NCBI GenBank assembly: GCA_963770895.1
Contig: CAVYRF010000002.1
Coordinates: forward strand, 3,424,001 to 3,488,000
DNA: 64,000 nt
Direction of reading: 5' to 3'
From: an uncultured Acidobacteriota bacterium
GTDB taxonomy: Bacteria > Acidobacteriota > Thermoanaerobaculia > Multivoradales > UBA5704
Under the pieces are notes generated by a model. It ran no database searches. It had not been told where the DNA came from and saw only the letters and a program-made list of their open reading frames with translations. The position numbers were made by a program, and so were the translations under genes. Shown here in pieces: positions 1 to 64,000 of this stretch; within the stretch, counting starts at the first letter, position 1; the number at the start of each line of letters is the position of its first letter.

Positions 1-1987
1 GTCCCACGCCATGTGGCAGCGCCGCTTCGGCGGCGATCGCGCCGCGATCGGCAAGAGCCTGGTGCTGGACGGCGAGAGCTACGAAGTGGTGGGTGTGATG
101 CAGGCTGGCTTCAAGGGCCTGTCCGACGCGACCGACGTATGGCTGCCGCTGTCGCTGACCAAGGAGCTGATGGGCGCCCGCTTTTACGAAAGGCGCGGCG
201 CACGCTGGCTGAACGTCATCGGGCGGCCGCGGCCGGGGGTCACCATGGCGGCGGCGCAGCACCAAATGGACGCCTTGAACGCCGCCTTGGCGCGGGACTT
301 TCCCACCACCAATGAAGACATGGTCGCCAAGCTGGAGACGCTCGAGAAGTCGCTGTTCGGCGACCTGCGCTTCCCTCTGCTCACCCTGCTCGGCGCGTCG
401 CTCTTCGTCCTGCAGATCGCCTGGGCTACGGTCGCCAACCTGCTGCTGGCCCGCGCCACGGCGCGGCGGCGCGAGATCGCCGTGCGCGGCGCGGTGGGCG
501 CGACCCGCCTGCGTCTCATCCGCCAGCTGCTCACCGAAAGCATCGTGCTGGCGGGGGGCAGCTGCATCGTCGGGCTGCTCATCGCGCGCAGCGCCACGGC
601 GCCCCTGGTGGCGCTCAGCGGGGTGCAATTCCCCAGCTTCGTGGACCTCGGTCTGAACCTGCCGGTGGTGCTGGCGGTCGCGGCGCTGTCGCTGCTGTGC
701 GGCACGGCGTTCGGCTTGACGCCGGCCTGGCTGGGCGTACGCGGCAGCATCGGCACCCTGCGCGAAGGCAGCAGCTCGCTGGGTGTTGCGGGGCAGCGCT
801 TTCAAAGCTCGCTGGTGGTCGCCGAAGTGGCCATCGCGCTCTTTCTGCTGACCGGCGCCGGGCTCATGGTGCGGGGCTTCCAGCACTTCAGCCAGGCGGA
901 CCTGGGGTTCGCCCCCAAGGACCTCCTGGAGGTGCGCGTCGAGCTCAAGGGCAAACGCTACGCCGACAAGAAGATCATGATCCTCAAGGCGCGCGAATAC
1001 CGCGACCGGCTGCAGGCCATACCCGGCGTGCGGTCGGCGTCGCTGGTGGCCCCCTTCGGCCCGGGCGATCCCTTTCTGAGCAGTACCTTCATCGTCGAGG
1101 ATCTGCTGCCCAAGACCAAGGACGGCGCGGTGTTCCTGGTCTTCCACCACGTCTCCACCGGCTTTTTCGAGAACTTGAGGATGCCGCTTCTGGAAGGGCG
1201 CAGCTTCACCGAAAGTGACAGCGACACCAGCCTGCCGGTCATCGTCATCAGCCAGGCGATGAAGCGCAAGGTGTGGCCGAACGAAAGCCCGCTCGGCAAA
1301 CGCATGCGGTTCGGCAGGACCGATCCCACCTGGTTCACCGTCGTGGGGGTGGTGGGCGACCTCAACGAGCAGGCCATGCAGCAGCTCGAATGGCCCGGAC
1401 CGGACGTGTACTTTGACGCCTTTCAGTTTCCTTCAGCGATCATGCCGGTGTACAACTTCCTGGTTCGCGCCGCGCCCGGCCGGGCGCTCGCCCTGGCGCC
1501 CGCGGTGGAACGCGAGATTCGCGCCGTCAGCCCCGACCTGCCGCCCTACGACGTGGAAACCATGGAAGAGCGGCTGGCCGATTTCACCGCCAAGGGGCGT
1601 TTCCTGGTGGTGTTGATGACGCTGTTCGCCGCCCTGGCGCTGGTGATCGCGGCGGTCGGCCTGTACGGCGTGCTCTTCTACTCGGTCACCCGGCGCACGC
1701 GCGAGCTGGGCATCCGGGTGGCGTTGGGCGCCCAGACGCGCGACGTGGCCCACCTGGTGATGGGGCAGGCGGCGCTGCTGACGGCGATCGGCCTGGTCAT
1801 CGGCCTCGCCGGCGCGCTCAGCCTCAGCCGGCTGTTCGCAAGCCTGTTCTACGGGGTGAGCGCGACCGACCTGGCGACGTTCGCCGAAACCTCGTTGGTG
1901 CTGATGGGGGTGGCGATGGCGGCGGCCTGGTTCCCGGTGCGGCGCGCGGTGCGCATCCCGCCCACCATCGCCCTGCGCACCGAGTGA
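1..1987 (+). CDS. ABC transporter permease, ADOP/MacB-like duplicated FtsX type (5' partial)
   Basis: Two FtsX-like segments (ANLLLARATARRREIAVRGAVGA; RRTRELGIRVALGA), MacB-like periplasmic parts and C-terminal PTIALRTE. The frame runs to the window edge. Confidence 0.9.
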   Translation, partial: SHAMWQRRFGGDRAAIGKSLVLDGESYEVVGVMQAGFKGLSDATDVWLPLSLTKELMGARFYERRGARWLNVIGRPRPGVTMAAAQHQMDALNAALARDFPTTNEDMVAKLETLEKSLFGDLRFPLLTLLGASLFVLQIAWATVANLLLARATARRREIAVRGAVGATRLRLIRQLLTESIVLAGGSCIVGLLIARSATAPLVALSGVQFPSFVDLGLNLPVVLAVAALSLLCGTAFGLTPAWLGVRGSIGTLREGSSSLGVAGQRFQSSLVVAEVAIALFLLTGAGLMVRGFQHFSQADLGFAPKDLLEVRVELKGKRYADKKIMILKAREYRDRLQAIPGVRSASLVAPFGPGDPFLSSTFIVEDLLPKTKDGAVFLVFHHVSTGFFENLRMPLLEGRSFTESDSDTSLPVIVISQAMKRKVWPNESPLGKRMRFGRTDPTWFTVVGVVGDLNEQAMQQLEWPGPDVYFDAFQFPSAIMPVYNFLVRAAPGRALALAPAVEREIRAVSPDLPPYDVETMEERLADFTAKGRFLVVLMTLFAALALVIAAVGLYGVLFYSVTRRTRELGIRVALGAQTRDVAHLVMGQAALLTAIGLVIGLAGALSLSRLFASLFYGVSATDLATFAETSLVLMGVAMAAAWFPVRRAVRIPPTIALRTE

Positions 1988-2053
1988 GCGCGGTGGCCCC
2001 GGCGGCGGCCATCCGGCGGCCGCCCGCCGGCGGGGCCGCCGGGCCGCCGGCGC

Positions 2054-3346
2054 TCACCAGTTGTGCGACAGCAGCTCCGCTTCGCCCAGCAGCTTCTTGC
2101 CGTAGCGGCGTTCGATCTGGGCGTTGATTTCGCCGCCCAGCGGACCGAACATCACCTCCTGCGAGATGCGCTCCATCGGGTGGGTGCCCGAAAAGATGCG
2201 CCCACCGATGATGCGGCGCGCTTCGACGACGATCTCTTCGGCGCACTTGCTGGCGTAGTGCTTGGCGGCGCAGGCCAGGTGGTAGGCGTCGGTGAGCTTT
2301 TCGGCGCTGGGGTGCACCGCCACCTCTTCGATGGCCAGCCCCGCCTGGCAGGCGAACGAACAAGCGCTGCGATAGCGGATCGCCAGGCGGCCGAGGTCGG
2401 TCACCATGCCGTCCAGCTCGGCCAGCGGCTTGTCGTCCGTCCCGCGCACCGAGCGCAGGAACTTGCGCGTCTCTTCCAGGGCGCGCGCCGCGGCGCCCAG
2501 AAACGGCGCGACAAAGAGCGCCTGGTGCCAGGCTACCTGGAACGCGATGATGCTCTTGTCCACCTCCAGCATGTTCTCGGGGGTGATGAAGGTGTTGAAC
2601 GTGATGCGCCGGGTGTCCGAGTCCACCATCGCGGTGGGGAACAGGAACGGCCCGATCTCAACTCCGGGGTTGTCGACCAGCGGGACCATGAACAGCGCCA
2701 CGCCTTCGTTTTCGATGCCGGTGAAGATGAAGGCGAGCTCGCTTTCGGTGGCCAGCGACATGTAGGCGGCGGTGCCGCGCAGGCGAAAGCCGCCGTCCTC
2801 GCGAGTGGCCAGCGAGCCGTAGCTTTCGATCTTGTCGGCATGGATGCGCGAAGTGGTGTTGGCGACCAGCATGTTGGTGGCGGAGAGGGTTTCGAGCAGC
2901 TGGCGCCGGCGGCTCGCGAGCGCCGGATTGTCCACGACGGGGAAGGTGGACAGCGAGCAGGTCACCGCATAGTGGTTGTAGATCGCCAGGCCCACCGCCG
3001 GCGATTCGGCGCCCAGACGGCGCAGCAGGTCGAAGCAGGCGCGGTGCAGGCCGCGCGGATTCTGGTTGTAAGGCAGCGGCAGCTTGGGCAGCTCTTCGGC
3101 GCGAAAGGCGCGATAGAAGATCGTCAGGTCCTTGGCGGCGATGGCCTCGGCCAGGGCGGCTTCGACGCGCGCGGCCTTGGCCGCAAGCTGGGCCGCCGTC
3201 GGCCTGGCGTCGCGGCCCGCCGGGGGCGGCCCGGCCGGCGCCGGGACGGCGGCGAGCACGGGCGCGGCCGGGACGGCGGCGGCGGCGGGAGCCGCCCCCA
3301 GCTCTGCGACCGCCGATTGGTGAGCTCTGCTGCTGTCGTCTGCCAT
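2054..3346 (-). CDS. Acyl-CoA dehydrogenase-fold flavoprotein
   Basis: LRGTAAYMSLA, AKHYASKCAEEIV, RIIGG and HPMERISQEV resemble ACAD-family segments. ATG at 3346 follows a GGAGG RBS. Confidence 0.75.
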   Translation of the reverse strand: MADDSSRAHQSAVAELGAAPAAAAVPAAPVLAAVPAPAGPPPAGRDARPTAAQLAAKAARVEAALAEAIAAKDLTIFYRAFRAEELPKLPLPYNQNPRGLHRACFDLLRRLGAESPAVGLAIYNHYAVTCSLSTFPVVDNPALASRRRQLLETLSATNMLVANTTSRIHADKIESYGSLATREDGGFRLRGTAAYMSLATESELAFIFTGIENEGVALFMVPLVDNPGVEIGPFLFPTAMVDSDTRRITFNTFITPENMLEVDKSIIAFQVAWHQALFVAPFLGAAARALEETRKFLRSVRGTDDKPLAELDGMVTDLGRLAIRYRSACSFACQAGLAIEEVAVHPSAEKLTDAYHLACAAKHYASKCAEEIVVEARRIIGGRIFSGTHPMERISQEVMFGPLGGEINAQIERRYGKKLLGEAELLSHNW

Positions 3347-3372
3347 GAGTTCCTCCAACGTTGCAACGCGCG

Positions 3373-5055
3373 TTAATGCCGTGCTCCGGCGGCCACCTGG
3401 GCGGCGCCCTGCACTGCGGAGCGATCCCATTCGATCAGGCCGTCCTTCATCTTGATCAGGCGGTCGGCCAGCGTGTAGTACTGATCGTCGTGGCTGATGA
3501 CAAAGACGGTCTTGCCCATGGCCTTGAGCTCCGGCAAGACCTCAAAATAGAAGATCGCCTTGAACTGCGGGTCCTGGTCCGCCGCCCATTCGTCGAAGAA
3601 GAAGATGGGCCGGTCCTCCAGGTAGGCGGTGAGCAGGGCCAGCCGCTTGCGCTGGCCCTGGGAGAGGTCCAGGGTCGAGATGACGCCGTCTTCGATGGTG
3701 ACCTTCCTGTCGAGCTGGAGGCGCTTGAGGTAGCCGCGCGCCGCTTCGTCCAGATTGACGCGTTCGAGCCCCATGAGGCTGTCGAACAGGTAGAAGTCGG
3801 TAAACACCGCGGCGAACATCTGGCGGTAGCCTTCGCGGTTGTCGCTGGTGATCGGCCGGCCGTCCACCAGGATCTCGCCGCCGTCCGGGATGTAGAGGCC
3901 GGCCAGCAGCTTGGCAAAGGTGGATTTGCCGCTGCCGTTGCCGCCGGTGACGAAGATCAGCTGGCCGGCCTCGAACTCCAGGTCGAGCGGTCCGATGTGA
4001 AAACGCTCGCCGGCGTCGTCGCCGGAGTATTGATAGAAGAGCTGTCTGAGCTCGAGCCGCTGCCAGGCCGGCGCGTCGCCGCGGTCGTCGGCCGAGGTTT
4101 CGACCGCCCTTTCGCTCAGGTCGATGCCCAGCCGATCGAGCTTGCGGACGGCGACGGCGGCGCGGCTGAAGTTGGGCAGCAGCTGGAAGATCGCCTCCAT
4201 CGGGCCGAGCATGTATAGCAGGCAGACGGTGAAGCCGGCGATCACGCGGGCGCCGACGTGCGAGCTGTCGCGGAAGCCGAAGATGATCAGACCGATGGCG
4301 ATGAAAAACAGCTGGTTGCCCCAGATCGTGGTGGCGATCAGCAGGTTGTTGCCGACGGCGGTCGAGCGGCGGATCTTTTCGCCGGTGGGGATCAACGCCG
4401 CGTCGATGAACGCCTGGCGGCGGCGGCGGTGGAGCTTCAGCTCCTTGGCGCCGTGGATCAGGCCGCGGAAGTGGGCAAACAGCTGGTCGGTGTGCTCACG
4501 CAGCTCGCGAAAGTGCTTTTGCGCGAGCCCCATGGCAAAGCTGTAGGTCAGGCTGCCGGCCACCATGAAGCCGAGCACCACAAGGAGCATGCGCCACGAC
4601 AGCCAGCCCATGTAGGCCAGGCAGGTCAGTACGATCGCCGACTGCATGAGCAGCACCGGGATCTGGGTCAGGGCGTTGGACAGTACGGTGATGTCGTCGG
4701 TCAGCGAGGCGAGCAGGCGGTGGCTGCCGATCTCTTCCATGCGGCGCAGCGGCGAAGCCAGGATGCGGCGGCACGACTGCAGGCGGGTTTCGAACATGGC
4801 GCGGGTTGCCAGGTAGTTGAAGATGCTCTGCGTCACCAGGCGGCTGACCGGCACCAGCACGGCGAGCGCGACAAAGCCGTAGAGCAGCCGAGGGTCGCGG
4901 TTGCCGGCGATCACGCTGCTGATGATGGCCAGCCAGGCGGTCAGGCCCAGGCCGCTGATCAGGCCGGTGCACAGCGCGGCGGCGATCTGCGCCCGCGACC
5001 GGCTGACGTTGCGCGACATGCGCAGCAGGTAGGAAATGAGCTTGGCGATCTCCAT
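3373..5055 (-). CDS. Cyclic peptide export ABC transporter (PvdE/SyrD/YojI family)
   Basis: GAKELKLH, Walker A GGNGSGKST, LSQGQRKRLALL and FDEWAADQDP are family signatures. Confidence 0.93.
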   Translation of the reverse strand: MEIAKLISYLLRMSRNVSRSRAQIAAALCTGLISGLGLTAWLAIISSVIAGNRDPRLLYGFVALAVLVPVSRLVTQSIFNYLATRAMFETRLQSCRRILASPLRRMEEIGSHRLLASLTDDITVLSNALTQIPVLLMQSAIVLTCLAYMGWLSWRMLLVVLGFMVAGSLTYSFAMGLAQKHFRELREHTDQLFAHFRGLIHGAKELKLHRRRRQAFIDAALIPTGEKIRRSTAVGNNLLIATTIWGNQLFFIAIGLIIFGFRDSSHVGARVIAGFTVCLLYMLGPMEAIFQLLPNFSRAAVAVRKLDRLGIDLSERAVETSADDRGDAPAWQRLELRQLFYQYSGDDAGERFHIGPLDLEFEAGQLIFVTGGNGSGKSTFAKLLAGLYIPDGGEILVDGRPITSDNREGYRQMFAAVFTDFYLFDSLMGLERVNLDEAARGYLKRLQLDRKVTIEDGVISTLDLSQGQRKRLALLTAYLEDRPIFFFDEWAADQDPQFKAIFYFEVLPELKAMGKTVFVISHDDQYYTLADRLIKMKDGLIEWDRSAVQGAAQVAAGARH

Positions 5056-5108
5056 CGGTTCTCCTGGCGGCGAGCGCTGGCTGTCTGACGCGGCGGCCGC
5101 ACGTCACC

Positions 5109-6557
5109 TCACGTTTCCATGAGCACGGTCGAGGAATGGCGGCTGCGCTGCATCGTGTCGCGGAACACCCGGTCGTAGTTGTGCGACAACGCCAGGTACA
5201 GGTCGGCCACCGCGTTACCCGGTCCGGGGTTGCCGAAGAGCACCTCGGCGCCCCAGATGAGCCGCTGCTTCGCGCTGGCCCTCAAATAGCGCAGGCCGTG
5301 GCGGACGAACGCGAAGCGATCGCGCAGCCCTGCCCACTGGATGTTCTTCCACAGGAAGCTGGGGCTGGCGTAGGATTCGTGGTCCAGATTCGCCAGGTAG
5401 AACAGGTAAACCAGCATCGAGTTGATGCGGTAGTAGCGGTCGAGCGCCTTGCCGTAGTCGGCGAGCGGCGCGAGCCCTCCGGATTCGTCCTGGAGCAGGC
5501 GATCGAGGGGCTCGACCAGGGCGAAGGCGCTGTTGAAGGCGACCTGGAGGCCGGTGGAGAACACCGGGTCGATGAAGCCGGCGCTGTCGCCGACGATGAT
5601 CCAGCCGTTGCCGGAGTAGCGCTTGGAACGGTACGAGTAGTCCTTGACGCAGCGGAAGCGTTCGATGCGCCGCATGGTGGGGTTTTGCAGCAGATCGCCG
5701 ATGTAAGGGATGTCCTGTGCGTAGTCGTTGAAGATGGCTTCAAGGCTCTTTTCCTTGGCTGCGTCCTTGACCGTCTGCTGGCTGAGCACCACCCCCAGCG
5801 ACAGCACGTTCCTGGCGATCGGGATGTACCAGGCCCAGTCGCGGTGGTTGCGGTGGACGCACAGCTTGAAGTTGAGATCGCGGTCGGTGTTGGTGATTTC
5901 GATGTCGCCCTGCCAGTGGCTGAACACCGCCATCTTGTTCTCAAGCAGGGGGTCCGGGTACCAATTGTCCTTGAGCTGGTGGTTGATCACCGCTCCCTGT
6001 CCCGAGGCGTCGATGATCCAGCGGCCGTACGCGCGGTGGGTCGCTTCGGGGTCGTCGCCTGCCAGGTTCTTGTATTCGACGCCCACCGCGCGGTCGCCCT
6101 GGAAGAGCACGCGCTTGACCAGATGCTCTTCGCGCACGTCGACGCCGTGGCGGCGGGTGTTGCGCAGCAGCACTTCGTCGAGCGTGGCGCGCGCCATCTG
6201 GAAGGCGTAGGGCCGTTCGCCCGGCTCGTTGACCAGCTGGGACGAGAAATAGATTTTGCTGCTCTTGTCGTGGCGGACGAATTCGAGCCCCTTCTTCTTT
6301 ACAAAGTTTGCCGCCTTCAGCTCGTCGTAGACGCCCAGCTCGCGAAAGGCGGTCAACCCGAAGGCGGTGATCGATTCGCCGATGTGGAAGCGCGGAAAGA
6401 GCGCGCGCTCCAGCATCAGTACGCGATGCCCGCGCTTTGCCAGCATGGTGCCGCAGGTGGTGCCGGACGGACCGCCGCCGATGATCACCACGTCGAAGTG
6501 CTCGGCGGAATTACCGTTCGGGGACGGTAACGGAGATGGGTTGTCTGCCGTGGTCAT
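5109..6557 (-). CDS. Flavin-dependent halogenase-like oxidoreductase
   Basis: GGGPSG FAD motif, FPRFHIGES, candidate catalytic Lys in FVKKKG, WAWYIP (WxWxIP) and GDSAGFIDPVFSTG. Confidence 0.85.
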   Translation of the reverse strand: MTTADNPSPLPSPNGNSAEHFDVVIIGGGPSGTTCGTMLAKRGHRVLMLERALFPRFHIGESITAFGLTAFRELGVYDELKAANFVKKKGLEFVRHDKSSKIYFSSQLVNEPGERPYAFQMARATLDEVLLRNTRRHGVDVREEHLVKRVLFQGDRAVGVEYKNLAGDDPEATHRAYGRWIIDASGQGAVINHQLKDNWYPDPLLENKMAVFSHWQGDIEITNTDRDLNFKLCVHRNHRDWAWYIPIARNVLSLGVVLSQQTVKDAAKEKSLEAIFNDYAQDIPYIGDLLQNPTMRRIERFRCVKDYSYRSKRYSGNGWIIVGDSAGFIDPVFSTGLQVAFNSAFALVEPLDRLLQDESGGLAPLADYGKALDRYYRINSMLVYLFYLANLDHESYASPSFLWKNIQWAGLRDRFAFVRHGLRYLRASAKQRLIWGAEVLFGNPGPGNAVADLYLALSHNYDRVFRDTMQRSRHSSTVLMET

Positions 6558-6647
6558 CTTGAATCTCCAGCTGCGGCGCGCCGAGGGCGAAAGCCCGGAG
6601 CTTGGAACGGGCGCCGCGGCAGCCCTTGGCGCAGCAAATCCAACAAA

Positions 6648-6676
6648 ACTATATCAAGTAATGATGACTATGTCAA
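6648..6676 (-). promoter_or_regulatory. sigma70-type promoter for the halogenase operon
   Basis: Minus strand reads TTGACA-17 nt-TATAGT with TG just upstream of the -10, in an AT-rich gap. Confidence 0.7.
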
Positions 6677-6758
6677 TACACTCATATGCGCCTGAGTCTT
6701 GGCGCGGGCTGCCCGCAAGCTGCCGTCCGCAGGCATACCCCTGTATGTATATGTGAAG

Positions 6759-6787
6759 TTGCAAAATTATTTAGGATTGAATATGAT
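6759..6787 (+). promoter_or_regulatory. sigma70-type promoter for the divergent unknown gene
   Basis: TTGCAA-17 nt-TATGAT. Confidence 0.6.
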
Positions 6788-6861
6788 TTGTTCATGCGGT
6801 GCGCGCTGGCGCGGGCGGCGGTCGGAATGGGCAGCAGGGACACGCTGACCGGTGCGCCGCC

Positions 6862-8418
6862 ATGACCCAACCCATCCAGGAAACCGTGCAGCGCGGCGTC
6901 GGGAGCGAGCCGCCGAGCGTGGACGAAGATCTGGTGCGCCACGGCCTCGCCATGCGGCCGGTGCTCGCGGCCCTGCTGCGCGAATCCGGCGAGCTGCCGC
7001 TGCTCGACTACGCGGCGGGCTTTTTCACCCGCGGCGGGCCGCCGGTCTCACCGGTGGGCCTGGCCGTGGTCGAGCGCGCGGCGGGGCGGCTTTTCGGCGC
7101 CCGCGCCGGCGCCGAAATCGCCGCCCAGCTGCGCTGCCAGCCGGCGATCAACACCGCCGAGCACCTGGCGCCGATGTTCCATCCGCGGCGCTTCCAGAGC
7201 AACCTGCTGGGCGCCTATGCCGCCGCCGAACAGGGAGCGGCCTGCATGCCGGTGTTGGCCTGCTCGAACATCTCGCTGTCCAATTCGTCCCATCCGCGCG
7301 GCATCTTCTGGAATCAGCAGCCGCTGCAACTCATCCCCCGCAACCCCCATGGAACCGTCCACACCTGGCCTGCCGTCGAGCGCCAGGTCTTCCTGGACCT
7401 GCCCGCGGCGGCCCGCGTCGCCGCCGGCATGGCGTACCTGACGGCGGCCGTGCCGCAGCTCGCGGCCCTACCGGTCGGTGAGCAGCGCAACCGGGTGCGC
7501 AAGCGGCTCGCCGGGGCGCTCAAGGAGCTGTCCGGCAACCCGGCCAAACGGCTGCCCAGCACCGAGCTGCCCGAGCAGGTGCAGGCGCTGCTGCGCGCGG
7601 CGCTGCCTGGGGCGCGCGCGACGGGCGCCGCCCAAGAGATCGAGGTGCGGACCTGCCTGGTCGAGGCGCTGCCTCCTGAGCTCTTTGCCGAGCCGCGCTA
7701 CATCCACCAGGTCTGCCGCTTGAACGGCGCGCTGTGGGAGCGCGCCATGGGCGGCCGCCTGCCGCGGCTCATCTATCTGCCGATGGAAGAGATCTCCACG
7801 GCTCTGCTGCGCTACGCGCTGCGCGATCCACACGACCCGCTCCATGCGATGCTGCTGAATGCGGACGCCCGTGCTCTCGCCTTGGACCTGTTTGCCGATC
7901 TGCCCTACGCCTGGTCCGAGTCCGGAGGTACGCATTTCTTCTGGCAGCTGGGGCCCAAGGGGCAGAGGTTCCCAATGCGCCACGACGGCGCCGCCCTCTG
8001 CGGACAGGGCTGTCGCATCGAGTTGCGGCAAAACGGCCTGCTGGACGCCCTGGACGCCCTCGCGATCGTACCGGCGACCCTGCTGCAAATGCTGCTGCTG
8101 GTCCACCACGGCTTCCGCTGCCTGGGCGGCTTCAATCAGATCCAATTTCTGCCGGCGATGCGCCGACAGATGCGCGAGTTCTGCCGTCAGACCGGCCGCG
8201 CCGCGGTCGCCGACGAACGCTACGATGCCGAGCTGCCGAGCGACTTTCTGGCCGGTCCCCTCTTCTGGTGGCGCGGCGCACCCGAGGCCCCGGCCTCGCT
8301 GGACACCTTCCTGCGCCAACCCGAGCGCAGCCGCGAAGAAGCGGCCTGCGCCGTCCGCCGTCTGAGCCTGCGCAGCGCCACCCTGCTGGGTCTGCCCGAC
8401 CTGATCCAGCTGCTCTGA
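6862..8418 (+). CDS. Hypothetical protein, possible enzyme of unknown family
   Basis: Long ORF with coding-like codon use and its own promoter. Motif-like segments: NTAEHLAP, ACSNISLSNSSHPRG, GTHFFW, CLGGFNQ. Confidence 0.75.
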   Translation: MTQPIQETVQRGVGSEPPSVDEDLVRHGLAMRPVLAALLRESGELPLLDYAAGFFTRGGPPVSPVGLAVVERAAGRLFGARAGAEIAAQLRCQPAINTAEHLAPMFHPRRFQSNLLGAYAAAEQGAACMPVLACSNISLSNSSHPRGIFWNQQPLQLIPRNPHGTVHTWPAVERQVFLDLPAAARVAAGMAYLTAAVPQLAALPVGEQRNRVRKRLAGALKELSGNPAKRLPSTELPEQVQALLRAALPGARATGAAQEIEVRTCLVEALPPELFAEPRYIHQVCRLNGALWERAMGGRLPRLIYLPMEEISTALLRYALRDPHDPLHAMLLNADARALALDLFADLPYAWSESGGTHFFWQLGPKGQRFPMRHDGAALCGQGCRIELRQNGLLDALDALAIVPATLLQMLLLVHHGFRCLGGFNQIQFLPAMRRQMREFCRQTGRAAVADERYDAELPSDFLAGPLFWWRGAPEAPASLDTFLRQPERSREEAACAVRRLSLRSATLLGLPDLIQLL

Positions 8419-8498
8419 CGGCGTGCCGGTTGGCGCTGCACAGTGGAGATCTGCAGCTGGGTCACCGGCGTGCCGGGGGTATGCCTGCGAGTGTCCGC

Positions 8499-8527
8499 TT
8501 GCCTGGTGTCTGCGTTCTATATAAAAT
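8499..8527 (+). promoter_or_regulatory. sigma70-type promoter of the bEBP-kinase operon
   Basis: TTGCCT-17 nt-TAAAAT shortly before ATG 8539. Confidence 0.5.
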
Positions 8528-8538
8528 CCGCGTTATCC

Positions 8539-10155
8539 ATGATGGTGACGAGTTCCCAGACTGAGTGGGAACGGCAGCTGACCGCTTCCACCGCGTCCGC
8601 TGCGGACCGCCCGGTCCGCCTTCCGGAGCTGCTGGTTCCGGCGCTGACGGTCCTGGCGCACCCCGACCTGCGGCGGGTGGGGGAGCGCGTCCTGCTGCCG
8701 GCCCTGGGATCTGGGCGGACGGTACCGCTGTCGCGCCTGTCGCCGCTGTTCGCGCAACCCGGAAACCAGGTGGCGAGGCCGCTTGCCGAGCCCCACTTGA
8801 GCAGGCGCCCGATCCATCTGTCCCCTTCGGACGGCCAGCCGGGCTCGCTCCGCCTGGTGGTGCCGGGCGGAGGCCGGCCGATTGAGGTCCTGGGTGCCCC
8901 GTCGCCGGACGAAATTGCGCCCGCCGACCTCCACCGCGGCGTTGTGCTCCTGTGGGCCGATCGCGTGGCGCTGCTCCTCCACCTGCTGCCGTCGGGCGTG
9001 CCCCGCGAAGTCGAGCGCTTCGGCATGATCGGCGAAAGTGCCGCCCTGAACCGCCTGTGCGCCGAGATCCGGCGAGTCGCGGCAGCCGCGACTCCCGTCC
9101 TGCTGTGCGGCGAAACCGGCACCGGCAAGGAGCTGGTGGCCCACGCGATCCACGCCGCCGGGCCGCGCCGCGCCGGCCCCTATGTCACCCTCAACCTGGG
9201 CGCGATCCCACCGGCCCTTGCCGCCGCGGAGCTCTTCGGCGCTGCCCGCGGCGCCTTCACCGGCGCAGACCGGAGGCGAGCCGGCCACTTCGAGCGTGCC
9301 GCGAGCGGCACGCTGTTCCTGGACGAGATCGGCGAGGCGCCGCCGGAGGTCCAGGTGCTGCTGCTGCGGGCGCTGGAGTGCGGCGAGATCCAGCCTGTCG
9401 GGTCCGAGGCGCCGCTGCGCGTCGAAGTGCGCTGCGTTGCCGCCACCGACGCCGACCTCGAGGCGGCCGCCGCCCGCGGTGGGTTCCGCGCTCCCTTGCT
9501 GCATCGCCTGCGCGGCTTCGAGATCCGCATGCCGGCGCTGCGCCAACGCCGGGACGACGTCGGCCGGCTCCTGGTGAGCTTCCTGCGCCAGGAGCTTGCG
9601 GCACTGGGCCGCGACGGCCTGCTCGTCACCGCGAGCCCGCACGGCCGGCCGTGGTTGCCCGCGGGCCTGGTGGCGCGCCTGGCCGTCCACGAATGGCCCG
9701 GCAACGTGCGCGAGCTCAGAAACGTCGCGCGCCACCTGGCGGTGAGCTGCCGCGACGCCGATCAGGCCGAGCTGCCGGAAGGATTGCTCCAGGCACCCGC
9801 CGCCGCCAACAACGAGGAGCTTTCCCAGCCGGCGGCGCCCACCGGCTGGCGCCCGCCCCGGCGGCGCGCGGAGTACCGCCCCGGCTCCGAGATCGCGCAC
9901 CCCGAACTGCTGGCGGCGCTGCGCGCCTGCCGCTTCAACCTGGCGGCCGCCGCGGCAGCGTTGCGCATCTCGCGCTCTTCGCTCTATGCCCTGCTCGCGC
10001 GCCATGGCGGGGTCCGCAAGGCCGGAGACCTGACCCGGGTCGAGATCGCCGCCGCCTTGGAGCGTTCGGGCGGCGACCTCGACGCGGCCGCGGACGCGCT
10101 GGCGGTTTCGCCGCACGGACTCAAGATTCGCTGTACCGAGCTGGGGAGAAACTGA
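8539..10155 (+). CDS. sigma54-dependent transcriptional activator (bEBP) with two C-terminal HTH motifs
   Basis: GETGTGKE, GAFTGA, TLFLDEIGE and WPGNVREL. Two Fis-like HTH segments; the N-terminus is not a receiver domain. Confidence 0.92.
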   Translation: MMVTSSQTEWERQLTASTASAADRPVRLPELLVPALTVLAHPDLRRVGERVLLPALGSGRTVPLSRLSPLFAQPGNQVARPLAEPHLSRRPIHLSPSDGQPGSLRLVVPGGGRPIEVLGAPSPDEIAPADLHRGVVLLWADRVALLLHLLPSGVPREVERFGMIGESAALNRLCAEIRRVAAAATPVLLCGETGTGKELVAHAIHAAGPRRAGPYVTLNLGAIPPALAAAELFGAARGAFTGADRRRAGHFERAASGTLFLDEIGEAPPEVQVLLLRALECGEIQPVGSEAPLRVEVRCVAATDADLEAAAARGGFRAPLLHRLRGFEIRMPALRQRRDDVGRLLVSFLRQELAALGRDGLLVTASPHGRPWLPAGLVARLAVHEWPGNVRELRNVARHLAVSCRDADQAELPEGLLQAPAAANNEELSQPAAPTGWRPPRRRAEYRPGSEIAHPELLAALRACRFNLAAAAAALRISRSSLYALLARHGGVRKAGDLTRVEIAAALERSGGDLDAAADALAVSPHGLKIRCTELGRN

Positions 10156-10158
10156 GCC

Positions 10159-12801
10159 ATGCTGCCCCGCCGGGTGGGTCCTTACCGGCTGGAGCAACTG
10201 CTGGGCAAGGGCGGCATGGGTGTCGTCTACGCCGCCTGGGACGAGCGGCTCGACCGGCGCGTCGCCCTCAAACAGATCCGGCCCGAGGTGGCCGCGGACT
10301 CGCTGCGACGCGAGCGCTTCCGGCGCGAGGCTCGCGCCCTGGCCCGGCTCGACCACCCCGCCATCGTCCGCATCCACGACCTGCTCGAGACCGCGGAGGG
10401 CGATTGGCTGGTGCTGCAGTACGTCGAGGGCCCGACGCTCGCAGAGCTCCTGCGCCGGGGACCGCTGCCCGGCAGCCAGGTGGTTGGCCTGGCGCGGGAC
10501 ATCCTGGGAGCCCTGGAGGCGGCGCACTCGCGCGGCCTGCTCCACCGCGACCTCAAGACCGAGAACGTGATGCTCGCGCCGACCGGTCATGCGATGGTCC
10601 TGGACTTCGGCCTCGCCAAGCTCCTTGCCCCCGAAACCGGCGCAGCGGCCGGCGAGACCCTCGCCGGCACCGGCGGCGTCGTCGGCACCTATCGCGCCAT
10701 GTCGCCCGAGCAGGCCAACGGGCGCGCGCTCGATGCCCGGTCGGACCTGTTTTCTCTGGGTGTCCTGCTCTACGAGGCGGCGACCGGCACCTCGCCGTTC
10801 CAGGCCGCGACGCCGGTCGCCACCCTGACCCTGGTCTGCACTCACCTCCAGGCGCCCACCAGCGAGCTGATCCCCACGCTCCCCGAGCCGCTTGCGACGC
10901 TGATCGACTCGCTGCTCGAGAAGGACCTTGAGCGGCGGCCGCGCAGCGCAGCCGCGGCGCTGGCGCGTCTCGACGATTCGCCCACCACCGCCGCGTACCC
11001 GCAAGCTCCTGCCGCCGCGACCCTGGCGCCGGCGCCTCAGCGCTTGCACGCTCGCCCGTGGCTTCCCACCCTGCCGCGGGCCTTGGATGGCAGGCCGTCG
11101 TACGCCGCTCTCGGCGGCTGGCGCACCCGCCGGTGGCCGTGGGCCGCAGGCCTGCTGCTGCTGGTGGCGGCCGGCCTGCTGCTGGCCTGGTGGTTGCGTG
11201 TTCCGGGCGCGCGGCGCGAACCGCTCTACGTCGCCGTTGCCAGGCCGGAAATCGGGCTCGGCGCCGCCCGGGAGGAGGTGGTGCTGGCCGGCGCCGCGCT
11301 CCAGGCGGCTTGCCTGCGGGCGCTCGCTTCGCTGAAAGGGGTCGCGGCGCTACCTCCCGGCGCCGTGGATCCCGGCGAGCGGCCCTTGACTCCCCGGCGG
11401 CTGGCGCAAATCCTGGCCGCGGACCAGGTTGTCACCGCGACCCTCAATTGTCAGTCTCACCAGTGCCAAGCCGTGCTCCGCCGGCAGCAGGGCAGCGACG
11501 GCAGGATCGTTGCGAGCACGATGCCTTTCGAGGTGCCTCTGGACGACCCGCACCTGCTCGACGCCGCCGTATCGACCTATCTGAAACCGCTCTTCCCCGA
11601 ACATCGCTTGCGGCCGGAGTCTTCGCCGCTCCAGGTGCGCGGCGAGGACTACCAGCGCTTCCTGCGCGTCCAGCGACTTTGGAACGAGCAGCGGCCGGCC
11701 GATCTGCAACCGCTCCTGGCCGACCTGGACCGGGTGCGATCCGGCTCGCCCCTGTTCATCGACGCCTACGTGCTGGAAGCGAGCCTCGAGGGCTATCGCG
11801 CCTTCCAGACCCGCGACCCACTGTACGTCGAACAGGCGTTCAACCTGATTGCCCAGGCGCGGCGGCTGGCGCCCGCCGACGCGCAGACGTTGGTCAGCTG
11901 GTTCGGCGTCGCGATGAACACCGGGCGCTTCGACGAGGCAGAAAAGGCGCTGCACGAAATCGAGCTGCGCCTGCCCGGGGACGTGCGGACCCTGCAGCGC
12001 CGGGCGCTGCTGCGCGAGCACCAGGGCGATCGACGGCATGCCCTGGAGCTGCTGCGCACCGCGGTGTGGCGCCACCCCAGCGCCGCATATCTGACCGATC
12101 TGGCCAACATGGAAATGCGGCAAGGAGAGATCCCGGCGGCCCGCGCCACGATGGAGGAGCTGCTGCGGCGTGTTCCCGAGGACCACGCCGGCCAGAACCT
12201 CCTGGCCGGGCTCGAGCTGAAAGCGGGCAACATGGAACGAGCTACCACGCTGTACGCCCGCATGGCCGGCAGCCGGCCGAGCTTCGGCGTGCTATCCAAC
12301 CTGGCTTTCGCCCAGCTGCTGCTGGGCCGCTACGGCGAGGCGGCCACGAACTATCGGGCCGCCTATGCCTTGGCCCCCACCAGCTATGCCGCCAGCCTCA
12401 ACCTGGGCGATGCCGAGCTGCTCCGGGGCCAGCCGGCGGCGGCCCGCGCGCTCTACCGGCAGGCGCTCGCCCAGGCGGCACAGGATCCGGGGCGAGACGC
12501 ACCGCCCGCGCTCGTCGCCGCGGCGCAGGCGGAGGCGCACCTCGGACGCGGGTTCGAGGCGGCCGCCACCATCGAGCGAGCGGTGGTCGCAGCGCCCAAC
12601 GATCCCGAGATCGCCTTTTACGCCGCCCTGGTCTACGCCTTGATCGGCGAAACCGCCTCCGCCACCGCCAGTGCCGGCCGCTCCCTGGCCGGAGGCATCA
12701 ACGCCGGCTGGTTTTCCTTGCCTTGGTTTGACGAGCTACGGAAGTCGCCGGAGTTTCTTCGCCTCCTGGGCAAGGCGGCGGCTGCACCGGCCCCTCGTTG
12801 A
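10159..12801 (+). CDS. Membrane Ser/Thr protein kinase with C-terminal TPR domain
   Basis: LGKGGMGVVY, VALK, HRDLKTEN, DFG, MSPEQ, then a TM helix (WAAGLLLLVAAGLLLAWW) and TPR-like repeats. Confidence 0.93.
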   Translation: MLPRRVGPYRLEQLLGKGGMGVVYAAWDERLDRRVALKQIRPEVAADSLRRERFRREARALARLDHPAIVRIHDLLETAEGDWLVLQYVEGPTLAELLRRGPLPGSQVVGLARDILGALEAAHSRGLLHRDLKTENVMLAPTGHAMVLDFGLAKLLAPETGAAAGETLAGTGGVVGTYRAMSPEQANGRALDARSDLFSLGVLLYEAATGTSPFQAATPVATLTLVCTHLQAPTSELIPTLPEPLATLIDSLLEKDLERRPRSAAAALARLDDSPTTAAYPQAPAAATLAPAPQRLHARPWLPTLPRALDGRPSYAALGGWRTRRWPWAAGLLLLVAAGLLLAWWLRVPGARREPLYVAVARPEIGLGAAREEVVLAGAALQAACLRALASLKGVAALPPGAVDPGERPLTPRRLAQILAADQVVTATLNCQSHQCQAVLRRQQGSDGRIVASTMPFEVPLDDPHLLDAAVSTYLKPLFPEHRLRPESSPLQVRGEDYQRFLRVQRLWNEQRPADLQPLLADLDRVRSGSPLFIDAYVLEASLEGYRAFQTRDPLYVEQAFNLIAQARRLAPADAQTLVSWFGVAMNTGRFDEAEKALHEIELRLPGDVRTLQRRALLREHQGDRRHALELLRTAVWRHPSAAYLTDLANMEMRQGEIPAARATMEELLRRVPEDHAGQNLLAGLELKAGNMERATTLYARMAGSRPSFGVLSNLAFAQLLLGRYGEAATNYRAAYALAPTSYAASLNLGDAELLRGQPAAARALYRQALAQAAQDPGRDAPPALVAAAQAEAHLGRGFEAAATIERAVVAAPNDPEIAFYAALVYALIGETASATASAGRSLAGGINAGWFSLPWFDELRKSPEFLRLLGKAAAAPAPR

Positions 12802-13165
12802 TGAAGACCGGGTCCGGTGAGGAGATGAGCGCGCCGCCAAACGCCACGGTGAGCTTGAACCCGTGCGTCATGTCCTGCGGCGAGGAGTTGAAGTCCCAGA
12901 GCGAGAAATTCGAGCTGTTGACCTGGTGGCACAGAAACCAGGGCGGCGGCATGACCGGCTCCTCGCTGGTGACGTCGAACCATTGCATCGGATAGCTCGG
13001 AAAGGTCGCCCCGGCGTCGGTCGATGCCTCGTCGAGGGTGAACGTGATCAAACTGATGTCTTGGCCCGGCAGGCTGATGGGGAACGGCGCCGGCGCGTCG
13101 TCGAGCGTAATGGTGATCGTTAATGCGGTGGTGTCTAACGTCACCGTCAAAGGCCAGATCTCCAT
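12698..13165 (-). CDS. DP-EP family-like protein
   Basis: AAGGAGG RBS and a small beta-rich protein containing SPDPVFINEG, typical of DP-EP proteins. Confidence 0.7.
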   Translation of the reverse strand: MEIWPLTVTLDTTALTITITLDDAPAPFPISLPGQDISLITFTLDEASTDAGATFPSYPMQWFDVTSEEPVMPPPWFLCHQVNSSNFSLWDFNSSPQDMTHGFKLTVAFGGALISSPDPVFINEGPVQPPPCPGGEETPATSVARQTKARKTSRR

Positions 13166-13210
13166 GTCCTCTCCTCCTTTTGATTGGTTGTTGGCTGCGC
13201 TTGCGCTACG

Positions 13211-13226
13211 AGCATAGGGCGTGCCA
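13211..13226 (-). promoter_or_regulatory. sigma54 -24/-12 promoter of the DP-EP gene
   Basis: Minus strand TGGCACGCCCTATGCT (GG-N10-GC). Confidence 0.75.
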
Positions 13227-13280
13227 GGTGTGCGCCGCTGGGCGCTGCGCACCGGGATCTACCACTTTCTAATCGAGCGA

Positions 13281-13308
13281 GACCGTCGGACGGTACCGTC
13301 CGACGGTC
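13281..13308. promoter_or_regulatory. Perfect 28-bp palindrome, candidate bEBP enhancer (UAS)
   Basis: GACCGTCGGACGGTACCGTCCGACGGTC contains two ACCGTC-N-GACGGT units and lies about 70-76 bp from each sigma54 GG. Confidence 0.7.
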
Positions 13309-13368
13309 GAAAGCAGCGTAACGGTCGATCGCAGCGCGGCGAGAGAGTCCCTCCGCTCTGGCGCACCG

Positions 13369-13384
13369 TGGCACGCCTCTTGCC
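13369..13384 (+). promoter_or_regulatory. sigma54 -24/-12 promoter of the thaumatin-like gene
   Basis: TGGCACGCCTCTTGCC (GG-N10-GC). Confidence 0.78.
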
Positions 13385-13504
13385 CTGGGAGTCGCCGCCG
13401 GCAAGCAAGGCAGCACCCGATCGATCGCAGGCTCGCGTTCCATCCGCATGGCGCGGGCGGGGCGCGGGGAACCGCTACCTCAACCGACAAGGAGCTCGAA
13501 ACTC

Positions 13505-14800
13505 ATGATCCCTCAATGTCCACCGATTCCGCGCCCAAGCATCCGCCGGACCCAGTGCTCAGTTGGCAGCATGATCGTGATCACGCTGCTTTTGACTGCA
13601 GCGGCTCGGGCGCAGGCAAACCGCGTGTTGCGGTTCGACAACCAATGTTCGCAGGCGGTCTGGATCGGAGCGACCGGCGGATTCACGCAGCCCTGTGGCG
13701 CCGGCAACTCCTGCCCGAGCGGCCAGGCGTGTCTCACCACCCGCAGCACTCCCGGCTGTTTTTGGGTGCTGCCGTTGCCGGCGAGCGGCTCGCTGCTGCT
13801 CGCGGCCGGCACGAGCACCAAGGTGACTCTGGCGACGCCGCCACAAAGCAATGTCAAATGGAGCGGCAATATCTACGGCAGCACCGGCTGCAACAGCGGC
13901 GGTCAGAGCTGCCAGACCGGAGCTTGCGTGGGTGGCTCCTGCCCGGCCGGCACGGGACCGGTCGGACCGACCACGCTTGCCGAGCTCACGCTGCTGACCA
14001 ATGGACCGGACACCTACGACGTCTCGATGATCAACGGTGTCAATCTCCCCTTGTCGATCGCGCCCACCCCGGGACAGAAGTTTGGCACGCCGCCCGCGGG
14101 TGCGGCGGCCGACTATTTCTGCGGCGCTCCCGGCAAACCTCGGCCTCTCAACTCCGCTCTGCAGGGCTGTACCTGGCAGTTCAATCCGACGATCAAGCAA
14201 ATCGATCAGTCGCCGTTCCTGCGCATGGTCGGCCCCGGCGGCAACGCGTGCACGCAGGACAGCGATTGCACGTCGCCCCAGCTGTGCGGCCTGGCGATGA
14301 CGGTCGGTCTGACGACGGTGAGCCAGGTCTGCGGCACGCAGATCGGTTGGTGGACCGCCGACGAGGTGTGCACGTTTACCGGCTCCGCCTTCGGTGCGCC
14401 GTTCAACTGCTCCGCCGGTGTTTACGGTCAGGGGACCAACACCAACCTCTACCTCTGCAGCGGCGTCAACGCCAGCACCTGCTACGGCTCCAGCTCGACG
14501 GCGACCTGCTGCGGCTGCCCGCAGTGGACGTTCGATGGCAAGGCCCTGGCGGCGGCCATGAGCTGCGGCGCGAACAACCAGACGACCAATCCGTCATGGA
14601 ACCAGATCGCTCAGCCGTGGGCGCAGTTTGCCAAGCAGGCGTGCCCGACGGCATACAGCTTCCCGTTCGACGACGCCACCAGCACGTTTACCTGCGCCGG
14701 CAGCAACTCCGCTGCCAATGCCGTCGACTACACGATCACCTACTGCCCGGGAGGCAAGAGCGGAGTGCCGCCGCAAGTTGCGTCCAGTCCGCGGAAGTGA
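13505..14800 (+). CDS. Secreted Cys-rich thaumatin-family protein
   Basis: Signal peptide ending ARA-Q, then NQCSQAVW, TLAELT, DTYDVSMINGVNLP and CPTAYSFPFDDATSTFTC...YTITYCP. Confidence 0.88.
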   Translation: MIPQCPPIPRPSIRRTQCSVGSMIVITLLLTAAARAQANRVLRFDNQCSQAVWIGATGGFTQPCGAGNSCPSGQACLTTRSTPGCFWVLPLPASGSLLLAAGTSTKVTLATPPQSNVKWSGNIYGSTGCNSGGQSCQTGACVGGSCPAGTGPVGPTTLAELTLLTNGPDTYDVSMINGVNLPLSIAPTPGQKFGTPPAGAAADYFCGAPGKPRPLNSALQGCTWQFNPTIKQIDQSPFLRMVGPGGNACTQDSDCTSPQLCGLAMTVGLTTVSQVCGTQIGWWTADEVCTFTGSAFGAPFNCSAGVYGQGTNTNLYLCSGVNASTCYGSSSTATCCGCPQWTFDGKALAAAMSCGANNQTTNPSWNQIAQPWAQFAKQACPTAYSFPFDDATSTFTCAGSNSAANAVDYTITYCPGGKSGVPPQVASSPRK

Positions 14801-14831
14801 TTGGGGACCTGCCTGAGGATCACCGGTCGAG

Positions 14832-14859
14832 CGGCGCGGGGGATCTCACCCCCGCGCCG
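14832..14859. terminator. GC hairpin between convergent thaumatin and katG genes
   Basis: CGGCGCGGGGG-ATCTCA-CCCCCGCGCCG, an 11-bp stem. Confidence 0.5.
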
Positions 14860-14891
14860 TCAGGCTTTCAGAATGCTGAAGCTGCCGCAGC

Positions 14892-17126
<2,235 letters not shown>

Positions 17127-17410
17127 AGATTGAGCAAGTTCCTCAGTCGCCTGCGCGGACACCTGGACGGCGTCGCGAATTCGACGGTTGCCAGGGAATC
17201 TATCAAACGCGCGTGGCCTGGCGCCCGGCGCCCGGACGCCGAGGCCAATTGTACCGGCGCCGCGGGTCCCGGCGGGCGGCTGCCGCACGGCTCCATCGGG
17301 CGGCGGGAACCGCCGGGACCCTGCGATATCATGCCTGGCGCTGACGAAGAACTGGACTCTGGCGGGCGCGGTGCTCCGGCGGATGGACCGGCACGGCGCA
17401 GGAGACGTTT

Positions 17411-20400
17411 GTGATCGAAGACCATGCCGCGGCGCACCAGCACGGAATCGACAGCCTGTTTCCGGGCGACGGTGAAATGGCCACCTTGATGCGGCAGCGG
17501 GACTGGTCGCGAAGCCCGCTCGGTCCGCCGGAACAGTGGCCGCAGACCCTGCGCGCCATCGTGCGCATCATGCTCACCTCGCGCTTTGCCATCTGGCTGG
17601 GGTGGGGGCGCGAGCTGACCTTCCTTTACAACGACGCCTACCGCGCCATGACGCTGGGGGCGAAGCACCCCGGGGTGCTCGGCCGGCCGACGCGCGAGGT
17701 GTGGGCGGAGATCTGGCCGCAGATCGGACCGCGGATCGAAAAGGTCCTGGCGACGGGCGACGCCACCTGGGACAGGGCGTTGATGCTGTTCCTCGAGCGC
17801 AGCGGCTACCCCGAGGAGACGTATCACACCTTCTCCTACAGCCCCATCCACGACGACCAGGGAATCATCCGCGGCAACCTCTGCATCGTCTCCGAGGAGA
17901 CCGAGCAGGTGATCGGCGAGCGCCGCCTGGCGTTGCTGCGCGAGCTTGCCGCCCAGCTCGCCTCGGTCAACACGACGGAGGACGTGCTCGCGGCGACCGA
18001 GCGCGCGCTCGGCACGGGCAATCGCGACGTGCCGTTTTTCCTGCTCTACCGGTTCGACGAAGAGTGCCGCCATGCACAGTTGGTATCGAGCAGCCCGATG
18101 CCAGGCGGGGCTGCGGGTCTGCATGCGACCCTCGACTGCGCGGCCGACTCACCCTGGCCGGTGGCGGCGCTGCTGGCTCGGCTGGAGCCGATCCTGGTGG
18201 AGACGCTCCCCGGCAGCGGCGAGTGGCCGCGAGGGCCGTGGGACCGCGCGCCCCAGAGCGCCGTCATGATGCCCGTCGCGCAGCAGGGGCAGGCGCGGCC
18301 GGCCGGTTTCCTCATCGCCGGCCTCAATCCGCACCGGCGCTTCGACGAGAACTACCAGAGCTTCGTCGGCCTCCTGGTCGGCCAGATCTCGGCCGGCCTC
18401 AGCGGCGCCTGGGCGTATGAGGCGGAGCGGCGGCGCGCCGAGGCCCTGGCCGAGTTGGATCGGGCCAAGACGGTCTTCTTTTCCAACGTCAGCCATGAGT
18501 TCCGCACGCCGCTGACGCTGATCCTGGGGTCGCTGGAGGACCTGCGCGACGGCGGCCAGCTGGCGGCGGAGGCCCACTACCCGCTCGCCATCGCGCAGCG
18601 CAACGGCCAGCGCCTGCTGCGGCTGGTCAACTCGCTGCTCGACTTCTCCCGCATCGAGGCTGGGCGGGTGCAGGCCAGCTACGAGCCGGTCGACCTGGCG
18701 GAGACCACGGCCGACCTGGTGAGCGTCTTCCGGTCGACGACCGAGCGCGCCGGCCTGCGGCTGGTGGTCGCCTGTCCGCCGGTCGGCGAGCCCGTCTACC
18801 TCGACCGCGGGATGTGGGAAAAGGTGGTGCTGAACCTCCTGTCCAACGCCTTCAAATTCACCCTCGAAGGGGAGATCGAGGTGCGCCTGGAGCGCCTCGC
18901 AGGGGCTGGGACCGTCCAGGTCGTGGTGCGCGACACCGGCATCGGAATACCGGAGCAGGAGCTGCCTCACCTGTTCGAGCGCTTCCGCCGGGTCGAGGGG
19001 GCCAAGGGGCGCACCCAGGAGGGGAGCGGCATCGGTCTCGCCCTGGTTCAGGAGCTGGTCAAGCTGCAGGGCGGCAGCGTGACGGTCGAAAGCGTTGTGG
19101 GGCGCGGGACCACGTTCACCGTGACGTTGCAGCTGGGCACGGACCATCTGCCCGCGGACCGCATCGCGCGGCGCGCCGCGGAGACGGTCGCAGCCGCCGG
19201 TGCGACGAGCGGCGGCGGCGCCTCCGCCGTGGTCGAAGAGGCGCTGCGCTGGCTCCCGCAAGAGGCCGAGTCCGCGCCGCTCCTGGCGCTGGACGACCGG
19301 ATGCCGATGGACGGCCCGGCGCGGCCGCGCGGCAGCGAGGTGATCCTGCTTGCCGACGACAATGCCGACATGCGCGCCTACATCCGCCGCCTGCTCGAGC
19401 CGCGCTGGCACGTCGAGACGGTGTCCAACGGCCAGCAGGCGCTGGCCGCGTCCCGCCTGCGGCGTCCCGACCTGGTGATCTCCGACGTCATGATGCCCGA
19501 GCTGGACGGCTTCGGGCTGCTGCAGGCGCTGCGCGCCAACCCCGCGACGCGCGATCTGCCGGTGATGCTGCTCTCCGCCCGCGCCGGTGAGGAAGCCAGG
19601 ATCGAAGGGATCGCGGCGGGCGCCGAGGACTACCTGGTCAAGCCGTTTTCGGCGCGCGAGCTGCTGGCGCGCATCGAGGCGCAGCTCCTGCGGACGCGGC
19701 TGCGCGCCCTGGAAGACGCCAGCGCCCGGCGGCTGGCCTCGGTCTTCGCGCAGGCCCCGGTGGCGATCGCGCTGCTGCGCGGCCCGGAGCACGTTTTCGA
19801 GGTGGCCAACCCCTTCTACCTGAAGCTGGTCAACGACCGGCCGCTGCTCGGCATGCGGCTGCGCGACGCGTTGCCGGAGGTGGTCGCCCAGGGCATCGTC
19901 GATCTGCTCGACGGGGTCTTTCGCAGCGGCCAGCCCCACCTGGGCAAGTCGCTGCCGGTGATGCTCAACCGCGGGCCGGAAGGCGCGCCCGAAGAGTGCT
20001 TTTTCGACTTCGTGTACCAGCCGTTGTTCGATGGGAGCGGCACGGTCGAGGGCATCGCGGTCGTCGCCTACGACGTGAGCGGCCTGGCGCGGGCGCGCCG
20101 CGAGGCCGAGGTGGCCAATCGCGCCAAGGACGAGTTCCTGGCCATGCTGGGACACGAGCTGCGCAACCCGCTGGCGCCGATCAGTACCGCGCTGCAGCTG
20201 CTCAAGATGCGCGGGGTGGAGGCGGCGGAGGTCGAGCGGCGGGTGATCGAGCGCCAGGTCAAGCACCTGGTGACCCTGGTCGACGATCTGCTCGACGTGT
20301 CGCGCCTGACTCGCGGCAAGCTGCAGCTCGAAGTCAGCCGGGTCGAGCTTTCCAGCGTCGTCGGCCAGGCGATCGAGACGGTGGCGCCGGCCCTCGAACA

Positions 20401-21241
20401 GCGCCGGCTCGCGCTGACGGTGGCGGTTCCGGCGACCGGCCTGGCGGTGGACGGCGACGAGCACCGGCTGGTCCAGGTGGTGGCCAATCTCCTGGGCAAC
20501 GCCGCCAAGTACACCGATCCAGGCGGCAGCATCACGATCACCGGCGCGCGCGAGCAGGGCGACGCGGTGCTGCGCATCCGCGACAACGGCATCGGGATCA
20601 CGCCGGAGATGTTGTCGCGCATCTTCGACCTCTTCGTGCAGACTCCGCAGGCGCTCGACCGCTCGCATGGTGGCCTCGGTCTCGGCCTCGCCCTTTCCCG
20701 CGGCCTGCTGGCGCTGCACCATGGCTCCATAGCAGCGCGCAGCGACGGCCCCGGTCGCGGCGCCGAGTTCACCGTGCGGCTGCCGCTGCCGACCACCCCC
20801 CAGGCGCGCCCCGCCGGCGGCGCCGCAGCGGCGGAGCCGGACCTGGCGGCCGCTCAAGGCCTGCGGATCCTGATCGTCGACGACAACCGCGACGCCGTCC
20901 AGATGCTCGCCAGCGCCCTGGCCATGCAAGGCCACAGCGTGCAGTGCGCCTACGACGGCCCCCAGGCCCTGGCGATGGCGGAGAAGCTGCCGCCGCAGGT
21001 GGCGATCCTGGACCTGGGCCTGCCCCTGATGGACGGCTTCGAGCTGGCAAGCCGCTTTGCCGCCGACCCCGCCCTGCGGCGCGCCAGGCTCATCGCCGTC
21101 ACCGGCTACGGCCAGAAGGACGACCGCCGCCGCACCACCGCAGCCTCCTTTGCCGCCCACTTCGTGAAGCCCGTCGACCTCGCCCAGCTGAGCGCCGCCA
21201 TCCACGATCTTGCCGCGCCCGACCGCAGCGCACAGCCCTGA
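17411..21241 (+). CDS. Hybrid sensor histidine kinase (PAS/GAF-HK-REC-PAS-HK-REC)
   Basis: H-boxes SHEFRTPL and GHELRNPL, two HATPase G-box sets and two receiver domains. Confidence 0.95.
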
Positions 21242-21508
21242 CCCGCGAGCGGCGATCGCCTGCCGCGACACCTTACGATCGTTTCGCAAGCCCGATCAGG
21301 TTGCAGAATCGGCCGGTTGCATCAGCCCAGCCGGCTGACGGCTGGTGGCTGAGGGCTGCCGAAGGGGGCGCTGCGCAGGCATTGCGGCACTGTATTTGAT
21401 CAAAGCCTCCCGCCGCCATCCCGCGGCGGTCGTCCGGAGCCGAGCAAGGGAGAAGCCAGAGAAACGCCGTCGAAAGGCTCAGGTCCCGGGGGGCGGCCCG
21501 CCGACCCT

Positions 21509-24500
21509 TCACCGAGCAGGTAGCGGCCACGCGCGGTGATCAATCACAAACGGGGTGAAGGCCAACTCCTTGCCGCAGTGCTGACAGTTGCCCCCATTCA
21601 AGTTCCTCCGGCTCCGCCGACCGCGACGGCCCGCTAGCGGCTTGAGCGGGCTACGTTCTCCGCACCAGGCGCACACAAAGGTAATCTCACGCGCCCAGCT
21701 CTCCTCGGGCCGAGGATGCCACAATCGTACTCCGGTTACGATCGGCACCCCGAGATCAACGTTCCTGAGGCGCACGACGTGCACCTCTCCTGTATCGGTG
21801 CCGATCGCGAATCGACCGCTCGGTCCGAGATCGAGCACCTTGTGAACAGGCGCCGACATCGCATGGACGCCAAGGCACTCGCCCTCCCGAACATCCCACA
21901 AGCGGGCCGTGGCGTCGCGGGATCCCGAAATGAGCCTGCGCCCGTCGCTCGAAGCGCTCAGGGAGCCGACCCGCGCCGTGTGCCCCAAAAGCTGTCTGCC
22001 CGCTTCGCCGCCGGCCGGTGGGAAGGGAAAGACCTGGATCAGGCCGGCGTCAGTGCCAACGGCGATCCAGCGGGCGTCGGGGGAGAAACAGAATGAGACG
22101 CCTGGAACATTTGCGATGGTCTCGCCAGTCATCACGTCCACGAGCACGCCAGCCAGGCCCGTCTGGCAGAGAAGCATCCGGCCGTCCGGCGAAAACTCGA
22201 GCTGTAACGATGTCTCGTTCAGCGTCAGCTTCGTGGTCCCATAAGCCAGGTCGTAAATGCAAACCCACTCGTCCTCGAGCGCCGCGGCCACGAACCGGGA
22301 ATCCGGCGTCACTGCGAGGGCCGTACACCCCTCTCCATCTTGGTTCCACTGCAGGACCGCGACAGGTTCCTTGATGCCGCGCCGCCACACGCAGACTGCG
22401 CTCTGGCTGAGGTCGTCGCCCGCCACAACGATCGCCGGGTCCGCCGTGTATAGCGCGCGACTTTCGTTTGCCCCAGCCTTTTTCTGGAACACCTCAACCA
22501 AACTACCGGTTGCAAGCTCCCAAATGCAGAGCTGATCGTCCTGGCTGGCCGAGATCGCGTGCAGGCTATCCGGAGAGATGCTCACCGACAGCACTTTGTC
22601 GTGATGACCCTTACGTGTGATCGGTAGGCGCTCGGGATCGAGCAGATCAAGGATTTGGATGGTCGAGTCTCCGTTGGCCGACACGAGCCAGCGCCGGTCC
22701 GGTGACACCGCGAGGTCGAAGACGTACCAGGTGTGACCCCGCGGTATGGCTCCGGCAGCGATCTGGTTCGCGTCCCACACCGCAAGCCGTCCGTTTGCAA
22801 GACCTGTGGCAGCGATGCGTCCGTCAGCTGACATGCCCACGGTGATAGCTTCAGGAACATACCACTCCGCGGTGCTGGACCGCGCAACGAGGTCCCAGGT
22901 CCGGACCGTGTCATCGTGGTGAACGGAGATCGAGCGGCGCCCGTCAGCAGTGATGTCGATCGCCTCGATCCAGGCGTTTCCACCACCACTCATGCTGGGA
23001 ACCGAATAAGTTTCGTAGTCGATCGTCTCCAGGAGCCCCGCAGCGACCTCGAGCACGTGAACCCCTCGCCAGCCGCCGATGACCGCCCTCCGCCCGCCAG
23101 GATCCATCGCTATGCTATGGGCGGGCAGCGCCAGCGACAGGTCATGGACCCGCTCCCCTGACGTCCCATCAAACACCCGTACGAAGTGCTTTTCTACGAG
23201 AAGGAACACAGTCGTGCCACCGGGAGCAGGGGAGATACAAGAGACCCAGTTGTCACCGAGGTCCGACTGCCTCTGCGTCCCCGCCAGGATGTCCGCAACA
23301 ATGACGTGATCGTGATTGCCGACGAACGCCAGTTCGCCGTGGCCGGCCGCGACTTCTCCCGTGACATGGCTGTCGCCGAAGTGCATCAGCTGGCGCACCT
23401 CCCCACGATCGATGCTCCATTCGTCGATGCGGTATTCGAGAGATTCCTCGGCAGCGGGACGATTGGAGGACAGCACGCAGATCGTCGGAGAAGTCCAAAG
23501 CAGGGCGTACACGAGTCCTTCGTAATGCTGATGCGCCGACTCCCGGCCAGCGCCCACCGCGTCGTAAACCACAAGAGAATCGCCGTGGTGCACCGCGACT
23601 CGCGATCCATCCGGCGAGAGCGCACTGGCGGTCAAAAATGGTCCTGAGAGACTCGCTTGCCATACAGAGGCAGCTGAGTCAAGATTGATAAGCTCGATGG
23701 ACGGCGGCTCCGCCCTTGCTACAACGACACGAGAACCCTGATCGTCAACGGTAGCATGATCGAACGTCTCTGCTAATCTGATGCCCCTGGGTGGGTCTCC
23801 GGCGAGGGGGCCGCTCAACCAGAACCAAGCGAGAGAGCGACTGCTGAGCGCGACCACCTTCCGATCGTCGGCGGTGAAAAGCACCTGGCGAATCTCTTCG
23901 GAGCCGCAGTCCACGGTCCTCATCAGGCTCCTGCTCCCTACGTCCCACAGGCAGACCTTCCCACAGAGGTGGCCGGAAAGAAGCTGCTCGCCGCTCGCCG
24001 AGACTGCGAGGCAGGTCGGCGTTGACGGCGGCCAGAGAAAGCCGATGGGACGGTGGCGCTCAAGGTCCCAATGACTGATCACGAGGTCGGTACCGCAGCA
24101 TACGATCCGGGAACCGTCGGCAGACATGCAAGCGTGAGATCCGCTGGGCCTGTGCGTCGCCGCAGGAAGCACGACGCGAGTCCGGCGCCGGGAAACATCC
24201 CATGACGTAACGGTCTCGTCGCCAACGCTCAGAGCGAAATCGCCACTGGGCGTGAGAGCGACGCATTGCACCCACCCCGTAGTTCCGAGGACCGTCTGAC
24301 CGCCGGTTTCGAGGTTGAGAAGACGCAGCTCGGAGCCGGCGCCAAAGATGGCCACGCGAGCGTCGCCGTTCATCGCCAGGCAGCCAATATGTTCCCCCAG
24401 CGACATCTCCCGCGTGCAGACGGCGCGTTCGAGATTCCACAGACGCACGAAGCCAGTCCGGTCCTCGCGACTGCCCATCAGCGCCTGCTTGCCATCCAAG

Positions 24501-26653
24501 CTCACGCACAAAAGATCGACTCTGTCCAGCTGTGCGTCGAAGAGCAACTTCTGGAAAGAAGGTCCACTCCCTGCGATATTGGATCGGTCGACCAGGAGTG
24601 GACCACGCCGCAGCCGCTGCTCGATCCAGCGCATGGCATCGGCGCGCACGGTCTCGGGTCCGGTGTTGGCGCCGTGCTGCGCGAAGAAACCATGACGATC
24701 TCCCAGTTTCTGCAACCAGGGCAGCTGCGCGGCGACAAACGACGCATAGTCCCGAAGCCGCGCGCTGCCAGGCGGGCGAGCCGTGAGACGAAGACCCGTT
24801 CTGCGACCGGGTCCGTACGACTCCGGAGGCTCCGGCAGAGCCTCAGCGCTATCCCAGCTCGTGATCTGGGCTGCATAGGCCGCCAGCTCTCGCTCGGCCG
24901 CCTGCTCCTCTTGTGATACACCCGGGCGAGCGCAGTGCCACTCGGCCGCCAGCGAGAAGTCGGCAAGGACGCCGTGGAGCTCGCCCGTCGCAAGCAGCTT
25001 TGCCTGCAGGAAGTCGAAATCCGTGAGCGAGATGTCCAACTCATCGCTCAGGTCCGCTGCGGTGAGATGCCGCGCCAGGTGCTGCCAGAGGTACAAGTGT
25101 TCCAATGGCAATGCCGCCCATCCACCGCTCAGCGGGCGGCAGGCCGCGAGCAGCTCGCGGTGCAGAGCAGGTGGCGCTTCAGCGGCAGCGCCCAGGAGGT
25201 ACTGGCGGATGACCGCATGGACGCTGAACCGACCTGGCTCCGGCTGCCAGCCGCCAAGCAACGACAGGTCATGGAGGCGCCCGCAGAGATCCTCAGCCGC
25301 GGCCAGGCTCAGGCCCCAGAGCGCGGCCGCAGGGGCCAGCGGGATCTCGAGATCGCTCGGAAAGACCGCGAGCTTCACGAAGCGTTCGCGCTCGCCAGGG
25401 GCCAGGGCATCCAGGCTGGCCGCCATCGTCAAGCTCACGGCTTCGCTGCGCGCCTCAGGGTCTCGGCGATCGAAAGCCGTGAGGCCCCCAGCCGCGAGGC
25501 GCTGGTGAACCCTCCTCAGGGCCGCCGTGGGATTCAGCCCGTCTCGCCGGGCGGTGCGCAGCTGGGCATTGACCAGACCGAGGAGCAGCGGCCAGTGGCT
25601 TAGCCGCTGCGCGAGCCGATAGAGCGCAGGCTCGGCAAAACCGGAGAGTCCTCGACCTAAGATGGCTGCCCCTTCCGCACCGCTCATGGCTCCGATCGCC
25701 TCCAAGTCGCAGTCGGCGGGTAACGCGTCCCGATCGCGGGTCGTCGCCAGGATCGCAGCGCCGCCGCCGAGGCCGCGGAACGGCTCGAGATCGGCTCGCC
25801 TCCAAATGTCATCCACCACCAACAGAACCCGTTGACCGCGCAACCTGTCGCGCAGGTCGGCCGCCGTGGCGGCCAGGGTCTCGAAGGGCGCCGGCCGTTC
25901 TCCAGTCCACCAGTGACCGAGATCCCGGATGCGGGCCATGCGGTCAGCGTCGCTTAGGCTGCTACTCATCGTAGTCCATAGGATGCCGTCATCGAAGCGT
26001 GCGCGGACGCGCTCGTCATAGCAGGCGGCGCGAGCGAGCGTGGTCTTACCGAAACCGCCGGCGCCATGGAGGGCGGTTAGCACCTCGCCATCGCCACTCG
26101 TTGGAGCGGTCAACCGAGAAACGAGAGTTTCAAGCTCCCGCCGCGGCACGAAGCCGGCAGGGCGCTGGGCCATGCTCCGCTCAAGCGCAGGGGGCAGAAT
26201 TGCAGGAGGCAGGAGGAAGAACTCGCGGAGCAGATCCGGGTACCGCTTCACCCGCTCGTCTAGCTCTGCGCCCGTCCAGAAATGGCAGCCTCGCTCCGAG
26301 CCCCAGCTGCTCCATGCAGTGCGCCGCGTCTTTGCAGAGACCGGGCTCACGACCACGAACACCACCTCATCCGGCCACTCGCTGGCAGGCAGGGATCGCA
26401 GCTTCGCGATCTCCTGCGTCGCCTCCCTGGGGCCAAACCGAGCGACGCGTTTGCATTGGAAGGCGTAGCGCTGTCCGCCGCGGTAGGCGACGAGGTCGCG
26501 ACCCTGGTCGCTTCCAGCCTCACCCAAGTACTGGACGCTAGTGAAGCCTTCACGCTTCACCAGCCAGAGGCAGAGCCTTTCAAAGGTTTCGGCCGAGAGC
26601 CGATTGAAAGGCAGAAGATGAGAGCTGGCTGTGACTGGCGGCTGCTGCGGCAT
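21509..26653 (-). CDS. Restriction-endonuclease-like + NB-ARC (STAND) + WD40 protein, NLR/Apaf-1-like
   Basis: N-terminal FERLC..DQGRDL..FQCKR, Walker A GAGGFGKTT, Walker B LLVVDDIW, GH..WD repeats and C-terminal CAWC..CQHC. Start codon uncertain. Confidence 0.88.
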   Translation of the reverse strand: MPQQPPVTASSHLLPFNRLSAETFERLCLWLVKREGFTSVQYLGEAGSDQGRDLVAYRGGQRYAFQCKRVARFGPREATQEIAKLRSLPASEWPDEVVFVVVSPVSAKTRRTAWSSWGSERGCHFWTGAELDERVKRYPDLLREFFLLPPAILPPALERSMAQRPAGFVPRRELETLVSRLTAPTSGDGEVLTALHGAGGFGKTTLARAACYDERVRARFDDGILWTTMSSSLSDADRMARIRDLGHWWTGERPAPFETLAATAADLRDRLRGQRVLLVVDDIWRRADLEPFRGLGGGAAILATTRDRDALPADCDLEAIGAMSGAEGAAILGRGLSGFAEPALYRLAQRLSHWPLLLGLVNAQLRTARRDGLNPTAALRRVHQRLAAGGLTAFDRRDPEARSEAVSLTMAASLDALAPGERERFVKLAVFPSDLEIPLAPAAALWGLSLAAAEDLCGRLHDLSLLGGWQPEPGRFSVHAVIRQYLLGAAAEAPPALHRELLAACRPLSGGWAALPLEHLYLWQHLARHLTAADLSDELDISLTDFDFLQAKLLATGELHGVLADFSLAAEWHCARPGVSQEEQAAERELAAYAAQITSWDSAEALPEPPESYGPGRRTGLRLTARPPGSARLRDYASFVAAQLPWLQKLGDRHGFFAQHGANTGPETVRADAMRWIEQRLRRGPLLVDRSNIAGSGPSFQKLLFDAQLDRVDLLCVSLDGKQALMGSREDRTGFVRLWNLERAVCTREMSLGEHIGCLAMNGDARVAIFGAGSELRLLNLETGGQTVLGTTGWVQCVALTPSGDFALSVGDETVTSWDVSRRRTRVVLPAATHRPSGSHACMSADGSRIVCCGTDLVISHWDLERHRPIGFLWPPSTPTCLAVSASGEQLLSGHLCGKVCLWDVGSRSLMRTVDCGSEEIRQVLFTADDRKVVALSSRSLAWFWLSGPLAGDPPRGIRLAETFDHATVDDQGSRVVVARAEPPSIELINLDSAASVWQASLSGPFLTASALSPDGSRVAVHHGDSLVVYDAVGAGRESAHQHYEGLVYALLWTSPTICVLSSNRPAAEESLEYRIDEWSIDRGEVRQLMHFGDSHVTGEVAAGHGELAFVGNHDHVIVADILAGTQRQSDLGDNWVSCISPAPGGTTVFLLVEKHFVRVFDGTSGERVHDLSLALPAHSIAMDPGGRRAVIGGWRGVHVLEVAAGLLETIDYETYSVPSMSGGGNAWIEAIDITADGRRSISVHHDDTVRTWDLVARSSTAEWYVPEAITVGMSADGRIAATGLANGRLAVWDANQIAAGAIPRGHTWYVFDLAVSPDRRWLVSANGDSTIQILDLLDPERLPITRKGHHDKVLSVSISPDSLHAISASQDDQLCIWELATGSLVEVFQKKAGANESRALYTADPAIVVAGDDLSQSAVCVWRRGIKEPVAVLQWNQDGEGCTALAVTPDSRFVAAALEDEWVCIYDLAYGTTKLTLNETSLQLEFSPDGRMLLCQTGLAGVLVDVMTGETIANVPGVSFCFSPDARWIAVGTDAGLIQVFPFPPAGGEAGRQLLGHTARVGSLSASSDGRRLISGSRDATARLWDVREGECLGVHAMSAPVHKVLDLGPSGRFAIGTDTGEVHVVRLRNVDLGVPIVTGVRLWHPRPEESWAREITFVCAWCGERSPLKPLAGRRGRRSRRNLNGGNCQHCGKELAFTPFVIDHRAWPLPAR

Positions 26654-26925
26654 GGCATTGAGAGGCTTCGTCCTGCTGAAGATACAGGAATGTGCTTCAT
26701 CGCGACCAGTGGGTACCGAACGACCGAGGACGGGCGAAAGCCAGCTCGGCTGACACCGCCTTTTATGGCACCGCAAGCAGATCTCCCAGCGCAGCTCGGG
26801 CCACGGACGCGCGCCGTAGTGCACAGGCCCTCGTATACCTGCTCGCTGTGGTCGGTGGCGGTGGCAGCGCTCGCGGCGCGCTCGAGCAGGTGAGCGCTAA
26901 GGCCCAGGCCGCAGAAACACGCCAG

Positions 26926-27531
26926 TTATTGGGAGAGTTGCGCTGCGAAATGCGAGAGCAGATGCTTCTGGCGGGCTGCCACCTTCTCGAAGAAGGCGCG
27001 ACCCGCAATGGTTAGGGAATGCCGCCCCTCATGGACCTCGGAGAAGTCGAGGTCCGCGAGTTGCGCTAGCACCTTTTCCACCTCTCTGGCCATGGCCAGA
27101 AGGACGAACGCCGCCTGGCGCGCCCGATCCATCTGTGGAGAGAAGGTTCTGAGGACGGTTTCCAGAAGATCATCCATAGTCAGCCCGTCGCGAGGAGCCT
27201 TCAACAGGCTCACACCGACGATATCGGCGAGAGGGTTATTTAGCTCGGGGATGGCCAGGGATATCCTGCCCGCCTTCTCCTTGGCAGCCTTGTCATCTGA
27301 AGACATTGCAAGAAGCTGCTGCTGTTCGACCTTGAGTTCCTTTGCCGTGCCCGAGAACTCGACCGCTCCACCAAATGCTCCAACCTTCACCGTCTCGGCG
27401 GATGCCAGCCGATCGCCAACGGCAGTCAGGATCCGCACGATGCTCGCGCGGAATCGGAACACGATCAGGAGCACAATCAGAGGCCAGGCAAGCGCCTTCA
27501 GATACTCGAGGACCAGCTTTGCCAGCTCCAT
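26926..27531 (-). CDS. Hypothetical protein with N-terminal TM helix and possible C-terminal winged helix
   Basis: [17 protein letters not shown] segment and terminal [11 protein letters not shown]. Confidence 0.65.
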
Positions 27532-27663
27532 GGCTGGTACCCCTACCATGTTTGTCGGCACACCGCGCGGGTTCGCGGTGACGCCGCATGGGGCGCAGAA
27601 CACGAGCGGCCGGGCAGGCTGGACGTTCCCGCGGAAGAGGAGCGACTCGGCCAGCGGGTCAAT

Positions 27664-27854
27664 TCAGGTTGGCTCGCAGTCGGAGCTGACGACGTAGCCG
27701 ATCGCCTTGACGACCTCCCGCCATGCCATCTCGTCGAGCACACCGATCCGGCCGGCACCTGCCCGGCCTCGGGAAAGTCGGCAACCAGGCGCGGAGGGCC
27801 GCCATGCATCTCGTCGAGTGCCCGCTGCTGCCGCTCGGTCAAGCGAATGGACAT
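27664..27854 (-). pseudogene. Probable toxin-antitoxin relic (antitoxin-like start fused to PemK-like tail)
   Basis: [14 protein letters not shown] in one frame and [20 protein letters not shown] in another, with an internal ~20-bp direct repeat. Confidence 0.3.
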
Positions 27855-28251
27855 GGTCCATTATCGCTCGATCCAGGAAGCGCGGCGCATTGCGCCGGGC
27901 GGCCGAGAGAGCGCGCGGCCCGCGTGCCAGGCGATCTTGCAGGTTCCCTGCTCGCCGCCACCTCGGAACGGCAGAGTGGCAGAGTGCGGGCGAATCCCGG
28001 CGGGTCGTGGGCAGGGGGATCGAGTCTCATCGCTCCAAGGAGTCGAGCCATCGCTCGAAGGCCGCCTAGGTCCGCGACTACCCGGGGATCGTCGCGCCAC
28101 GCTCTGGGCGGCCACCGTACTCGGTCTCACTGGCAGCCCTGTTGGAAGCATAGTGCTCAACGATGAGCTCAACGTTTCAAACCAGCCCCGCACGGGCTCC
28201 TTTGCGCGGGTAGACGAGAGGATGCGGCTTCGTGGTGCTACTGTCCTCCGT

Positions 28252-29241
28252 ATGAGCTCACTCCAGCGTCTGGTCGGATCGGCGGTGGTGGCAGGCCTTC
28301 TCGCGCTCCCTCTCGATTCGCCGGCGCAGCCCACGGCGCCCCCTCGTCCCGCCGCTACTGCCACCGCCGGAGCGATTGCGCCGCCGCAACCCGGCACGAT
28401 GGCGGCGGTGCTCGGGGCGTCTCAGCCGAGTGACTGGCGCCCCCTTGACCCCGAGAACACTCTCTACCTTGACGTCGCCGCCGGCCGGGTCGTCATCGAG
28501 CTCGCGGCGGCGTTCGCTCCGCACTACGTCGCCAACGTCAAGGCACTGGTCCGCTCCGGCTACTTCGACGGTCTGGCGGTGGTCCGCTCTCAGGACAACT
28601 ACGTAGTCCAGTGGGCCGATCCCCACGCCGACGAGCCCGCCAAGGCTCGGGCTCTCGGAACTGCGCAACGGAGCTTACGCGCCGAGATGGACCGCCCGAT
28701 CACCGCCGATCTCCCGTTCACCCCTCTCGCCGATGGCGATGTCTACGCGTCGCAGGTCGGGCATTCGCTGGGCTTTCCAGTGGCGCGCGATCCCGGTGCG
28801 GGCAGGACCTGGCTCGCCCACTGCTACGGCATGGTCGGCGCCGGGCGCGGCGACACTCTTGACGCCAGCGGCACCGAGCTCTATGTCGTGATCGGGCACA
28901 GCCCGCGCCATCTCGACCGCAACGTGACCTTGCTCGGGCGAGTCGTCCAGGGCATGGAGCTCCTTTCGCCACTGCCTCGCGGTACCGGCCCCATGGGCTT
29001 CTACGCCGAGGGACAGGAGCTCCCGTCGATCCGGTCGGTGCGCGTCGCCGCAGACCTCCCCGAGGCGCAGCGCCTCCATCTGGAGGCCCTGAGGACCGAT
29101 ACACCCACCTTCCAAGCCCTGATCGAGGCCCGCCGCAACCGCCGCGAGAGCTGGTTCGTCAACAAGGCCGGGAAGATCGACTTGTGCAACGTGCCTTTGC
29201 CGGTGCGGCTGCAGCCAACTGCGTCCGCAGCGAGTCACTAG
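28252..29241 (+). CDS. Secreted cyclophilin-type peptidyl-prolyl isomerase
   Basis: Signal peptide, [23 protein letters not shown] and [17 protein letters not shown]. Confidence 0.88.
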
Positions 29242-29376
29242 CACTCTAGAGGGTTCGTGTCGGATCTCACCCAGACCGCGAGCCATCGAGGAACGCTCTT
29301 TTCATCTCGCGAATGAGGCAGCTGCTAACGTTTCTCCGGATAATTTATCGCGGCGGTGGGGCGGTGGAGACTCACA

Positions 29377-29961
29377 ATGAGGAAGATCAGGATCGCGGAA
29401 CACATCTCGCTGGACGGTGTGATCCAGCCCGGCGGACCGAACGAAGACAGCGACTACGCGCATGGCGGGTGGACGGCACCGTATCGAAGTGCGGCCGGGG
29501 CAGAGGCCGTCGCCGAGGCACAGGGCACTGGCTTCGATCTGCTGCTCGGCCGCCGCACCTACGATCTCTGGGCCGGTTTCTGGCCGAAGGTCAAGGACGG
29601 CCCGTTCGCGGACAGTCTGAACGCCGCGACGAAATACGTCGCGACCCACAGGCCGGACAGCCTCGGATGGGGTCCGGTCGGGGACCTGGGCGCGGACGTC
29701 ATGGAGGGTATTCGCCGCGTCAAGTCACAGGACGGCCCTGACCTGATCGTCTGGGGGAGTGCGACGCTGACGTCCGTGCTGATCGAGCAGGGATTGGTCG
29801 ACGAGGTTGTGCTGGTGGTCTATCCGGTCTTGCTGGGCCGGGGCAAACGCTGCTTTTCGGACAGCGCTGACCCGCGCGAGCTCGCTCTCGTCAGCTCGAA
29901 GGCTACGCCTTCAGGCGTGCTCATCAACACGTATCGACACGTTGGATCGGTGCGAACCTAG
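29377..29961 (+). CDS. Dihydrofolate reductase/RibD C-terminal family protein
   Basis: ISLDGVIQ, LLLGRRTYD, VWGSATL and YPVLLGRGKR. Confidence 0.9.
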   Translation: MRKIRIAEHISLDGVIQPGGPNEDSDYAHGGWTAPYRSAAGAEAVAEAQGTGFDLLLGRRTYDLWAGFWPKVKDGPFADSLNAATKYVATHRPDSLGWGPVGDLGADVMEGIRRVKSQDGPDLIVWGSATLTSVLIEQGLVDEVVLVVYPVLLGRGKRCFSDSADPRELALVSSKATPSGVLINTYRHVGSVRT

Positions 29962-30324
29962 GTCTTCGCCGCCGCGAGCGCCATGGCGGCCGCCGCCGCG
30001 CCGCCGCCGCTCGCAGCCGGGACCGTCGCCGCCGCGCCTGCCACCGTTGCGCCCGCTGCAAACCAGGCGTGCGCTCCGGCCGCCGGCATCCTGGACCGCA
30101 TTGCCACCGTGGCGTTCACGGCCGAGTCCGGAGTGCCGGGCCTGCGCTCGCCCGCCGGCATGCAGCAACCCTCCTGGCTCCTGGGCGGCAACTGCATCGG
30201 CCAGTTCACCAGCTGCTGCGATGGGTGCGGCGGCAACACGCTGTGCGACCAGGGTTGCGAGTGCACGTACTGCGTCTGCGCCGGCCTGCTCTGCCCCAGC
30301 TACTGCGGCTCCGGGCAGAATTGA
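29962..30324 (+). CDS. Cys-rich small protein, apparently 5'-truncated
   Basis: Signal-peptide tail VFAAASAMA, Ala/Pro linker and 11 Cys in the last ~45 aa. First ATG is at 29983. Confidence 0.55.
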   Translation, partial: VFAAASAMAAAAAPPPLAAGTVAAAPATVAPAANQACAPAAGILDRIATVAFTAESGVPGLRSPAGMQQPSWLLGGNCIGQFTSCCDGCGGNTLCDQGCECTYCVCAGLLCPSYCGSGQN

Positions 30325-30448
30325 ACGCCTCGGGGGCTTGACGGAGCCGCGGCTGGTCTTGTTGTGCCGGTCGGGCCGGCCGTGGGTAGCATGAATCTGG
30401 CAGTGAACCCGGCGTGGGTCGGTTTTTCGATCCGGGGGGCTGCCAAGT

Positions 30449-31219
30449 ATGGCCGAAGAGCTTGAGGACCAGGTCCGCGACTACTACCGCTGTATCGCTC
30501 CGTTCCTCGATGGCGAGCTTGCGGACCGCGGGGACGAAGCATTCTGGGAGTGGGCGGCCAGCGAGCCGGCCGGCTGCAGGGTGCTGGAGGTGGGCGCCGG
30601 CACCGGGCGCGCCACCCGTTGCCTGGCGCGCTCGGCGGGCAGGGTTGGCGCTTTCGATCTGTCGCTGGACCTGATCGCGATCGCTCGCCGCCGGCTCGCC
30701 GGCGTGCCCCACGTCACGCTGTTCGTCGGCGACATGCGGCACCTCGCCTCGGCTGCGGCGTTCGACCTGGTGGTGGCGGTGGATGACCCGTTCGCGCACC
30801 TGCTGGCCGATGCCGAGCGCGACGCCGCGCTGGGCGCGATGGCCGCGTGCCTCGCTCCGGGGGGCAGGCTGATCCTGGATGCGGCGTGGCAGCCTTCTGC
30901 CCGGCGCGCCCTTGCCCGTCGTGCGGCAGGCCTGGTGTTCGAACGCTTTCGCGGCGGCGGCAGCGGGCAGCTCAGGGTGCGGGAGGAGCTCCACTGCCAC
31001 GCCGGAAGGCTCTGCGATACCAGGCTTGAATACGCTCGTGACGGTCAGATCCTGGCCACCGCCAGCTACCGCTCGCGCTTCTGGTCGCTCGCCGAGATCC
31101 ACCGGCGATGCCACGCCCGCGGGCTGACCATCACCCACCTCTGGGGCGACTACGACCGCCGCCCCTGGCACCGGACCACCTCGGCGCGCCTGCTGGTGGA
31201 AGCGCGCCGTCCGTCGTAG
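30449..31219 (+). CDS. Class I SAM-dependent methyltransferase
   Basis: VLEVGAGTGR, FDLS, GDMR, FDLVV and LAPGGRLILD. Confidence 0.9.
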   Translation: MAEELEDQVRDYYRCIAPFLDGELADRGDEAFWEWAASEPAGCRVLEVGAGTGRATRCLARSAGRVGAFDLSLDLIAIARRRLAGVPHVTLFVGDMRHLASAAAFDLVVAVDDPFAHLLADAERDAALGAMAACLAPGGRLILDAAWQPSARRALARRAAGLVFERFRGGGSGQLRVREELHCHAGRLCDTRLEYARDGQILATASYRSRFWSLAEIHRRCHARGLTITHLWGDYDRRPWHRTTSARLLVEARRPS

Positions 31220-31361
31220 CGCCGGGCCACCGCGCCGGGCCGGGCTCCTGCGGTGGGAGTGGGGCGGGCGAGGATCTTGCTTGTGTCCATGCGGGGAGAC
31301 GGCCAGCCGCTCAGGCCAGAGGGGGCCCAGCGGCGATTGTCGGCCGGGGAGAGGACGCCGC

Positions 31362-33947
31362 ATGGCCTGGATACGCTCTTTCACCTTCGCTGCCGGTTGC
31401 TCCCTCGCTCGGGAATCGGGCGGGCTCGGGAAGCTGCTGCCGGCGGGCCGGGCGGGCCGGATGGTGGTCCTGGCGGCGCTCCTGGGTGTCCTCCCTGCCG
31501 CCGTGCGGGCGCAGAGCTGCGACCGGTCGGGGTGCGGCTTTGCGGCGTGTGCCACCCCGGCGGCGCCGGCACCGGTCAATCTGTGGGGGGCGATCCAGCC
31601 GGCTGACGCCGCGCTGGTGCTGTGCAGTACCAGCGGCCCGGCCTTCTGCCGCGACTCGACGGGGTTCAACGACGCCGTCGATCCCTATCGCGCCTTTCCC
31701 TGGTACATGGGCATCGACGTCCAGAACGGCTACGTGATCACCGGTCTTGCGTACGGGTTGCAGGTCTGGGATGCCCGCACCGCCCCGGCGAATCCGGCGC
31801 CGCTCGGGCAGCTGTCGCTGGCGGACTTCCCGGTGCAGCCCAACAACCCCGAGATCAAGCTGCCGCTGGTGAGCGTGTCGGCTCCCGCCGGCGTCGACAC
31901 CGTGGCTGCCTTGGCCGGTGAGGCCGGCATCGGCCTGGGGGTGATCGATCTTTCCGACAAGGCGCTGCCCCGGCTGGCCTATCAGAGCTACAGCAAGGAG
32001 GGGCAGCAGGTCTACGCCGCGACGTTGAACGGCCGTCAATACGCCTTCCTCGCCACCTCCACCGCCGACGGCCCCGGCGGGGTCTACATCTACGACCTGA
32101 CCCAGGCGGTGCAGTACGACCACTGCACGGAGGCCGTGCCGCTCTCCGGAGCCAGCGTCAACTGTCCCGGCGTCTACCTGGGCCGGCTGGGCAGCCAGCA
32201 GATCGCCTACTACGTCGCGGGCGTGGGCAGCTACGTGGTGCTGTCGAAGGGGTCGAGCGGCGGCTTCGAGATCTGGGACGTGTCGCAGCCCGCTGCCCCG
32301 GTGCTGCGCCTTTCCGGGCTCACCTCGACCGCGGTCTACGGGGTCGCCATGTGGCAGGCGGGCGCCAGCACCTACCTGGCGCTGCGCACCAATACCGACG
32401 GCCAAATCTACGACGTGAGCTGCATCGCCGCCGGCGGCGGCTGCGGCTCCGGCCTGGGGAGCCCGCTCGCCACGCGTTCGCTCGACACCGGCACGGCAAG
32501 CTTCTTCGTCACCTTTTCGCAGAGCGGCGCCACGCCGTTTCTCTACTTCGGCTCGGACGACATCTGCCAAGGCGGCAGCCAGCGGGAGTGGCTGTTCGAC
32601 GTGACCAATCCGGCGAGCCCGCTGGACGTGAGCCCGCCGAACTATTGGGGCTGGTACTACCGCGGCAACTCGACCGGCTTCAACAACGTGATGCCGCGCA
32701 CCGGCAAGTTCGTCGGCGGCACCTTCTATCGCGCCGCGCTGTCGATCCTGGACATCCACAAATGGAACCCGGCCGGCAGCCCGACGCCGAACGTCTTCGT
32801 CAGCGGTCCCGCCTACGGCCAGCCCGGGCAGCTGCTGACCTTCACCGCCACCACGGCGCTCTGCACCCCCAGCCCGTCGGGCTGGAGCTGGAGCGTCCCC
32901 GGCGGATCGATCGCCGGCAGCGCCACGGGCAGCAGCGTGCAGGTGTCCTGGAGCGCCAACGGCCCACAGAGCGTCACCGCGGTCAACTCCGCTTGCGGCA
33001 CCGCCTCCGGCGTGCGCCAGGTCGCCATCGCGCCCGGCGGCGTCATCCTGGTGCCGCAAATCACCTACAGCCCTTCCGCTCCGGCGCCGGGCCAGGCCGT
33101 GACCTTCGACGCCGGCGGCTCCAGCGGCAACCCGACCGACTACCATTGGAGCTTCGGCGACGGCAGGGGCGGCACCGGGCGCACCGCCAGCCACACCTAC
33201 ACCACGGCGGGGACCTACAGCGTGAGGCTCACCATCGCGGCCGCCGGGTCCGGTCCGGCTTGTCCCACCGGCACCTGCACCGCGCAGACCACCACGGTCC
33301 TGGCGGTCGGTTCGACGCCGCCGCCGGACGCCAGCTTCACCACCAACGCCTCCTGCTCCGACCAGTTCGGCTTCCAGCAGTGCCAGGCCCAGGTCGGCGC
33401 GCCGGTTGCGTTCACCGCCACTTCGTCTCAAGCCAACACCTACACCTGGAACTTCGGCGACGGCAGCCAGGCGACCGGGCGCTCGGTGAGCCATGCCTGG
33501 AGCCAGGCCGGTTCCTACACGGTGACACTGACGGCCAGCAACGGCCAGCAGACCGCCGAGCAGACGATGCAGTTCCAGGTCGGCACCGCCGCGTCCGCCT
33601 GCACGGTCAGCGCGACCAACCTCTGTCTGCAGGCCGGCCGCTTCCAGGTGGACGTCGCCTGGACCACGCCGCAAGGCGCCAGCGGCGCCGGCCAGGCGGT
33701 GCCGCTCAGCGACGACACCGGCTACTTCTGGTTCTTCAGCGACACCAACGTCGAGATGGTGCTCAAGATCCTGAACGGCTGCGCCGTGAACCAGAACTTC
33801 TGGGTCTTCGCCGGCGGCCTGACCAACGTGCAGGTCGCCATCACCGTCACCGACACCGCGACCGGCAGCGTCCAGCACTACTCCAACCCGCAGGGGACTG
33901 CCTTCAAACCCATCCAGGACACCGGCGCCTTCGCCACCTGCCAGTGA
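31362..33947 (+). CDS. Secreted PKD-repeat protein with propeller-like N-terminus and conserved-looking C-terminal domain
   Basis: Signal peptide, LVIVD-like repeats, PKD motifs WSFGDG and WNFGDG, and tail LCLQAGRFQV..GYFWFF..WVFAGGLTN. Confidence 0.88.
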   Translation: MAWIRSFTFAAGCSLARESGGLGKLLPAGRAGRMVVLAALLGVLPAAVRAQSCDRSGCGFAACATPAAPAPVNLWGAIQPADAALVLCSTSGPAFCRDSTGFNDAVDPYRAFPWYMGIDVQNGYVITGLAYGLQVWDARTAPANPAPLGQLSLADFPVQPNNPEIKLPLVSVSAPAGVDTVAALAGEAGIGLGVIDLSDKALPRLAYQSYSKEGQQVYAATLNGRQYAFLATSTADGPGGVYIYDLTQAVQYDHCTEAVPLSGASVNCPGVYLGRLGSQQIAYYVAGVGSYVVLSKGSSGGFEIWDVSQPAAPVLRLSGLTSTAVYGVAMWQAGASTYLALRTNTDGQIYDVSCIAAGGGCGSGLGSPLATRSLDTGTASFFVTFSQSGATPFLYFGSDDICQGGSQREWLFDVTNPASPLDVSPPNYWGWYYRGNSTGFNNVMPRTGKFVGGTFYRAALSILDIHKWNPAGSPTPNVFVSGPAYGQPGQLLTFTATTALCTPSPSGWSWSVPGGSIAGSATGSSVQVSWSANGPQSVTAVNSACGTASGVRQVAIAPGGVILVPQITYSPSAPAPGQAVTFDAGGSSGNPTDYHWSFGDGRGGTGRTASHTYTTAGTYSVRLTIAAAGSGPACPTGTCTAQTTTVLAVGSTPPPDASFTTNASCSDQFGFQQCQAQVGAPVAFTATSSQANTYTWNFGDGSQATGRSVSHAWSQAGSYTVTLTASNGQQTAEQTMQFQVGTAASACTVSATNLCLQAGRFQVDVAWTTPQGASGAGQAVPLSDDTGYFWFFSDTNVEMVLKILNGCAVNQNFWVFAGGLTNVQVAITVTDTATGSVQHYSNPQGTAFKPIQDTGAFATCQ

Positions 33948-33952
33948 GCCGG

Positions 33953-34042
33953 GAGTCCCTGGAGGCCTGCCAGCGGGGCGAGGTCGGTCACTCCCTTGCA
34001 GCTCGACAGATCGAGGTTCTGAAGTCTCTGGAGGTTGGATAT
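33953..34042 (-). pseudogene. Leucine-rich-repeat gene fragment
   Basis: ISNLQRLQNLDLSSCKGVTDLAPLAGLQGL fits the LxxLxLxxC consensus, but there is no intact surrounding gene. Confidence 0.5.
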
Positions 34043-34262
34043 GGAGCGAGCTTCCTCAATCCGCAATCCGCCGCTCCGCCTCGGCCAGCTTTGTTTCCAC
34101 GATGCACGCATCTTAGCAAAATGAACTGGGGCCGTCGGTCGCCGCGTAGATGGGCGCAATGACAGAGGGCTTGCGTCACCTATGCGATCGGCGCTCCATC
34201 CTTTCGAGCCGAGATGGGTGATGGCGCCGTCAGAGGGTAGCGGCAGCGCTGGTGCGGTGCCG

Positions 34263-36047
34263 TCAGGGGTGCGGGGGCGTTCCTGGGCCGGGGGCCAGGT
34301 TGACCTGCTGCTCCGCTACGGGGAGCGGTGCGATCTGGCCGCTGCCTTTGGCGGCGACGGAGATCAGGTGACGGCCTGGTGGGATGCTGGCGGCGGGGAG
34401 GGTGGCGCGAAAGCCGGAGCTGGGCGGTTCCCCTGGGTCGTTGGCCGCCGGCGAGCGGTCGATGAAGCGAACCTGGGCCGGCACGCGGGTGCCGTCCACG
34501 TCGATCTCGAGCTCACGCGGCGGCACACCGTCGACGGTCGCCCATCCTTCTACCAGCAGCGGGTTGCCGGCGATCAGGGGCGCGGCGCCGCCGTTTGGCT
34601 GAGCGGGCGGGCCGCCGGCTGGCGCGATGCGGTCGATGGCGCCCCAGGCGCCGGTGTGGCGGTTCCAGAAGGCGAAGGCTGGATCGGGCCGGGCCAGGTT
34701 GTGCCTCAGCTCGACCAGGAAGGGGGTGTTGTCGAGATTCCAGGCGGCGTACATCGGACTGTGCCCGGGCACGATCTTGCGCAGCTTGAGATCGCTGGCG
34801 CCGATGTACCAGAAGGCGCCGATCGCCTGGATCGCCACGGCGGCAAGGACGCCGGCGGCGAACAGCGTGCGGCCGGGGGTGCGCAGCGTATCGAGCGCCG
34901 GCGGCAGCAGCCATACCAGGAGGGGCAGCAGGTCGGTGAGGAAGCGCGGCCCCCAGGACATGCCGGCGCGCCAATCGGTGTTGGCGTACAGCATCAGCTG
35001 GCCCAGCGCCGCTGCGCCGATCGCCAGGGTCAGGCGGCGCGGTCCCGGATCGGCATCGCGCAGGCCGCGGCGGACGGCTGGAAAGACCAGCAGCAGGAAC
35101 GGCGAGTAGACGAACAGACCGCGCGCCGGGCTGACCAGGAGCCCCGCGATGCCGCCCCACCAGTCGGCGTTGTTGAAGACCGCGTGGCTTGGGATGAGGG
35201 CGTAGGCGCCGAAGAGGCTGCCCACCCACCCCAGGTTGTAGACCAGGAGGAGGCCGAGCGGCAGCGCCCCACCCGCCAGCAGCCATCGCCAGCGCGGCCC
35301 CGTCCACCAGAGCGCATGGAGGCCGAGCGCCGCCGCCAGGATCGCGTCGGGTGGGCGGTTGGCGACCAGCAGCGCGCAGAGCGCTCCCAGCGCTGCGGCG
35401 CCACGCCGCCCGCTGCAAGGCTCGCTCAGCAGATAGAGCGCCCCGACCACCAGCAGCTCGGCCATCCCATGTTGCCAGAGCGCCTGGCTGCCGATCATCC
35501 AGGTGTCGGTGCCGAAGGCGAAGGCCAGCGCCAGCAGCAGCGCGCTCCAGCGCCGCGCCCGCCGCCGCAGCACCTGGTAAAAGAGCGCCACGGCCACCGC
35601 CGCCACCAGCGACGCCGACAGCTTTTCCATCAACGCCGCCACCCGCCGCAGCCGCCGCTCCGTCCAGCCGCGCAGGTCGAGGTAGGTCACCGCCGGCGCA
35701 TAGAGGGGCGCCACCGCCAGCGGCACTACGATCGGATAGAGCGACACCAGGTTCCAGTTGCGCCCCTGGGTGATCCAGTAGTGGTTGATGGCGTGACGCT
35801 CCAGGGTCGGCCGCTGGATCGGATTGAGCAGCACGCTCCCATAGCGCCAGATCCCGAACGGCAGGTAGCGCGCCGGCAGCGTGTCGCCGGCGCCGATGCA
35901 GCGCAAATTCGCGTTGTAGACCAAAAGACACAGGAGCAACAGCAGGGCGCTCGTCCGCCACTCGCGCCGATCGGTGCGGTCGAAGCCATCGCGCGCCTCG
36001 CGCCCGTCGCGCTCGGTGGGGATGGCGCCATGCGGTGTTGGCGGCAT
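34263..36047 (-). CDS. Polytopic membrane glycosyltransferase-like protein (GT-C type) with C-terminal Ig-like domain
   Basis: Many TM helices, with GDTLP, SQALWQHG, RGLFVYSP and WGPRFL. Confidence 0.7.
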   Translation of the reverse strand: MPPTPHGAIPTERDGREARDGFDRTDRREWRTSALLLLLCLLVYNANLRCIGAGDTLPARYLPFGIWRYGSVLLNPIQRPTLERHAINHYWITQGRNWNLVSLYPIVVPLAVAPLYAPAVTYLDLRGWTERRLRRVAALMEKLSASLVAAVAVALFYQVLRRRARRWSALLLALAFAFGTDTWMIGSQALWQHGMAELLVVGALYLLSEPCSGRRGAAALGALCALLVANRPPDAILAAALGLHALWWTGPRWRWLLAGGALPLGLLLVYNLGWVGSLFGAYALIPSHAVFNNADWWGGIAGLLVSPARGLFVYSPFLLLVFPAVRRGLRDADPGPRRLTLAIGAAALGQLMLYANTDWRAGMSWGPRFLTDLLPLLVWLLPPALDTLRTPGRTLFAAGVLAAVAIQAIGAFWYIGASDLKLRKIVPGHSPMYAAWNLDNTPFLVELRHNLARPDPAFAFWNRHTGAWGAIDRIAPAGGPPAQPNGGAAPLIAGNPLLVEGWATVDGVPPRELEIDVDGTRVPAQVRFIDRSPAANDPGEPPSSGFRATLPAASIPPGRHLISVAAKGSGQIAPLPVAEQQVNLAPGPGTPPHP

Positions 36048-36056
36048 TGGCTAGGT

Positions 36057-39000
36057 CTACGGCGGTGCGCCGGCCAGTGTCACGTTCCTGACGTTGCCAT
36101 CCGGGGAGCGGCCGAGCAGCAGCGAGAAGGGGTCGATGCCTGCTTTTTCCGGCAGCTCGGCGGTCGCGAAGGTGAAGGTCGACAGGCGTTGGGAGATGTG
36201 CACGCGCTGGCGGTAGAGGGTGCCGCCGTACTGCGCGCCCGCCGCGGGCTTGCGGAAGGCGCCGAGGTCGATCCAGTCGTCCACCGGCACCTCGGTCTCC
36301 TTGCCGGCGCCATCCGCCTTGAACTTGCGCACTTCGACTTGCAGGGTGACGTCGTATCGCCCGTCGCTGCGGCGGGTCGCGGTGGCGGCCAAAGTGCGGT
36401 TCGCAAACAGGGTGATGTCGGCGAAGAGGTCCTGGAGCAGGTAGCGCCGGTCGGGCGGCGTCTCCTCGCGCAGGGCGTCGACCAGGGCGTAGGAGGTGGG
36501 GTAGGGCGGCGGCGCGTAGGCGTATTTTTCGACCAGCTTGCGCAGGGCGCGATTGACCGCCTCTTCGCCGATCGCCTCTTTCATCGCATAGAGCGCCACC
36601 GCGCCCTTTTGATAGAACACGTAGAACTGGCGGAGCTCGACCCGGAGGAGGGGCCGCTCGCGCAGCCTTTCCTGGCCGCGAGCGCTGAGGTATAGATCCT
36701 GCTCGTAACGCAGGAGCTTGCGCATCATGCCGCGGCCGTACTCCTTTTCCATCACCATCAAGGCGGAGTATTGCGCCAGGGTTTCGGACAGGAGCGTCGC
36801 ACCCTCCATGTCGGCGCCGATGACCTGTTCGTCCCACCACTGGTGCGCCGTCTCGTGCGCCACGACGAAGAAAACCGTATCGATGTCGCCTGGCTGGTTG
36901 CGATCGGCGATGAAGCCCAGGCCCTCCGAAAAGGGCATGCTGCCGGCGAAGGCCGCGGCAAAGCCGGCGACGCGGGGGAACTCGACGATGCGCGCCTGCT
37001 TGTGCCGGTAGGGCCCGAAGTTTTGCGAGCAGTAGTCGAGCGCCTTGCGCATGCCGTTCATCATCCGCCCGACGTTCCAGGGGTGCTCCTTGAGGTGGTA
37101 GACCTCGAGCTTGACGCCGTGCCACTCCTCGCGAGCGACCTCGTAGCGGGCCGCGGCGAAAAAGTAGAGATTCATCGAGGGGTGGTCGAGCCGGTAGGCG
37201 AAATAGCGGCGGCCGCCCTGCTGCCATTGCCCCACGAGCGACCCCGGAGCCACCGCGATCTGGTCGGGCGGCGTGCTGATGACGGCGCCGATGTCCACCC
37301 AATCGGCGTGGCCGGGAATGTAGGTGTCGCGGCAGCGGGCTGTGCAGTCCCGTTCCAGCGGCGGCATGAGGTCGACCTCGCGCAGGCCGTATCTCTTGCG
37401 GGTTGCGGCGTCGGTGAGCTCACGCCACGAGTCATAGCCGAGGACCGGGGCCAGGTAGTTGGCGCCGGTGACGAGCGAGCCCAGGTTGCTCAGGAAGGTG
37501 CCGTTCTCCACGATCTGCGCGTTGCTGAGCTCATTTTCGAATCCGCGATGTCTGCTCTGCACGGTGAAGCGCAGGGTGCGCAGTTCGCCGGGCGCCAGGG
37601 GGACGGCGAAGCGGTAGCGGCGGAAGGAGAGCCGCCGGTCGTCGTCGACCAACACCGCCCCCGGCAGGGAGATCGCCGTCTCGTAGCGCCGGTCGAGGGA
37701 AAAGTGCACCTCCGTCAGGGGGTAGGGATACGGATTGGCGATGAGCTCTTCGCCGCGAATTTCCACCCGGCGGCTGGCGGGGAACAGATCGATCGCGTAG
37801 CTGACGCTGCGCACGCGCGGCTCGGGCCGGCCGGCGAGCGGTTTGTAGGCTTTTTCATAGTCCGCCTGGAGCCGCTCGGCGTCCCGCGGTCCCAGCAGGG
37901 GGTTGAGGATCGCCGTGTCGTACCAGATGAAGCTGCCGCTTGCTGCCACGCCGAGCCCGCAGACGGCGGTCGCCGCCCGCCATCGCGGGCCGTATCGCCG
38001 GCGCGCGCTGTCGAGCCGCAGGCGCCAGGGTTCTGACCTGCCGCGCGGCCAGAACATCACTGTCGCGATGGCGAGGAGGGCGGCCCAGAGCAGCCAATAG
38101 AGCGTGAACCAGTTCCAGGCCAGCCGGTAGGGCGCGTCGCCGAAGAAGTCCGAATTGACGACCTTGGGCCTGCTGGCAAACTGCGCCAGGTGGGTCGCCA
38201 CGTCGAGCGCCGGCCAGAGGTAGGTATTGACCACATAGACGGCGATGAAAGCGACGTAACCAACGTACTTGTTGGGCGCCAGGACGTGGATGAAGAGCGC
38301 CAGAACCGCAAGGCACACGATGCCCGAGGCGTCGCGCAGAAAGAGCTCGTGCGCATAGAGACCCAGCTGGAAGCGGTAGTAGCCGTGCAGCGCCTGGGAA
38401 GCGATGCCCGCGATGAGCGCCACGGCCTGGATCGACATCACCATGCCGACCAGGGTGACCAGCCGGGCGGCATAGGACACCACCTCCGGCGTCGGCGTGG
38501 CGTCCAGGATGGCGTCCATTCGGTCGTCGCGGTCCTTCCACACCAGGGCACCGGAAAAATAGGTGATGATGACCAGCAGAAACAGGTCGATGGCCTGGCG
38601 GACGATCTCGATAACCTGATAGGTGACGGGCAGGACCCGATAGGTTTCGTTGCTCTGCAACTGCGTCGCCGGCTCGGCCAGGGCCAGGGCGCAAAGGCTG
38701 CAACCGATCGTCGCGATGACCACGAAGGCGGTGTTTTTCGCCATGCCCCGGAAGTGCAGCGTGCAGGAGCCCCAGAAGCGCGGCCACAGCGCCGCCGTGA
38801 GGCGCGGCCGCGGCGCTTCGTGGTCAGCCGGACCGGTTTGCGGTGCGGCGTCCGCGGCCGGCGCGCCGCGCTTTGCCGGGCGCTCGACGGTGCTGAAGCG
38901 GGCGTACGCCAGCGCCAAGGCGGCGCCCCCCACCGCGATCCAGACGCCGCGATTGAGCAGCAGCGGCCCGCCGAGGGCGATGGCCAGCGTCTTCTTGTCG

Positions 39001-39677
39001 GCCACCGTCCAGTACTTGGTGGCGAGGGCAAACGCCCGCACGCCGAAGGGGTCGAGCAGCGCCCGCAGGTTTTCCCAGCGCAGGTCCTGAAAGAGGCTGC
39101 CGGCCAGGGCGCGGCTGGTGAAGAGCGCGATGGCGGCGGCAAAGGATGCCAGCTCGCGGCGCCCCAGGACGGCGGCGGCAAAGAGCAGCGCGGCGCTGAC
39201 GAAGGTGTCGGGCAGGGCGAAAAGCGCAAAGGCCGTCGCATGCGCCTGCCAGTTGACCGCCCCCCAACGCTCGGGATCCACCCATGGCATGTGCTGGGCA
39301 AGGAGGATGCCGCACGAGACGCCGAGCATGGGGATCAGCGAAACCACGGTGGCGCCCACGAAGCGTCCCACCAGGAGGTCGCGCCGCCGCACGGGGGTTG
39401 AGAAGATCAGCGGCTGGGTGTTGTAGGCGAAGTCGCGCAACGCCGCATAGTTGATAAAAATGGCCGTCATGAGGAGAGTGAACATCCCCGCGGCGGCATA
39501 GGCGAAGGCGATGGCGAACGGCGCGTTGCGATAGGTATTGGCAAGACCGAGCTCCGCCATGACCTCGTCGGAGCTGCAGGCGCCACAGATCAGGAGGCCG
39601 ACCGTTAGCAGGCAGGCCCATAACAGGACGGAGCGGAGCCAGAAGCGAATCTCGAACCAGGCGACGCCCCAGAGCAT
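36057..39677 (-). CDS. ABC-2 permease / M1 aminopeptidase fusion
   Basis: Two permease repeats, then HETAHQWW...ETLAQYS and YQKG. Confidence 0.9.
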   Translation of the reverse strand: MLWGVAWFEIRFWLRSVLLWACLLTVGLLICGACSSDEVMAELGLANTYRNAPFAIAFAYAAAGMFTLLMTAIFINYAALRDFAYNTQPLIFSTPVRRRDLLVGRFVGATVVSLIPMLGVSCGILLAQHMPWVDPERWGAVNWQAHATAFALFALPDTFVSAALLFAAAVLGRRELASFAAAIALFTSRALAGSLFQDLRWENLRALLDPFGVRAFALATKYWTVADKKTLAIALGGPLLLNRGVWIAVGGAALALAYARFSTVERPAKRGAPAADAAPQTGPADHEAPRPRLTAALWPRFWGSCTLHFRGMAKNTAFVVIATIGCSLCALALAEPATQLQSNETYRVLPVTYQVIEIVRQAIDLFLLVIITYFSGALVWKDRDDRMDAILDATPTPEVVSYAARLVTLVGMVMSIQAVALIAGIASQALHGYYRFQLGLYAHELFLRDASGIVCLAVLALFIHVLAPNKYVGYVAFIAVYVVNTYLWPALDVATHLAQFASRPKVVNSDFFGDAPYRLAWNWFTLYWLLWAALLAIATVMFWPRGRSEPWRLRLDSARRRYGPRWRAATAVCGLGVAASGSFIWYDTAILNPLLGPRDAERLQADYEKAYKPLAGRPEPRVRSVSYAIDLFPASRRVEIRGEELIANPYPYPLTEVHFSLDRRYETAISLPGAVLVDDDRRLSFRRYRFAVPLAPGELRTLRFTVQSRHRGFENELSNAQIVENGTFLSNLGSLVTGANYLAPVLGYDSWRELTDAATRKRYGLREVDLMPPLERDCTARCRDTYIPGHADWVDIGAVISTPPDQIAVAPGSLVGQWQQGGRRYFAYRLDHPSMNLYFFAAARYEVAREEWHGVKLEVYHLKEHPWNVGRMMNGMRKALDYCSQNFGPYRHKQARIVEFPRVAGFAAAFAGSMPFSEGLGFIADRNQPGDIDTVFFVVAHETAHQWWDEQVIGADMEGATLLSETLAQYSALMVMEKEYGRGMMRKLLRYEQDLYLSARGQERLRERPLLRVELRQFYVFYQKGAVALYAMKEAIGEEAVNRALRKLVEKYAYAPPPYPTSYALVDALREETPPDRRYLLQDLFADITLFANRTLAATATRRSDGRYDVTLQVEVRKFKADGAGKETEVPVDDWIDLGAFRKPAAGAQYGGTLYRQRVHISQRLSTFTFATAELPEKAGIDPFSLLLGRSPDGNVRNVTLAGAPP

Positions 39678-39686
39678 GGAACCCGG

Positions 39687-40574
39687 CTAATTCCGCGCGC
39701 GGATGGCGGTGAAGAAGACGTCTTCGAGGTCTGGCGCGCAGGGGGTGAACCCGTCGCCGGGAGGCGAGTCGCTATGGACGTGCAGCAGGCGGCGGCCGGC
39801 GACCAGGCGGCTCGAAACGACCTGGTAGCGACTCTCGTAGGGGGCGAGCTCGCTGTTGGCGATCGAGATCTGCCAGATTTTTCCCGCCAGTTGGGCGATT
39901 GCATCCTGGGGGCGTCCCTGGTAGAGCACCTGGCCCCGGTGGAGGATCGCCGTCTTGGTGCACAGGTCCGTGACGTCCTCGACGATGTGGGTCGAAAGAA
40001 TCACGATCACCTGCTCGCCGATCTCGGCCAGGAGATTGTAGAAACGGTTGCGTTCGCCGGGGTCCAGCCCCGCGGTCGGCTCGTCGACGATGAGCAGCTG
40101 CGGGTTGCCGATGAGGGCCTGGGCGATGCCGAAGCGCTGGCGCATGCCGCCGGAGAAGCCGGTGAGCGCCTGCTTGCGGTGGTCGTATAGATTGCAGCGC
40201 TTGAGGAGCCAGGCGACGACCTCGCGCCGCTGCCTGGCGTTGGTGACGCCCTTGAGCAAGGCGATGTGGCCGAGCAGGTCCTGGGCCGAGGTGCGGGGGT
40301 AGACGCCGAAATCCTGCGGCAGGTAGCCGAGCCTCCGCCGCACTTCGTCCTTGCTCGCCAGGACGTCGACGTCGCCGAGCGCGATCGTGCCGCAGTCGGG
40401 CTCCTGCAGGGTGGCGAGCGTTCGCATCAGGGTGGACTTGCCGGCGCCGTTCGGACCGAGAAGCCCGAACATGCCGCTCGGGATGGTCAGCGAAACGTCG
40501 TCCAGGGCCTTGACCCCGTTGCCGTAGGTCTTCGAGAGGTGCGCGATGCGCAGCTCGATGTTCGCCGCGGCCAT
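39687..40574 (-). CDS. ABC transporter ATP-binding protein
   Basis: GPNGAGKST, FSGGMRQ and IVDEPT. Confidence 0.93.
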   Translation of the reverse strand: MAAANIELRIAHLSKTYGNGVKALDDVSLTIPSGMFGLLGPNGAGKSTLMRTLATLQEPDCGTIALGDVDVLASKDEVRRRLGYLPQDFGVYPRTSAQDLLGHIALLKGVTNARQRREVVAWLLKRCNLYDHRKQALTGFSGGMRQRFGIAQALIGNPQLLIVDEPTAGLDPGERNRFYNLLAEIGEQVIVILSTHIVEDVTDLCTKTAILHRGQVLYQGRPQDAIAQLAGKIWQISIANSELAPYESRYQVVSSRLVAGRRLLHVHSDSPPGDGFTPCAPDLEDVFFTAIRARN

Positions 40575-40728
40575 GAGTCGCTCTCCTGCTGCGGGATGTC
40601 CGTTGCGGTCGTCGTCGTGGCGGTTGCCGGGCCCAACGCCGCCCGCAAGGCGGGATGCTGTCCATACGCGCCGCGGCGGTGGTTGTTTCCGCGGCGCTGG
40701 GCGCCGCGGAGGCTGGAAGGGCGTACCC

Positions 40729-41889
40729 TTACGGGGCCGCGGCAGAGCCTGCGGGCGGCAGGTCGGCACCGGTGGCGAGGCCGCGGCCGGAGGCCAGGTA
40801 GACGGCGAAGCTGCCCAGCCAGTGGCCGCCCTCGTAGTGGGCGCCGGTCACGGCCGCCAGCCCGGCGGCGCGGTGCAGGGCGGCGGCGGCGCGCAGGGCG
40901 GGGAGGTGCGGGTCGCCGGCGGGAAGCGCGGTGGCGATGCCTTCGAGCATCCAGGCGCGCGACAGGTTGAGCCCGTCGAGGTGCGCCAGCTTGCCGTCGG
41001 TGGGATCGGTGACGACGCCGATCGGCAGCCAGTCGCCCGCCGCGGGGCCGGCGACCGGGATGGCCGGCAGGAAGCGGCCCAGCCAGGGGGCGAAGGCGGG
41101 CGGCGGCAGGATGCGGCGCATCAGGTCCGCCTCTGCCAGGCACGGCGAAAGGAAGTCTTCGCCCGAGGGTTCGTAGGCCAGCGGGCAGGCCTGGTCGTTG
41201 CCGTAGAGCTCCTGGGCTCGCCGCGCGAAGAGCGCCTCCGCCGCGGGGTCGCCCACGGTGCGCGCCCAATCGAGCGCCAGGCCGAGCGAAAAAGCGGTCT
41301 GGTTGTGCTCGCCGATGCGCACCGGGTGGGTGAGCTTGGGCAGCCACGCGGTCATCCGCGCCGCGACCGCCTGGGCGAGCGGCGAGACGGCCCTGGCCCA
41401 GCGCTCACCTTGCGGGTCGTGCCATTCGTGCAGCTCGGCGTCCAGCTGGAGCAGCCAGGCCAGGCCGTAGGGGCGCTCGAAGGTCTCGCGGCCGGCGGCC
41501 GTCAGGTAGGCCGTCTCCGCCGCCAGGTTGTCAGGCGTCAAGTGCCGGTCGAGGGCGGCGCGCACCCGCGCGGCGAACGGCGCGCCGGGGAACAGGCGCA
41601 GCAGGCGCACCAGCAGCCAGTGGCCATGGACAGCCGAATGCCAGTCGTAGCAGCCGAAAAAGGCCGGCGTCAGCTGGCGGGGTGGGCGGACGTCGGCATC
41701 CGAAGCCAGCGCGTGGGAGATCTTGTTGGGGTACTCCCGGTCGACACAGGCCAGGGCCAGGTCCGCGAACCGCTCGGCGGCGGCAGCGTCGAACGACGCC
41801 GCGGGCACCGCGGGCGCCGCGGCAACCGGCGCCGCCTGTGCAGCCGGCGGCACCGCCAGAACCATTCCCAGGAGCACGCCCGCGATCAC
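40729..41889 (-). CDS. DUF2891 family protein
   Basis: REYPNK, FFGCYDWHSAVHGHW, FERPYG and HLDGLNLSRAW. Confidence 0.88.
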   Translation of the reverse strand: MIAGVLLGMVLAVPPAAQAAPVAAAPAVPAASFDAAAAERFADLALACVDREYPNKISHALASDADVRPPRQLTPAFFGCYDWHSAVHGHWLLVRLLRLFPGAPFAARVRAALDRHLTPDNLAAETAYLTAAGRETFERPYGLAWLLQLDAELHEWHDPQGERWARAVSPLAQAVAARMTAWLPKLTHPVRIGEHNQTAFSLGLALDWARTVGDPAAEALFARRAQELYGNDQACPLAYEPSGEDFLSPCLAEADLMRRILPPPAFAPWLGRFLPAIPVAGPAAGDWLPIGVVTDPTDGKLAHLDGLNLSRAWMLEGIATALPAGDPHLPALRAAAALHRAAGLAAVTGAHYEGGHWLGSFAVYLASGRGLATGADLPPAGSAAAP

Positions 41890-41984
41890 CGGCCGATGCT
41901 ATCACCGGCCCAGGCGCGCCGGCCTCACGGCGCCGCCGGGCCGGGCGGCTTCCGGCAGCGGCGGCGGGGGGCGGATGGACTGGT

Positions 41985-42371
41985 CTAGATCGCGGCCGCG
42001 CCGGTCTGGAGGCGGCGGTAGAAGAAGTACGACAGGCTCCAGAGGACGGCGGTGCCCACCGCCCAGCTCCACGTCGCGACGCCGTCGCCGACGGCGAAGT
42101 GGGCGACCAGCGCCGAAACCAGGTTGATGGCGAAGCCGGCGTAGGCCCACTCCTTGAGGCGGGCGGGGACCATGGGGATGAGCAGCGCGGCCACGCCCGC
42201 CAGCTTGGCCCACGAGAGCTCGACGCGGAAATAGGCGGGGAAGCCCAGGTGGACGAACTCCGCGGCCACCTGGGGGAGGTGCAGCTGGGCGTAGGCGGTG
42301 AAGCCCATCTGCAGCGCAAAGAGTGCGGTGGAGATCCAGAAGCATGCGACCAGCGCTTTGGAGGGCTTCAC
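41985..42371 (-). CDS. DoxX-like membrane protein
   Basis: HLGFPAYF, AKLAG and RLKEWAYAGF. GTG start. Confidence 0.85.
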   Translation of the reverse strand: MKPSKALVACFWISTALFALQMGFTAYAQLHLPQVAAEFVHLGFPAYFRVELSWAKLAGVAALLIPMVPARLKEWAYAGFAINLVSALVAHFAVGDGVATWSWAVGTAVLWSLSYFFYRRLQTGAAAI

Positions 42372-42372
42372 C

Positions 42373-42798
42373 TTACACCACCCCGCCGAGCACCCGCTCC
42401 AGGTTGCCGAAGAAGTTCTGCCAGCCGTATTTTGCGCCTTGATACGCCGCCTGCTGATCGGCACGGAAGCCGGAGTGCTCCATGCGCAGGTGGGTGCCGC
42501 CCTCCGCGGGAGTCAACGTCCAGAGCACCACGGAGTCGTGCCCCATCGTGCTCCAGCTGTAGGAGAGCCGTTGCAAGGGATCGACGATCAGCACGTCGCA
42601 GTCGATGACGCCGCTCCAGTTGGGCACCGGTTCGGAGCGGAATTGGAACTTGTGTCCGACCTCCGGTTGAAAGTCATTTTTCAGCAGCCATTGCGCGATG
42701 AGCGTGTTGTCGGTGAGCGCCCGCCAGAGCTTTTCCGGCGGGTGGGGGAATACCCTTTCGATCACGACGGTACGATTGGTCTCAGCGGGAGTGCTCAT
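42373..42798 (-). CDS. SRPBCC/AHSA1 domain protein
   Basis: ERVFPHPPEKLWRALT, RLSYSW and GGTHLRMEHSGF. Confidence 0.9.
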   Translation of the reverse strand: MSTPAETNRTVVIERVFPHPPEKLWRALTDNTLIAQWLLKNDFQPEVGHKFQFRSEPVPNWSGVIDCDVLIVDPLQRLSYSWSTMGHDSVVLWTLTPAEGGTHLRMEHSGFRADQQAAYQGAKYGWQNFFGNLERVLGGVV

Positions 42799-43121
42799 TG
42801 CTCCATCCTTTCCAAGAGCTCCTCAAGGCGGTCAAAGCGGTTGCGCCAGAATGCGCCGTAGTGCTGCAGCCAGTCGACCAGCGGCGCCAGCGCATCGGGC
42901 TGGGCGCGATAGTGCGTTTCGCGTCCGGCGCGGCGATGCCGCACCAGCCTTGCCTTCTTGAGCACCGTCAGGTGCTTGGAGACGGCGGGCTGGGAGACGC
43001 CGGCGTAGCGGGTCAGTGCGTGGACGGTCTGTTCGCCCTGCCGGGTCAACTCCTCGAAGATGCCCCTGCGCGTCGGGTCGGCAAGCGCACGGAACACCTG
43101 GTTGGCCATGGCCGGCTGCAT
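42795..43121 (-). CDS. ArsR/SmtB family regulator
   Basis: FRALADPTRR and SQPAVSKHLTVLKKARLV. Confidence 0.92.
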   Translation of the reverse strand: MQPAMANQVFRALADPTRRGIFEELTRQGEQTVHALTRYAGVSQPAVSKHLTVLKKARLVRHRRAGRETHYRAQPDALAPLVDWLQHYGAFWRNRFDRLEELLERMEQ

Positions 43122-43127
43122 GTCCAA

Positions 43128-43156
43128 ACCATAACCGAATGGTGATGGGTTGTCAA
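43128..43156 (-). promoter_or_regulatory. sigma70 promoter with overlapping operator
   Basis: TTGACA-17 nt-TATGGT, 6 nt before ATG. The inverted repeat CCATCACC-N4-GGTTATGG overlaps the spacer and -10. Confidence 0.65.
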
Positions 43157-43192
43157 GAGCAGCGGCCGGTGTCCGTCAAATCCTTGCGTGGC

Positions 43193-45514
43193 TCAGTCGG
43201 GCGACTGGGCGAGCGCGACGATCAGCCGCACCAGGTTTTCGACGTCGCGGAGGTCCGCGACCTCGATTGGCGAATGGGAGTAACGCCCGGGCCAGGAGAG
43301 CGGCAGGACGTCGGCGCCCAGCGAGATGAAGGGTACGCCGTCGGTGGCGCCGCCGGTGCGGCCGACCTGGACGGGGATCCGCTCGTCGCCGGCGAGGCGG
43401 AGGGCGTGGTCGACCAGGCGGCGCGGCGCGTAGGAGGCGTCGTCCATCGCGCGCAGCACCGGGCCGCTGCCCAGAGGGGCGAAGGCGACCCGCCGCGATT
43501 CCAGCGGCGAGTCGGCGGAAACGAAGGTGTCCACCGGGTAGACCCGCAGCGTCGCATCGCGCGGCAGGGGCGCCGCGGCCGCGCCGGCGGGTGCGACGCT
43601 TCCGCCCTGCCGCAGCCGGCTGGCGATGGCGGTGGCGCCTTCGAGGCCCACCTCTTCGCCGACCGTCCAGGCGAAGGTCACCTGGCGCCGCAGCTGGGCG
43701 CGGTCGAGCTGCCGCAGAGCCAGCAGCAGGGCGGTCGAGCCTACGCGGTCGTCCATGCTGCGGCCGACGGCGCGGTGGCGCCCGAGCCGCAGGAGCTGCT
43801 TGGGCATGGTCACCGTGCTGCCGGGTTTGACACCCAGCGCCCGTGCCTCGGCGGCGTCGGCGACGCCCAGCGACACGGTGAGCGCGGCGACCGGTCCGTG
43901 CTCGGCGCTCAGCCAGTCCGGGCGCGGCTCGAAGACGCCGGCCACGTCGCCGCGCTCGCCGTGGACCAGCGCCGGGTGCGCCTCCCAGACCGAGGGGAAG
44001 ACGCCGCCCCGCCGCTCCACCTTGAGGCGGCCGTCCGGCAGCACTTCCTGGACGCGGAATCCCACTTCGTCCAGGTGCGCCAGGAAGAGCACCGGGTGCG
44101 AGCCGGGGAGGGCGTGGCCGGTGGAGACGATGAGATTGCCCGCTGCGTCGGTCGCCGGGTTTGCCCACTCGGGCAGCTGGCGCGCTACCTCGGCTCGCAC
44201 CTCGCCCTCGGCGCCGCTCACGCCGTAGCGGGCGATGAGGGTGCCGAGCAGCGCGGCCTCACGCTCGTGCGAGGGAGCTGCCGCCGGGACGGGAAGCTCG
44301 ACCGGCGCGGCGGCGAGCGGCGGCCGTTGCGCGCGGATCGGTGCGTCTCCGCCGCGGCCGGGAGCGCCGGCCAGCAGGGCCGCCAGCTGCTCGACGTCGT
44401 GCAGCGCCACGGTTTCGACCGGGCTGCCTGGATACAGCGCCGGCAGCCCCAGGTGGGTGACCGGCGTCGAGCCCCACCGGTCGAACTCGGGGCGCTGGCG
44501 CAGGTCCAGGTAGGGGGCGGATTGCAGGGCGCCCGGCGCGGCACCGGGGAGCGGCCCGTCGCTCAGCAGGCCGGCGCCCGGGCCGGGCGTCGCCACCTGC
44601 CGGGCTCGACCCTGCTCGAGCTTCCAGCCCAGGCCCCAACCCAGGTCGATCGCCGAGGCGAACGGTCCTTGCCGGTGCAGCAGGTAGTCAAGCCCGGCGC
44701 CGTTGACCAGGTCGAGCGTCGTCCAGGCGAACACCACGCTGCCGGCGGCGCGCCGCGACGGAGCAGCCGCTGCCGCCTGGTACAGCTCGCGGGCGGCCTC
44801 GGCCGCGGCGATGCAGCCGGCCTTGACGCGGGCCGCCGGTGCCGAGATCAGGCCGTGGGCCAGGCGGACGGGCTGCTTGCGGAGCGCCACCGGATCGAGC
44901 AGGCGCACGCCGAGATCCGCCACCTGGTCGCCGTTCTCCGCTCCCACGTCGACATGGGCGTCGTCGATCGCCAGGGGCGGCGGCGCGGCGGCAGGGTCTC
45001 TTTGCAGGTGGATCGAGCGCAGCGCCACCGCGCCGGGCACCGGGCCCCGCGCGCCGCCGATCATCACGATCTGCCCGGAGTGGGCCTGTTCCCAGAGCGG
45101 CCCCGCCGCCGGGCCCACCGCCGCCAGACGCAGGTACCCGTCGGGTTCGATGCCGCTGACCACGAAGCCCGGCTCGTCCAGGGAACAGACGACCAGGCGC
45201 CGCGGTTCGCCGCTGCCCAACTGGAGCACCAGGTTGCCCAGCGCGTCGCGATGGACCGGCAGGCCCGCCAGCCGCTCAGCCATGAAATCGGCGGCCTGCC
45301 CCTCCCGCCCCGCCACCGCCGGCACCCGCAGGAACGCCGCAAGCTCCAGCCCGAGGTCCGCAGGCGCGGCGGACGCCTCGGACGACGCCACCCTGCCGCC
45401 GCCGATCGCGCCGATCGCGCCGATCGCGGTCATCGCGGCGGTCGCGGCGAGCACGACGGCGATCGCCACCGGCAAGCGCCACGCCGCAGGCGTTCTCCCC
45501 TTGCGTTGTGTCAT
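43193..45514 (-). CDS. Secreted M42/M28-family peptidase with duplicated domain
   Basis: C-terminal repeat has AHLDEVG, MDDRVG, GEEVG and YSHSPIE; the N-terminal repeat is degenerate. Confidence 0.85.
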   Translation of the reverse strand: MTQRKGRTPAAWRLPVAIAVVLAATAAMTAIGAIGAIGGGRVASSEASAAPADLGLELAAFLRVPAVAGREGQAADFMAERLAGLPVHRDALGNLVLQLGSGEPRRLVVCSLDEPGFVVSGIEPDGYLRLAAVGPAAGPLWEQAHSGQIVMIGGARGPVPGAVALRSIHLQRDPAAAPPPLAIDDAHVDVGAENGDQVADLGVRLLDPVALRKQPVRLAHGLISAPAARVKAGCIAAAEAARELYQAAAAAPSRRAAGSVVFAWTTLDLVNGAGLDYLLHRQGPFASAIDLGWGLGWKLEQGRARQVATPGPGAGLLSDGPLPGAAPGALQSAPYLDLRQRPEFDRWGSTPVTHLGLPALYPGSPVETVALHDVEQLAALLAGAPGRGGDAPIRAQRPPLAAAPVELPVPAAAPSHEREAALLGTLIARYGVSGAEGEVRAEVARQLPEWANPATDAAGNLIVSTGHALPGSHPVLFLAHLDEVGFRVQEVLPDGRLKVERRGGVFPSVWEAHPALVHGERGDVAGVFEPRPDWLSAEHGPVAALTVSLGVADAAEARALGVKPGSTVTMPKQLLRLGRHRAVGRSMDDRVGSTALLLALRQLDRAQLRRQVTFAWTVGEEVGLEGATAIASRLRQGGSVAPAGAAAAPLPRDATLRVYPVDTFVSADSPLESRRVAFAPLGSGPVLRAMDDASYAPRRLVDHALRLAGDERIPVQVGRTGGATDGVPFISLGADVLPLSWPGRYSHSPIEVADLRDVENLVRLIVALAQSPD

Positions 45515-45657
45515 CGCGCCGCTCCTCCCGTCGTTCGCGTCACACCCGTCGTCCAAACGCGGGTGCGCGGTCGCTCGTGCGATGATGGTACAGCGCGGCT
45601 CGATGAAATCCTCCCAGACTTGAGAGCGGGGCACCCCGCGGCGAAAGGTTATTCCTG

Positions 45658-46188
45658 ATGAGACTTTTGGCAAGCATCCTGCTGCCGGGCCTGCTGCTGG
45701 TCTGCGGTGACGCATTCTGCGCCCAGGACGGCTTCAGCGGCGTCCGCTGCGGCGCTGACGTCGCCAAGGCGCTGCGCGGGCAGGTCATGTCCGATGAAGC
45801 GGTCGCGACGATCGAACACAGGCACAAGGACCTGGACCTCAAGGACCTGGGAGCGGAAGAGCTGGAAAATGGCTGGTCCCTGATCTCCTGGCGGATCTGT
45901 GGCAGTGAGCTCATGCTGATCGAGGACCATCATTCCAGAGTGCGCGACGTCCTGAAGGTCCCGCCGCATTCGCGGAGCGCGCCGGAAACCAGCGGGCCGT
46001 GCACGTTGAAGGGCGCAGCCATTCCTGGGGCCGTCGTCGCGATTCTCGACCCGAAACCGGGAGCTGCCGATCTCCCGGCATCCGCCGCCTGGAAGATCGA
46101 CGAAAAAGCCGGCACGTTCATCCCACTGCCCACGGCGGGGCTGCTCTGCTCGCGAGCCGGGATCCTCACCGTCGATGGCGGCAGCTAG
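45658..46188 (+). CDS. Secreted hypothetical protein
   Basis: Signal peptide followed by a globular region with 4 Cys. Confidence 0.7.
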   Translation: MRLLASILLPGLLLVCGDAFCAQDGFSGVRCGADVAKALRGQVMSDEAVATIEHRHKDLDLKDLGAEELENGWSLISWRICGSELMLIEDHHSRVRDVLKVPPHSRSAPETSGPCTLKGAAIPGAVVAILDPKPGAADLPASAAWKIDEKAGTFIPLPTAGLLCSRAGILTVDGGS

Positions 46189-46242
46189 CCCGCGGCCGCG
46201 CCGCCACCGCGCAGCCGTGCGCGGCGGCGGGGGAGCTGCAGC

Positions 46243-46458
46243 TCAGGGAAGGGTGACGGGAGTGCCGCAGATGAACTTGCCGTTGCAGATGAAGCCGGCG
46301 CAGGAGCCGCCGCCGCCCACGAACTCCATGCAGGCCATGTAGATCGGGCAGCCATCGGCGCCCACCCGCGGGCTGGCAGCCGCGACCTGGGCCGGGACGA
46401 GCCACGTGATGGTGGCCAGGGTGAGGACAAGAGCGATCAGGAGCTTGACGCGCTTCAT
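46243..46458 (-). CDS. Small secreted Cys-rich peptide
   Basis: GAGGTG RBS, signal peptide and 5 Cys in the mature part. Confidence 0.65.
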   Translation of the reverse strand: MKRVKLLIALVLTLATITWLVPAQVAAASPRVGADGCPIYMACMEFVGGGGSCAGFICNGKFICGTPVTLP

Positions 46459-46593
46459 GGGGCACCTCATTTCGGACACATCGTTTGCATAATTGAGACT
46501 TACTGTTCATAAGGGTGCATTGTGACGGCGGGGTCGTGACCACCCGAGCCGGCTCGCCACCCCGCGGCGCACGGCGCATCAACCTCCCGTTGC

Positions 46594-47943
46594 TCAGGCC
46601 CGCGCTTGCAGCTCGGCGGCTGGGGTGCCTTGGATGGCGGCGTCGAGGATCTGGATGGTGTGCAGCACCGGCAGGCGTCTGCCGGCGCGCTCCAGACCGG
46701 CGGCGAGCTGCATGAGGCAGCCGGGGTTGGCGGAGGCGACCAGGTCGGGGCGGGTGGAAAGGCAGTGGCTGACCTTGCGGTCGCCCAGCTGCTCCGCCGC
46801 TTCGGGCTGCACCAGGTTGTAGATGCCGGCCGAGCCGCAGCAGAGGGCGGCATCGGGGATCTCCAGCAGCTCCAGGTCGGGAATGGTGTTGAGCAGGCGG
46901 CGCGGCTGGGCGCGCACCCCCTGGGCGTGCTGCAGGTGGCAGGCGTCGTGGTAGGCCACGCGCAGGGGCAGCGGATGGCGCACGGCGCGCGGTTCGAGGT
47001 CCGCCAGCACCTCGGAGATATCCTTGCATTTGGCGGCGAAGGCGCGTGCGCGCTGGGCGTAGCGCGGATCGTCGCGCAGCAGGTGGCCGTATTCCTTCAT
47101 GGAGGAGCCGCAGCCGGCGGCGTTGGTGACGATGGTATCCACTCCGGCTTGTTCGAAGACGTCGATGAGGCGGCGCGCGAACGCCTGGGCCTGCTCTTCG
47201 AGGCCGGCATGGACCATGAGGGCGCCGCAGCAGCCTTGCTGGCGGGGGATGACCACCTCGCAGCCCTCGGCGGCGAGCACGCGCACGGTCGCCGCGTTGA
47301 CCCCGGAAAACAGCACCCGCTGCACGCACCCGGTCAGCAGGCCGACGCGCTTGCGCACCGCGCCTTGGGCCGGGACGTGCTCGGGCGGCTGGCGGGCGCC
47401 CAGGTCGCGCAGGGAGAGCGCCGGCAGCAGAGCCTCCATCGAGCGCAGCTTGTGGGGTAGCAGCTGCAGGAGCCGCGTGCCGCGCACCAGCGCGCGCAGC
47501 CCGGACGCCTGGTACGCCCACGCCGGCAGCAGGGCGGCGCGCAACCGTGCGGGATACGGGAACAGGCGGAAGATCAAGCCGCGGTGGAGGGCTTCGGCGG
47601 GCGAGCGCCGGTGGCGGCGCTGGATCTGGGCGCGCGTGGCCTCGATCAGCTGGTCGTAGCGCACGCCGGAGGGGCAGGAGGTCATGCAGGCCATGCAGCC
47701 CAGGCAGCGGTCGAAATGCTGCACGACGTTGGCGGTGAGACTGGCCTTGCCTTCGGCGGCGAGCTTCATCAGGTGGATGCGGCCGCGCGGCGAATCCATC
47801 TCTTCGCCCCAGATCGTGTAGGTGGGGCAGGTCGGCAGACAGAAGCCGCAATGGACGCACTTCTTGTATAGCTCCGCGGCCGGCGGATTGTGAGCGTCGA
47901 AAGCCGGATCGCGGTGGGTGGCGTCGTCGGTGGCTGTCGGCAT
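46594..47943 (-). CDS. glcF: Glycolate oxidase Fe-S subunit
   Basis: CVHCGFCLPTCP, CLGCMACMTSCP and two CCG domains. Confidence 0.92.
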   Translation of the reverse strand: MPTATDDATHRDPAFDAHNPPAAELYKKCVHCGFCLPTCPTYTIWGEEMDSPRGRIHLMKLAAEGKASLTANVVQHFDRCLGCMACMTSCPSGVRYDQLIEATRAQIQRRHRRSPAEALHRGLIFRLFPYPARLRAALLPAWAYQASGLRALVRGTRLLQLLPHKLRSMEALLPALSLRDLGARQPPEHVPAQGAVRKRVGLLTGCVQRVLFSGVNAATVRVLAAEGCEVVIPRQQGCCGALMVHAGLEEQAQAFARRLIDVFEQAGVDTIVTNAAGCGSSMKEYGHLLRDDPRYAQRARAFAAKCKDISEVLADLEPRAVRHPLPLRVAYHDACHLQHAQGVRAQPRRLLNTIPDLELLEIPDAALCCGSAGIYNLVQPEAAEQLGDRKVSHCLSTRPDLVASANPGCLMQLAAGLERAGRRLPVLHTIQILDAAIQGTPAAELQARA

Positions 47944-49238
47944 CAGATTCCCCCGAGGAAGCGGCCCGGGCTCAACGTCCCGTCCGGATCGAAGCGCTGC
48001 TTGAGGCGTAGCATGACCGGCTGGGCGTCGGAAGCGGGGCCCCAGACGTCCAGGCCGCGCTTGACCTCAGGCGGGCAGCCGAGCGCGACGATCGTGCCGC
48101 CGGGCCTGGTCTGGCTGCTGCCGTTGTCGCCGTTGCCGGCCAGCTCCTGGCGCAGCTCGAGCAGCGTTGCGCGCAGCGCCGGCGGGTCGCCCTCCAGCCG
48201 CACGGCGCCGGCGCCGACGCCCTGCACCACCAGCCGCCAGGCCAGCGACCGCGCCGCGGCCGCACGCTCGATCAGCGTGCACACCGCGGCGATGCGCGCC
48301 GGCAGCAGGCTGACCTTGGCGACCAGCGCCGGGGCGGCGCCGTCCCAGATGGCCTGGTGCGAGGTCCAGACATCGGCCGGCGCGTCGGCGGGGGCCGGCG
48401 AGGCGGCGGCCAGCTGCAGCACCTGGTCGACCTGGGCCTGGATGCCGGCCGCCGTACCATCGAAACGGACGTCGAGCTGCGCGCCGCCGGGCGCCGCGCG
48501 CAGCTGCAGGCCGATGGGCGTCAACCTGGAAGCCAGGATCGACAGCAGCAGCTGGTTGAGCGCCGCGGGCGTGCCGTGGAAGGAGAGGCTGCGCGTCGCC
48601 CTGGGCAGGGGGTGGAGGCGGAAGACCGCCTGCACGATCACCCCCAGCGTGCCCAGCGCGCCGGTGAACAGCTTGGCCAGGTCGTAGCCGGCGACGTTCT
48701 TGACCACCTTGCCGCCGCTTTTGGCCAGCGTGCCGTCGGGCAGCGCGACGGTGATGCCGATGATGAGGTCGCGCAGCGAGCCGTAGCGGAGGCGCAGCGT
48801 GCCGCTGTCGTTGGTCGAGAGGATGCCGCCCAGGGTCGCCCGCTCGGGCCACAGGGGGTCGAGGGCCAGGTGCTGGCCGTGCCGGGCGAGAGCTGTTTGC
48901 AGGTCGGCGACCCGGCATCCGGCTTCGGCGATGACCGTCATGTCGGCCCAGGCATGCTCGAGGACGCCGTTGAGACGCGCCGTCGACAGCAGCAGGTCGC
49001 AGGCGGCGGGCGGATTGCCCCAGCCCATCTTGGTGCCGCCGCCCCGCGGCGTCACCTTGAGCCCGGCGCCGTGCGCCCAGCGCAGGCAGTGTGCCAGCTC
49101 CTCGGCGGTGCCGGGTTCGGCGATCCTTTGCGGCTCGACGCCGTCGACGGTGTCGGCCGCGGTGGCCGGCCGCAGGTGCTCCTGCCCGAGGATCGCCGCC
49201 AGCTCCGGCCACTCCACCTGCTGCCCCGCCGCTGGCAT
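47943..49238 (-). CDS. glcE: Glycolate oxidase FAD-binding subunit
   Basis: RGGGTK, ATLGG and GGKVVKNVAGYDL. Confidence 0.9.
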   Translation of the reverse strand: MPAAGQQVEWPELAAILGQEHLRPATAADTVDGVEPQRIAEPGTAEELAHCLRWAHGAGLKVTPRGGGTKMGWGNPPAACDLLLSTARLNGVLEHAWADMTVIAEAGCRVADLQTALARHGQHLALDPLWPERATLGGILSTNDSGTLRLRYGSLRDLIIGITVALPDGTLAKSGGKVVKNVAGYDLAKLFTGALGTLGVIVQAVFRLHPLPRATRSLSFHGTPAALNQLLLSILASRLTPIGLQLRAAPGGAQLDVRFDGTAAGIQAQVDQVLQLAAASPAPADAPADVWTSHQAIWDGAAPALVAKVSLLPARIAAVCTLIERAAAARSLAWRLVVQGVGAGAVRLEGDPPALRATLLELRQELAGNGDNGSSQTRPGGTIVALGCPPEVKRGLDVWGPASDAQPVMLRLKQRFDPDGTLSPGRFLGGI

Positions 49239-49263
49239 CGCCGGTTTCCCGCCTCGCCGCTGG

Positions 49264-50712
49264 CTAGAAGCGTTCCGCCACGCCCGCGGTTTCCAGCGGA
49301 TGCGGTTGGTACACGCCGGGCTTTTCGCCGCACAGGCGCGGACGGGGAAAGACCTTGTCGGGATTGGACAGGTGCTCGGGATCGAAGGCGCACCGCACCA
49401 GCTGCATGGTGGCCAGGTCGGGTTCGGCGAACATCTCGGACATGAACATCTTTTTCTCTTCGCCGACGCCGTGTTCGCCGGTGATGGAGCCGCCGGCCCG
49501 GATGCACAGGCGCAGGATCTCGCCGGCCAGCGCTTCGGCCAGCTTGTCCTGGCCGGGCACCGCGTCGTCGTAGAGGACCAGCGGGTGCAGGTTGCCGTCG
49601 CCGGCGTGGAAGACGTTGGCGACGCGCAGGCCCATTTCGGCGCTGAGCCGGCTGATCTCGCTCATGACGAAGGGCAGCGCCGTGCGCGGGACCACGCCGT
49701 CCTGCACGATGTAGGCGGGCGAGATGCGCCCCACGGCGGCAAACGCGGCCTTGCGTCCCGTCCAGACGCGGGCGCGCTCGTCATCCGACTGCGCCAGGCG
49801 GATCTCCCAGGCGCCGCACCGGGTGCAGGCCTCGACCACCTCTTCCATCAGGGCTTTGACCTCGGGCGCCGGCCCGTCGAGCTCGACCAGCAGCAGGCCG
49901 CCGCAATCGGGATAGTTGGCGTGCACCGCGGCCTCGGCGGCCTGGATCGCCAGGTTGTCCATCATTTCGATGGCCGCCGGCAGCATCCCGGCGGCGATGA
50001 TGGCGCTCACCGCGGCGCCCGCTTCATTGGTGGAATGGAACGCCGCGAGCAGCACCTGGACGACCTCCGGCCGCTTCATGATGCGGAGGGTGACCTTGGT
50101 GGCGATGCCGAGCGTGCCTTCCGAGCCGACGAAGACGCCGCACAGGTCGTAGCCGGGACGGTCGACGGTGGTGTCGCCGAAGTGAGCCAGCGAGCCGTCG
50201 GGCAGCACCACCTCCAGGCCAAGGACGTGCGTGGTGGTGAAGCCGTACTTCAGGCAGTGCGCGCCGCCCGAGTTCTCCGCGACGTTGCCGCCGATCGAGC
50301 AGACCTGCTGCGACGAGGGATCGGGCGCGTAGAAGTAGCCGTCCGCCGCCACCCGCGCGGTCACGTTGAGGTTCATCACGCCCGGTTCCACCACCACCCG
50401 CAGGTTGGGCAGGTCCACCTCCAGGATGCGGTTCATGCGCGACAGGGCGATGACGATGCCGTTGGCCGCCGGCAGCGCCCCGCCGCTCAGCCCCGTGCCC
50501 GAGCCGCGGGCCACGAACGGGATCTTTTCGCGGTGGCACACGCGCACGACCGCCTGCACCTCTGCGGTCGACGTCGGCAGCACCACCGCCTGCGGCAGCA
50601 CGCGGAACACGGTGAGGCCGTCGCACTCGTAGGTGCTGAGCTGCTCCGGCTCGGTGATCAGATCCGCCGCGCCGACGATGGCGCGAAGCTCATCGAGGAT
50701 CCTGGCTTCCAT
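49264..50712 (-). CDS. glcD: Glycolate oxidase subunit
   Basis: RGSGTGLSGGA, YAPDPSSQ, HAGDGNLHP and GEHGVG. AGAGGAGG RBS. Confidence 0.93.
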   Translation of the reverse strand: MEARILDELRAIVGAADLITEPEQLSTYECDGLTVFRVLPQAVVLPTSTAEVQAVVRVCHREKIPFVARGSGTGLSGGALPAANGIVIALSRMNRILEVDLPNLRVVVEPGVMNLNVTARVAADGYFYAPDPSSQQVCSIGGNVAENSGGAHCLKYGFTTTHVLGLEVVLPDGSLAHFGDTTVDRPGYDLCGVFVGSEGTLGIATKVTLRIMKRPEVVQVLLAAFHSTNEAGAAVSAIIAAGMLPAAIEMMDNLAIQAAEAAVHANYPDCGGLLLVELDGPAPEVKALMEEVVEACTRCGAWEIRLAQSDDERARVWTGRKAAFAAVGRISPAYIVQDGVVPRTALPFVMSEISRLSAEMGLRVANVFHAGDGNLHPLVLYDDAVPGQDKLAEALAGEILRLCIRAGGSITGEHGVGEEKKMFMSEMFAEPDLATMQLVRCAFDPEHLSNPDKVFPRPRLCGEKPGVYQPHPLETAGVAERF

Positions 50713-50938
50713 GGGATGCCCTCCTCTTTGCCGCGGGTGGCCGGCGCCCACCCGACGCGGCCGTGGCGCCCGCCCCTGATCGCGCTTGCCCTGCACCTGG
50801 ACTGGAGGCTGGACGATCGGCATGACCCTACGCCAGGGCCGGCGCGGAATCAAGATGCGCCCGCGGGGCCGTCCGAGGCGAGGGCATGCCGGTGCGCATA
50901 TCGACATCCGCACCGGGATGCCGGATGCTGTTGCGGCC

Positions 50939-52966
50939 ATGCGGGCCGCTTTTGGTATCGGGGACGGCACTGTGCGGGCGGCGAAAGCGCGTTTGCGCGG
51001 CCGCCGGTTCCAGGCCGTGACATGGCTGGTCTTGCGCAGTGTGGGGGTGGCGGTCGTGTGCTGCACGCCGGTGGCGGCGCAGGTCGGGGTGGGGCCACAG
51101 CCCGCGCCGGCGGCGCCGGCGATCGCGGCGCCGCGCGACGTTGCGTTTGAGGGTGTCGTCGGGCTGAGCGTCGACGCCAGGGATACCGCGCACAAGATCT
51201 TCGCGGTGCACGAGACAGTGCCGGTGGCGGCGGGGGCGGAGGCGCCGGGCGAGATGGTGCTGCTGTATCCGCGGTGGGAGACGGGGAGCCACGCGGCGAC
51301 CGGCTCGGTTGCCAACCTGGCGGGGCTGATCGTGCGGGCGGCGGGGCGGCGGCTGGAGTGGCGGCGCGACCCGGTCGACGTGTTTGCGTTCTGGGTGGCA
51401 GTGCCGGCCGGTGCGCCGGCGCTGGAGGTGGATTTTCAGTACCTGTCGCCGCTGGCGCCGCGGGCGGGCGCGGTGGTGATGACGCCTGACATCGTGGTGG
51501 TGCCGTGGCAGCGGTTGGTGCTGGTTCCCGCGGGTTGGTTCCTGCGCGATATCCAGGTCCAGGCAGACCTCACCCTGCCGGCCGGTTTTCAGTCCGCGTC
51601 GTCTTTGGAAACCGCGCGCGTCGCCGGCGGGACGGTCTTTTTCCGCACGGCGACGGTCGAAACCCTGGTGGATTCGCCGGTCTACGCCGGCCGGTGGTTC
51701 CGGCGCCTGGTTCTGACGCCGCCGGGTGAGGCGCAGGTGGCGCTGGACGTCGTGGCCGACCGGGCCGCGGACCTGGAGGCGGCGCCGGGCGAGCTGGCAC
51801 GCTGGCGCGCCGTGGTCGCGCAGACGCTGCGGCTGTTTGGGTCGCGGCACTACGATCACTACGATCTGCTGGTTTCGGTGAGCGACATCCTGCCGAGCAG
51901 CGGCGGCCTGGAGCACCTGCGGTCGGGCGAGATCAACCTGCCGGCCGATTTTCTGCGCGCGCCGCAGGACCACCTGCTCGGCCAGGGCCTGTTGGCGCAC
52001 GAATACGTCCACTCCTGGAACGGCCGCCTCCGGCAGCCGGCCGATCTGTGGACGCCCGACCTCAACACGCCGATGCGGGACAGCCTGCTCTGGGTCTACG
52101 AAGGCCTGACCGAGCTGTGGGGCGACGTCCTGGCCGTCCGCGCGGGACTGCTCACTGCCGAGCAGGCGCGCGACGTCCTGGCGCTGGCCGCCGCCACGGC
52201 CCAGACCCGCGCCGGGCGATCCTGGAAGTCGCTCGCGGACAGCAACAACGATCCGCTGTTCGACGCCGGGCACCCGGTTTCCTGGCGGGACTGGCAGCGG
52301 CGCGAGGACTATTACGGCGAGGGGGCGCTGCTGTGGCTGGACGTCGACGCCCAGATCCGGCAGCGGACCGGCGGCGCGCGCAGCCTGGACGACTTCGCCC
52401 GCGCCTTCTTCGGGCCGCCCGACGGCGGCCAGGTCGTCCACACCTACACGGAAGAGCAGGTGTGCGCGGCGCTGGCCCGCATCGCGCCATTCGACTGGCA
52501 GGGCTACTTCCGCGGCCGGCTGCAAAGCCACGACGCGGACCAGGTCCTGGACGGCCTGGCGCGCGCGGGGTACCGGCTGGTCTATGCGCCGGAGCCCACC
52601 GCCGCCTTCCGCGAGAGCGAGGCGGAGGACGGCGTCGCAGCAGATCTTTCCTTTTCCATCGGCCTCGCCGTCGCCAAAACGGGCGTGGTGAAGAGCGTCG
52701 CCTGGGAGGGCGAGGCCTTTCGCGCCGGGCTCGCTCCCGGCGTGCAGATCACCGCGGTCGACGGCCGGCCTTTCGACGCCGGTGACCTGGTCCAGGCCGT
52801 CGCCCGGACGACCGATCCCCTGGACATCACCTTTGTGCAGGACGGGCAGACGCGCACCGCCCGCCTGGCCCACCAGGACGGCCTGCTCTATCCGCGCCTG
52901 GCCAGGCTCCCCGGCACAGCCGACGGCCTGGCCGCGCTCTGGGCGCCCCTGGGGGCTGTTCCCTGA
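50939..52966 (+). CDS. M61 glycyl aminopeptidase with PDZ domain
   Basis: GGLEH, AHEYVHSWNG, LWVYEGLT and a C-terminal PDZ. Start uncertain. Confidence 0.88.
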   Translation: MRAAFGIGDGTVRAAKARLRGRRFQAVTWLVLRSVGVAVVCCTPVAAQVGVGPQPAPAAPAIAAPRDVAFEGVVGLSVDARDTAHKIFAVHETVPVAAGAEAPGEMVLLYPRWETGSHAATGSVANLAGLIVRAAGRRLEWRRDPVDVFAFWVAVPAGAPALEVDFQYLSPLAPRAGAVVMTPDIVVVPWQRLVLVPAGWFLRDIQVQADLTLPAGFQSASSLETARVAGGTVFFRTATVETLVDSPVYAGRWFRRLVLTPPGEAQVALDVVADRAADLEAAPGELARWRAVVAQTLRLFGSRHYDHYDLLVSVSDILPSSGGLEHLRSGEINLPADFLRAPQDHLLGQGLLAHEYVHSWNGRLRQPADLWTPDLNTPMRDSLLWVYEGLTELWGDVLAVRAGLLTAEQARDVLALAAATAQTRAGRSWKSLADSNNDPLFDAGHPVSWRDWQRREDYYGEGALLWLDVDAQIRQRTGGARSLDDFARAFFGPPDGGQVVHTYTEEQVCAALARIAPFDWQGYFRGRLQSHDADQVLDGLARAGYRLVYAPEPTAAFRESEAEDGVAADLSFSIGLAVAKTGVVKSVAWEGEAFRAGLAPGVQITAVDGRPFDAGDLVQAVARTTDPLDITFVQDGQTRTARLAHQDGLLYPRLARLPGTADGLAALWAPLGAVP

Positions 52967-53114
52967 AAGCGGATGGCGGGAAAGGCGGCCCGGATTCAGT
53001 CCCCTGGTGCACCCCGCATCTTGGACCTGGGGGGAGGAGCGGTGTGCCGGGGCGGTCTCTGCGCCCGCCTGCCTTCCGGCGAGAGCCATCTCGCATTTTC
53101 AACGGAGACGCGAC

Positions 53115-53309
53115 ATGAAGAAGAACTTCAGGAAGCTGCAGCTGTGCCGTGAAACCTTGCACTTCTTGACCCCCGGCGATTCCGGGCTGCGCAATGCCAA
53201 GGGCGGCCTCATCACCTATGGCGGCCCTTGCACCATGACCGCTGCCAAGGACTGCACCGTCTGCACCAATTCTTGTCCGACAGAGTGCGGCGCGAACTGC
53301 CCCCAGTAG
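53115..53309 (+). CDS. RiPP (lanthipeptide-like) precursor peptide
   Basis: GGAG RBS, leader KLQLCRETL...AKGG and a 33-aa core with 6 Cys and 7 Ser/Thr. Confidence 0.75.
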   Translation: MKKNFRKLQLCRETLHFLTPGDSGLRNAKGGLITYGGPCTMTAAKDCTVCTNSCPTECGANCPQ

Positions 53310-53937
53310 CGGCCAGGCGATCCGATTGAACCTCAGTTCCGGCGGTGGCAGGAGGACTTGCCACCGCCGGCTGCGATGCCGCCCGGAGGCTCCCAGGGTG
53401 GCGGCAACCCTCATTTCCGGGATGCAGATGACAGCCTCAAGCGGGTGGTTGCGGCGTGGCAGTGCGTCGGGCGCCCGGCAATCGCTGCGGTCGCGCGCAC
53501 ACGTGTCGGCGCCCGCCGCAGACTTTAGGAGTAAGCCCCGCGCCGGTGTCCCCCGCGGCTGAGCCTGCCGCGCTGTTACGAGTCGCGAAAGGGGGACACC
53601 GGCCGGCGAGCGCTGTGCGGCGCACTGCCGCAATCGCGGGCTCGCAGCAAGATCTGGCACAAGGGGGCGTCTCCTTGCGCCTCGTCAACGAAAGCATACG
53701 GACCGTCCGAGCAAGCAGGTGCGGTTCGTGTGCGAAGGGCTGGCTGTTGCCCGAGCGCGCACCGTGGGCTCAGGGTGTGGCGAGTGCGCGGTTGTGTGGG
53801 CAATGATCTTGCTGGGGCAGATGGATGGAGTGGCCGCTATCGGCAGGGGTGAGAAGCGCACGGGGGCCGCGGTGCGCGCGAGGCGAGAGACTCGAAGGAG
53901 ATCGGACGGGTGCCGTTCGTGCCGTCGATCTACATCT

Positions 53938-54354
53938 TCATGGATTTGGGGAGTACGCCTGAACCTTCATGGCGCGAAGCGCTTGAACGAGCCTTGTGTC
54001 AAGGGTAATCACCGCGGCTCCCTGGCGGCGCGCCAAGACGGCGTACATCATGTCGTAGACTGGATGGTGATAGGTCGCGGCGGCTACGAGCGCTTCGTGC
54101 GCCAAGACGGTTCCGGGTACCAGGGGCTGCCCGGCCAGGGCTAGTGCCATAGCCAGCCGGTCCATCGCCTCTTCGGCCGTGATGTCACCGTGCTCAACGT
54201 ACCTCCAGAGGCCGTTGGCAACCTCACTTGCGAAGAGGTCGGGCGCGGTCACGAGCTGGGCCTTGTCGAGACGCTCTGCGATTGCGTCAGAGCTTTTTCC
54301 ATCCATGACGAGATGAAGCGCCGCGGAGGCATCGAGGACGACCCGTGACTTCAC
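53938..54354 (-). CDS. vapC: VapC/PIN-domain toxin
   Basis: VVLDASA, EVANGL, YDMMY and TLDTRL. Overlaps the antitoxin stop. Confidence 0.88.
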   Translation of the reverse strand: MKSRVVLDASAALHLVMDGKSSDAIAERLDKAQLVTAPDLFASEVANGLWRYVEHGDITAEEAMDRLAMALALAGQPLVPGTVLAHEALVAAATYHHPVYDMMYAVLARRQGAAVITLDTRLVQALRAMKVQAYSPNP

Positions 54355-54596
54355 CGCTCGCGGTCCTCGCGGATGAGCTGCTCGGCAGGAATCGAAAGCT
54401 CCCGTAGGCCGCTCTCACGTCTCCGCTCGCGCAGCTCGGCGAGCACCTGCTTCCGGGTTTCGCGCACTGTGAGCTCAGGCAGACGGCGCAGCTCGACGAT
54501 CGCCTGCTGGGCCATGCTCCGGTTCTCTGCCTTGGCGCGAGCGGCCAGGGCCTCGTAAACATCCGGCGGTAGGTCCCTGATCTGAAGTGAAGCCAT
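54351..54596 (-). CDS. FitA-like ribbon-helix-helix antitoxin
   Basis: MASLQIRDLPPDVYEALAARA...LIREDRER. Confidence 0.85.
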   Translation of the reverse strand: MASLQIRDLPPDVYEALAARAKAENRSMAQQAIVELRRLPELTVRETRKQVLAELRERRRESGLRELSIPAEQLIREDRER

Positions 54597-54790
54597 GGAT
54601 ACCCCTCTCTCTGTGCATCATATTGCATGCAGAATGGTGAGAGCAAGGGCTCCTCCGACATCCGTGGCGATCAACGGGTGCAGTAGCCCCGGCATGGCAC
54701 AGGTGGATTTCTTCGAGCCCACGGTCGATGCGGCGGCGAGCGAACTATGGCGCGTTGACAGTGGGAGAGGGTCGGGTCACAGTGGTACTC

Positions 54791-55042
54791 ATGAGTATGA
54801 GTAAGCGCATTCAGATCCCGGTTGGCGAGCAGGATTGCTCCCATTTCCAGGCCGCCGCGCGGCGCGCGGGTCTGCCGCTCGCCGAGTGGGCTCGGCGGCA
54901 GCTCCGCGAGAAAGCCGACGAGGCGCTGCGTAGGGAGGCCCTCTCCCCCACTGAGGCTCTCGCCAGGTTGAAGGAGCTCAAGGCGCCCATCGCCCCAATC
55001 GAGAAGATGCTCGACGAGTCGGTCACCGGACGCTACACGTGA
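54791..55042 (+). CDS. Putative RHH antitoxin
   Basis: KRIQIPV..AARRAGLPLAEWAR. Palindrome TACTCATGAGTA (54786-54797) lies over the start; TTGACA is upstream. Confidence 0.7.
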   Translation: MSMSKRIQIPVGEQDCSHFQAAARRAGLPLAEWARRQLREKADEALRREALSPTEALARLKELKAPIAPIEKMLDESVTGRYT

Positions 55043-55274
55043 TCCGGCGGTCGCCTTCCAGCTCTTCGACGTGGCGACTCAGCTAGGCCTGCCGATCCTC
55101 GCGGTCACGGAGCGCTCGCTCCTGGAGGCCCGCAGGATTCTCGAAGATCACCCGCGCCTGTCCACCCGCAACGGCATTCATCTCGGCGTCATGCGCGAGC
55201 ATGGGATCGAAGAAGTGCTCTCCTACGATCGTGGCCTCTCGCAGGTGTCCTGGGTCAAACGCCTCGAGGCCTGA
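55039..55274 (+). pseudogene. Internally deleted VapC/PIN toxin
   Basis: GTGA overlap with the antitoxin stop. Only the PIN C-terminal half (LSTRNGIHLG..LSYDRGL) remains, out of frame with the GTG. Confidence 0.65.
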
Positions 55275-55355
55275 CGCCGGCGTCCAGAGACGGGTTGTCA
55301 TCTCGCCCTCGCAGATGATGAGCCGCTCTGCCGGAGTAGGTGAACAGTACCTGGA

Positions 55356-56102
55356 CTACGACGTCCCAGGTGGGCCGCCGGGGATTTGCAGCCTTTCCTC
55401 CCATTTCGCCAGGTCTACGCCCTTCACCAGGAGCCAGAGGGCTAGCGAGGACTCCGCGATGAGGGGCGGCAGCATGACGGCGGGGAAGAGCATCGATGCG
55501 AGCCCGGGGGCGAGAAGCAGCGCGAAGCTGTTCAGCAGGTAGCAAACGCCGGCGGCCTGCATCAGGAATCCGAGGGTTTTCGGCAGGAAGCCGGAGCGGC
55601 GGATCAGGTGGCCTTCGAGGAGGCACACCGCACCGAAGAAGATCAGCCCGATGCCGAAGCCGTGGTCATGGGCCCTGAGGCAGACGTACGTCAACGCATA
55701 GAGCTGCTGCGGCGTCCACGCCTGCAAGTACGCTGCGTCGCTCAACAGGAACAACGGCAGGACGAGCATGATCTTGTTGGCAACGAGCACGGCGGTCTGG
55801 ACCACGTTGAACAGCAACACGCTCAACGCCAGATTGCGGTTGACCGTCCTGAACAAGAGATACAAGGCCGTCATCACCACGACATCACAGAGATGCATCA
55901 ACAGGTCCGCCGCGATGCTTGCGCGCCACAACGATTGTGAAGCCACGATGTTGTGGGCGGTTGCCGCCGCGTCGCCGGTGACGATGATCTTGCCGCGGAC
56001 GAATACCTCCGCCCATCCTCCCGCCACGATGAGAACCAGGTAGAGAGCGCCGGCGATTCGTGCATAGAGCTGAGGTGACTGCTTTGCCGGAACCTTCGCC
56101 AT
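55356..56102 (-). CDS. DUF4386 family membrane protein
   Basis: ARIAGALYL, GDAAATAHNI, RSGFLPKTLG and LWLLVKG. Confidence 0.85.
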   Translation of the reverse strand: MAKVPAKQSPQLYARIAGALYLVLIVAGGWAEVFVRGKIIVTGDAAATAHNIVASQSLWRASIAADLLMHLCDVVVMTALYLLFRTVNRNLALSVLLFNVVQTAVLVANKIMLVLPLFLLSDAAYLQAWTPQQLYALTYVCLRAHDHGFGIGLIFFGAVCLLEGHLIRRSGFLPKTLGFLMQAAGVCYLLNSFALLLAPGLASMLFPAVMLPPLIAESSLALWLLVKGVDLAKWEERLQIPGGPPGTS

Positions 56103-56308
56103 TTCTTTTCCTTACCCGGCCGCGTCACTCTACCGATCGGGCGGGTGACTCGGTTGGTCGCTGTTGAAGTCACTACGGAGCGGCCGGTCGAATAGTTACA
56201 GGGTTGGGCAATCCAGGGCCCGTCCGGGTCCTTGTCCTATAACTTGGCGTCTGGAAACCACTAAGGGGGCAGCTCATCCAGAGCAAACGTCATGCGGAGG
56301 CAACGCAC

Positions 56309-57400
56309 ATGAGATCTCGCGCAATGTTCTACGCGCTCTCCCAGGCGGTCCGGGTCGGGGGGCAGGTCACGAGGTGGGCGCGGCGGCTTGCGCTCTTCGG
56401 CGTCGTGGCGGCGGTCGCCTTGCCCGCGGGGCTGGAAGCGCAGGCCTCGCGGCACTTGCAGCAGGCGGACATCTGGTTCCATCCCTTGCCGTCGGCGTCG
56501 GCGTGGCCCACCGGGGAGCCCGTCGGCGGGTCGACGGATTTTCGCGCGCTGTTCAAGGGCAACGCCCCATGGCCGCGGGCGATCGCGCGGGTCAAGGTGG
56601 TGGGGATGTACGCCGCCTGGATCGTTGCGGCCAGCGATCAGGAATTGAGACAAACTGTCAGTTTTCTCAACCAGCACCACATGGGGATCGAGATCGAAGC
56701 GCCGGCGCTGCAGGCGCCCCCCACCTGTGGCTCAGGCGTGGAAGGGTATGTGCCGTGGGGCCAGTCGCTCTACGATTTCACCCTTGCCTACCTGAATCGG
56801 TTGAAAGCGCTCGACGCCCAGGTGGCCTTCGTGAAGGTCGACGAACCGTTTTTCTTCGGCAGCATCTCGGACGACCCCCGCGCCTGCCGCCTGCCGGTCG
56901 AGGAGGTGGCCTTGGCGGTCGGGCAGTACGCGCGGCTGGTCAAGAGCGTCTATCCTCATGCCGACGTCGGCGACGTGGAACCGATCATCGAGGGCCCCTA
57001 CCCTGTCGATGTCGTGAGCGCGATGGCACAGTGGCACGACGCCTACCGGACGGTCACCGGGGCGCCGTTCCCGTTCTTCTTCGCGGACATCGATTTCAGC
57101 AACCCCGCGTGGCCGACGATCGTCAAGACCCTGGAGGACCAGACGCGGCAAAGCGGCATGCAATTCGGCATCATCTACATCGGCGACGAGCAGGACACCT
57201 CCGATGCGGAATGGGCGGACAAGGCCGTGGCGCGCTTTCGGATCTACCAGCAAGAGAGCGGCGGCCGGCCCGACCACGTGCTGTTCCAGTCCTGGGAGCC
57301 GCACCCGGCGCACTGCCTGCCGGAAACCGATCCAACCACCTTCACCGGCGTGATCGACGCCTACCTCCGCGAGATGACGCCCTACGGCAGCTGGCCCTAA
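56309..57400 (+). CDS. Secreted hypothetical protein
   Basis: GGAGG RBS, signal peptide and an alpha/beta-like mature domain (VDEP, GDVEP, FQSW). Confidence 0.75.
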   Translation: MRSRAMFYALSQAVRVGGQVTRWARRLALFGVVAAVALPAGLEAQASRHLQQADIWFHPLPSASAWPTGEPVGGSTDFRALFKGNAPWPRAIARVKVVGMYAAWIVAASDQELRQTVSFLNQHHMGIEIEAPALQAPPTCGSGVEGYVPWGQSLYDFTLAYLNRLKALDAQVAFVKVDEPFFFGSISDDPRACRLPVEEVALAVGQYARLVKSVYPHADVGDVEPIIEGPYPVDVVSAMAQWHDAYRTVTGAPFPFFFADIDFSNPAWPTIVKTLEDQTRQSGMQFGIIYIGDEQDTSDAEWADKAVARFRIYQQESGGRPDHVLFQSWEPHPAHCLPETDPTTFTGVIDAYLREMTPYGSWP

Positions 57401-57487
57401 CGGCTCGTTTCGGGCTCTGGCCAGCTGCTCTGAGCGGGACTGCTCCTGGATAAACGGCAAAGTGCGCCGGCCTGCGGCGCCGCCTGG

Positions 57488-57519
57488 CTTATGAACGCAG
57501 CCCCAGGGGTGTGTGCACC
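57488..57519. repeat. Palindromic att-like site, left copy
   Basis: CTTATGAACGCAGCCCCAGGGGTGTGTGCACC is 27/32 identical to 63667-63698. Confidence 0.65.
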
Positions 57520-57524
57520 ATTTC

Positions 57525-58031
57525 TTACTGACCCTTCGCGGGCGGCTTCCTCGCCCGGACTACCCCGAGAGTCGTAGAATCTGAAGACTCTTCCTTTTCA
57601 ACTTGCCTCGGAGACAGTCTATCCAAGACCAGATCCACTAGAATCCTGGCGGTCTTCTCTGAATCGGCAAATTGGCTTAAGTGACTTTTCACTTCAGCGA
57701 CCAACTCCTCTCTTGCGCCGCGCTCTGGCAAATTAATCGAGCTTCCGACAAACTCATGTAGCTCCTGTCGCAGCTGGTCCAACGACTTCTCTGCCTTGTC
57801 GCCAGTGCCGATGCGCTTTGAAATCAAACCGCTAGTGACGGCAACAAAGATCGGGATCAAAGCCTTGCAAACCAGTATATCCACGAGGATACTGCCATCT
57901 AGATTGAGCGCCTGGCCTACGCCTGATGCTCTGGCTGTAATGGTTGCTGTGATCACTTCGCCTGCTGCTTTAAAGCAGGTTGCAACTTCATGCCTAGTTA
58001 CGGTGGCGCGATTAGAACCTCCGGCATCCAT
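57525..58031 (-). CDS. Hypothetical protein with one hydrophobic segment
   Basis: Lower-GC ORF coupled to the upstream gene by a TGATG overlap. Confidence 0.7.
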   Translation of the reverse strand: MDAGGSNRATVTRHEVATCFKAAGEVITATITARASGVGQALNLDGSILVDILVCKALIPIFVAVTSGLISKRIGTGDKAEKSLDQLRQELHEFVGSSINLPERGAREELVAEVKSHLSQFADSEKTARILVDLVLDRLSPRQVEKEESSDSTTLGVVRARKPPAKGQ

Positions 58032-59575
58032 CAGAACCTCCGCGTTTTGTAAAAGTCAGACCATACCTGTCTGGCGAAGCACTGTGGAATTTCGGATGAA
58101 TGCGGAATCGATTCGCAGCTTCCAGATCTAAGAGGGCAGGGATAAAACGCATACTGCGTAGCCACGGGGCAGCAGAATTCCGTTCCCGACCAAACGGACT
58201 CCGAGAGGCCAATGAAGATCAATCGCCCAAGATGGGTATCCATTACTGAATGGGGAGACGCCGGTATAGTGTAGGCCGTTCGTCCTTCCTTCGTCTTCTC
58301 TGCTGTAATGAAGAGCGGTGCCGCGAGTTCAACCCTTTCCTTAGTGCTGAACATCGGATGTAGGCCCAGATCCATCCCGATCGACAGAAAATGAGCTCGA
58401 TAAACGCGCAGCGGATCTTTTAGCAAGAGCTCCATGCCTTTGATTCGGGCCCGGTGAAAGATTTCAAAGAGGTCCCGCACGCCTGTTAACATGGCGAGCT
58501 TTAACAGCTCTTCAAAGAGCTGTATCCAACGCCTAGATACCTCGTCGTGACGAAGGAACGAAGTACCGCTGCTCGGTCCTGACGCAAGCCTGTTGCAGTA
58601 GTTGATATGATTTACAATCAACCCCATAAACTCAGTATGTAAATAAAGCTCGTTAAGGTTGAACTCATTACGATGCTCCATGATGCATGGCATCACCGAG
58701 CCTGCGAGCTTCAAGAAACGGACCGCTGGTACCACGTCTTGTAAGGCAGAGCCATTGTTGAACTCATCCCCCTCTGGCAAAGGGCAAGTATGGAGTGCAA
58801 GGTCAAGCAGGAAAAGAAGAAGGCCGAACTCCGCAGCCCGAGGACAGTGTGGATACAATTGGTGTTGTCTGTTGGCTGTATCGAAGCGAATGGCCTCGAC
58901 GTACTTTTTGAAGGTATGAATGACCCTTTGGCAAGAAGTCATTCGCTCAGGCCGGAAGTATGGGGCTAGATCATTCACAACAGATTTGCTGAAAGCGTCT
59001 TTATAATGGAGCATCAAGTGGGCGATGCGGCGTTCGGTCAAGATGGCAGCGTGGCATTCAAAGAGTTCTTGTCCGGTCAAGCCAAAGCTGATCTCCAATC
59101 TATCCGCGATCGACGGGTGAGCGCGACTTTCGGCTTCCAGCACCCTGTCGAGGGTCCGCGAAGAGTAGATAATCTCCTGGAGGAAATGCCCTTCTTGATG
59201 GCGACCGTGTATCCGATTAGCAAAAGAATTATCGACCATCTCAGGGCTACTGTCGCTACCGCGGTTAGATTCGGGCTTGAGTCCTTGGGAAGCGTGAACG
59301 GCTATCGCGTTTTCGTCGGCATTAAGCTGCACCCAGGCACAGATGCCGAGTGTGTGGTCCTGGATAAAGTGAGTGGACTCATGGAGGAGCGTTACGAGGC
59401 CGAGAAATGCATCATGAGTCTTGAATTCCGTGCCCTCTTTGAGGGTACCGTCCGGCTTGAAGAGGTCAAGAGGGTTGGACCTCTCAAATGCGGTATACCA
59501 CAGGCGGTCTCCAATCCTGTGATGGCCGAGTATTGGGTTGGTCATAGGAAACCTGTGAAGCATTGCCTCGGACAT
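58031..59575 (-). CDS. Hypothetical HExxH zinc-metallopeptidase-like protein
   Basis: LLHESTHFIQD, a distal ELFECHA and a C-terminal Cys cluster. Lower GC than the backbone. Confidence 0.75.
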   Translation of the reverse strand: MSEAMLHRFPMTNPILGHHRIGDRLWYTAFERSNPLDLFKPDGTLKEGTEFKTHDAFLGLVTLLHESTHFIQDHTLGICAWVQLNADENAIAVHASQGLKPESNRGSDSSPEMVDNSFANRIHGRHQEGHFLQEIIYSSRTLDRVLEAESRAHPSIADRLEISFGLTGQELFECHAAILTERRIAHLMLHYKDAFSKSVVNDLAPYFRPERMTSCQRVIHTFKKYVEAIRFDTANRQHQLYPHCPRAAEFGLLLFLLDLALHTCPLPEGDEFNNGSALQDVVPAVRFLKLAGSVMPCIMEHRNEFNLNELYLHTEFMGLIVNHINYCNRLASGPSSGTSFLRHDEVSRRWIQLFEELLKLAMLTGVRDLFEIFHRARIKGMELLLKDPLRVYRAHFLSIGMDLGLHPMFSTKERVELAAPLFITAEKTKEGRTAYTIPASPHSVMDTHLGRLIFIGLSESVWSGTEFCCPVATQYAFYPCPLRSGSCESIPHSSEIPQCFARQVWSDFYKTRRF

Positions 59576-60227
59576 TGAGCGATGTCCGACGAACGGATCT
59601 GTGCCAGGAGGTCAAAATCACACTATAGCGTCTCGGCCTTTCTTGGCTGAGAGAACCTTGGTGACGTGAGGTTCTCCTCCTCTCTTCACCGGCTTACACC
59701 AAATGATAACATAGTGCGGATTCCGGCGAAGGCGACCACCCATTCCGACGGAAGGCGACCACCCGTCGGAGCGAGGCGGTGAGCGGAGGCTCATGGTTGG
59801 TTGAGGTGGTCGGCTTGGGCTTCTCCTGTGGTCCTTTTTCAGTGTATATGACCTCGTCGCCGGGGTTGTGGAAGGTCGTGGTAACCGGCGAGGGCGGGTG
59901 GTGGAGGGCGGGTGTGGTGGGGGGCCGGGAGCCGGTTTCCAAGCGGCTGTGGGAACGGCGGACCGGGGGCCGCGGCGGGCGGGGGCAGCGGAGCGTAGCG
60001 ACGCGGGCGGCCCACGTTGGGTCCGCGGTTTCCATCAGCCGCGGCACCTTCCACAGCCCATGCGTGCGTTGGGGGGTGGTGGGGGTGGGTGGGGGACGGG
60101 CCGGGCGGTGGGGCGGCCGGGCGGCGGCCGGCCGCTGTCGAGGTCTCGCCGGACGCCATAGGCGAGGCGCTGGGGCTCGCGGGGGGGCGGGGGGCACCAG
60201 GCGCCGCCACGGCGCGCCGCGATCGCG

Positions 60228-60980
60228 TCACGACGGCCCCTGGGCCGGCGCCGGCGCCTTGTCCTTGCGCTTCGACTCGCCCTTAAGCGGCAGCTCGTAG
60301 GCGTTGTGCACCAGACGGTCGAGCACGGCGTCGGCCAGCGTGGCGTCGCCGATCGCATCGTGCCAGGCGGCGACCGGCAGCTGGCTCGTCACCACCGTCG
60401 AGCGCCTGCCGTAGCGATCTTCGAGGATCTCCAGCAGATCACGCCGCTGAGCGTCGGTGAACGGATGCAGACAGAGGTCGTCGAGCACGAGGACGTCGGC
60501 CCGGGCAAGGTTGGCCAGCAGCTTGGAGTACCGGCCGTCCGCTTTGCCGGTGGCAAGCTCGGACAGCAGCCGTGGCACACGGTGATACAGCGCGGTGAAG
60601 CCTTCCCTGCACGCTTTGTGCGCCAGCGCACAGGCCAGAAAGCTTTTCCCCGTGCCGGTTTTCCCCGTAATCAAAATGTTAAGGTGTTGGGTGATCCACT
60701 GGCATGAGCACAGTGCCAGGAACAGCGCCCGATCGAGACCGCGCGGCAGGCGCAGGTCCACGTCTTCGACCGCGGCGGCCTGGCGCAGCCGTGCCTTGGC
60801 GAGACGGTCCTTCAGTCGGCGGTTCTCGCGCTCCGTCATCTCGCGATCGACCAGCAGCCCCAGGCGCTCGGTGAAGCCAAGCTCGTCGATGCCGGTCATC
60901 TGCAGCTGCTCCTCGAGCCCCTTGGCCATGCCGGTCAGCCGCAGGGCCTGGAGCTTGTCGAGCGTCGGATGGGTCAGCAT
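60228..60980 (-). CDS. istB: IS21 helper ATPase
   Basis: GKTGTGKS, LVLDD and DAVLDRLVHNA. Confidence 0.96.
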   Translation of the reverse strand: MLTHPTLDKLQALRLTGMAKGLEEQLQMTGIDELGFTERLGLLVDREMTERENRRLKDRLAKARLRQAAAVEDVDLRLPRGLDRALFLALCSCQWITQHLNILITGKTGTGKSFLACALAHKACREGFTALYHRVPRLLSELATGKADGRYSKLLANLARADVLVLDDLCLHPFTDAQRRDLLEILEDRYGRRSTVVTSQLPVAAWHDAIGDATLADAVLDRLVHNAYELPLKGESKRKDKAPAPAQGPS

Positions 60981-62533
60981 GGCTTCTGCTCCCCGCCGTA
61001 GTACGAAGCGCCGCGCAGGTTCTCATGCACGAGGGGTCGCCGCGCCGACTCGGCGGCCAGATCCATCTGCCGATCCAGCCCTCCCTGCAGGATGGAGCGC
61101 ACGCTGCGGAACGACGCGCCTTCGATCTCCAGCGCCAGCTGGCACGCCGCTTCCAGCCGCTCGTTGCCATACCGCTGCCCGAGCCGCAAGATCCCCAAAC
61201 ACGAGCGGAAGCCATGCTGCGGGTGCACTCGCGTCGACATCACCTGCTCGATCAGGCCGGCGACCGATGGCCCCGTCGTCTGCGACCACTGCACCAGCCG
61301 CTCGGGCGTCCACTCCGCATACGCCCGATGCGGCCGCGGCATGTGCTCGTGCTGCGTCGTGTGGGCTCCCCGGCGAAAGCAGCGCACATGGCTCGCCACC
61401 CGCTTGCTCTTGGCGAAGAACTCCACCGTTCTCGCGCTCAGCCGCACGTCCAGCTGCTGGCTCACCAGCTGGTACGGCACGCTGTAATAGTGGCCGTCGA
61501 CTTCGACGTGGTAGTCCGCCACGACGCGCCCCTTTTTCCACTCGGCGTAGCTGAAGCCCGACGCCGGCAGCGCCCGCAGAGCCGGCCGCTCCATGCTCTC
61601 AAAGAGCGACCGGCGCGAGCCCTCAAGCTTGCGGAATTGACGCTCGTTCAAGCGTATCAAAAGCATTCCAATCGCCTCGTTGAGCTCAGCAAGAGAAAAG
61701 AACTTCCGGTGCCGCAATCGGGCCAGGATCCAGCGTTCGACGACCTGCACCCCCACCTCCACTTTGGCCTTGTCGCGGGGCCGCCGCACGCGCGCCGGCA
61801 TCACTGCCACGCCGTAGTGCAACGCCAAATCGTGATAGGTAGGGTTCAGCTCCGGCTCGTACCGGCACGGCCGGCTGACCGCCGACTTCAAGTTATCGGG
61901 AACCACCATTTCGGTTAGGCCGCCGGCGAACTCAAAAGCCCGCACGTGCGAGCCGATCCAGTCCGCCAATCCCTGACTCCACGTCGCCTCCGCGAAGGTG
62001 TAGTTGCTCGCCCCCCACACCGCCACGAAGATCTGCGCCGCGTGCACCTCTCCCGTGCCGGCGTCGACCACCGGCACCGTCGCGCCGCAGTAGTCGACGA
62101 ACAGCTTCTCGCCAGCCCGATGCACCTGGCGCATCGACAGGTCCACCCGCCCCCGCCACTGGCCGTACAGCTCGCAGTACCGGCTGTAGCCGTAGCCGTG
62201 AGGCTCCCTCTCCCGGTACTCCTCCCACAGCAGCGACAGGGTCACCCCTTTGCCCTTGAGCTCGCTGTGCACGGCCGCCCAGTCCACCGCTGGCCGTCGC
62301 GCCGCCGGCACCTGCTCGACCACCGGGTAGAGCCGACGCTCCAGCGCCTCCTCGCCCAGCTCCGCCGCCACGGACCAGTCCAGCCCGCTCCTGCGCGCAC
62401 GGGCCACGCACTCCACAACCGTCGTCTTGCCTATCCCGCAGCAGTCCGCCACCTGCCGCTGGCTCAGACCGCAGACCCACAGCAATCGCAACATCTCTCG
62501 AATCTTTCTCACGTTCACTCTCCGTGCCGGCAT
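60974..62533 (-). CDS. istA: IS21 transposase
   Basis: GEKLFVDY, VVPDNLKS and RPRDKAKVE (DDE). Confidence 0.96.
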   Translation of the reverse strand: MPARRVNVRKIREMLRLLWVCGLSQRQVADCCGIGKTTVVECVARARRSGLDWSVAAELGEEALERRLYPVVEQVPAARRPAVDWAAVHSELKGKGVTLSLLWEEYREREPHGYGYSRYCELYGQWRGRVDLSMRQVHRAGEKLFVDYCGATVPVVDAGTGEVHAAQIFVAVWGASNYTFAEATWSQGLADWIGSHVRAFEFAGGLTEMVVPDNLKSAVSRPCRYEPELNPTYHDLALHYGVAVMPARVRRPRDKAKVEVGVQVVERWILARLRHRKFFSLAELNEAIGMLLIRLNERQFRKLEGSRRSLFESMERPALRALPASGFSYAEWKKGRVVADYHVEVDGHYYSVPYQLVSQQLDVRLSARTVEFFAKSKRVASHVRCFRRGAHTTQHEHMPRPHRAYAEWTPERLVQWSQTTGPSVAGLIEQVMSTRVHPQHGFRSCLGILRLGQRYGNERLEAACQLALEIEGASFRSVRSILQGGLDRQMDLAAESARRPLVHENLRGASYYGGEQKPC

Positions 62534-62797
62534 CTCGCTCCCTTCGTCGATGGAGACGAGCATGCCAGAGGTACGGAGCCGCCGCTTGTTGTCACCGCCC
62601 TTCTCGATCTCGATTCCGATCGAAGGCGACCACCCTTCCGGGGATGGCGACCACCCTTCCGGGCCAAGGGCTAAAAGTGGTCGCCTTCAGACTGGAATGG
62701 GGTGGTCGCCTTCCGTCGGAATCAGTGGTCGCCTTGCGACCGGAAACGGTGGTCGCCTTCGACCGGAATACGCATAACATAGCGCGGTAACGACACC

Positions 62798-63229
62798 GTG
62801 GGAGGGGTGCAGGCCGGAGCCCGTCCCACGGCCGGGCGCGCCGGTCGGAGCTCAGCGCCGCCGCCAGAAGCCTCGGTCCCTGGATACCTTTTCCGGTCCG
62901 GCGTTGGAGCGCGGCCTCTTCCTCGCGGAGGCACCTTCAGTCCGGGAACCCTCTTACCAGGAAGAAAACCCCGGAGCCGGAGCTATACGGTGTCATCTGC
63001 ACGCCGAAAATGGACCCAGTTGCAGGCTAAATTCCCCCCCTCGGAGGCAAGGGCGATGGAGCGGGAATGGTCCAAGCTCCCCGCGGCGCCTGAAGGCGCC
63101 GTGGAGCGGGAGTTGATCGGCGAACAGGTCTGGTCGGCGATGGAGGTCCTGCGGGGTAAGGCTTATCGAAGAAGGCGATTCGTCCGTCTGTACAAGAAGC
63201 CTTTGGCCTTTTTCCTCGACAGCGAGTGA
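62798..63229 (+). CDS. Possible hypothetical protein or fragment
   Basis: ORF only; the C-terminal half looks helical and protein-like. No recognised motif. Confidence 0.25.
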   Translation: MGGVQAGARPTAGRAGRSSAPPPEASVPGYLFRSGVGARPLPRGGTFSPGTLLPGRKPRSRSYTVSSARRKWTQLQAKFPPSEARAMEREWSKLPAAPEGAVERELIGEQVWSAMEVLRGKAYRRRRFVRLYKKPLAFFLDSE

Positions 63230-63242
63230 CGCCTGGCGAGGC

Positions 63243-63617
63243 TTACCCGCGCGAGGCAAGCCACCGCTCGAAAGCTCGCCGGATGCGCGGGCATGGGTGT
63301 TTAATCTCGTCGCGCTCCCAGGCAGAGACGGTCGATGGGTCGAGACCGAACCGGCGGGCCAGCGCTTCCGCAGAGAGTCCCGCGGCCTGCCGCGCGGCCC
63401 TCACGTGTCCGCCAAAGGTTTCTGGCTCCGGCCGGGGGTCGTAGCCGAGGAAGGCGAGGATGCCGGGCAGGAAGCGCAGCCCCGGCGTGCCCCGCCCCGC
63501 CTCCCAACTCGCGAGGCTCGGCTGCGAGCAGCCGATCTCGCGGGCCGCGTGTCGCTGGCGGAGGCCCCGGTCAAGGCGCGCCCGCCGGAGATGCTCGCCG
63601 AAGGTCGCCGGCGCCAC
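63243..63617 (-). CDS. Tandem XRE helix-turn-helix protein
   Basis: Two HTH_3-like repeats (TFGEHLRRAR..SWE; TFGGHVRAAR..AWE). The frame stays open upstream into the palindromic site. Confidence 0.8.
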   Translation of the reverse strand: MAPATFGEHLRRARLDRGLRQRHAAREIGCSQPSLASWEAGRGTPGLRFLPGILAFLGYDPRPEPETFGGHVRAARQAAGLSAEALARRFGLDPSTVSAWERDEIKHPCPRIRRAFERWLASRG

Positions 63618-63666
63618 CGGGTAACCCTGCGGATTCGACTTCCGTCCTCGTAAGCGGACACGAACA

Positions 63667-63698
63667 CTTATGCACGCAACCCAAGGGCTGCGTGCACC
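63667..63698. repeat. Palindromic att-like site, right copy
   Basis: Contains TGCACGCA-A-CCC-AA-GGG-C-TGCGTGCA (63671-63696). Confidence 0.7.
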
Positions 63699-63699
63699 T

Positions 63700-63780
63700 T
63701 TTGTGATCCGCTTGCGGGGCAGGATTCTTCGCCCTGGCTATCCTCAGAACCGTCGCACCCTGGGCGAGCACCTCAAGTAG
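63700..63780 (+). pseudogene. Truncated paralog of the XRE gene N-terminus
   Basis: FVIRLRGRILRPGYPQNRRTLGEHLK-stop, compared with VRVRLRGRKSNPQGYPVAPATFGEHLRR on the opposite strand. Confidence 0.6.
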
Positions 63781-64000
63781 CCGAAGTCCCAGGGGAGCCG
63801 AGGCGGAGGCGCCGGTGCACTTGGTAAGGAGCAGGGGCCGACGCAGTAATCTCGTCGCTCGGCCCGAGGTGTAGATGGGTTGCTATTCATGCGGTGAATG
63901 GATATCATTCGCGGCGTGAATGAACCATCCCGCACCCTGTCGCGATTCCTTGCGCCCCGCCTGGCCGTTCTCCTCAAGTCGTTTCCGGCAGTCGTCCTCA

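Follow-up and report, generated by a model that had tools for sequence, protein, structure and literature searches.

Integrons combine the tyrosine recombinase IntI with an attI site and palindromic attC sites, and the hix and gix sites of small serine invertases are 26 bp long, a 2-bp centre separating two inverted half-sites of 12 bp each. Large serine recombinases (LSRs) require identical centres in the two sites that they recombine. LSR elements and prophages that target the magnesium-chelatase gene, or comM, were catalogued by Durrant et al. (2022; PMC10083194), with comM-type genes as the target of 12.4% of predicted site-specific LSRs. Insertion in the Mg-chelatase gene is also described for the sr1WO recombinases of phage WO, whose group characteristically has an HTH_XRE regulator (PMC9203015). 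In staphylococci, SCC depends on the LSRs CcrAB and CcrC, and ccr-less pseudo-SCC segments lie between direct repeats, as outlined in bioRxiv 10.1101/336396.

The locus compared here lies in a window of 64,000 nucleotides, the whole stretch of DNA that was analysed, from an 8.2-Mb Thermoanaerobaculia genome. The initial annotation had described 32-nt direct repeats at 57488 and 63667, and their identity of 27/32 holds on re-count; over the 36 nt of 57488-57523 and 63667-63702 (repeat family D7) it is 83%. Each repeat indeed contains a 26-nt imperfect palindrome, site L or site R, which is an inverted repeat around a central dinucleotide (Table 1). This 12+2+12 layout resembles that of hix and gix sites, but the enzymes associated with the present sites are LSRs of 520-555 aa, and the sites join unrelated DNAs instead of flanking an invertible segment. 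The IUPAC pattern of the initial annotation gave four strand-matches in the window, all at L and R; its mean in shuffled sequence was 0.01, and none of 100 shuffles reached four. The wider search that had been proposed found about 15 sites in this genome and the pattern in 8/9 same-genus genomes vs 0/31 genomes of other genera, with no match for the reversed-pattern control.

Site L is the left edge of foreign DNA of low GC content (0.48-0.55 over 57600-59600 vs 0.64-0.72 in the flanks), which agrees with the lower-GC segment reported earlier. A third site, S3, lies 4.8 kb beyond the window end, and L, R and S3 all fall inside 11 kb. As had been stated, the segment is recombinase-less: PF00239 (serine recombinase) has no match in or near the window or in the L-S3 island, and PF00589 (tyrosine recombinase) has none from C2:3349582 to C2:3826825, its nearest match being about 75 kb before the window start. 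The link to LSRs therefore rests on other loci. At R, homologous XRE 5′ ends do face both ways, intact leftward and truncated rightward, and the inverted repeat extends from the site into its arms (DNA hairpin z = -5.2). The frameshifted XRE trace claimed to the left of L did not stand up. Alignments of this flank, 12-120 nt from the centre, to six real arms score no higher than those of shuffled sequence (40-493 of 500 shuffles do equally well), whereas in the control of real arms against each other only 0-1 of 500 shuffles beat the true alignment; L is thus one-armed, with ordinary flank on its left and an XRE-type arm on its right.

Table 1. Sites, arms and genes of the region, in window coordinates
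Feature	Position	Strand	Details
Site L, 26-bp imperfect palindrome	57492..57517	.	12+2+12, centre CA
D-type arm, XRE gene 5′ remnant	57518..57577	+	contains ..LTLRGRLPRPDYPE..
168-aa ORF	57525..58031	-	GC3 0.55
514-aa protein gene	58031..59575	-	GC3 0.59
IS21-family insertion sequence	59715..62774	-	istA 60974-62563, istB 60228-60980
A-type intact tandem-HTH XRE gene	63243..63670	-	annotated GTG start 63617
Site R, 26-bp palindrome	63671..63696	.	centre AA, two-armed
B-type truncated XRE 5′ end	63697..63865	+	MIRLRGRILRPGYPQNRRTLGEHLK, stop at 63778-63780
AAA_14/DUF4143 ATPase gene start	63898..64000	+	PADLOC candidate PDC-S01

The L-R segment contains an intact XRE gene, an IS21 copy, an HExxH protein gene and a small ORF. 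The XRE protein (63243-63617; 59 homologues found) matches HTH_31 (5.5e-21) and HTH_3 (1.2e-19), both of them over residues 6-61 and about 73-106, and so has a tandem HTH. Its conserved N-terminal extension (VRLRGRKSNPQGYP..) is coded up to the palindrome edge, with the canonical start codon absent in this copy. Among site-adjacent extensions, variation is highest at third codon positions (entropy 0.75/0.52/1.22 at positions 1/2/3, over 19 codons of 13 sequences, one of them frameshifted), and by this measure the extension abutting the site behaves like coding sequence. Over about 57 nt the D-type arm at L follows the intact XRE starts of relatives, beyond which the match ends; with the non-XRE arm of site C2:4620606 it shares 78% identity. 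Truncated XRE arms are uniformly short, about 35-170 nt out of a 414-nt gene, which is not expected from random decay. The 168-aa ORF, for which no family was matched in Pfam or PADLOC, takes its final 17 codons from the antisense strand of the 57-nt arm remnant, and its stop codon (57525-57527) is, as described earlier, 5 nt off the 32-nt repeat. The 514-aa protein belongs to a rare family without a name (6 homologues found), in which the HExxH motif is invariant (H65, E66, H69), and is a candidate metallopeptidase-like cargo protein. Between this gene and the XRE gene, IS21 is a later insertion. It has istA and istB, terminal multi-repeats (D1, D2, I1), the domains IstB_IS21 (1.9e-67), rve and Mu-transpos_C_2, and an 8-bp target duplication, TAACATAG, at 59707-59714 and 62775-62782; it is 99.9% identical to C2:1639678-1642736, and further copies are 99.5-99.9% identical. 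When it is subtracted, about 3.1 kb is left between L and R, as previously given. The PDC-S01 ATPase gene extends past the window end and opens the next inter-site segment, R-S3, which carries defence-type and toxin-antitoxin-type genes.

Sites elsewhere in this genome show that the palindromes are places where recombination joined different DNAs, and that LSR genes and XRE starts adjoin them. First, two LSR ORFs with Resolvase and Recombinase domains (C2:5378285-5379850 and C1:~121880-123496) run into the palindromes C2:5379799 and C1:123367 and end inside them. Second, the sites C1:71834 and C1:123367 share the centre CA and lie 51.5 kb apart, with an intact XRE gene at one end and the LSR at the other; the joint rebuilt from this pair has a symmetry of 21/30 vs 13, 15 and 16. 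Third, sequence identity breaks at palindrome centres. Between the paralogous loci R and C2:5357828 it jumps from 91% to 100% exactly there: none of the 36 differences lies to the right of the first central base (33 in the 372-nt flank and 3 in the palindrome, vs 0 in the 182 nt rightward), so that the B-type arm at R is 100% identical to the arm C2:5357854-5358022 while the opposite sides of these sites are only 91% identical. The loci C2:5379799 and C2:4642642 agree at every position over more than 200 nt, up to 4 nt beyond the centre, and are unrelated from there on. A site could also be read as the point at which two terminal inverted repeats of a transposase-driven element abut, as in an IS circle junction or a MITE, since inverted arms are separated by a 2-bp spacer and since IS21 and other IS-like repeats occur in the region. 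However, the sites have neither an associated transposase gene nor flanking target duplications; their arms consist of XRE coding sequence or of the 3′ ends of LSR genes; and the ends of IS21, which has a target duplication of its own, are unrelated to the sites. Such an origin is extremely improbable.

A complete integration can be seen in a related MAG, G041, in which comM is split on a single contig into parts for residues 1-373 and 366-526 that lie 48.7 kb apart. The C-terminal part adjoins an XRE start (L007), and the N-terminal part adjoins the 3′ end of an LSR with 78% identity to the C2 LSR. Both comM junctions have the same centre, and joining the two element ends restores the palindrome, with a symmetry of 16/30 vs 7 for attL, 5 for attR and 6 for attB. 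In both this element and the C1 element, the rebuilt attP is more symmetric than their attL, attR or attB; attB and attP of G041 have 5 nt around the centre in common, which leaves the exact position of the cut ambiguous. An XRE homologue adjoins the C-terminal comM fragment at L007, L010 and L016, and also in four MAGs of other phyla (L023, L027, L029 and L030). At two MAG loci, L008 and L009, the order is LSR, palindrome, XRE. An LSR 3′ end is found at 3 of the 14 sites listed in same-genus genomes (L058, L059 and L063), and an LSR next to the site at C2:5379799, C1:123367, L008, L009, L055, L058 and L063 but at none in the window.

These elements resemble the comM-targeting LSR elements and sr1WO in their Resolvase and Recombinase domains, in a recombinase gene at the element end adjoining the att site, in an att site that is an imperfect inverted repeat, in the splitting of comM at the site (here in relatives) and in an XRE-type regulator as part of the element. 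They differ in that comM is intact in this genome, the sites form arrays, many of them with two-sided XRE 5′ ends, XRE coding starts in the palindrome or a few nt from it, and the window segments are recombinase-less.

Taken together, the palindromes are probably att sites of integrative elements moved by LSRs, and L, R and S3 are probably scars of these. Two proposals of the initial annotation, that these are att-type sites of serine recombinases and that the start of the XRE gene is physically coupled to the point of crossover, are upheld by the LSR genes that end there, by the split comM of G041 with its XRE gene at one end and LSR gene at the other, and by the identity breaks at the centre. 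In the free element, attP would have the LSR gene on one side, with its 3′ end at the site, and on the other side the tandem-HTH XRE gene, which would start there. Crossover at the palindrome centre would then leave the XRE gene reading inward from one integrated end and the LSR gene outward at the other. The target in other genomes would be the CPCG codons of comM, and in this genome elements may instead have piled up on earlier att scars, so that L, R and S3 would split the 11-kb foreign island into two recombinase-less segments.

Several observations count against this reading, among them the lack of an LSR in the island and the shortness of the truncated arms noted above. Relative to arm type, the polarity of the centre is inconsistent among sites, with CA for one and TG for the other of two related LSRs, an outcome not expected from simple LSR integration. 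Two-sided XRE 5′ ends are common, yet a single attP x attB event does not produce them; an arm HMM gave matches on both sides at 10 of 33 arm-bearing sites in relatives, two of the ten having an XRE arm with an LSR-end arm and some loci probably being duplicates. Alternatively, the palindromes might serve solely as operator or promoter for a family of autoregulated XRE genes, the repeats being paralogous regulatory regions with no role in recombination. Palindromes of this kind are typical binding sites of dimeric HTH proteins; those described here always lie directly upstream of XRE-type starts, and the extended inverted repeat at R would fit. Against this, the comM junctions L007 and L010 keep only the XRE-side half-palindrome beside an intact XRE gene, and in G041 the missing half sits at the LSR end, 48.7 kb off. 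In addition, the palindromes C2:5379799 and C2:4642642 lie at LSR 3′ ends where there is no XRE gene, and identity breaks at the centre. A purely regulatory role is therefore very unlikely, and a site may serve as att site and operator at once.

The other part of the initial annotation, that L and R bound a single discrete unit moved in trans, was not supported: the arms are non-cognate and the central dinucleotides are, as it had itself recorded, unequal. With D- vs A-type arms and the centres CA and AA, L and R do not fit attL and attR of one element. A discrete recombinase-less cassette, moved as a circle by an LSR in trans within an SCC- or integron-like array, is nevertheless suggested by the clustering of sites: 9 of about 15 in this genome are at most 6.2 kb from another, and six loci in relatives have two sites 0.9-4.8 kb apart. 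The segments between sites in relatives carry small complete modules and lack a recombinase (MNT+HEPN, TIR-AAA_35, PemK and SIR2_2; PDC-S01 and PDC-M05 in the window segments). A unit of B-type arm and ATPase occurs twice at 99.6-100% identity, each copy beginning exactly at a site centre beside a diverged A-type XRE. The left half-sites of R and S3 match the LSR-side half-sites of the two resident LSRs at 20/22 and 21/24 positions by direct count over the arm strings, and on another contig (L042) a homologue of the 514-aa gene, 71% identical, is located beside an XRE fragment, 1.2 kb from an att-like site. On the other hand, the centres differ despite the requirement for identity; the joint rebuilt from the non-cognate ends is no more symmetric than the sites (16/30 vs 12, 15 and 15 at the sites themselves); the L-R cargo has no second copy in the genome; no joint between L, R or S3 was found in the contigs (Logan) of four runs; and five same-genus genomes yielded no empty-site allele, synteny having been lost there. 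A cassette of this kind is unlikely. Under the att-scar reading, we infer that the L-R interval is a composite of at least two elements whose recombinases have since been lost; it would consist of the 57-nt end of one element joined to the XRE-proximal part of a second. As far as present evidence goes, the interval no longer moves as a unit.

Recombinase-less arrays of sites at 1-6 kb spacing, whose cargo is of the toxin-antitoxin or defence type, are found repeatedly in the genome and in relatives, and accretion of an SCC-like or integron-like kind may therefore be at work. Composite SCC islands, as sketched in bioRxiv 10.1101/336396, likewise show serial accretion at sites of one recombinase, att-sequence repeats that bound each segment and some segments without a recombinase, thought to need trans supply; L, R, S3 and the arrays of relatives share this layout, a resemblance of layout only. 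The present system differs in its recombinases, which are not Ccr, and in its target, which is other than rlmH/orfX. Its repeats are palindromes that lie within XRE gene starts, it has heterotypic arms, and mobility of its segments is only putative. Like integron cassettes, the segments are short, promoter-poor cargo between imperfect palindromes, in arrays of 1-6 kb units with toxin-antitoxin and defence-type genes. Unlike in integrons, the linked recombinase is of the serine type, and in place of attC there are double-stranded palindromes with XRE-coding arms; the interval free of PF00589 matches leaves no IntI nearby, as an integron would require. It is conceivable, if doubtful, that the palindromes are maintained landing pads, similar in layout to an integron, at which LSRs encoded elsewhere in the genome capture, stack and exchange 1-6 kb recombinase-less segments with defence or toxin-antitoxin genes. 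If so, neighbouring DNA would receive from each site an XRE start codon and N-terminal peptide, perhaps together with transcription across the joint, and insertion or excision would rewire regulator expression.

Matched pairs of LSR and att site from these loci are ordinary candidates in the discovery of recombinase tools. For Thermoanaerobaculia, barely studied Acidobacteriota of soil, the findings offer a sequence-level handle on mobile DNA, in the form of a serine-recombinase element family with a recognisable att site, a preferred target in comM and secondary pile-up sites. Provided that the arrays of att scars remain in use, they would represent an equivalent, based on serine recombinases, of cassette accretion systems and a hunting ground for new defence genes, of which the HExxH protein may be an example.

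Two palindromic sites, L and R, are present in the window as direct repeats (57488-57523 and 63667-63702; 83% identity over 36 nt in a repeat search, 27/32 over the 32 nt of the initial annotation), each containing an imperfect palindrome of 26 nt (12+2+12). The pattern that the initial annotation derived from them matches only L and R in the window (shuffle mean 0.01; the observed count was reached in 0 of 100 shuffles). Also borne out are the lower-GC segment between the sites (GC 0.48-0.55 over ~2.1 kb) with its IS21 insertion, and the N-termini of tandem-HTH regulator (XRE) genes reading outward from R in both directions, intact leftward and as a truncated homologue rightward. A frameshifted XRE trace reported to the left of L does not hold, as 40-493 of 500 shuffles align as well to real arms (an arm being the sequence that flanks a site), and in the control comparison of real arms with each other only 0-1 of 500 shuffles did better. 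L is one-armed, with no XRE-type arm on its left flank. R together with both arms (63640-63730) could form a long DNA hairpin (-23.8 kcal/mol, z = -5.2), and L shows no comparable one (z = 0.2). A promoter scan detected nothing resembling a sigma-70 site around L or R, no Rfam family was detected in 52000-64000, and a tRNA gene as integration target was rejected, none being found within 45000-64000.

Three independent lines of evidence show that the palindrome centre is the recombination point of large serine recombinases (LSRs). First, two paralogous LSRs with Resolvase and Recombinase domains in the own genome (G000; 8.16 Mb, GC 70.7%; contigs C1 and C2, the window being C2:3424001-3488000) terminate within palindromes (C2:5379799 and C1:123367); in same-genus genomes an LSR 3′ end adjoins 3 of the 14 displayed sites, and the order LSR, palindrome, XRE is found in the compared loci L008 and L009. 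Second, in the relative G041 an XRE start adjoins comM residues 366-526, and comM residues 1-373 lie on the same contig, 48.7 kb off, adjoining the 3′ end of an LSR gene with 78% identity to the C2 LSR. comM is interrupted in the first Cys codon of its CPCG motif, the centre is identical at both junctions, and the rebuilt element joint is symmetric at 16/30, with 7 for attL, 5 for attR and 6 for attB (att, recombinase attachment site); because attB and attP have 5 nt in common around the centre in G041, the exact cut is uncertain. A comM C-terminal fragment beside an XRE homologue is also found in L010 and L016 and in MAGs of four other lineages (L023, L027, L029, L030). One of these, the proteobacterial MAG G044 (locus L054, G044:C2:78001-89500), has its comM interrupted by 8.7 kb of inserted DNA. 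An XRE gene lies at one end of this insert, which also carries GGDEF/EAL, response-regulator and HU-like genes but no recombinase, and which resembles a locked-in remnant of an element of this kind. Third, identity between copies breaks at the centre. Between the R locus and C2:5357828 there are 36 differences, none of them to the right of the first central base (33 in the 372-nt flank, 3 in the palindrome and 0 over the rightward 182 nt); C2:5379799 and C2:4642642 share an identical stretch of >200 nt that runs until 4 nt beyond the centre, and are unrelated thereafter; and one arm type, shared at 88-96% identity for 50 nt by C2:5348639, C2:5381082 and S3, a third site 4.8 kb past the window end, loses its likeness at the centre. 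On these grounds the initial proposal, that these are serine-recombinase att sites and that the XRE start is tied to the crossover, was right in kind.

This att-site reading fits the literature. According to PMC10083194, 12.4% of the LSRs predicted to be site-specific target Mg-chelatase/comM-type genes, and PMC9203015 describes Phage WO sr1WO recombinases that insert in the Mg-chelatase gene, an HTH_XRE regulator being characteristic of the group. No paper on this Thermoanaerobaculia element family was found by searches that were too unspecific to exclude one. That the palindrome is purely an operator is contradicted by the 48.7 kb between the half-sites of G041 and by LSR-end palindromes that exist without any XRE gene; it may have a dual role, as operator and att site. 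Abutted transposon ends are contradicted as well, by the lack of a transposase and of target duplications at the palindromes. Complex prediction for the LSR at C2:5378285 with the XRE protein returned a score of 0.07, which neither supports nor refutes an interaction.

The further copies anticipated for the pattern do exist. It is found at 6 places in the genome at ≤2 mismatches (0 for the reversed-pattern control) and at 10 at ≤4 mismatches, among them C2:581527, which has no arm-like flanks by eye. An arm HMM with inspection gave 6 extra sites (C1:~68140, 71834, 123367 and ~816340; C2:5348639 and 5381082), and of the ~15 sites in total, 9 have another within 6.2 kb. Both in the own genome and in the relatives, which were retrieved with the XRE protein and are mostly Thermoanaerobaculia MAGs, the sites are associated with tandem-XRE genes and LSRs. 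Nearly every arm, intact or truncated, encodes an N-terminal peptide of the tandem-HTH XRE family type, x-L-R-G-R-x-x-x-P-G-Y-P...T-x-G-E-H-L, and in database XRE homologues with long called N-termini the reading frame crosses the palindrome uninterrupted. The N-terminal extension behaves as coding, because variation is highest at third codon positions (entropy 0.75/0.52/1.22 at positions 1/2/3 over the 19 codons before GEHL in 13 genes, one frameshifted). In one arm type the palindrome itself contains the GTG start, and in another the start is 7 nt past it. The window's intact XRE gene, of the A arm type, has a conserved coding-like extension (63617-63670, minus strand) with no in-frame ATG, GTG or TTG; it may use a non-canonical start, or its ancestor may have been frameshifted and have gained a new start internally. 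Other A-type copies keep an in-frame ATA and an out-of-frame GTG within the palindrome.

In the own genome comM is intact, and the elements are therefore located elsewhere. A candidate full element on C1 extends over 51.5 kb between sites 71834 and 123367, both with centre CA; the former has a decayed arm on its left and an intact XRE gene on its right, and the latter an LSR end on its left and a truncated arm on its right. The rebuilt joint of this pair reaches 21/30 vs 13, 15 and 16, and we infer that the target of the C1 element was an earlier scar with arms on both sides. As attL/attR pairs, C2:5357828 with C2:5379799 was ruled out by differing centres, and C2:5348639 with C2:5379799 by the absence of a symmetry gain. 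A three-gene end module, consisting of a 221-233-aa protein, a 997-aa TrwB-like protein and the LSR, is found at C1:118103-123496 and C2:5374475-5379850; the module of G041 (L055:3872-9452) has a TrwB/TraG-like ATPase and the LSR. The ATPase is 992-997 aa long across copies, and the 221-233-aa protein was seen in the two own-genome copies. The module adjoins the att site, and its TrwB/TraG-like ATPase suggests that full elements may be mobilisable or conjugative.

The three sites delimit two segments, L-R and R-S3, inside a foreign island; no serine or tyrosine recombinase is found in the window or the island. L joins native-looking DNA (a 363-aa gene, GC3 0.88) to a 57-nt XRE 5′ remnant, the D arm; at R the intact A-type XRE meets a B-type XRE remnant of 169 nt; and at S3 a third arm type, left as a remnant of ~110 nt, meets a further B-type remnant.

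Sites and features of the L-R and R-S3 segments (window positions unless a locus or contig is named)
Feature	Location	Position	Strand	Remarks
Site L		57492-57517		centre CA
Site R		63671-63696		centre AA
Site S3		L040:4511-4536 = G000:C2:3492511-3492536		centre CA; closes second recombinase-less segment
Intact tandem-HTH XRE gene	L-R, leftward from R		minus	
IS21 element	L-R	59715-62774	minus	istA + istB; 8-bp target duplication
514-aa protein	L-R		minus	rare family, invariant HExxH; 6 homologues
168-aa ORF	L-R		minus	
AAA_14/DUF4143 ATPase	R-S3			PADLOC candidate PDC-S01
Hypothetical gene	R-S3			
wHTH-nucleotidyltransferase + partner	R-S3			PDC-M05 A/B

The IS21 element makes up half of the L-R interval and is 99.9% identical to another copy. 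Three 759-aa frames with a Resolvase domain and identical scores (C1:1496435, C2:764394, C2:3311949), two of them within or beside matches to this IS21, may be members of a repeated composite element. The 514-aa protein belongs to no Pfam or PADLOC family, its AlphaFold model (pLDDT 49) is too poor for a fold search, and its Atlas neighbours are unnamed clusters. Homologues at 37% identity lie in low-GC patches of two metagenome contigs (L043, L044), adjoining a tyrosine-recombinase-like ORF and then a small low-GC ORF, and this HExxH family seems to be cargo of differing mobile elements. The ATPase segment (1404 nt, from window 63866-64000 on to L040:1267) has a 99.6%-identical copy at C2:5355350-5356752, inverted and on the opposite side of a paralogous XRE/palindrome locus; the two layouts are relatable by one 1.27-kb inversion, and the far end of the segment bears an IS21-like terminal repeat. 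Immediately upstream of a PIN/FitA-like toxin-antitoxin pair (53938-54596) are two short repeat families (53444-53619 and 53707-53913), represented elsewhere in the genome by at least 9 and at least 20 copies, respectively, at 74-91% identity.

The initial annotation took L-R for a discrete cassette moved in trans. Arrays in relatives are in keeping with such units: site spacing is 0.9-4.8 kb in 6 loci, and the inter-site segments (MNT+HEPN, TIR-AAA_35, PemK, SIR2_2) are complete small modules with no recombinase. Likewise, a unit of B arm and ATPase is present in two copies, 99.6-100% identical, each starting exactly at a site centre and adjoining a diverged XRE gene, one having later been rearranged by inversion; and a 71%-identical homologue of the 514-aa protein, on another contig, adjoins an XRE fragment and is 1.2 kb from an att-like site. 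The evidence from L-R itself makes a single mobile cassette less likely: its inward-facing ends are of two different arm types, of which A is cognate to the C2 LSR-end half-site (20/22 by our own count over the arm strings) but D is not, the rebuilt joint gains no symmetry (16/30 vs 12, 15 and 15), the centres of L and R are unlike, and the cargo is single-copy in the genome. The discrete cassette is therefore not established, and we infer that L-R is a composite of two elements, both recombinases having been lost; it would consist of 57 nt from the start of one element and, in opposite orientation, the portion of the second that adjoins its XRE gene. No empty allele was definable in same-genus genomes, the 20-kb flanks giving only scattered matches against 5 and 3 of them; conservation of the core stops near window 50,880. 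Of 40 relatives, 4 have a homologue of the 363-aa flank gene, and its surroundings in G003 and G001 share nothing else with the window. Twenty sequencing runs were listed, all as contigs (best share 0.49); over a 16-kb stretch the contigs of X1, X2, X4 and X20 contain no joint between L, R and S3, rare forms being invisible in contigs.

In relatives, arm matches on both sides were found by the arm HMM at 10 of 33 arm-bearing sites, some loci being probably duplicates, and in 2 of the 10 an XRE arm faces an LSR-end arm. Double XRE 5′ ends are frequent, and a single attP x attB event is unable to produce them. A centre of CA or TG has no fixed relation to arm type or LSR, and the truncated arms are all short (~35-170 nt of 414). 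Mixed arms would be produced by insertion into the scars of another family in opposite orientation, or by template switching or short-homology exchange at the palindromes.

The elements belong with the comM-targeting LSR integrative elements, from which they differ in being stacked here at their own scars and in their XRE-coding arms; in their arrays of stacked segments they are like SCC. Their significance would be higher if the arrays are live cassette platforms.
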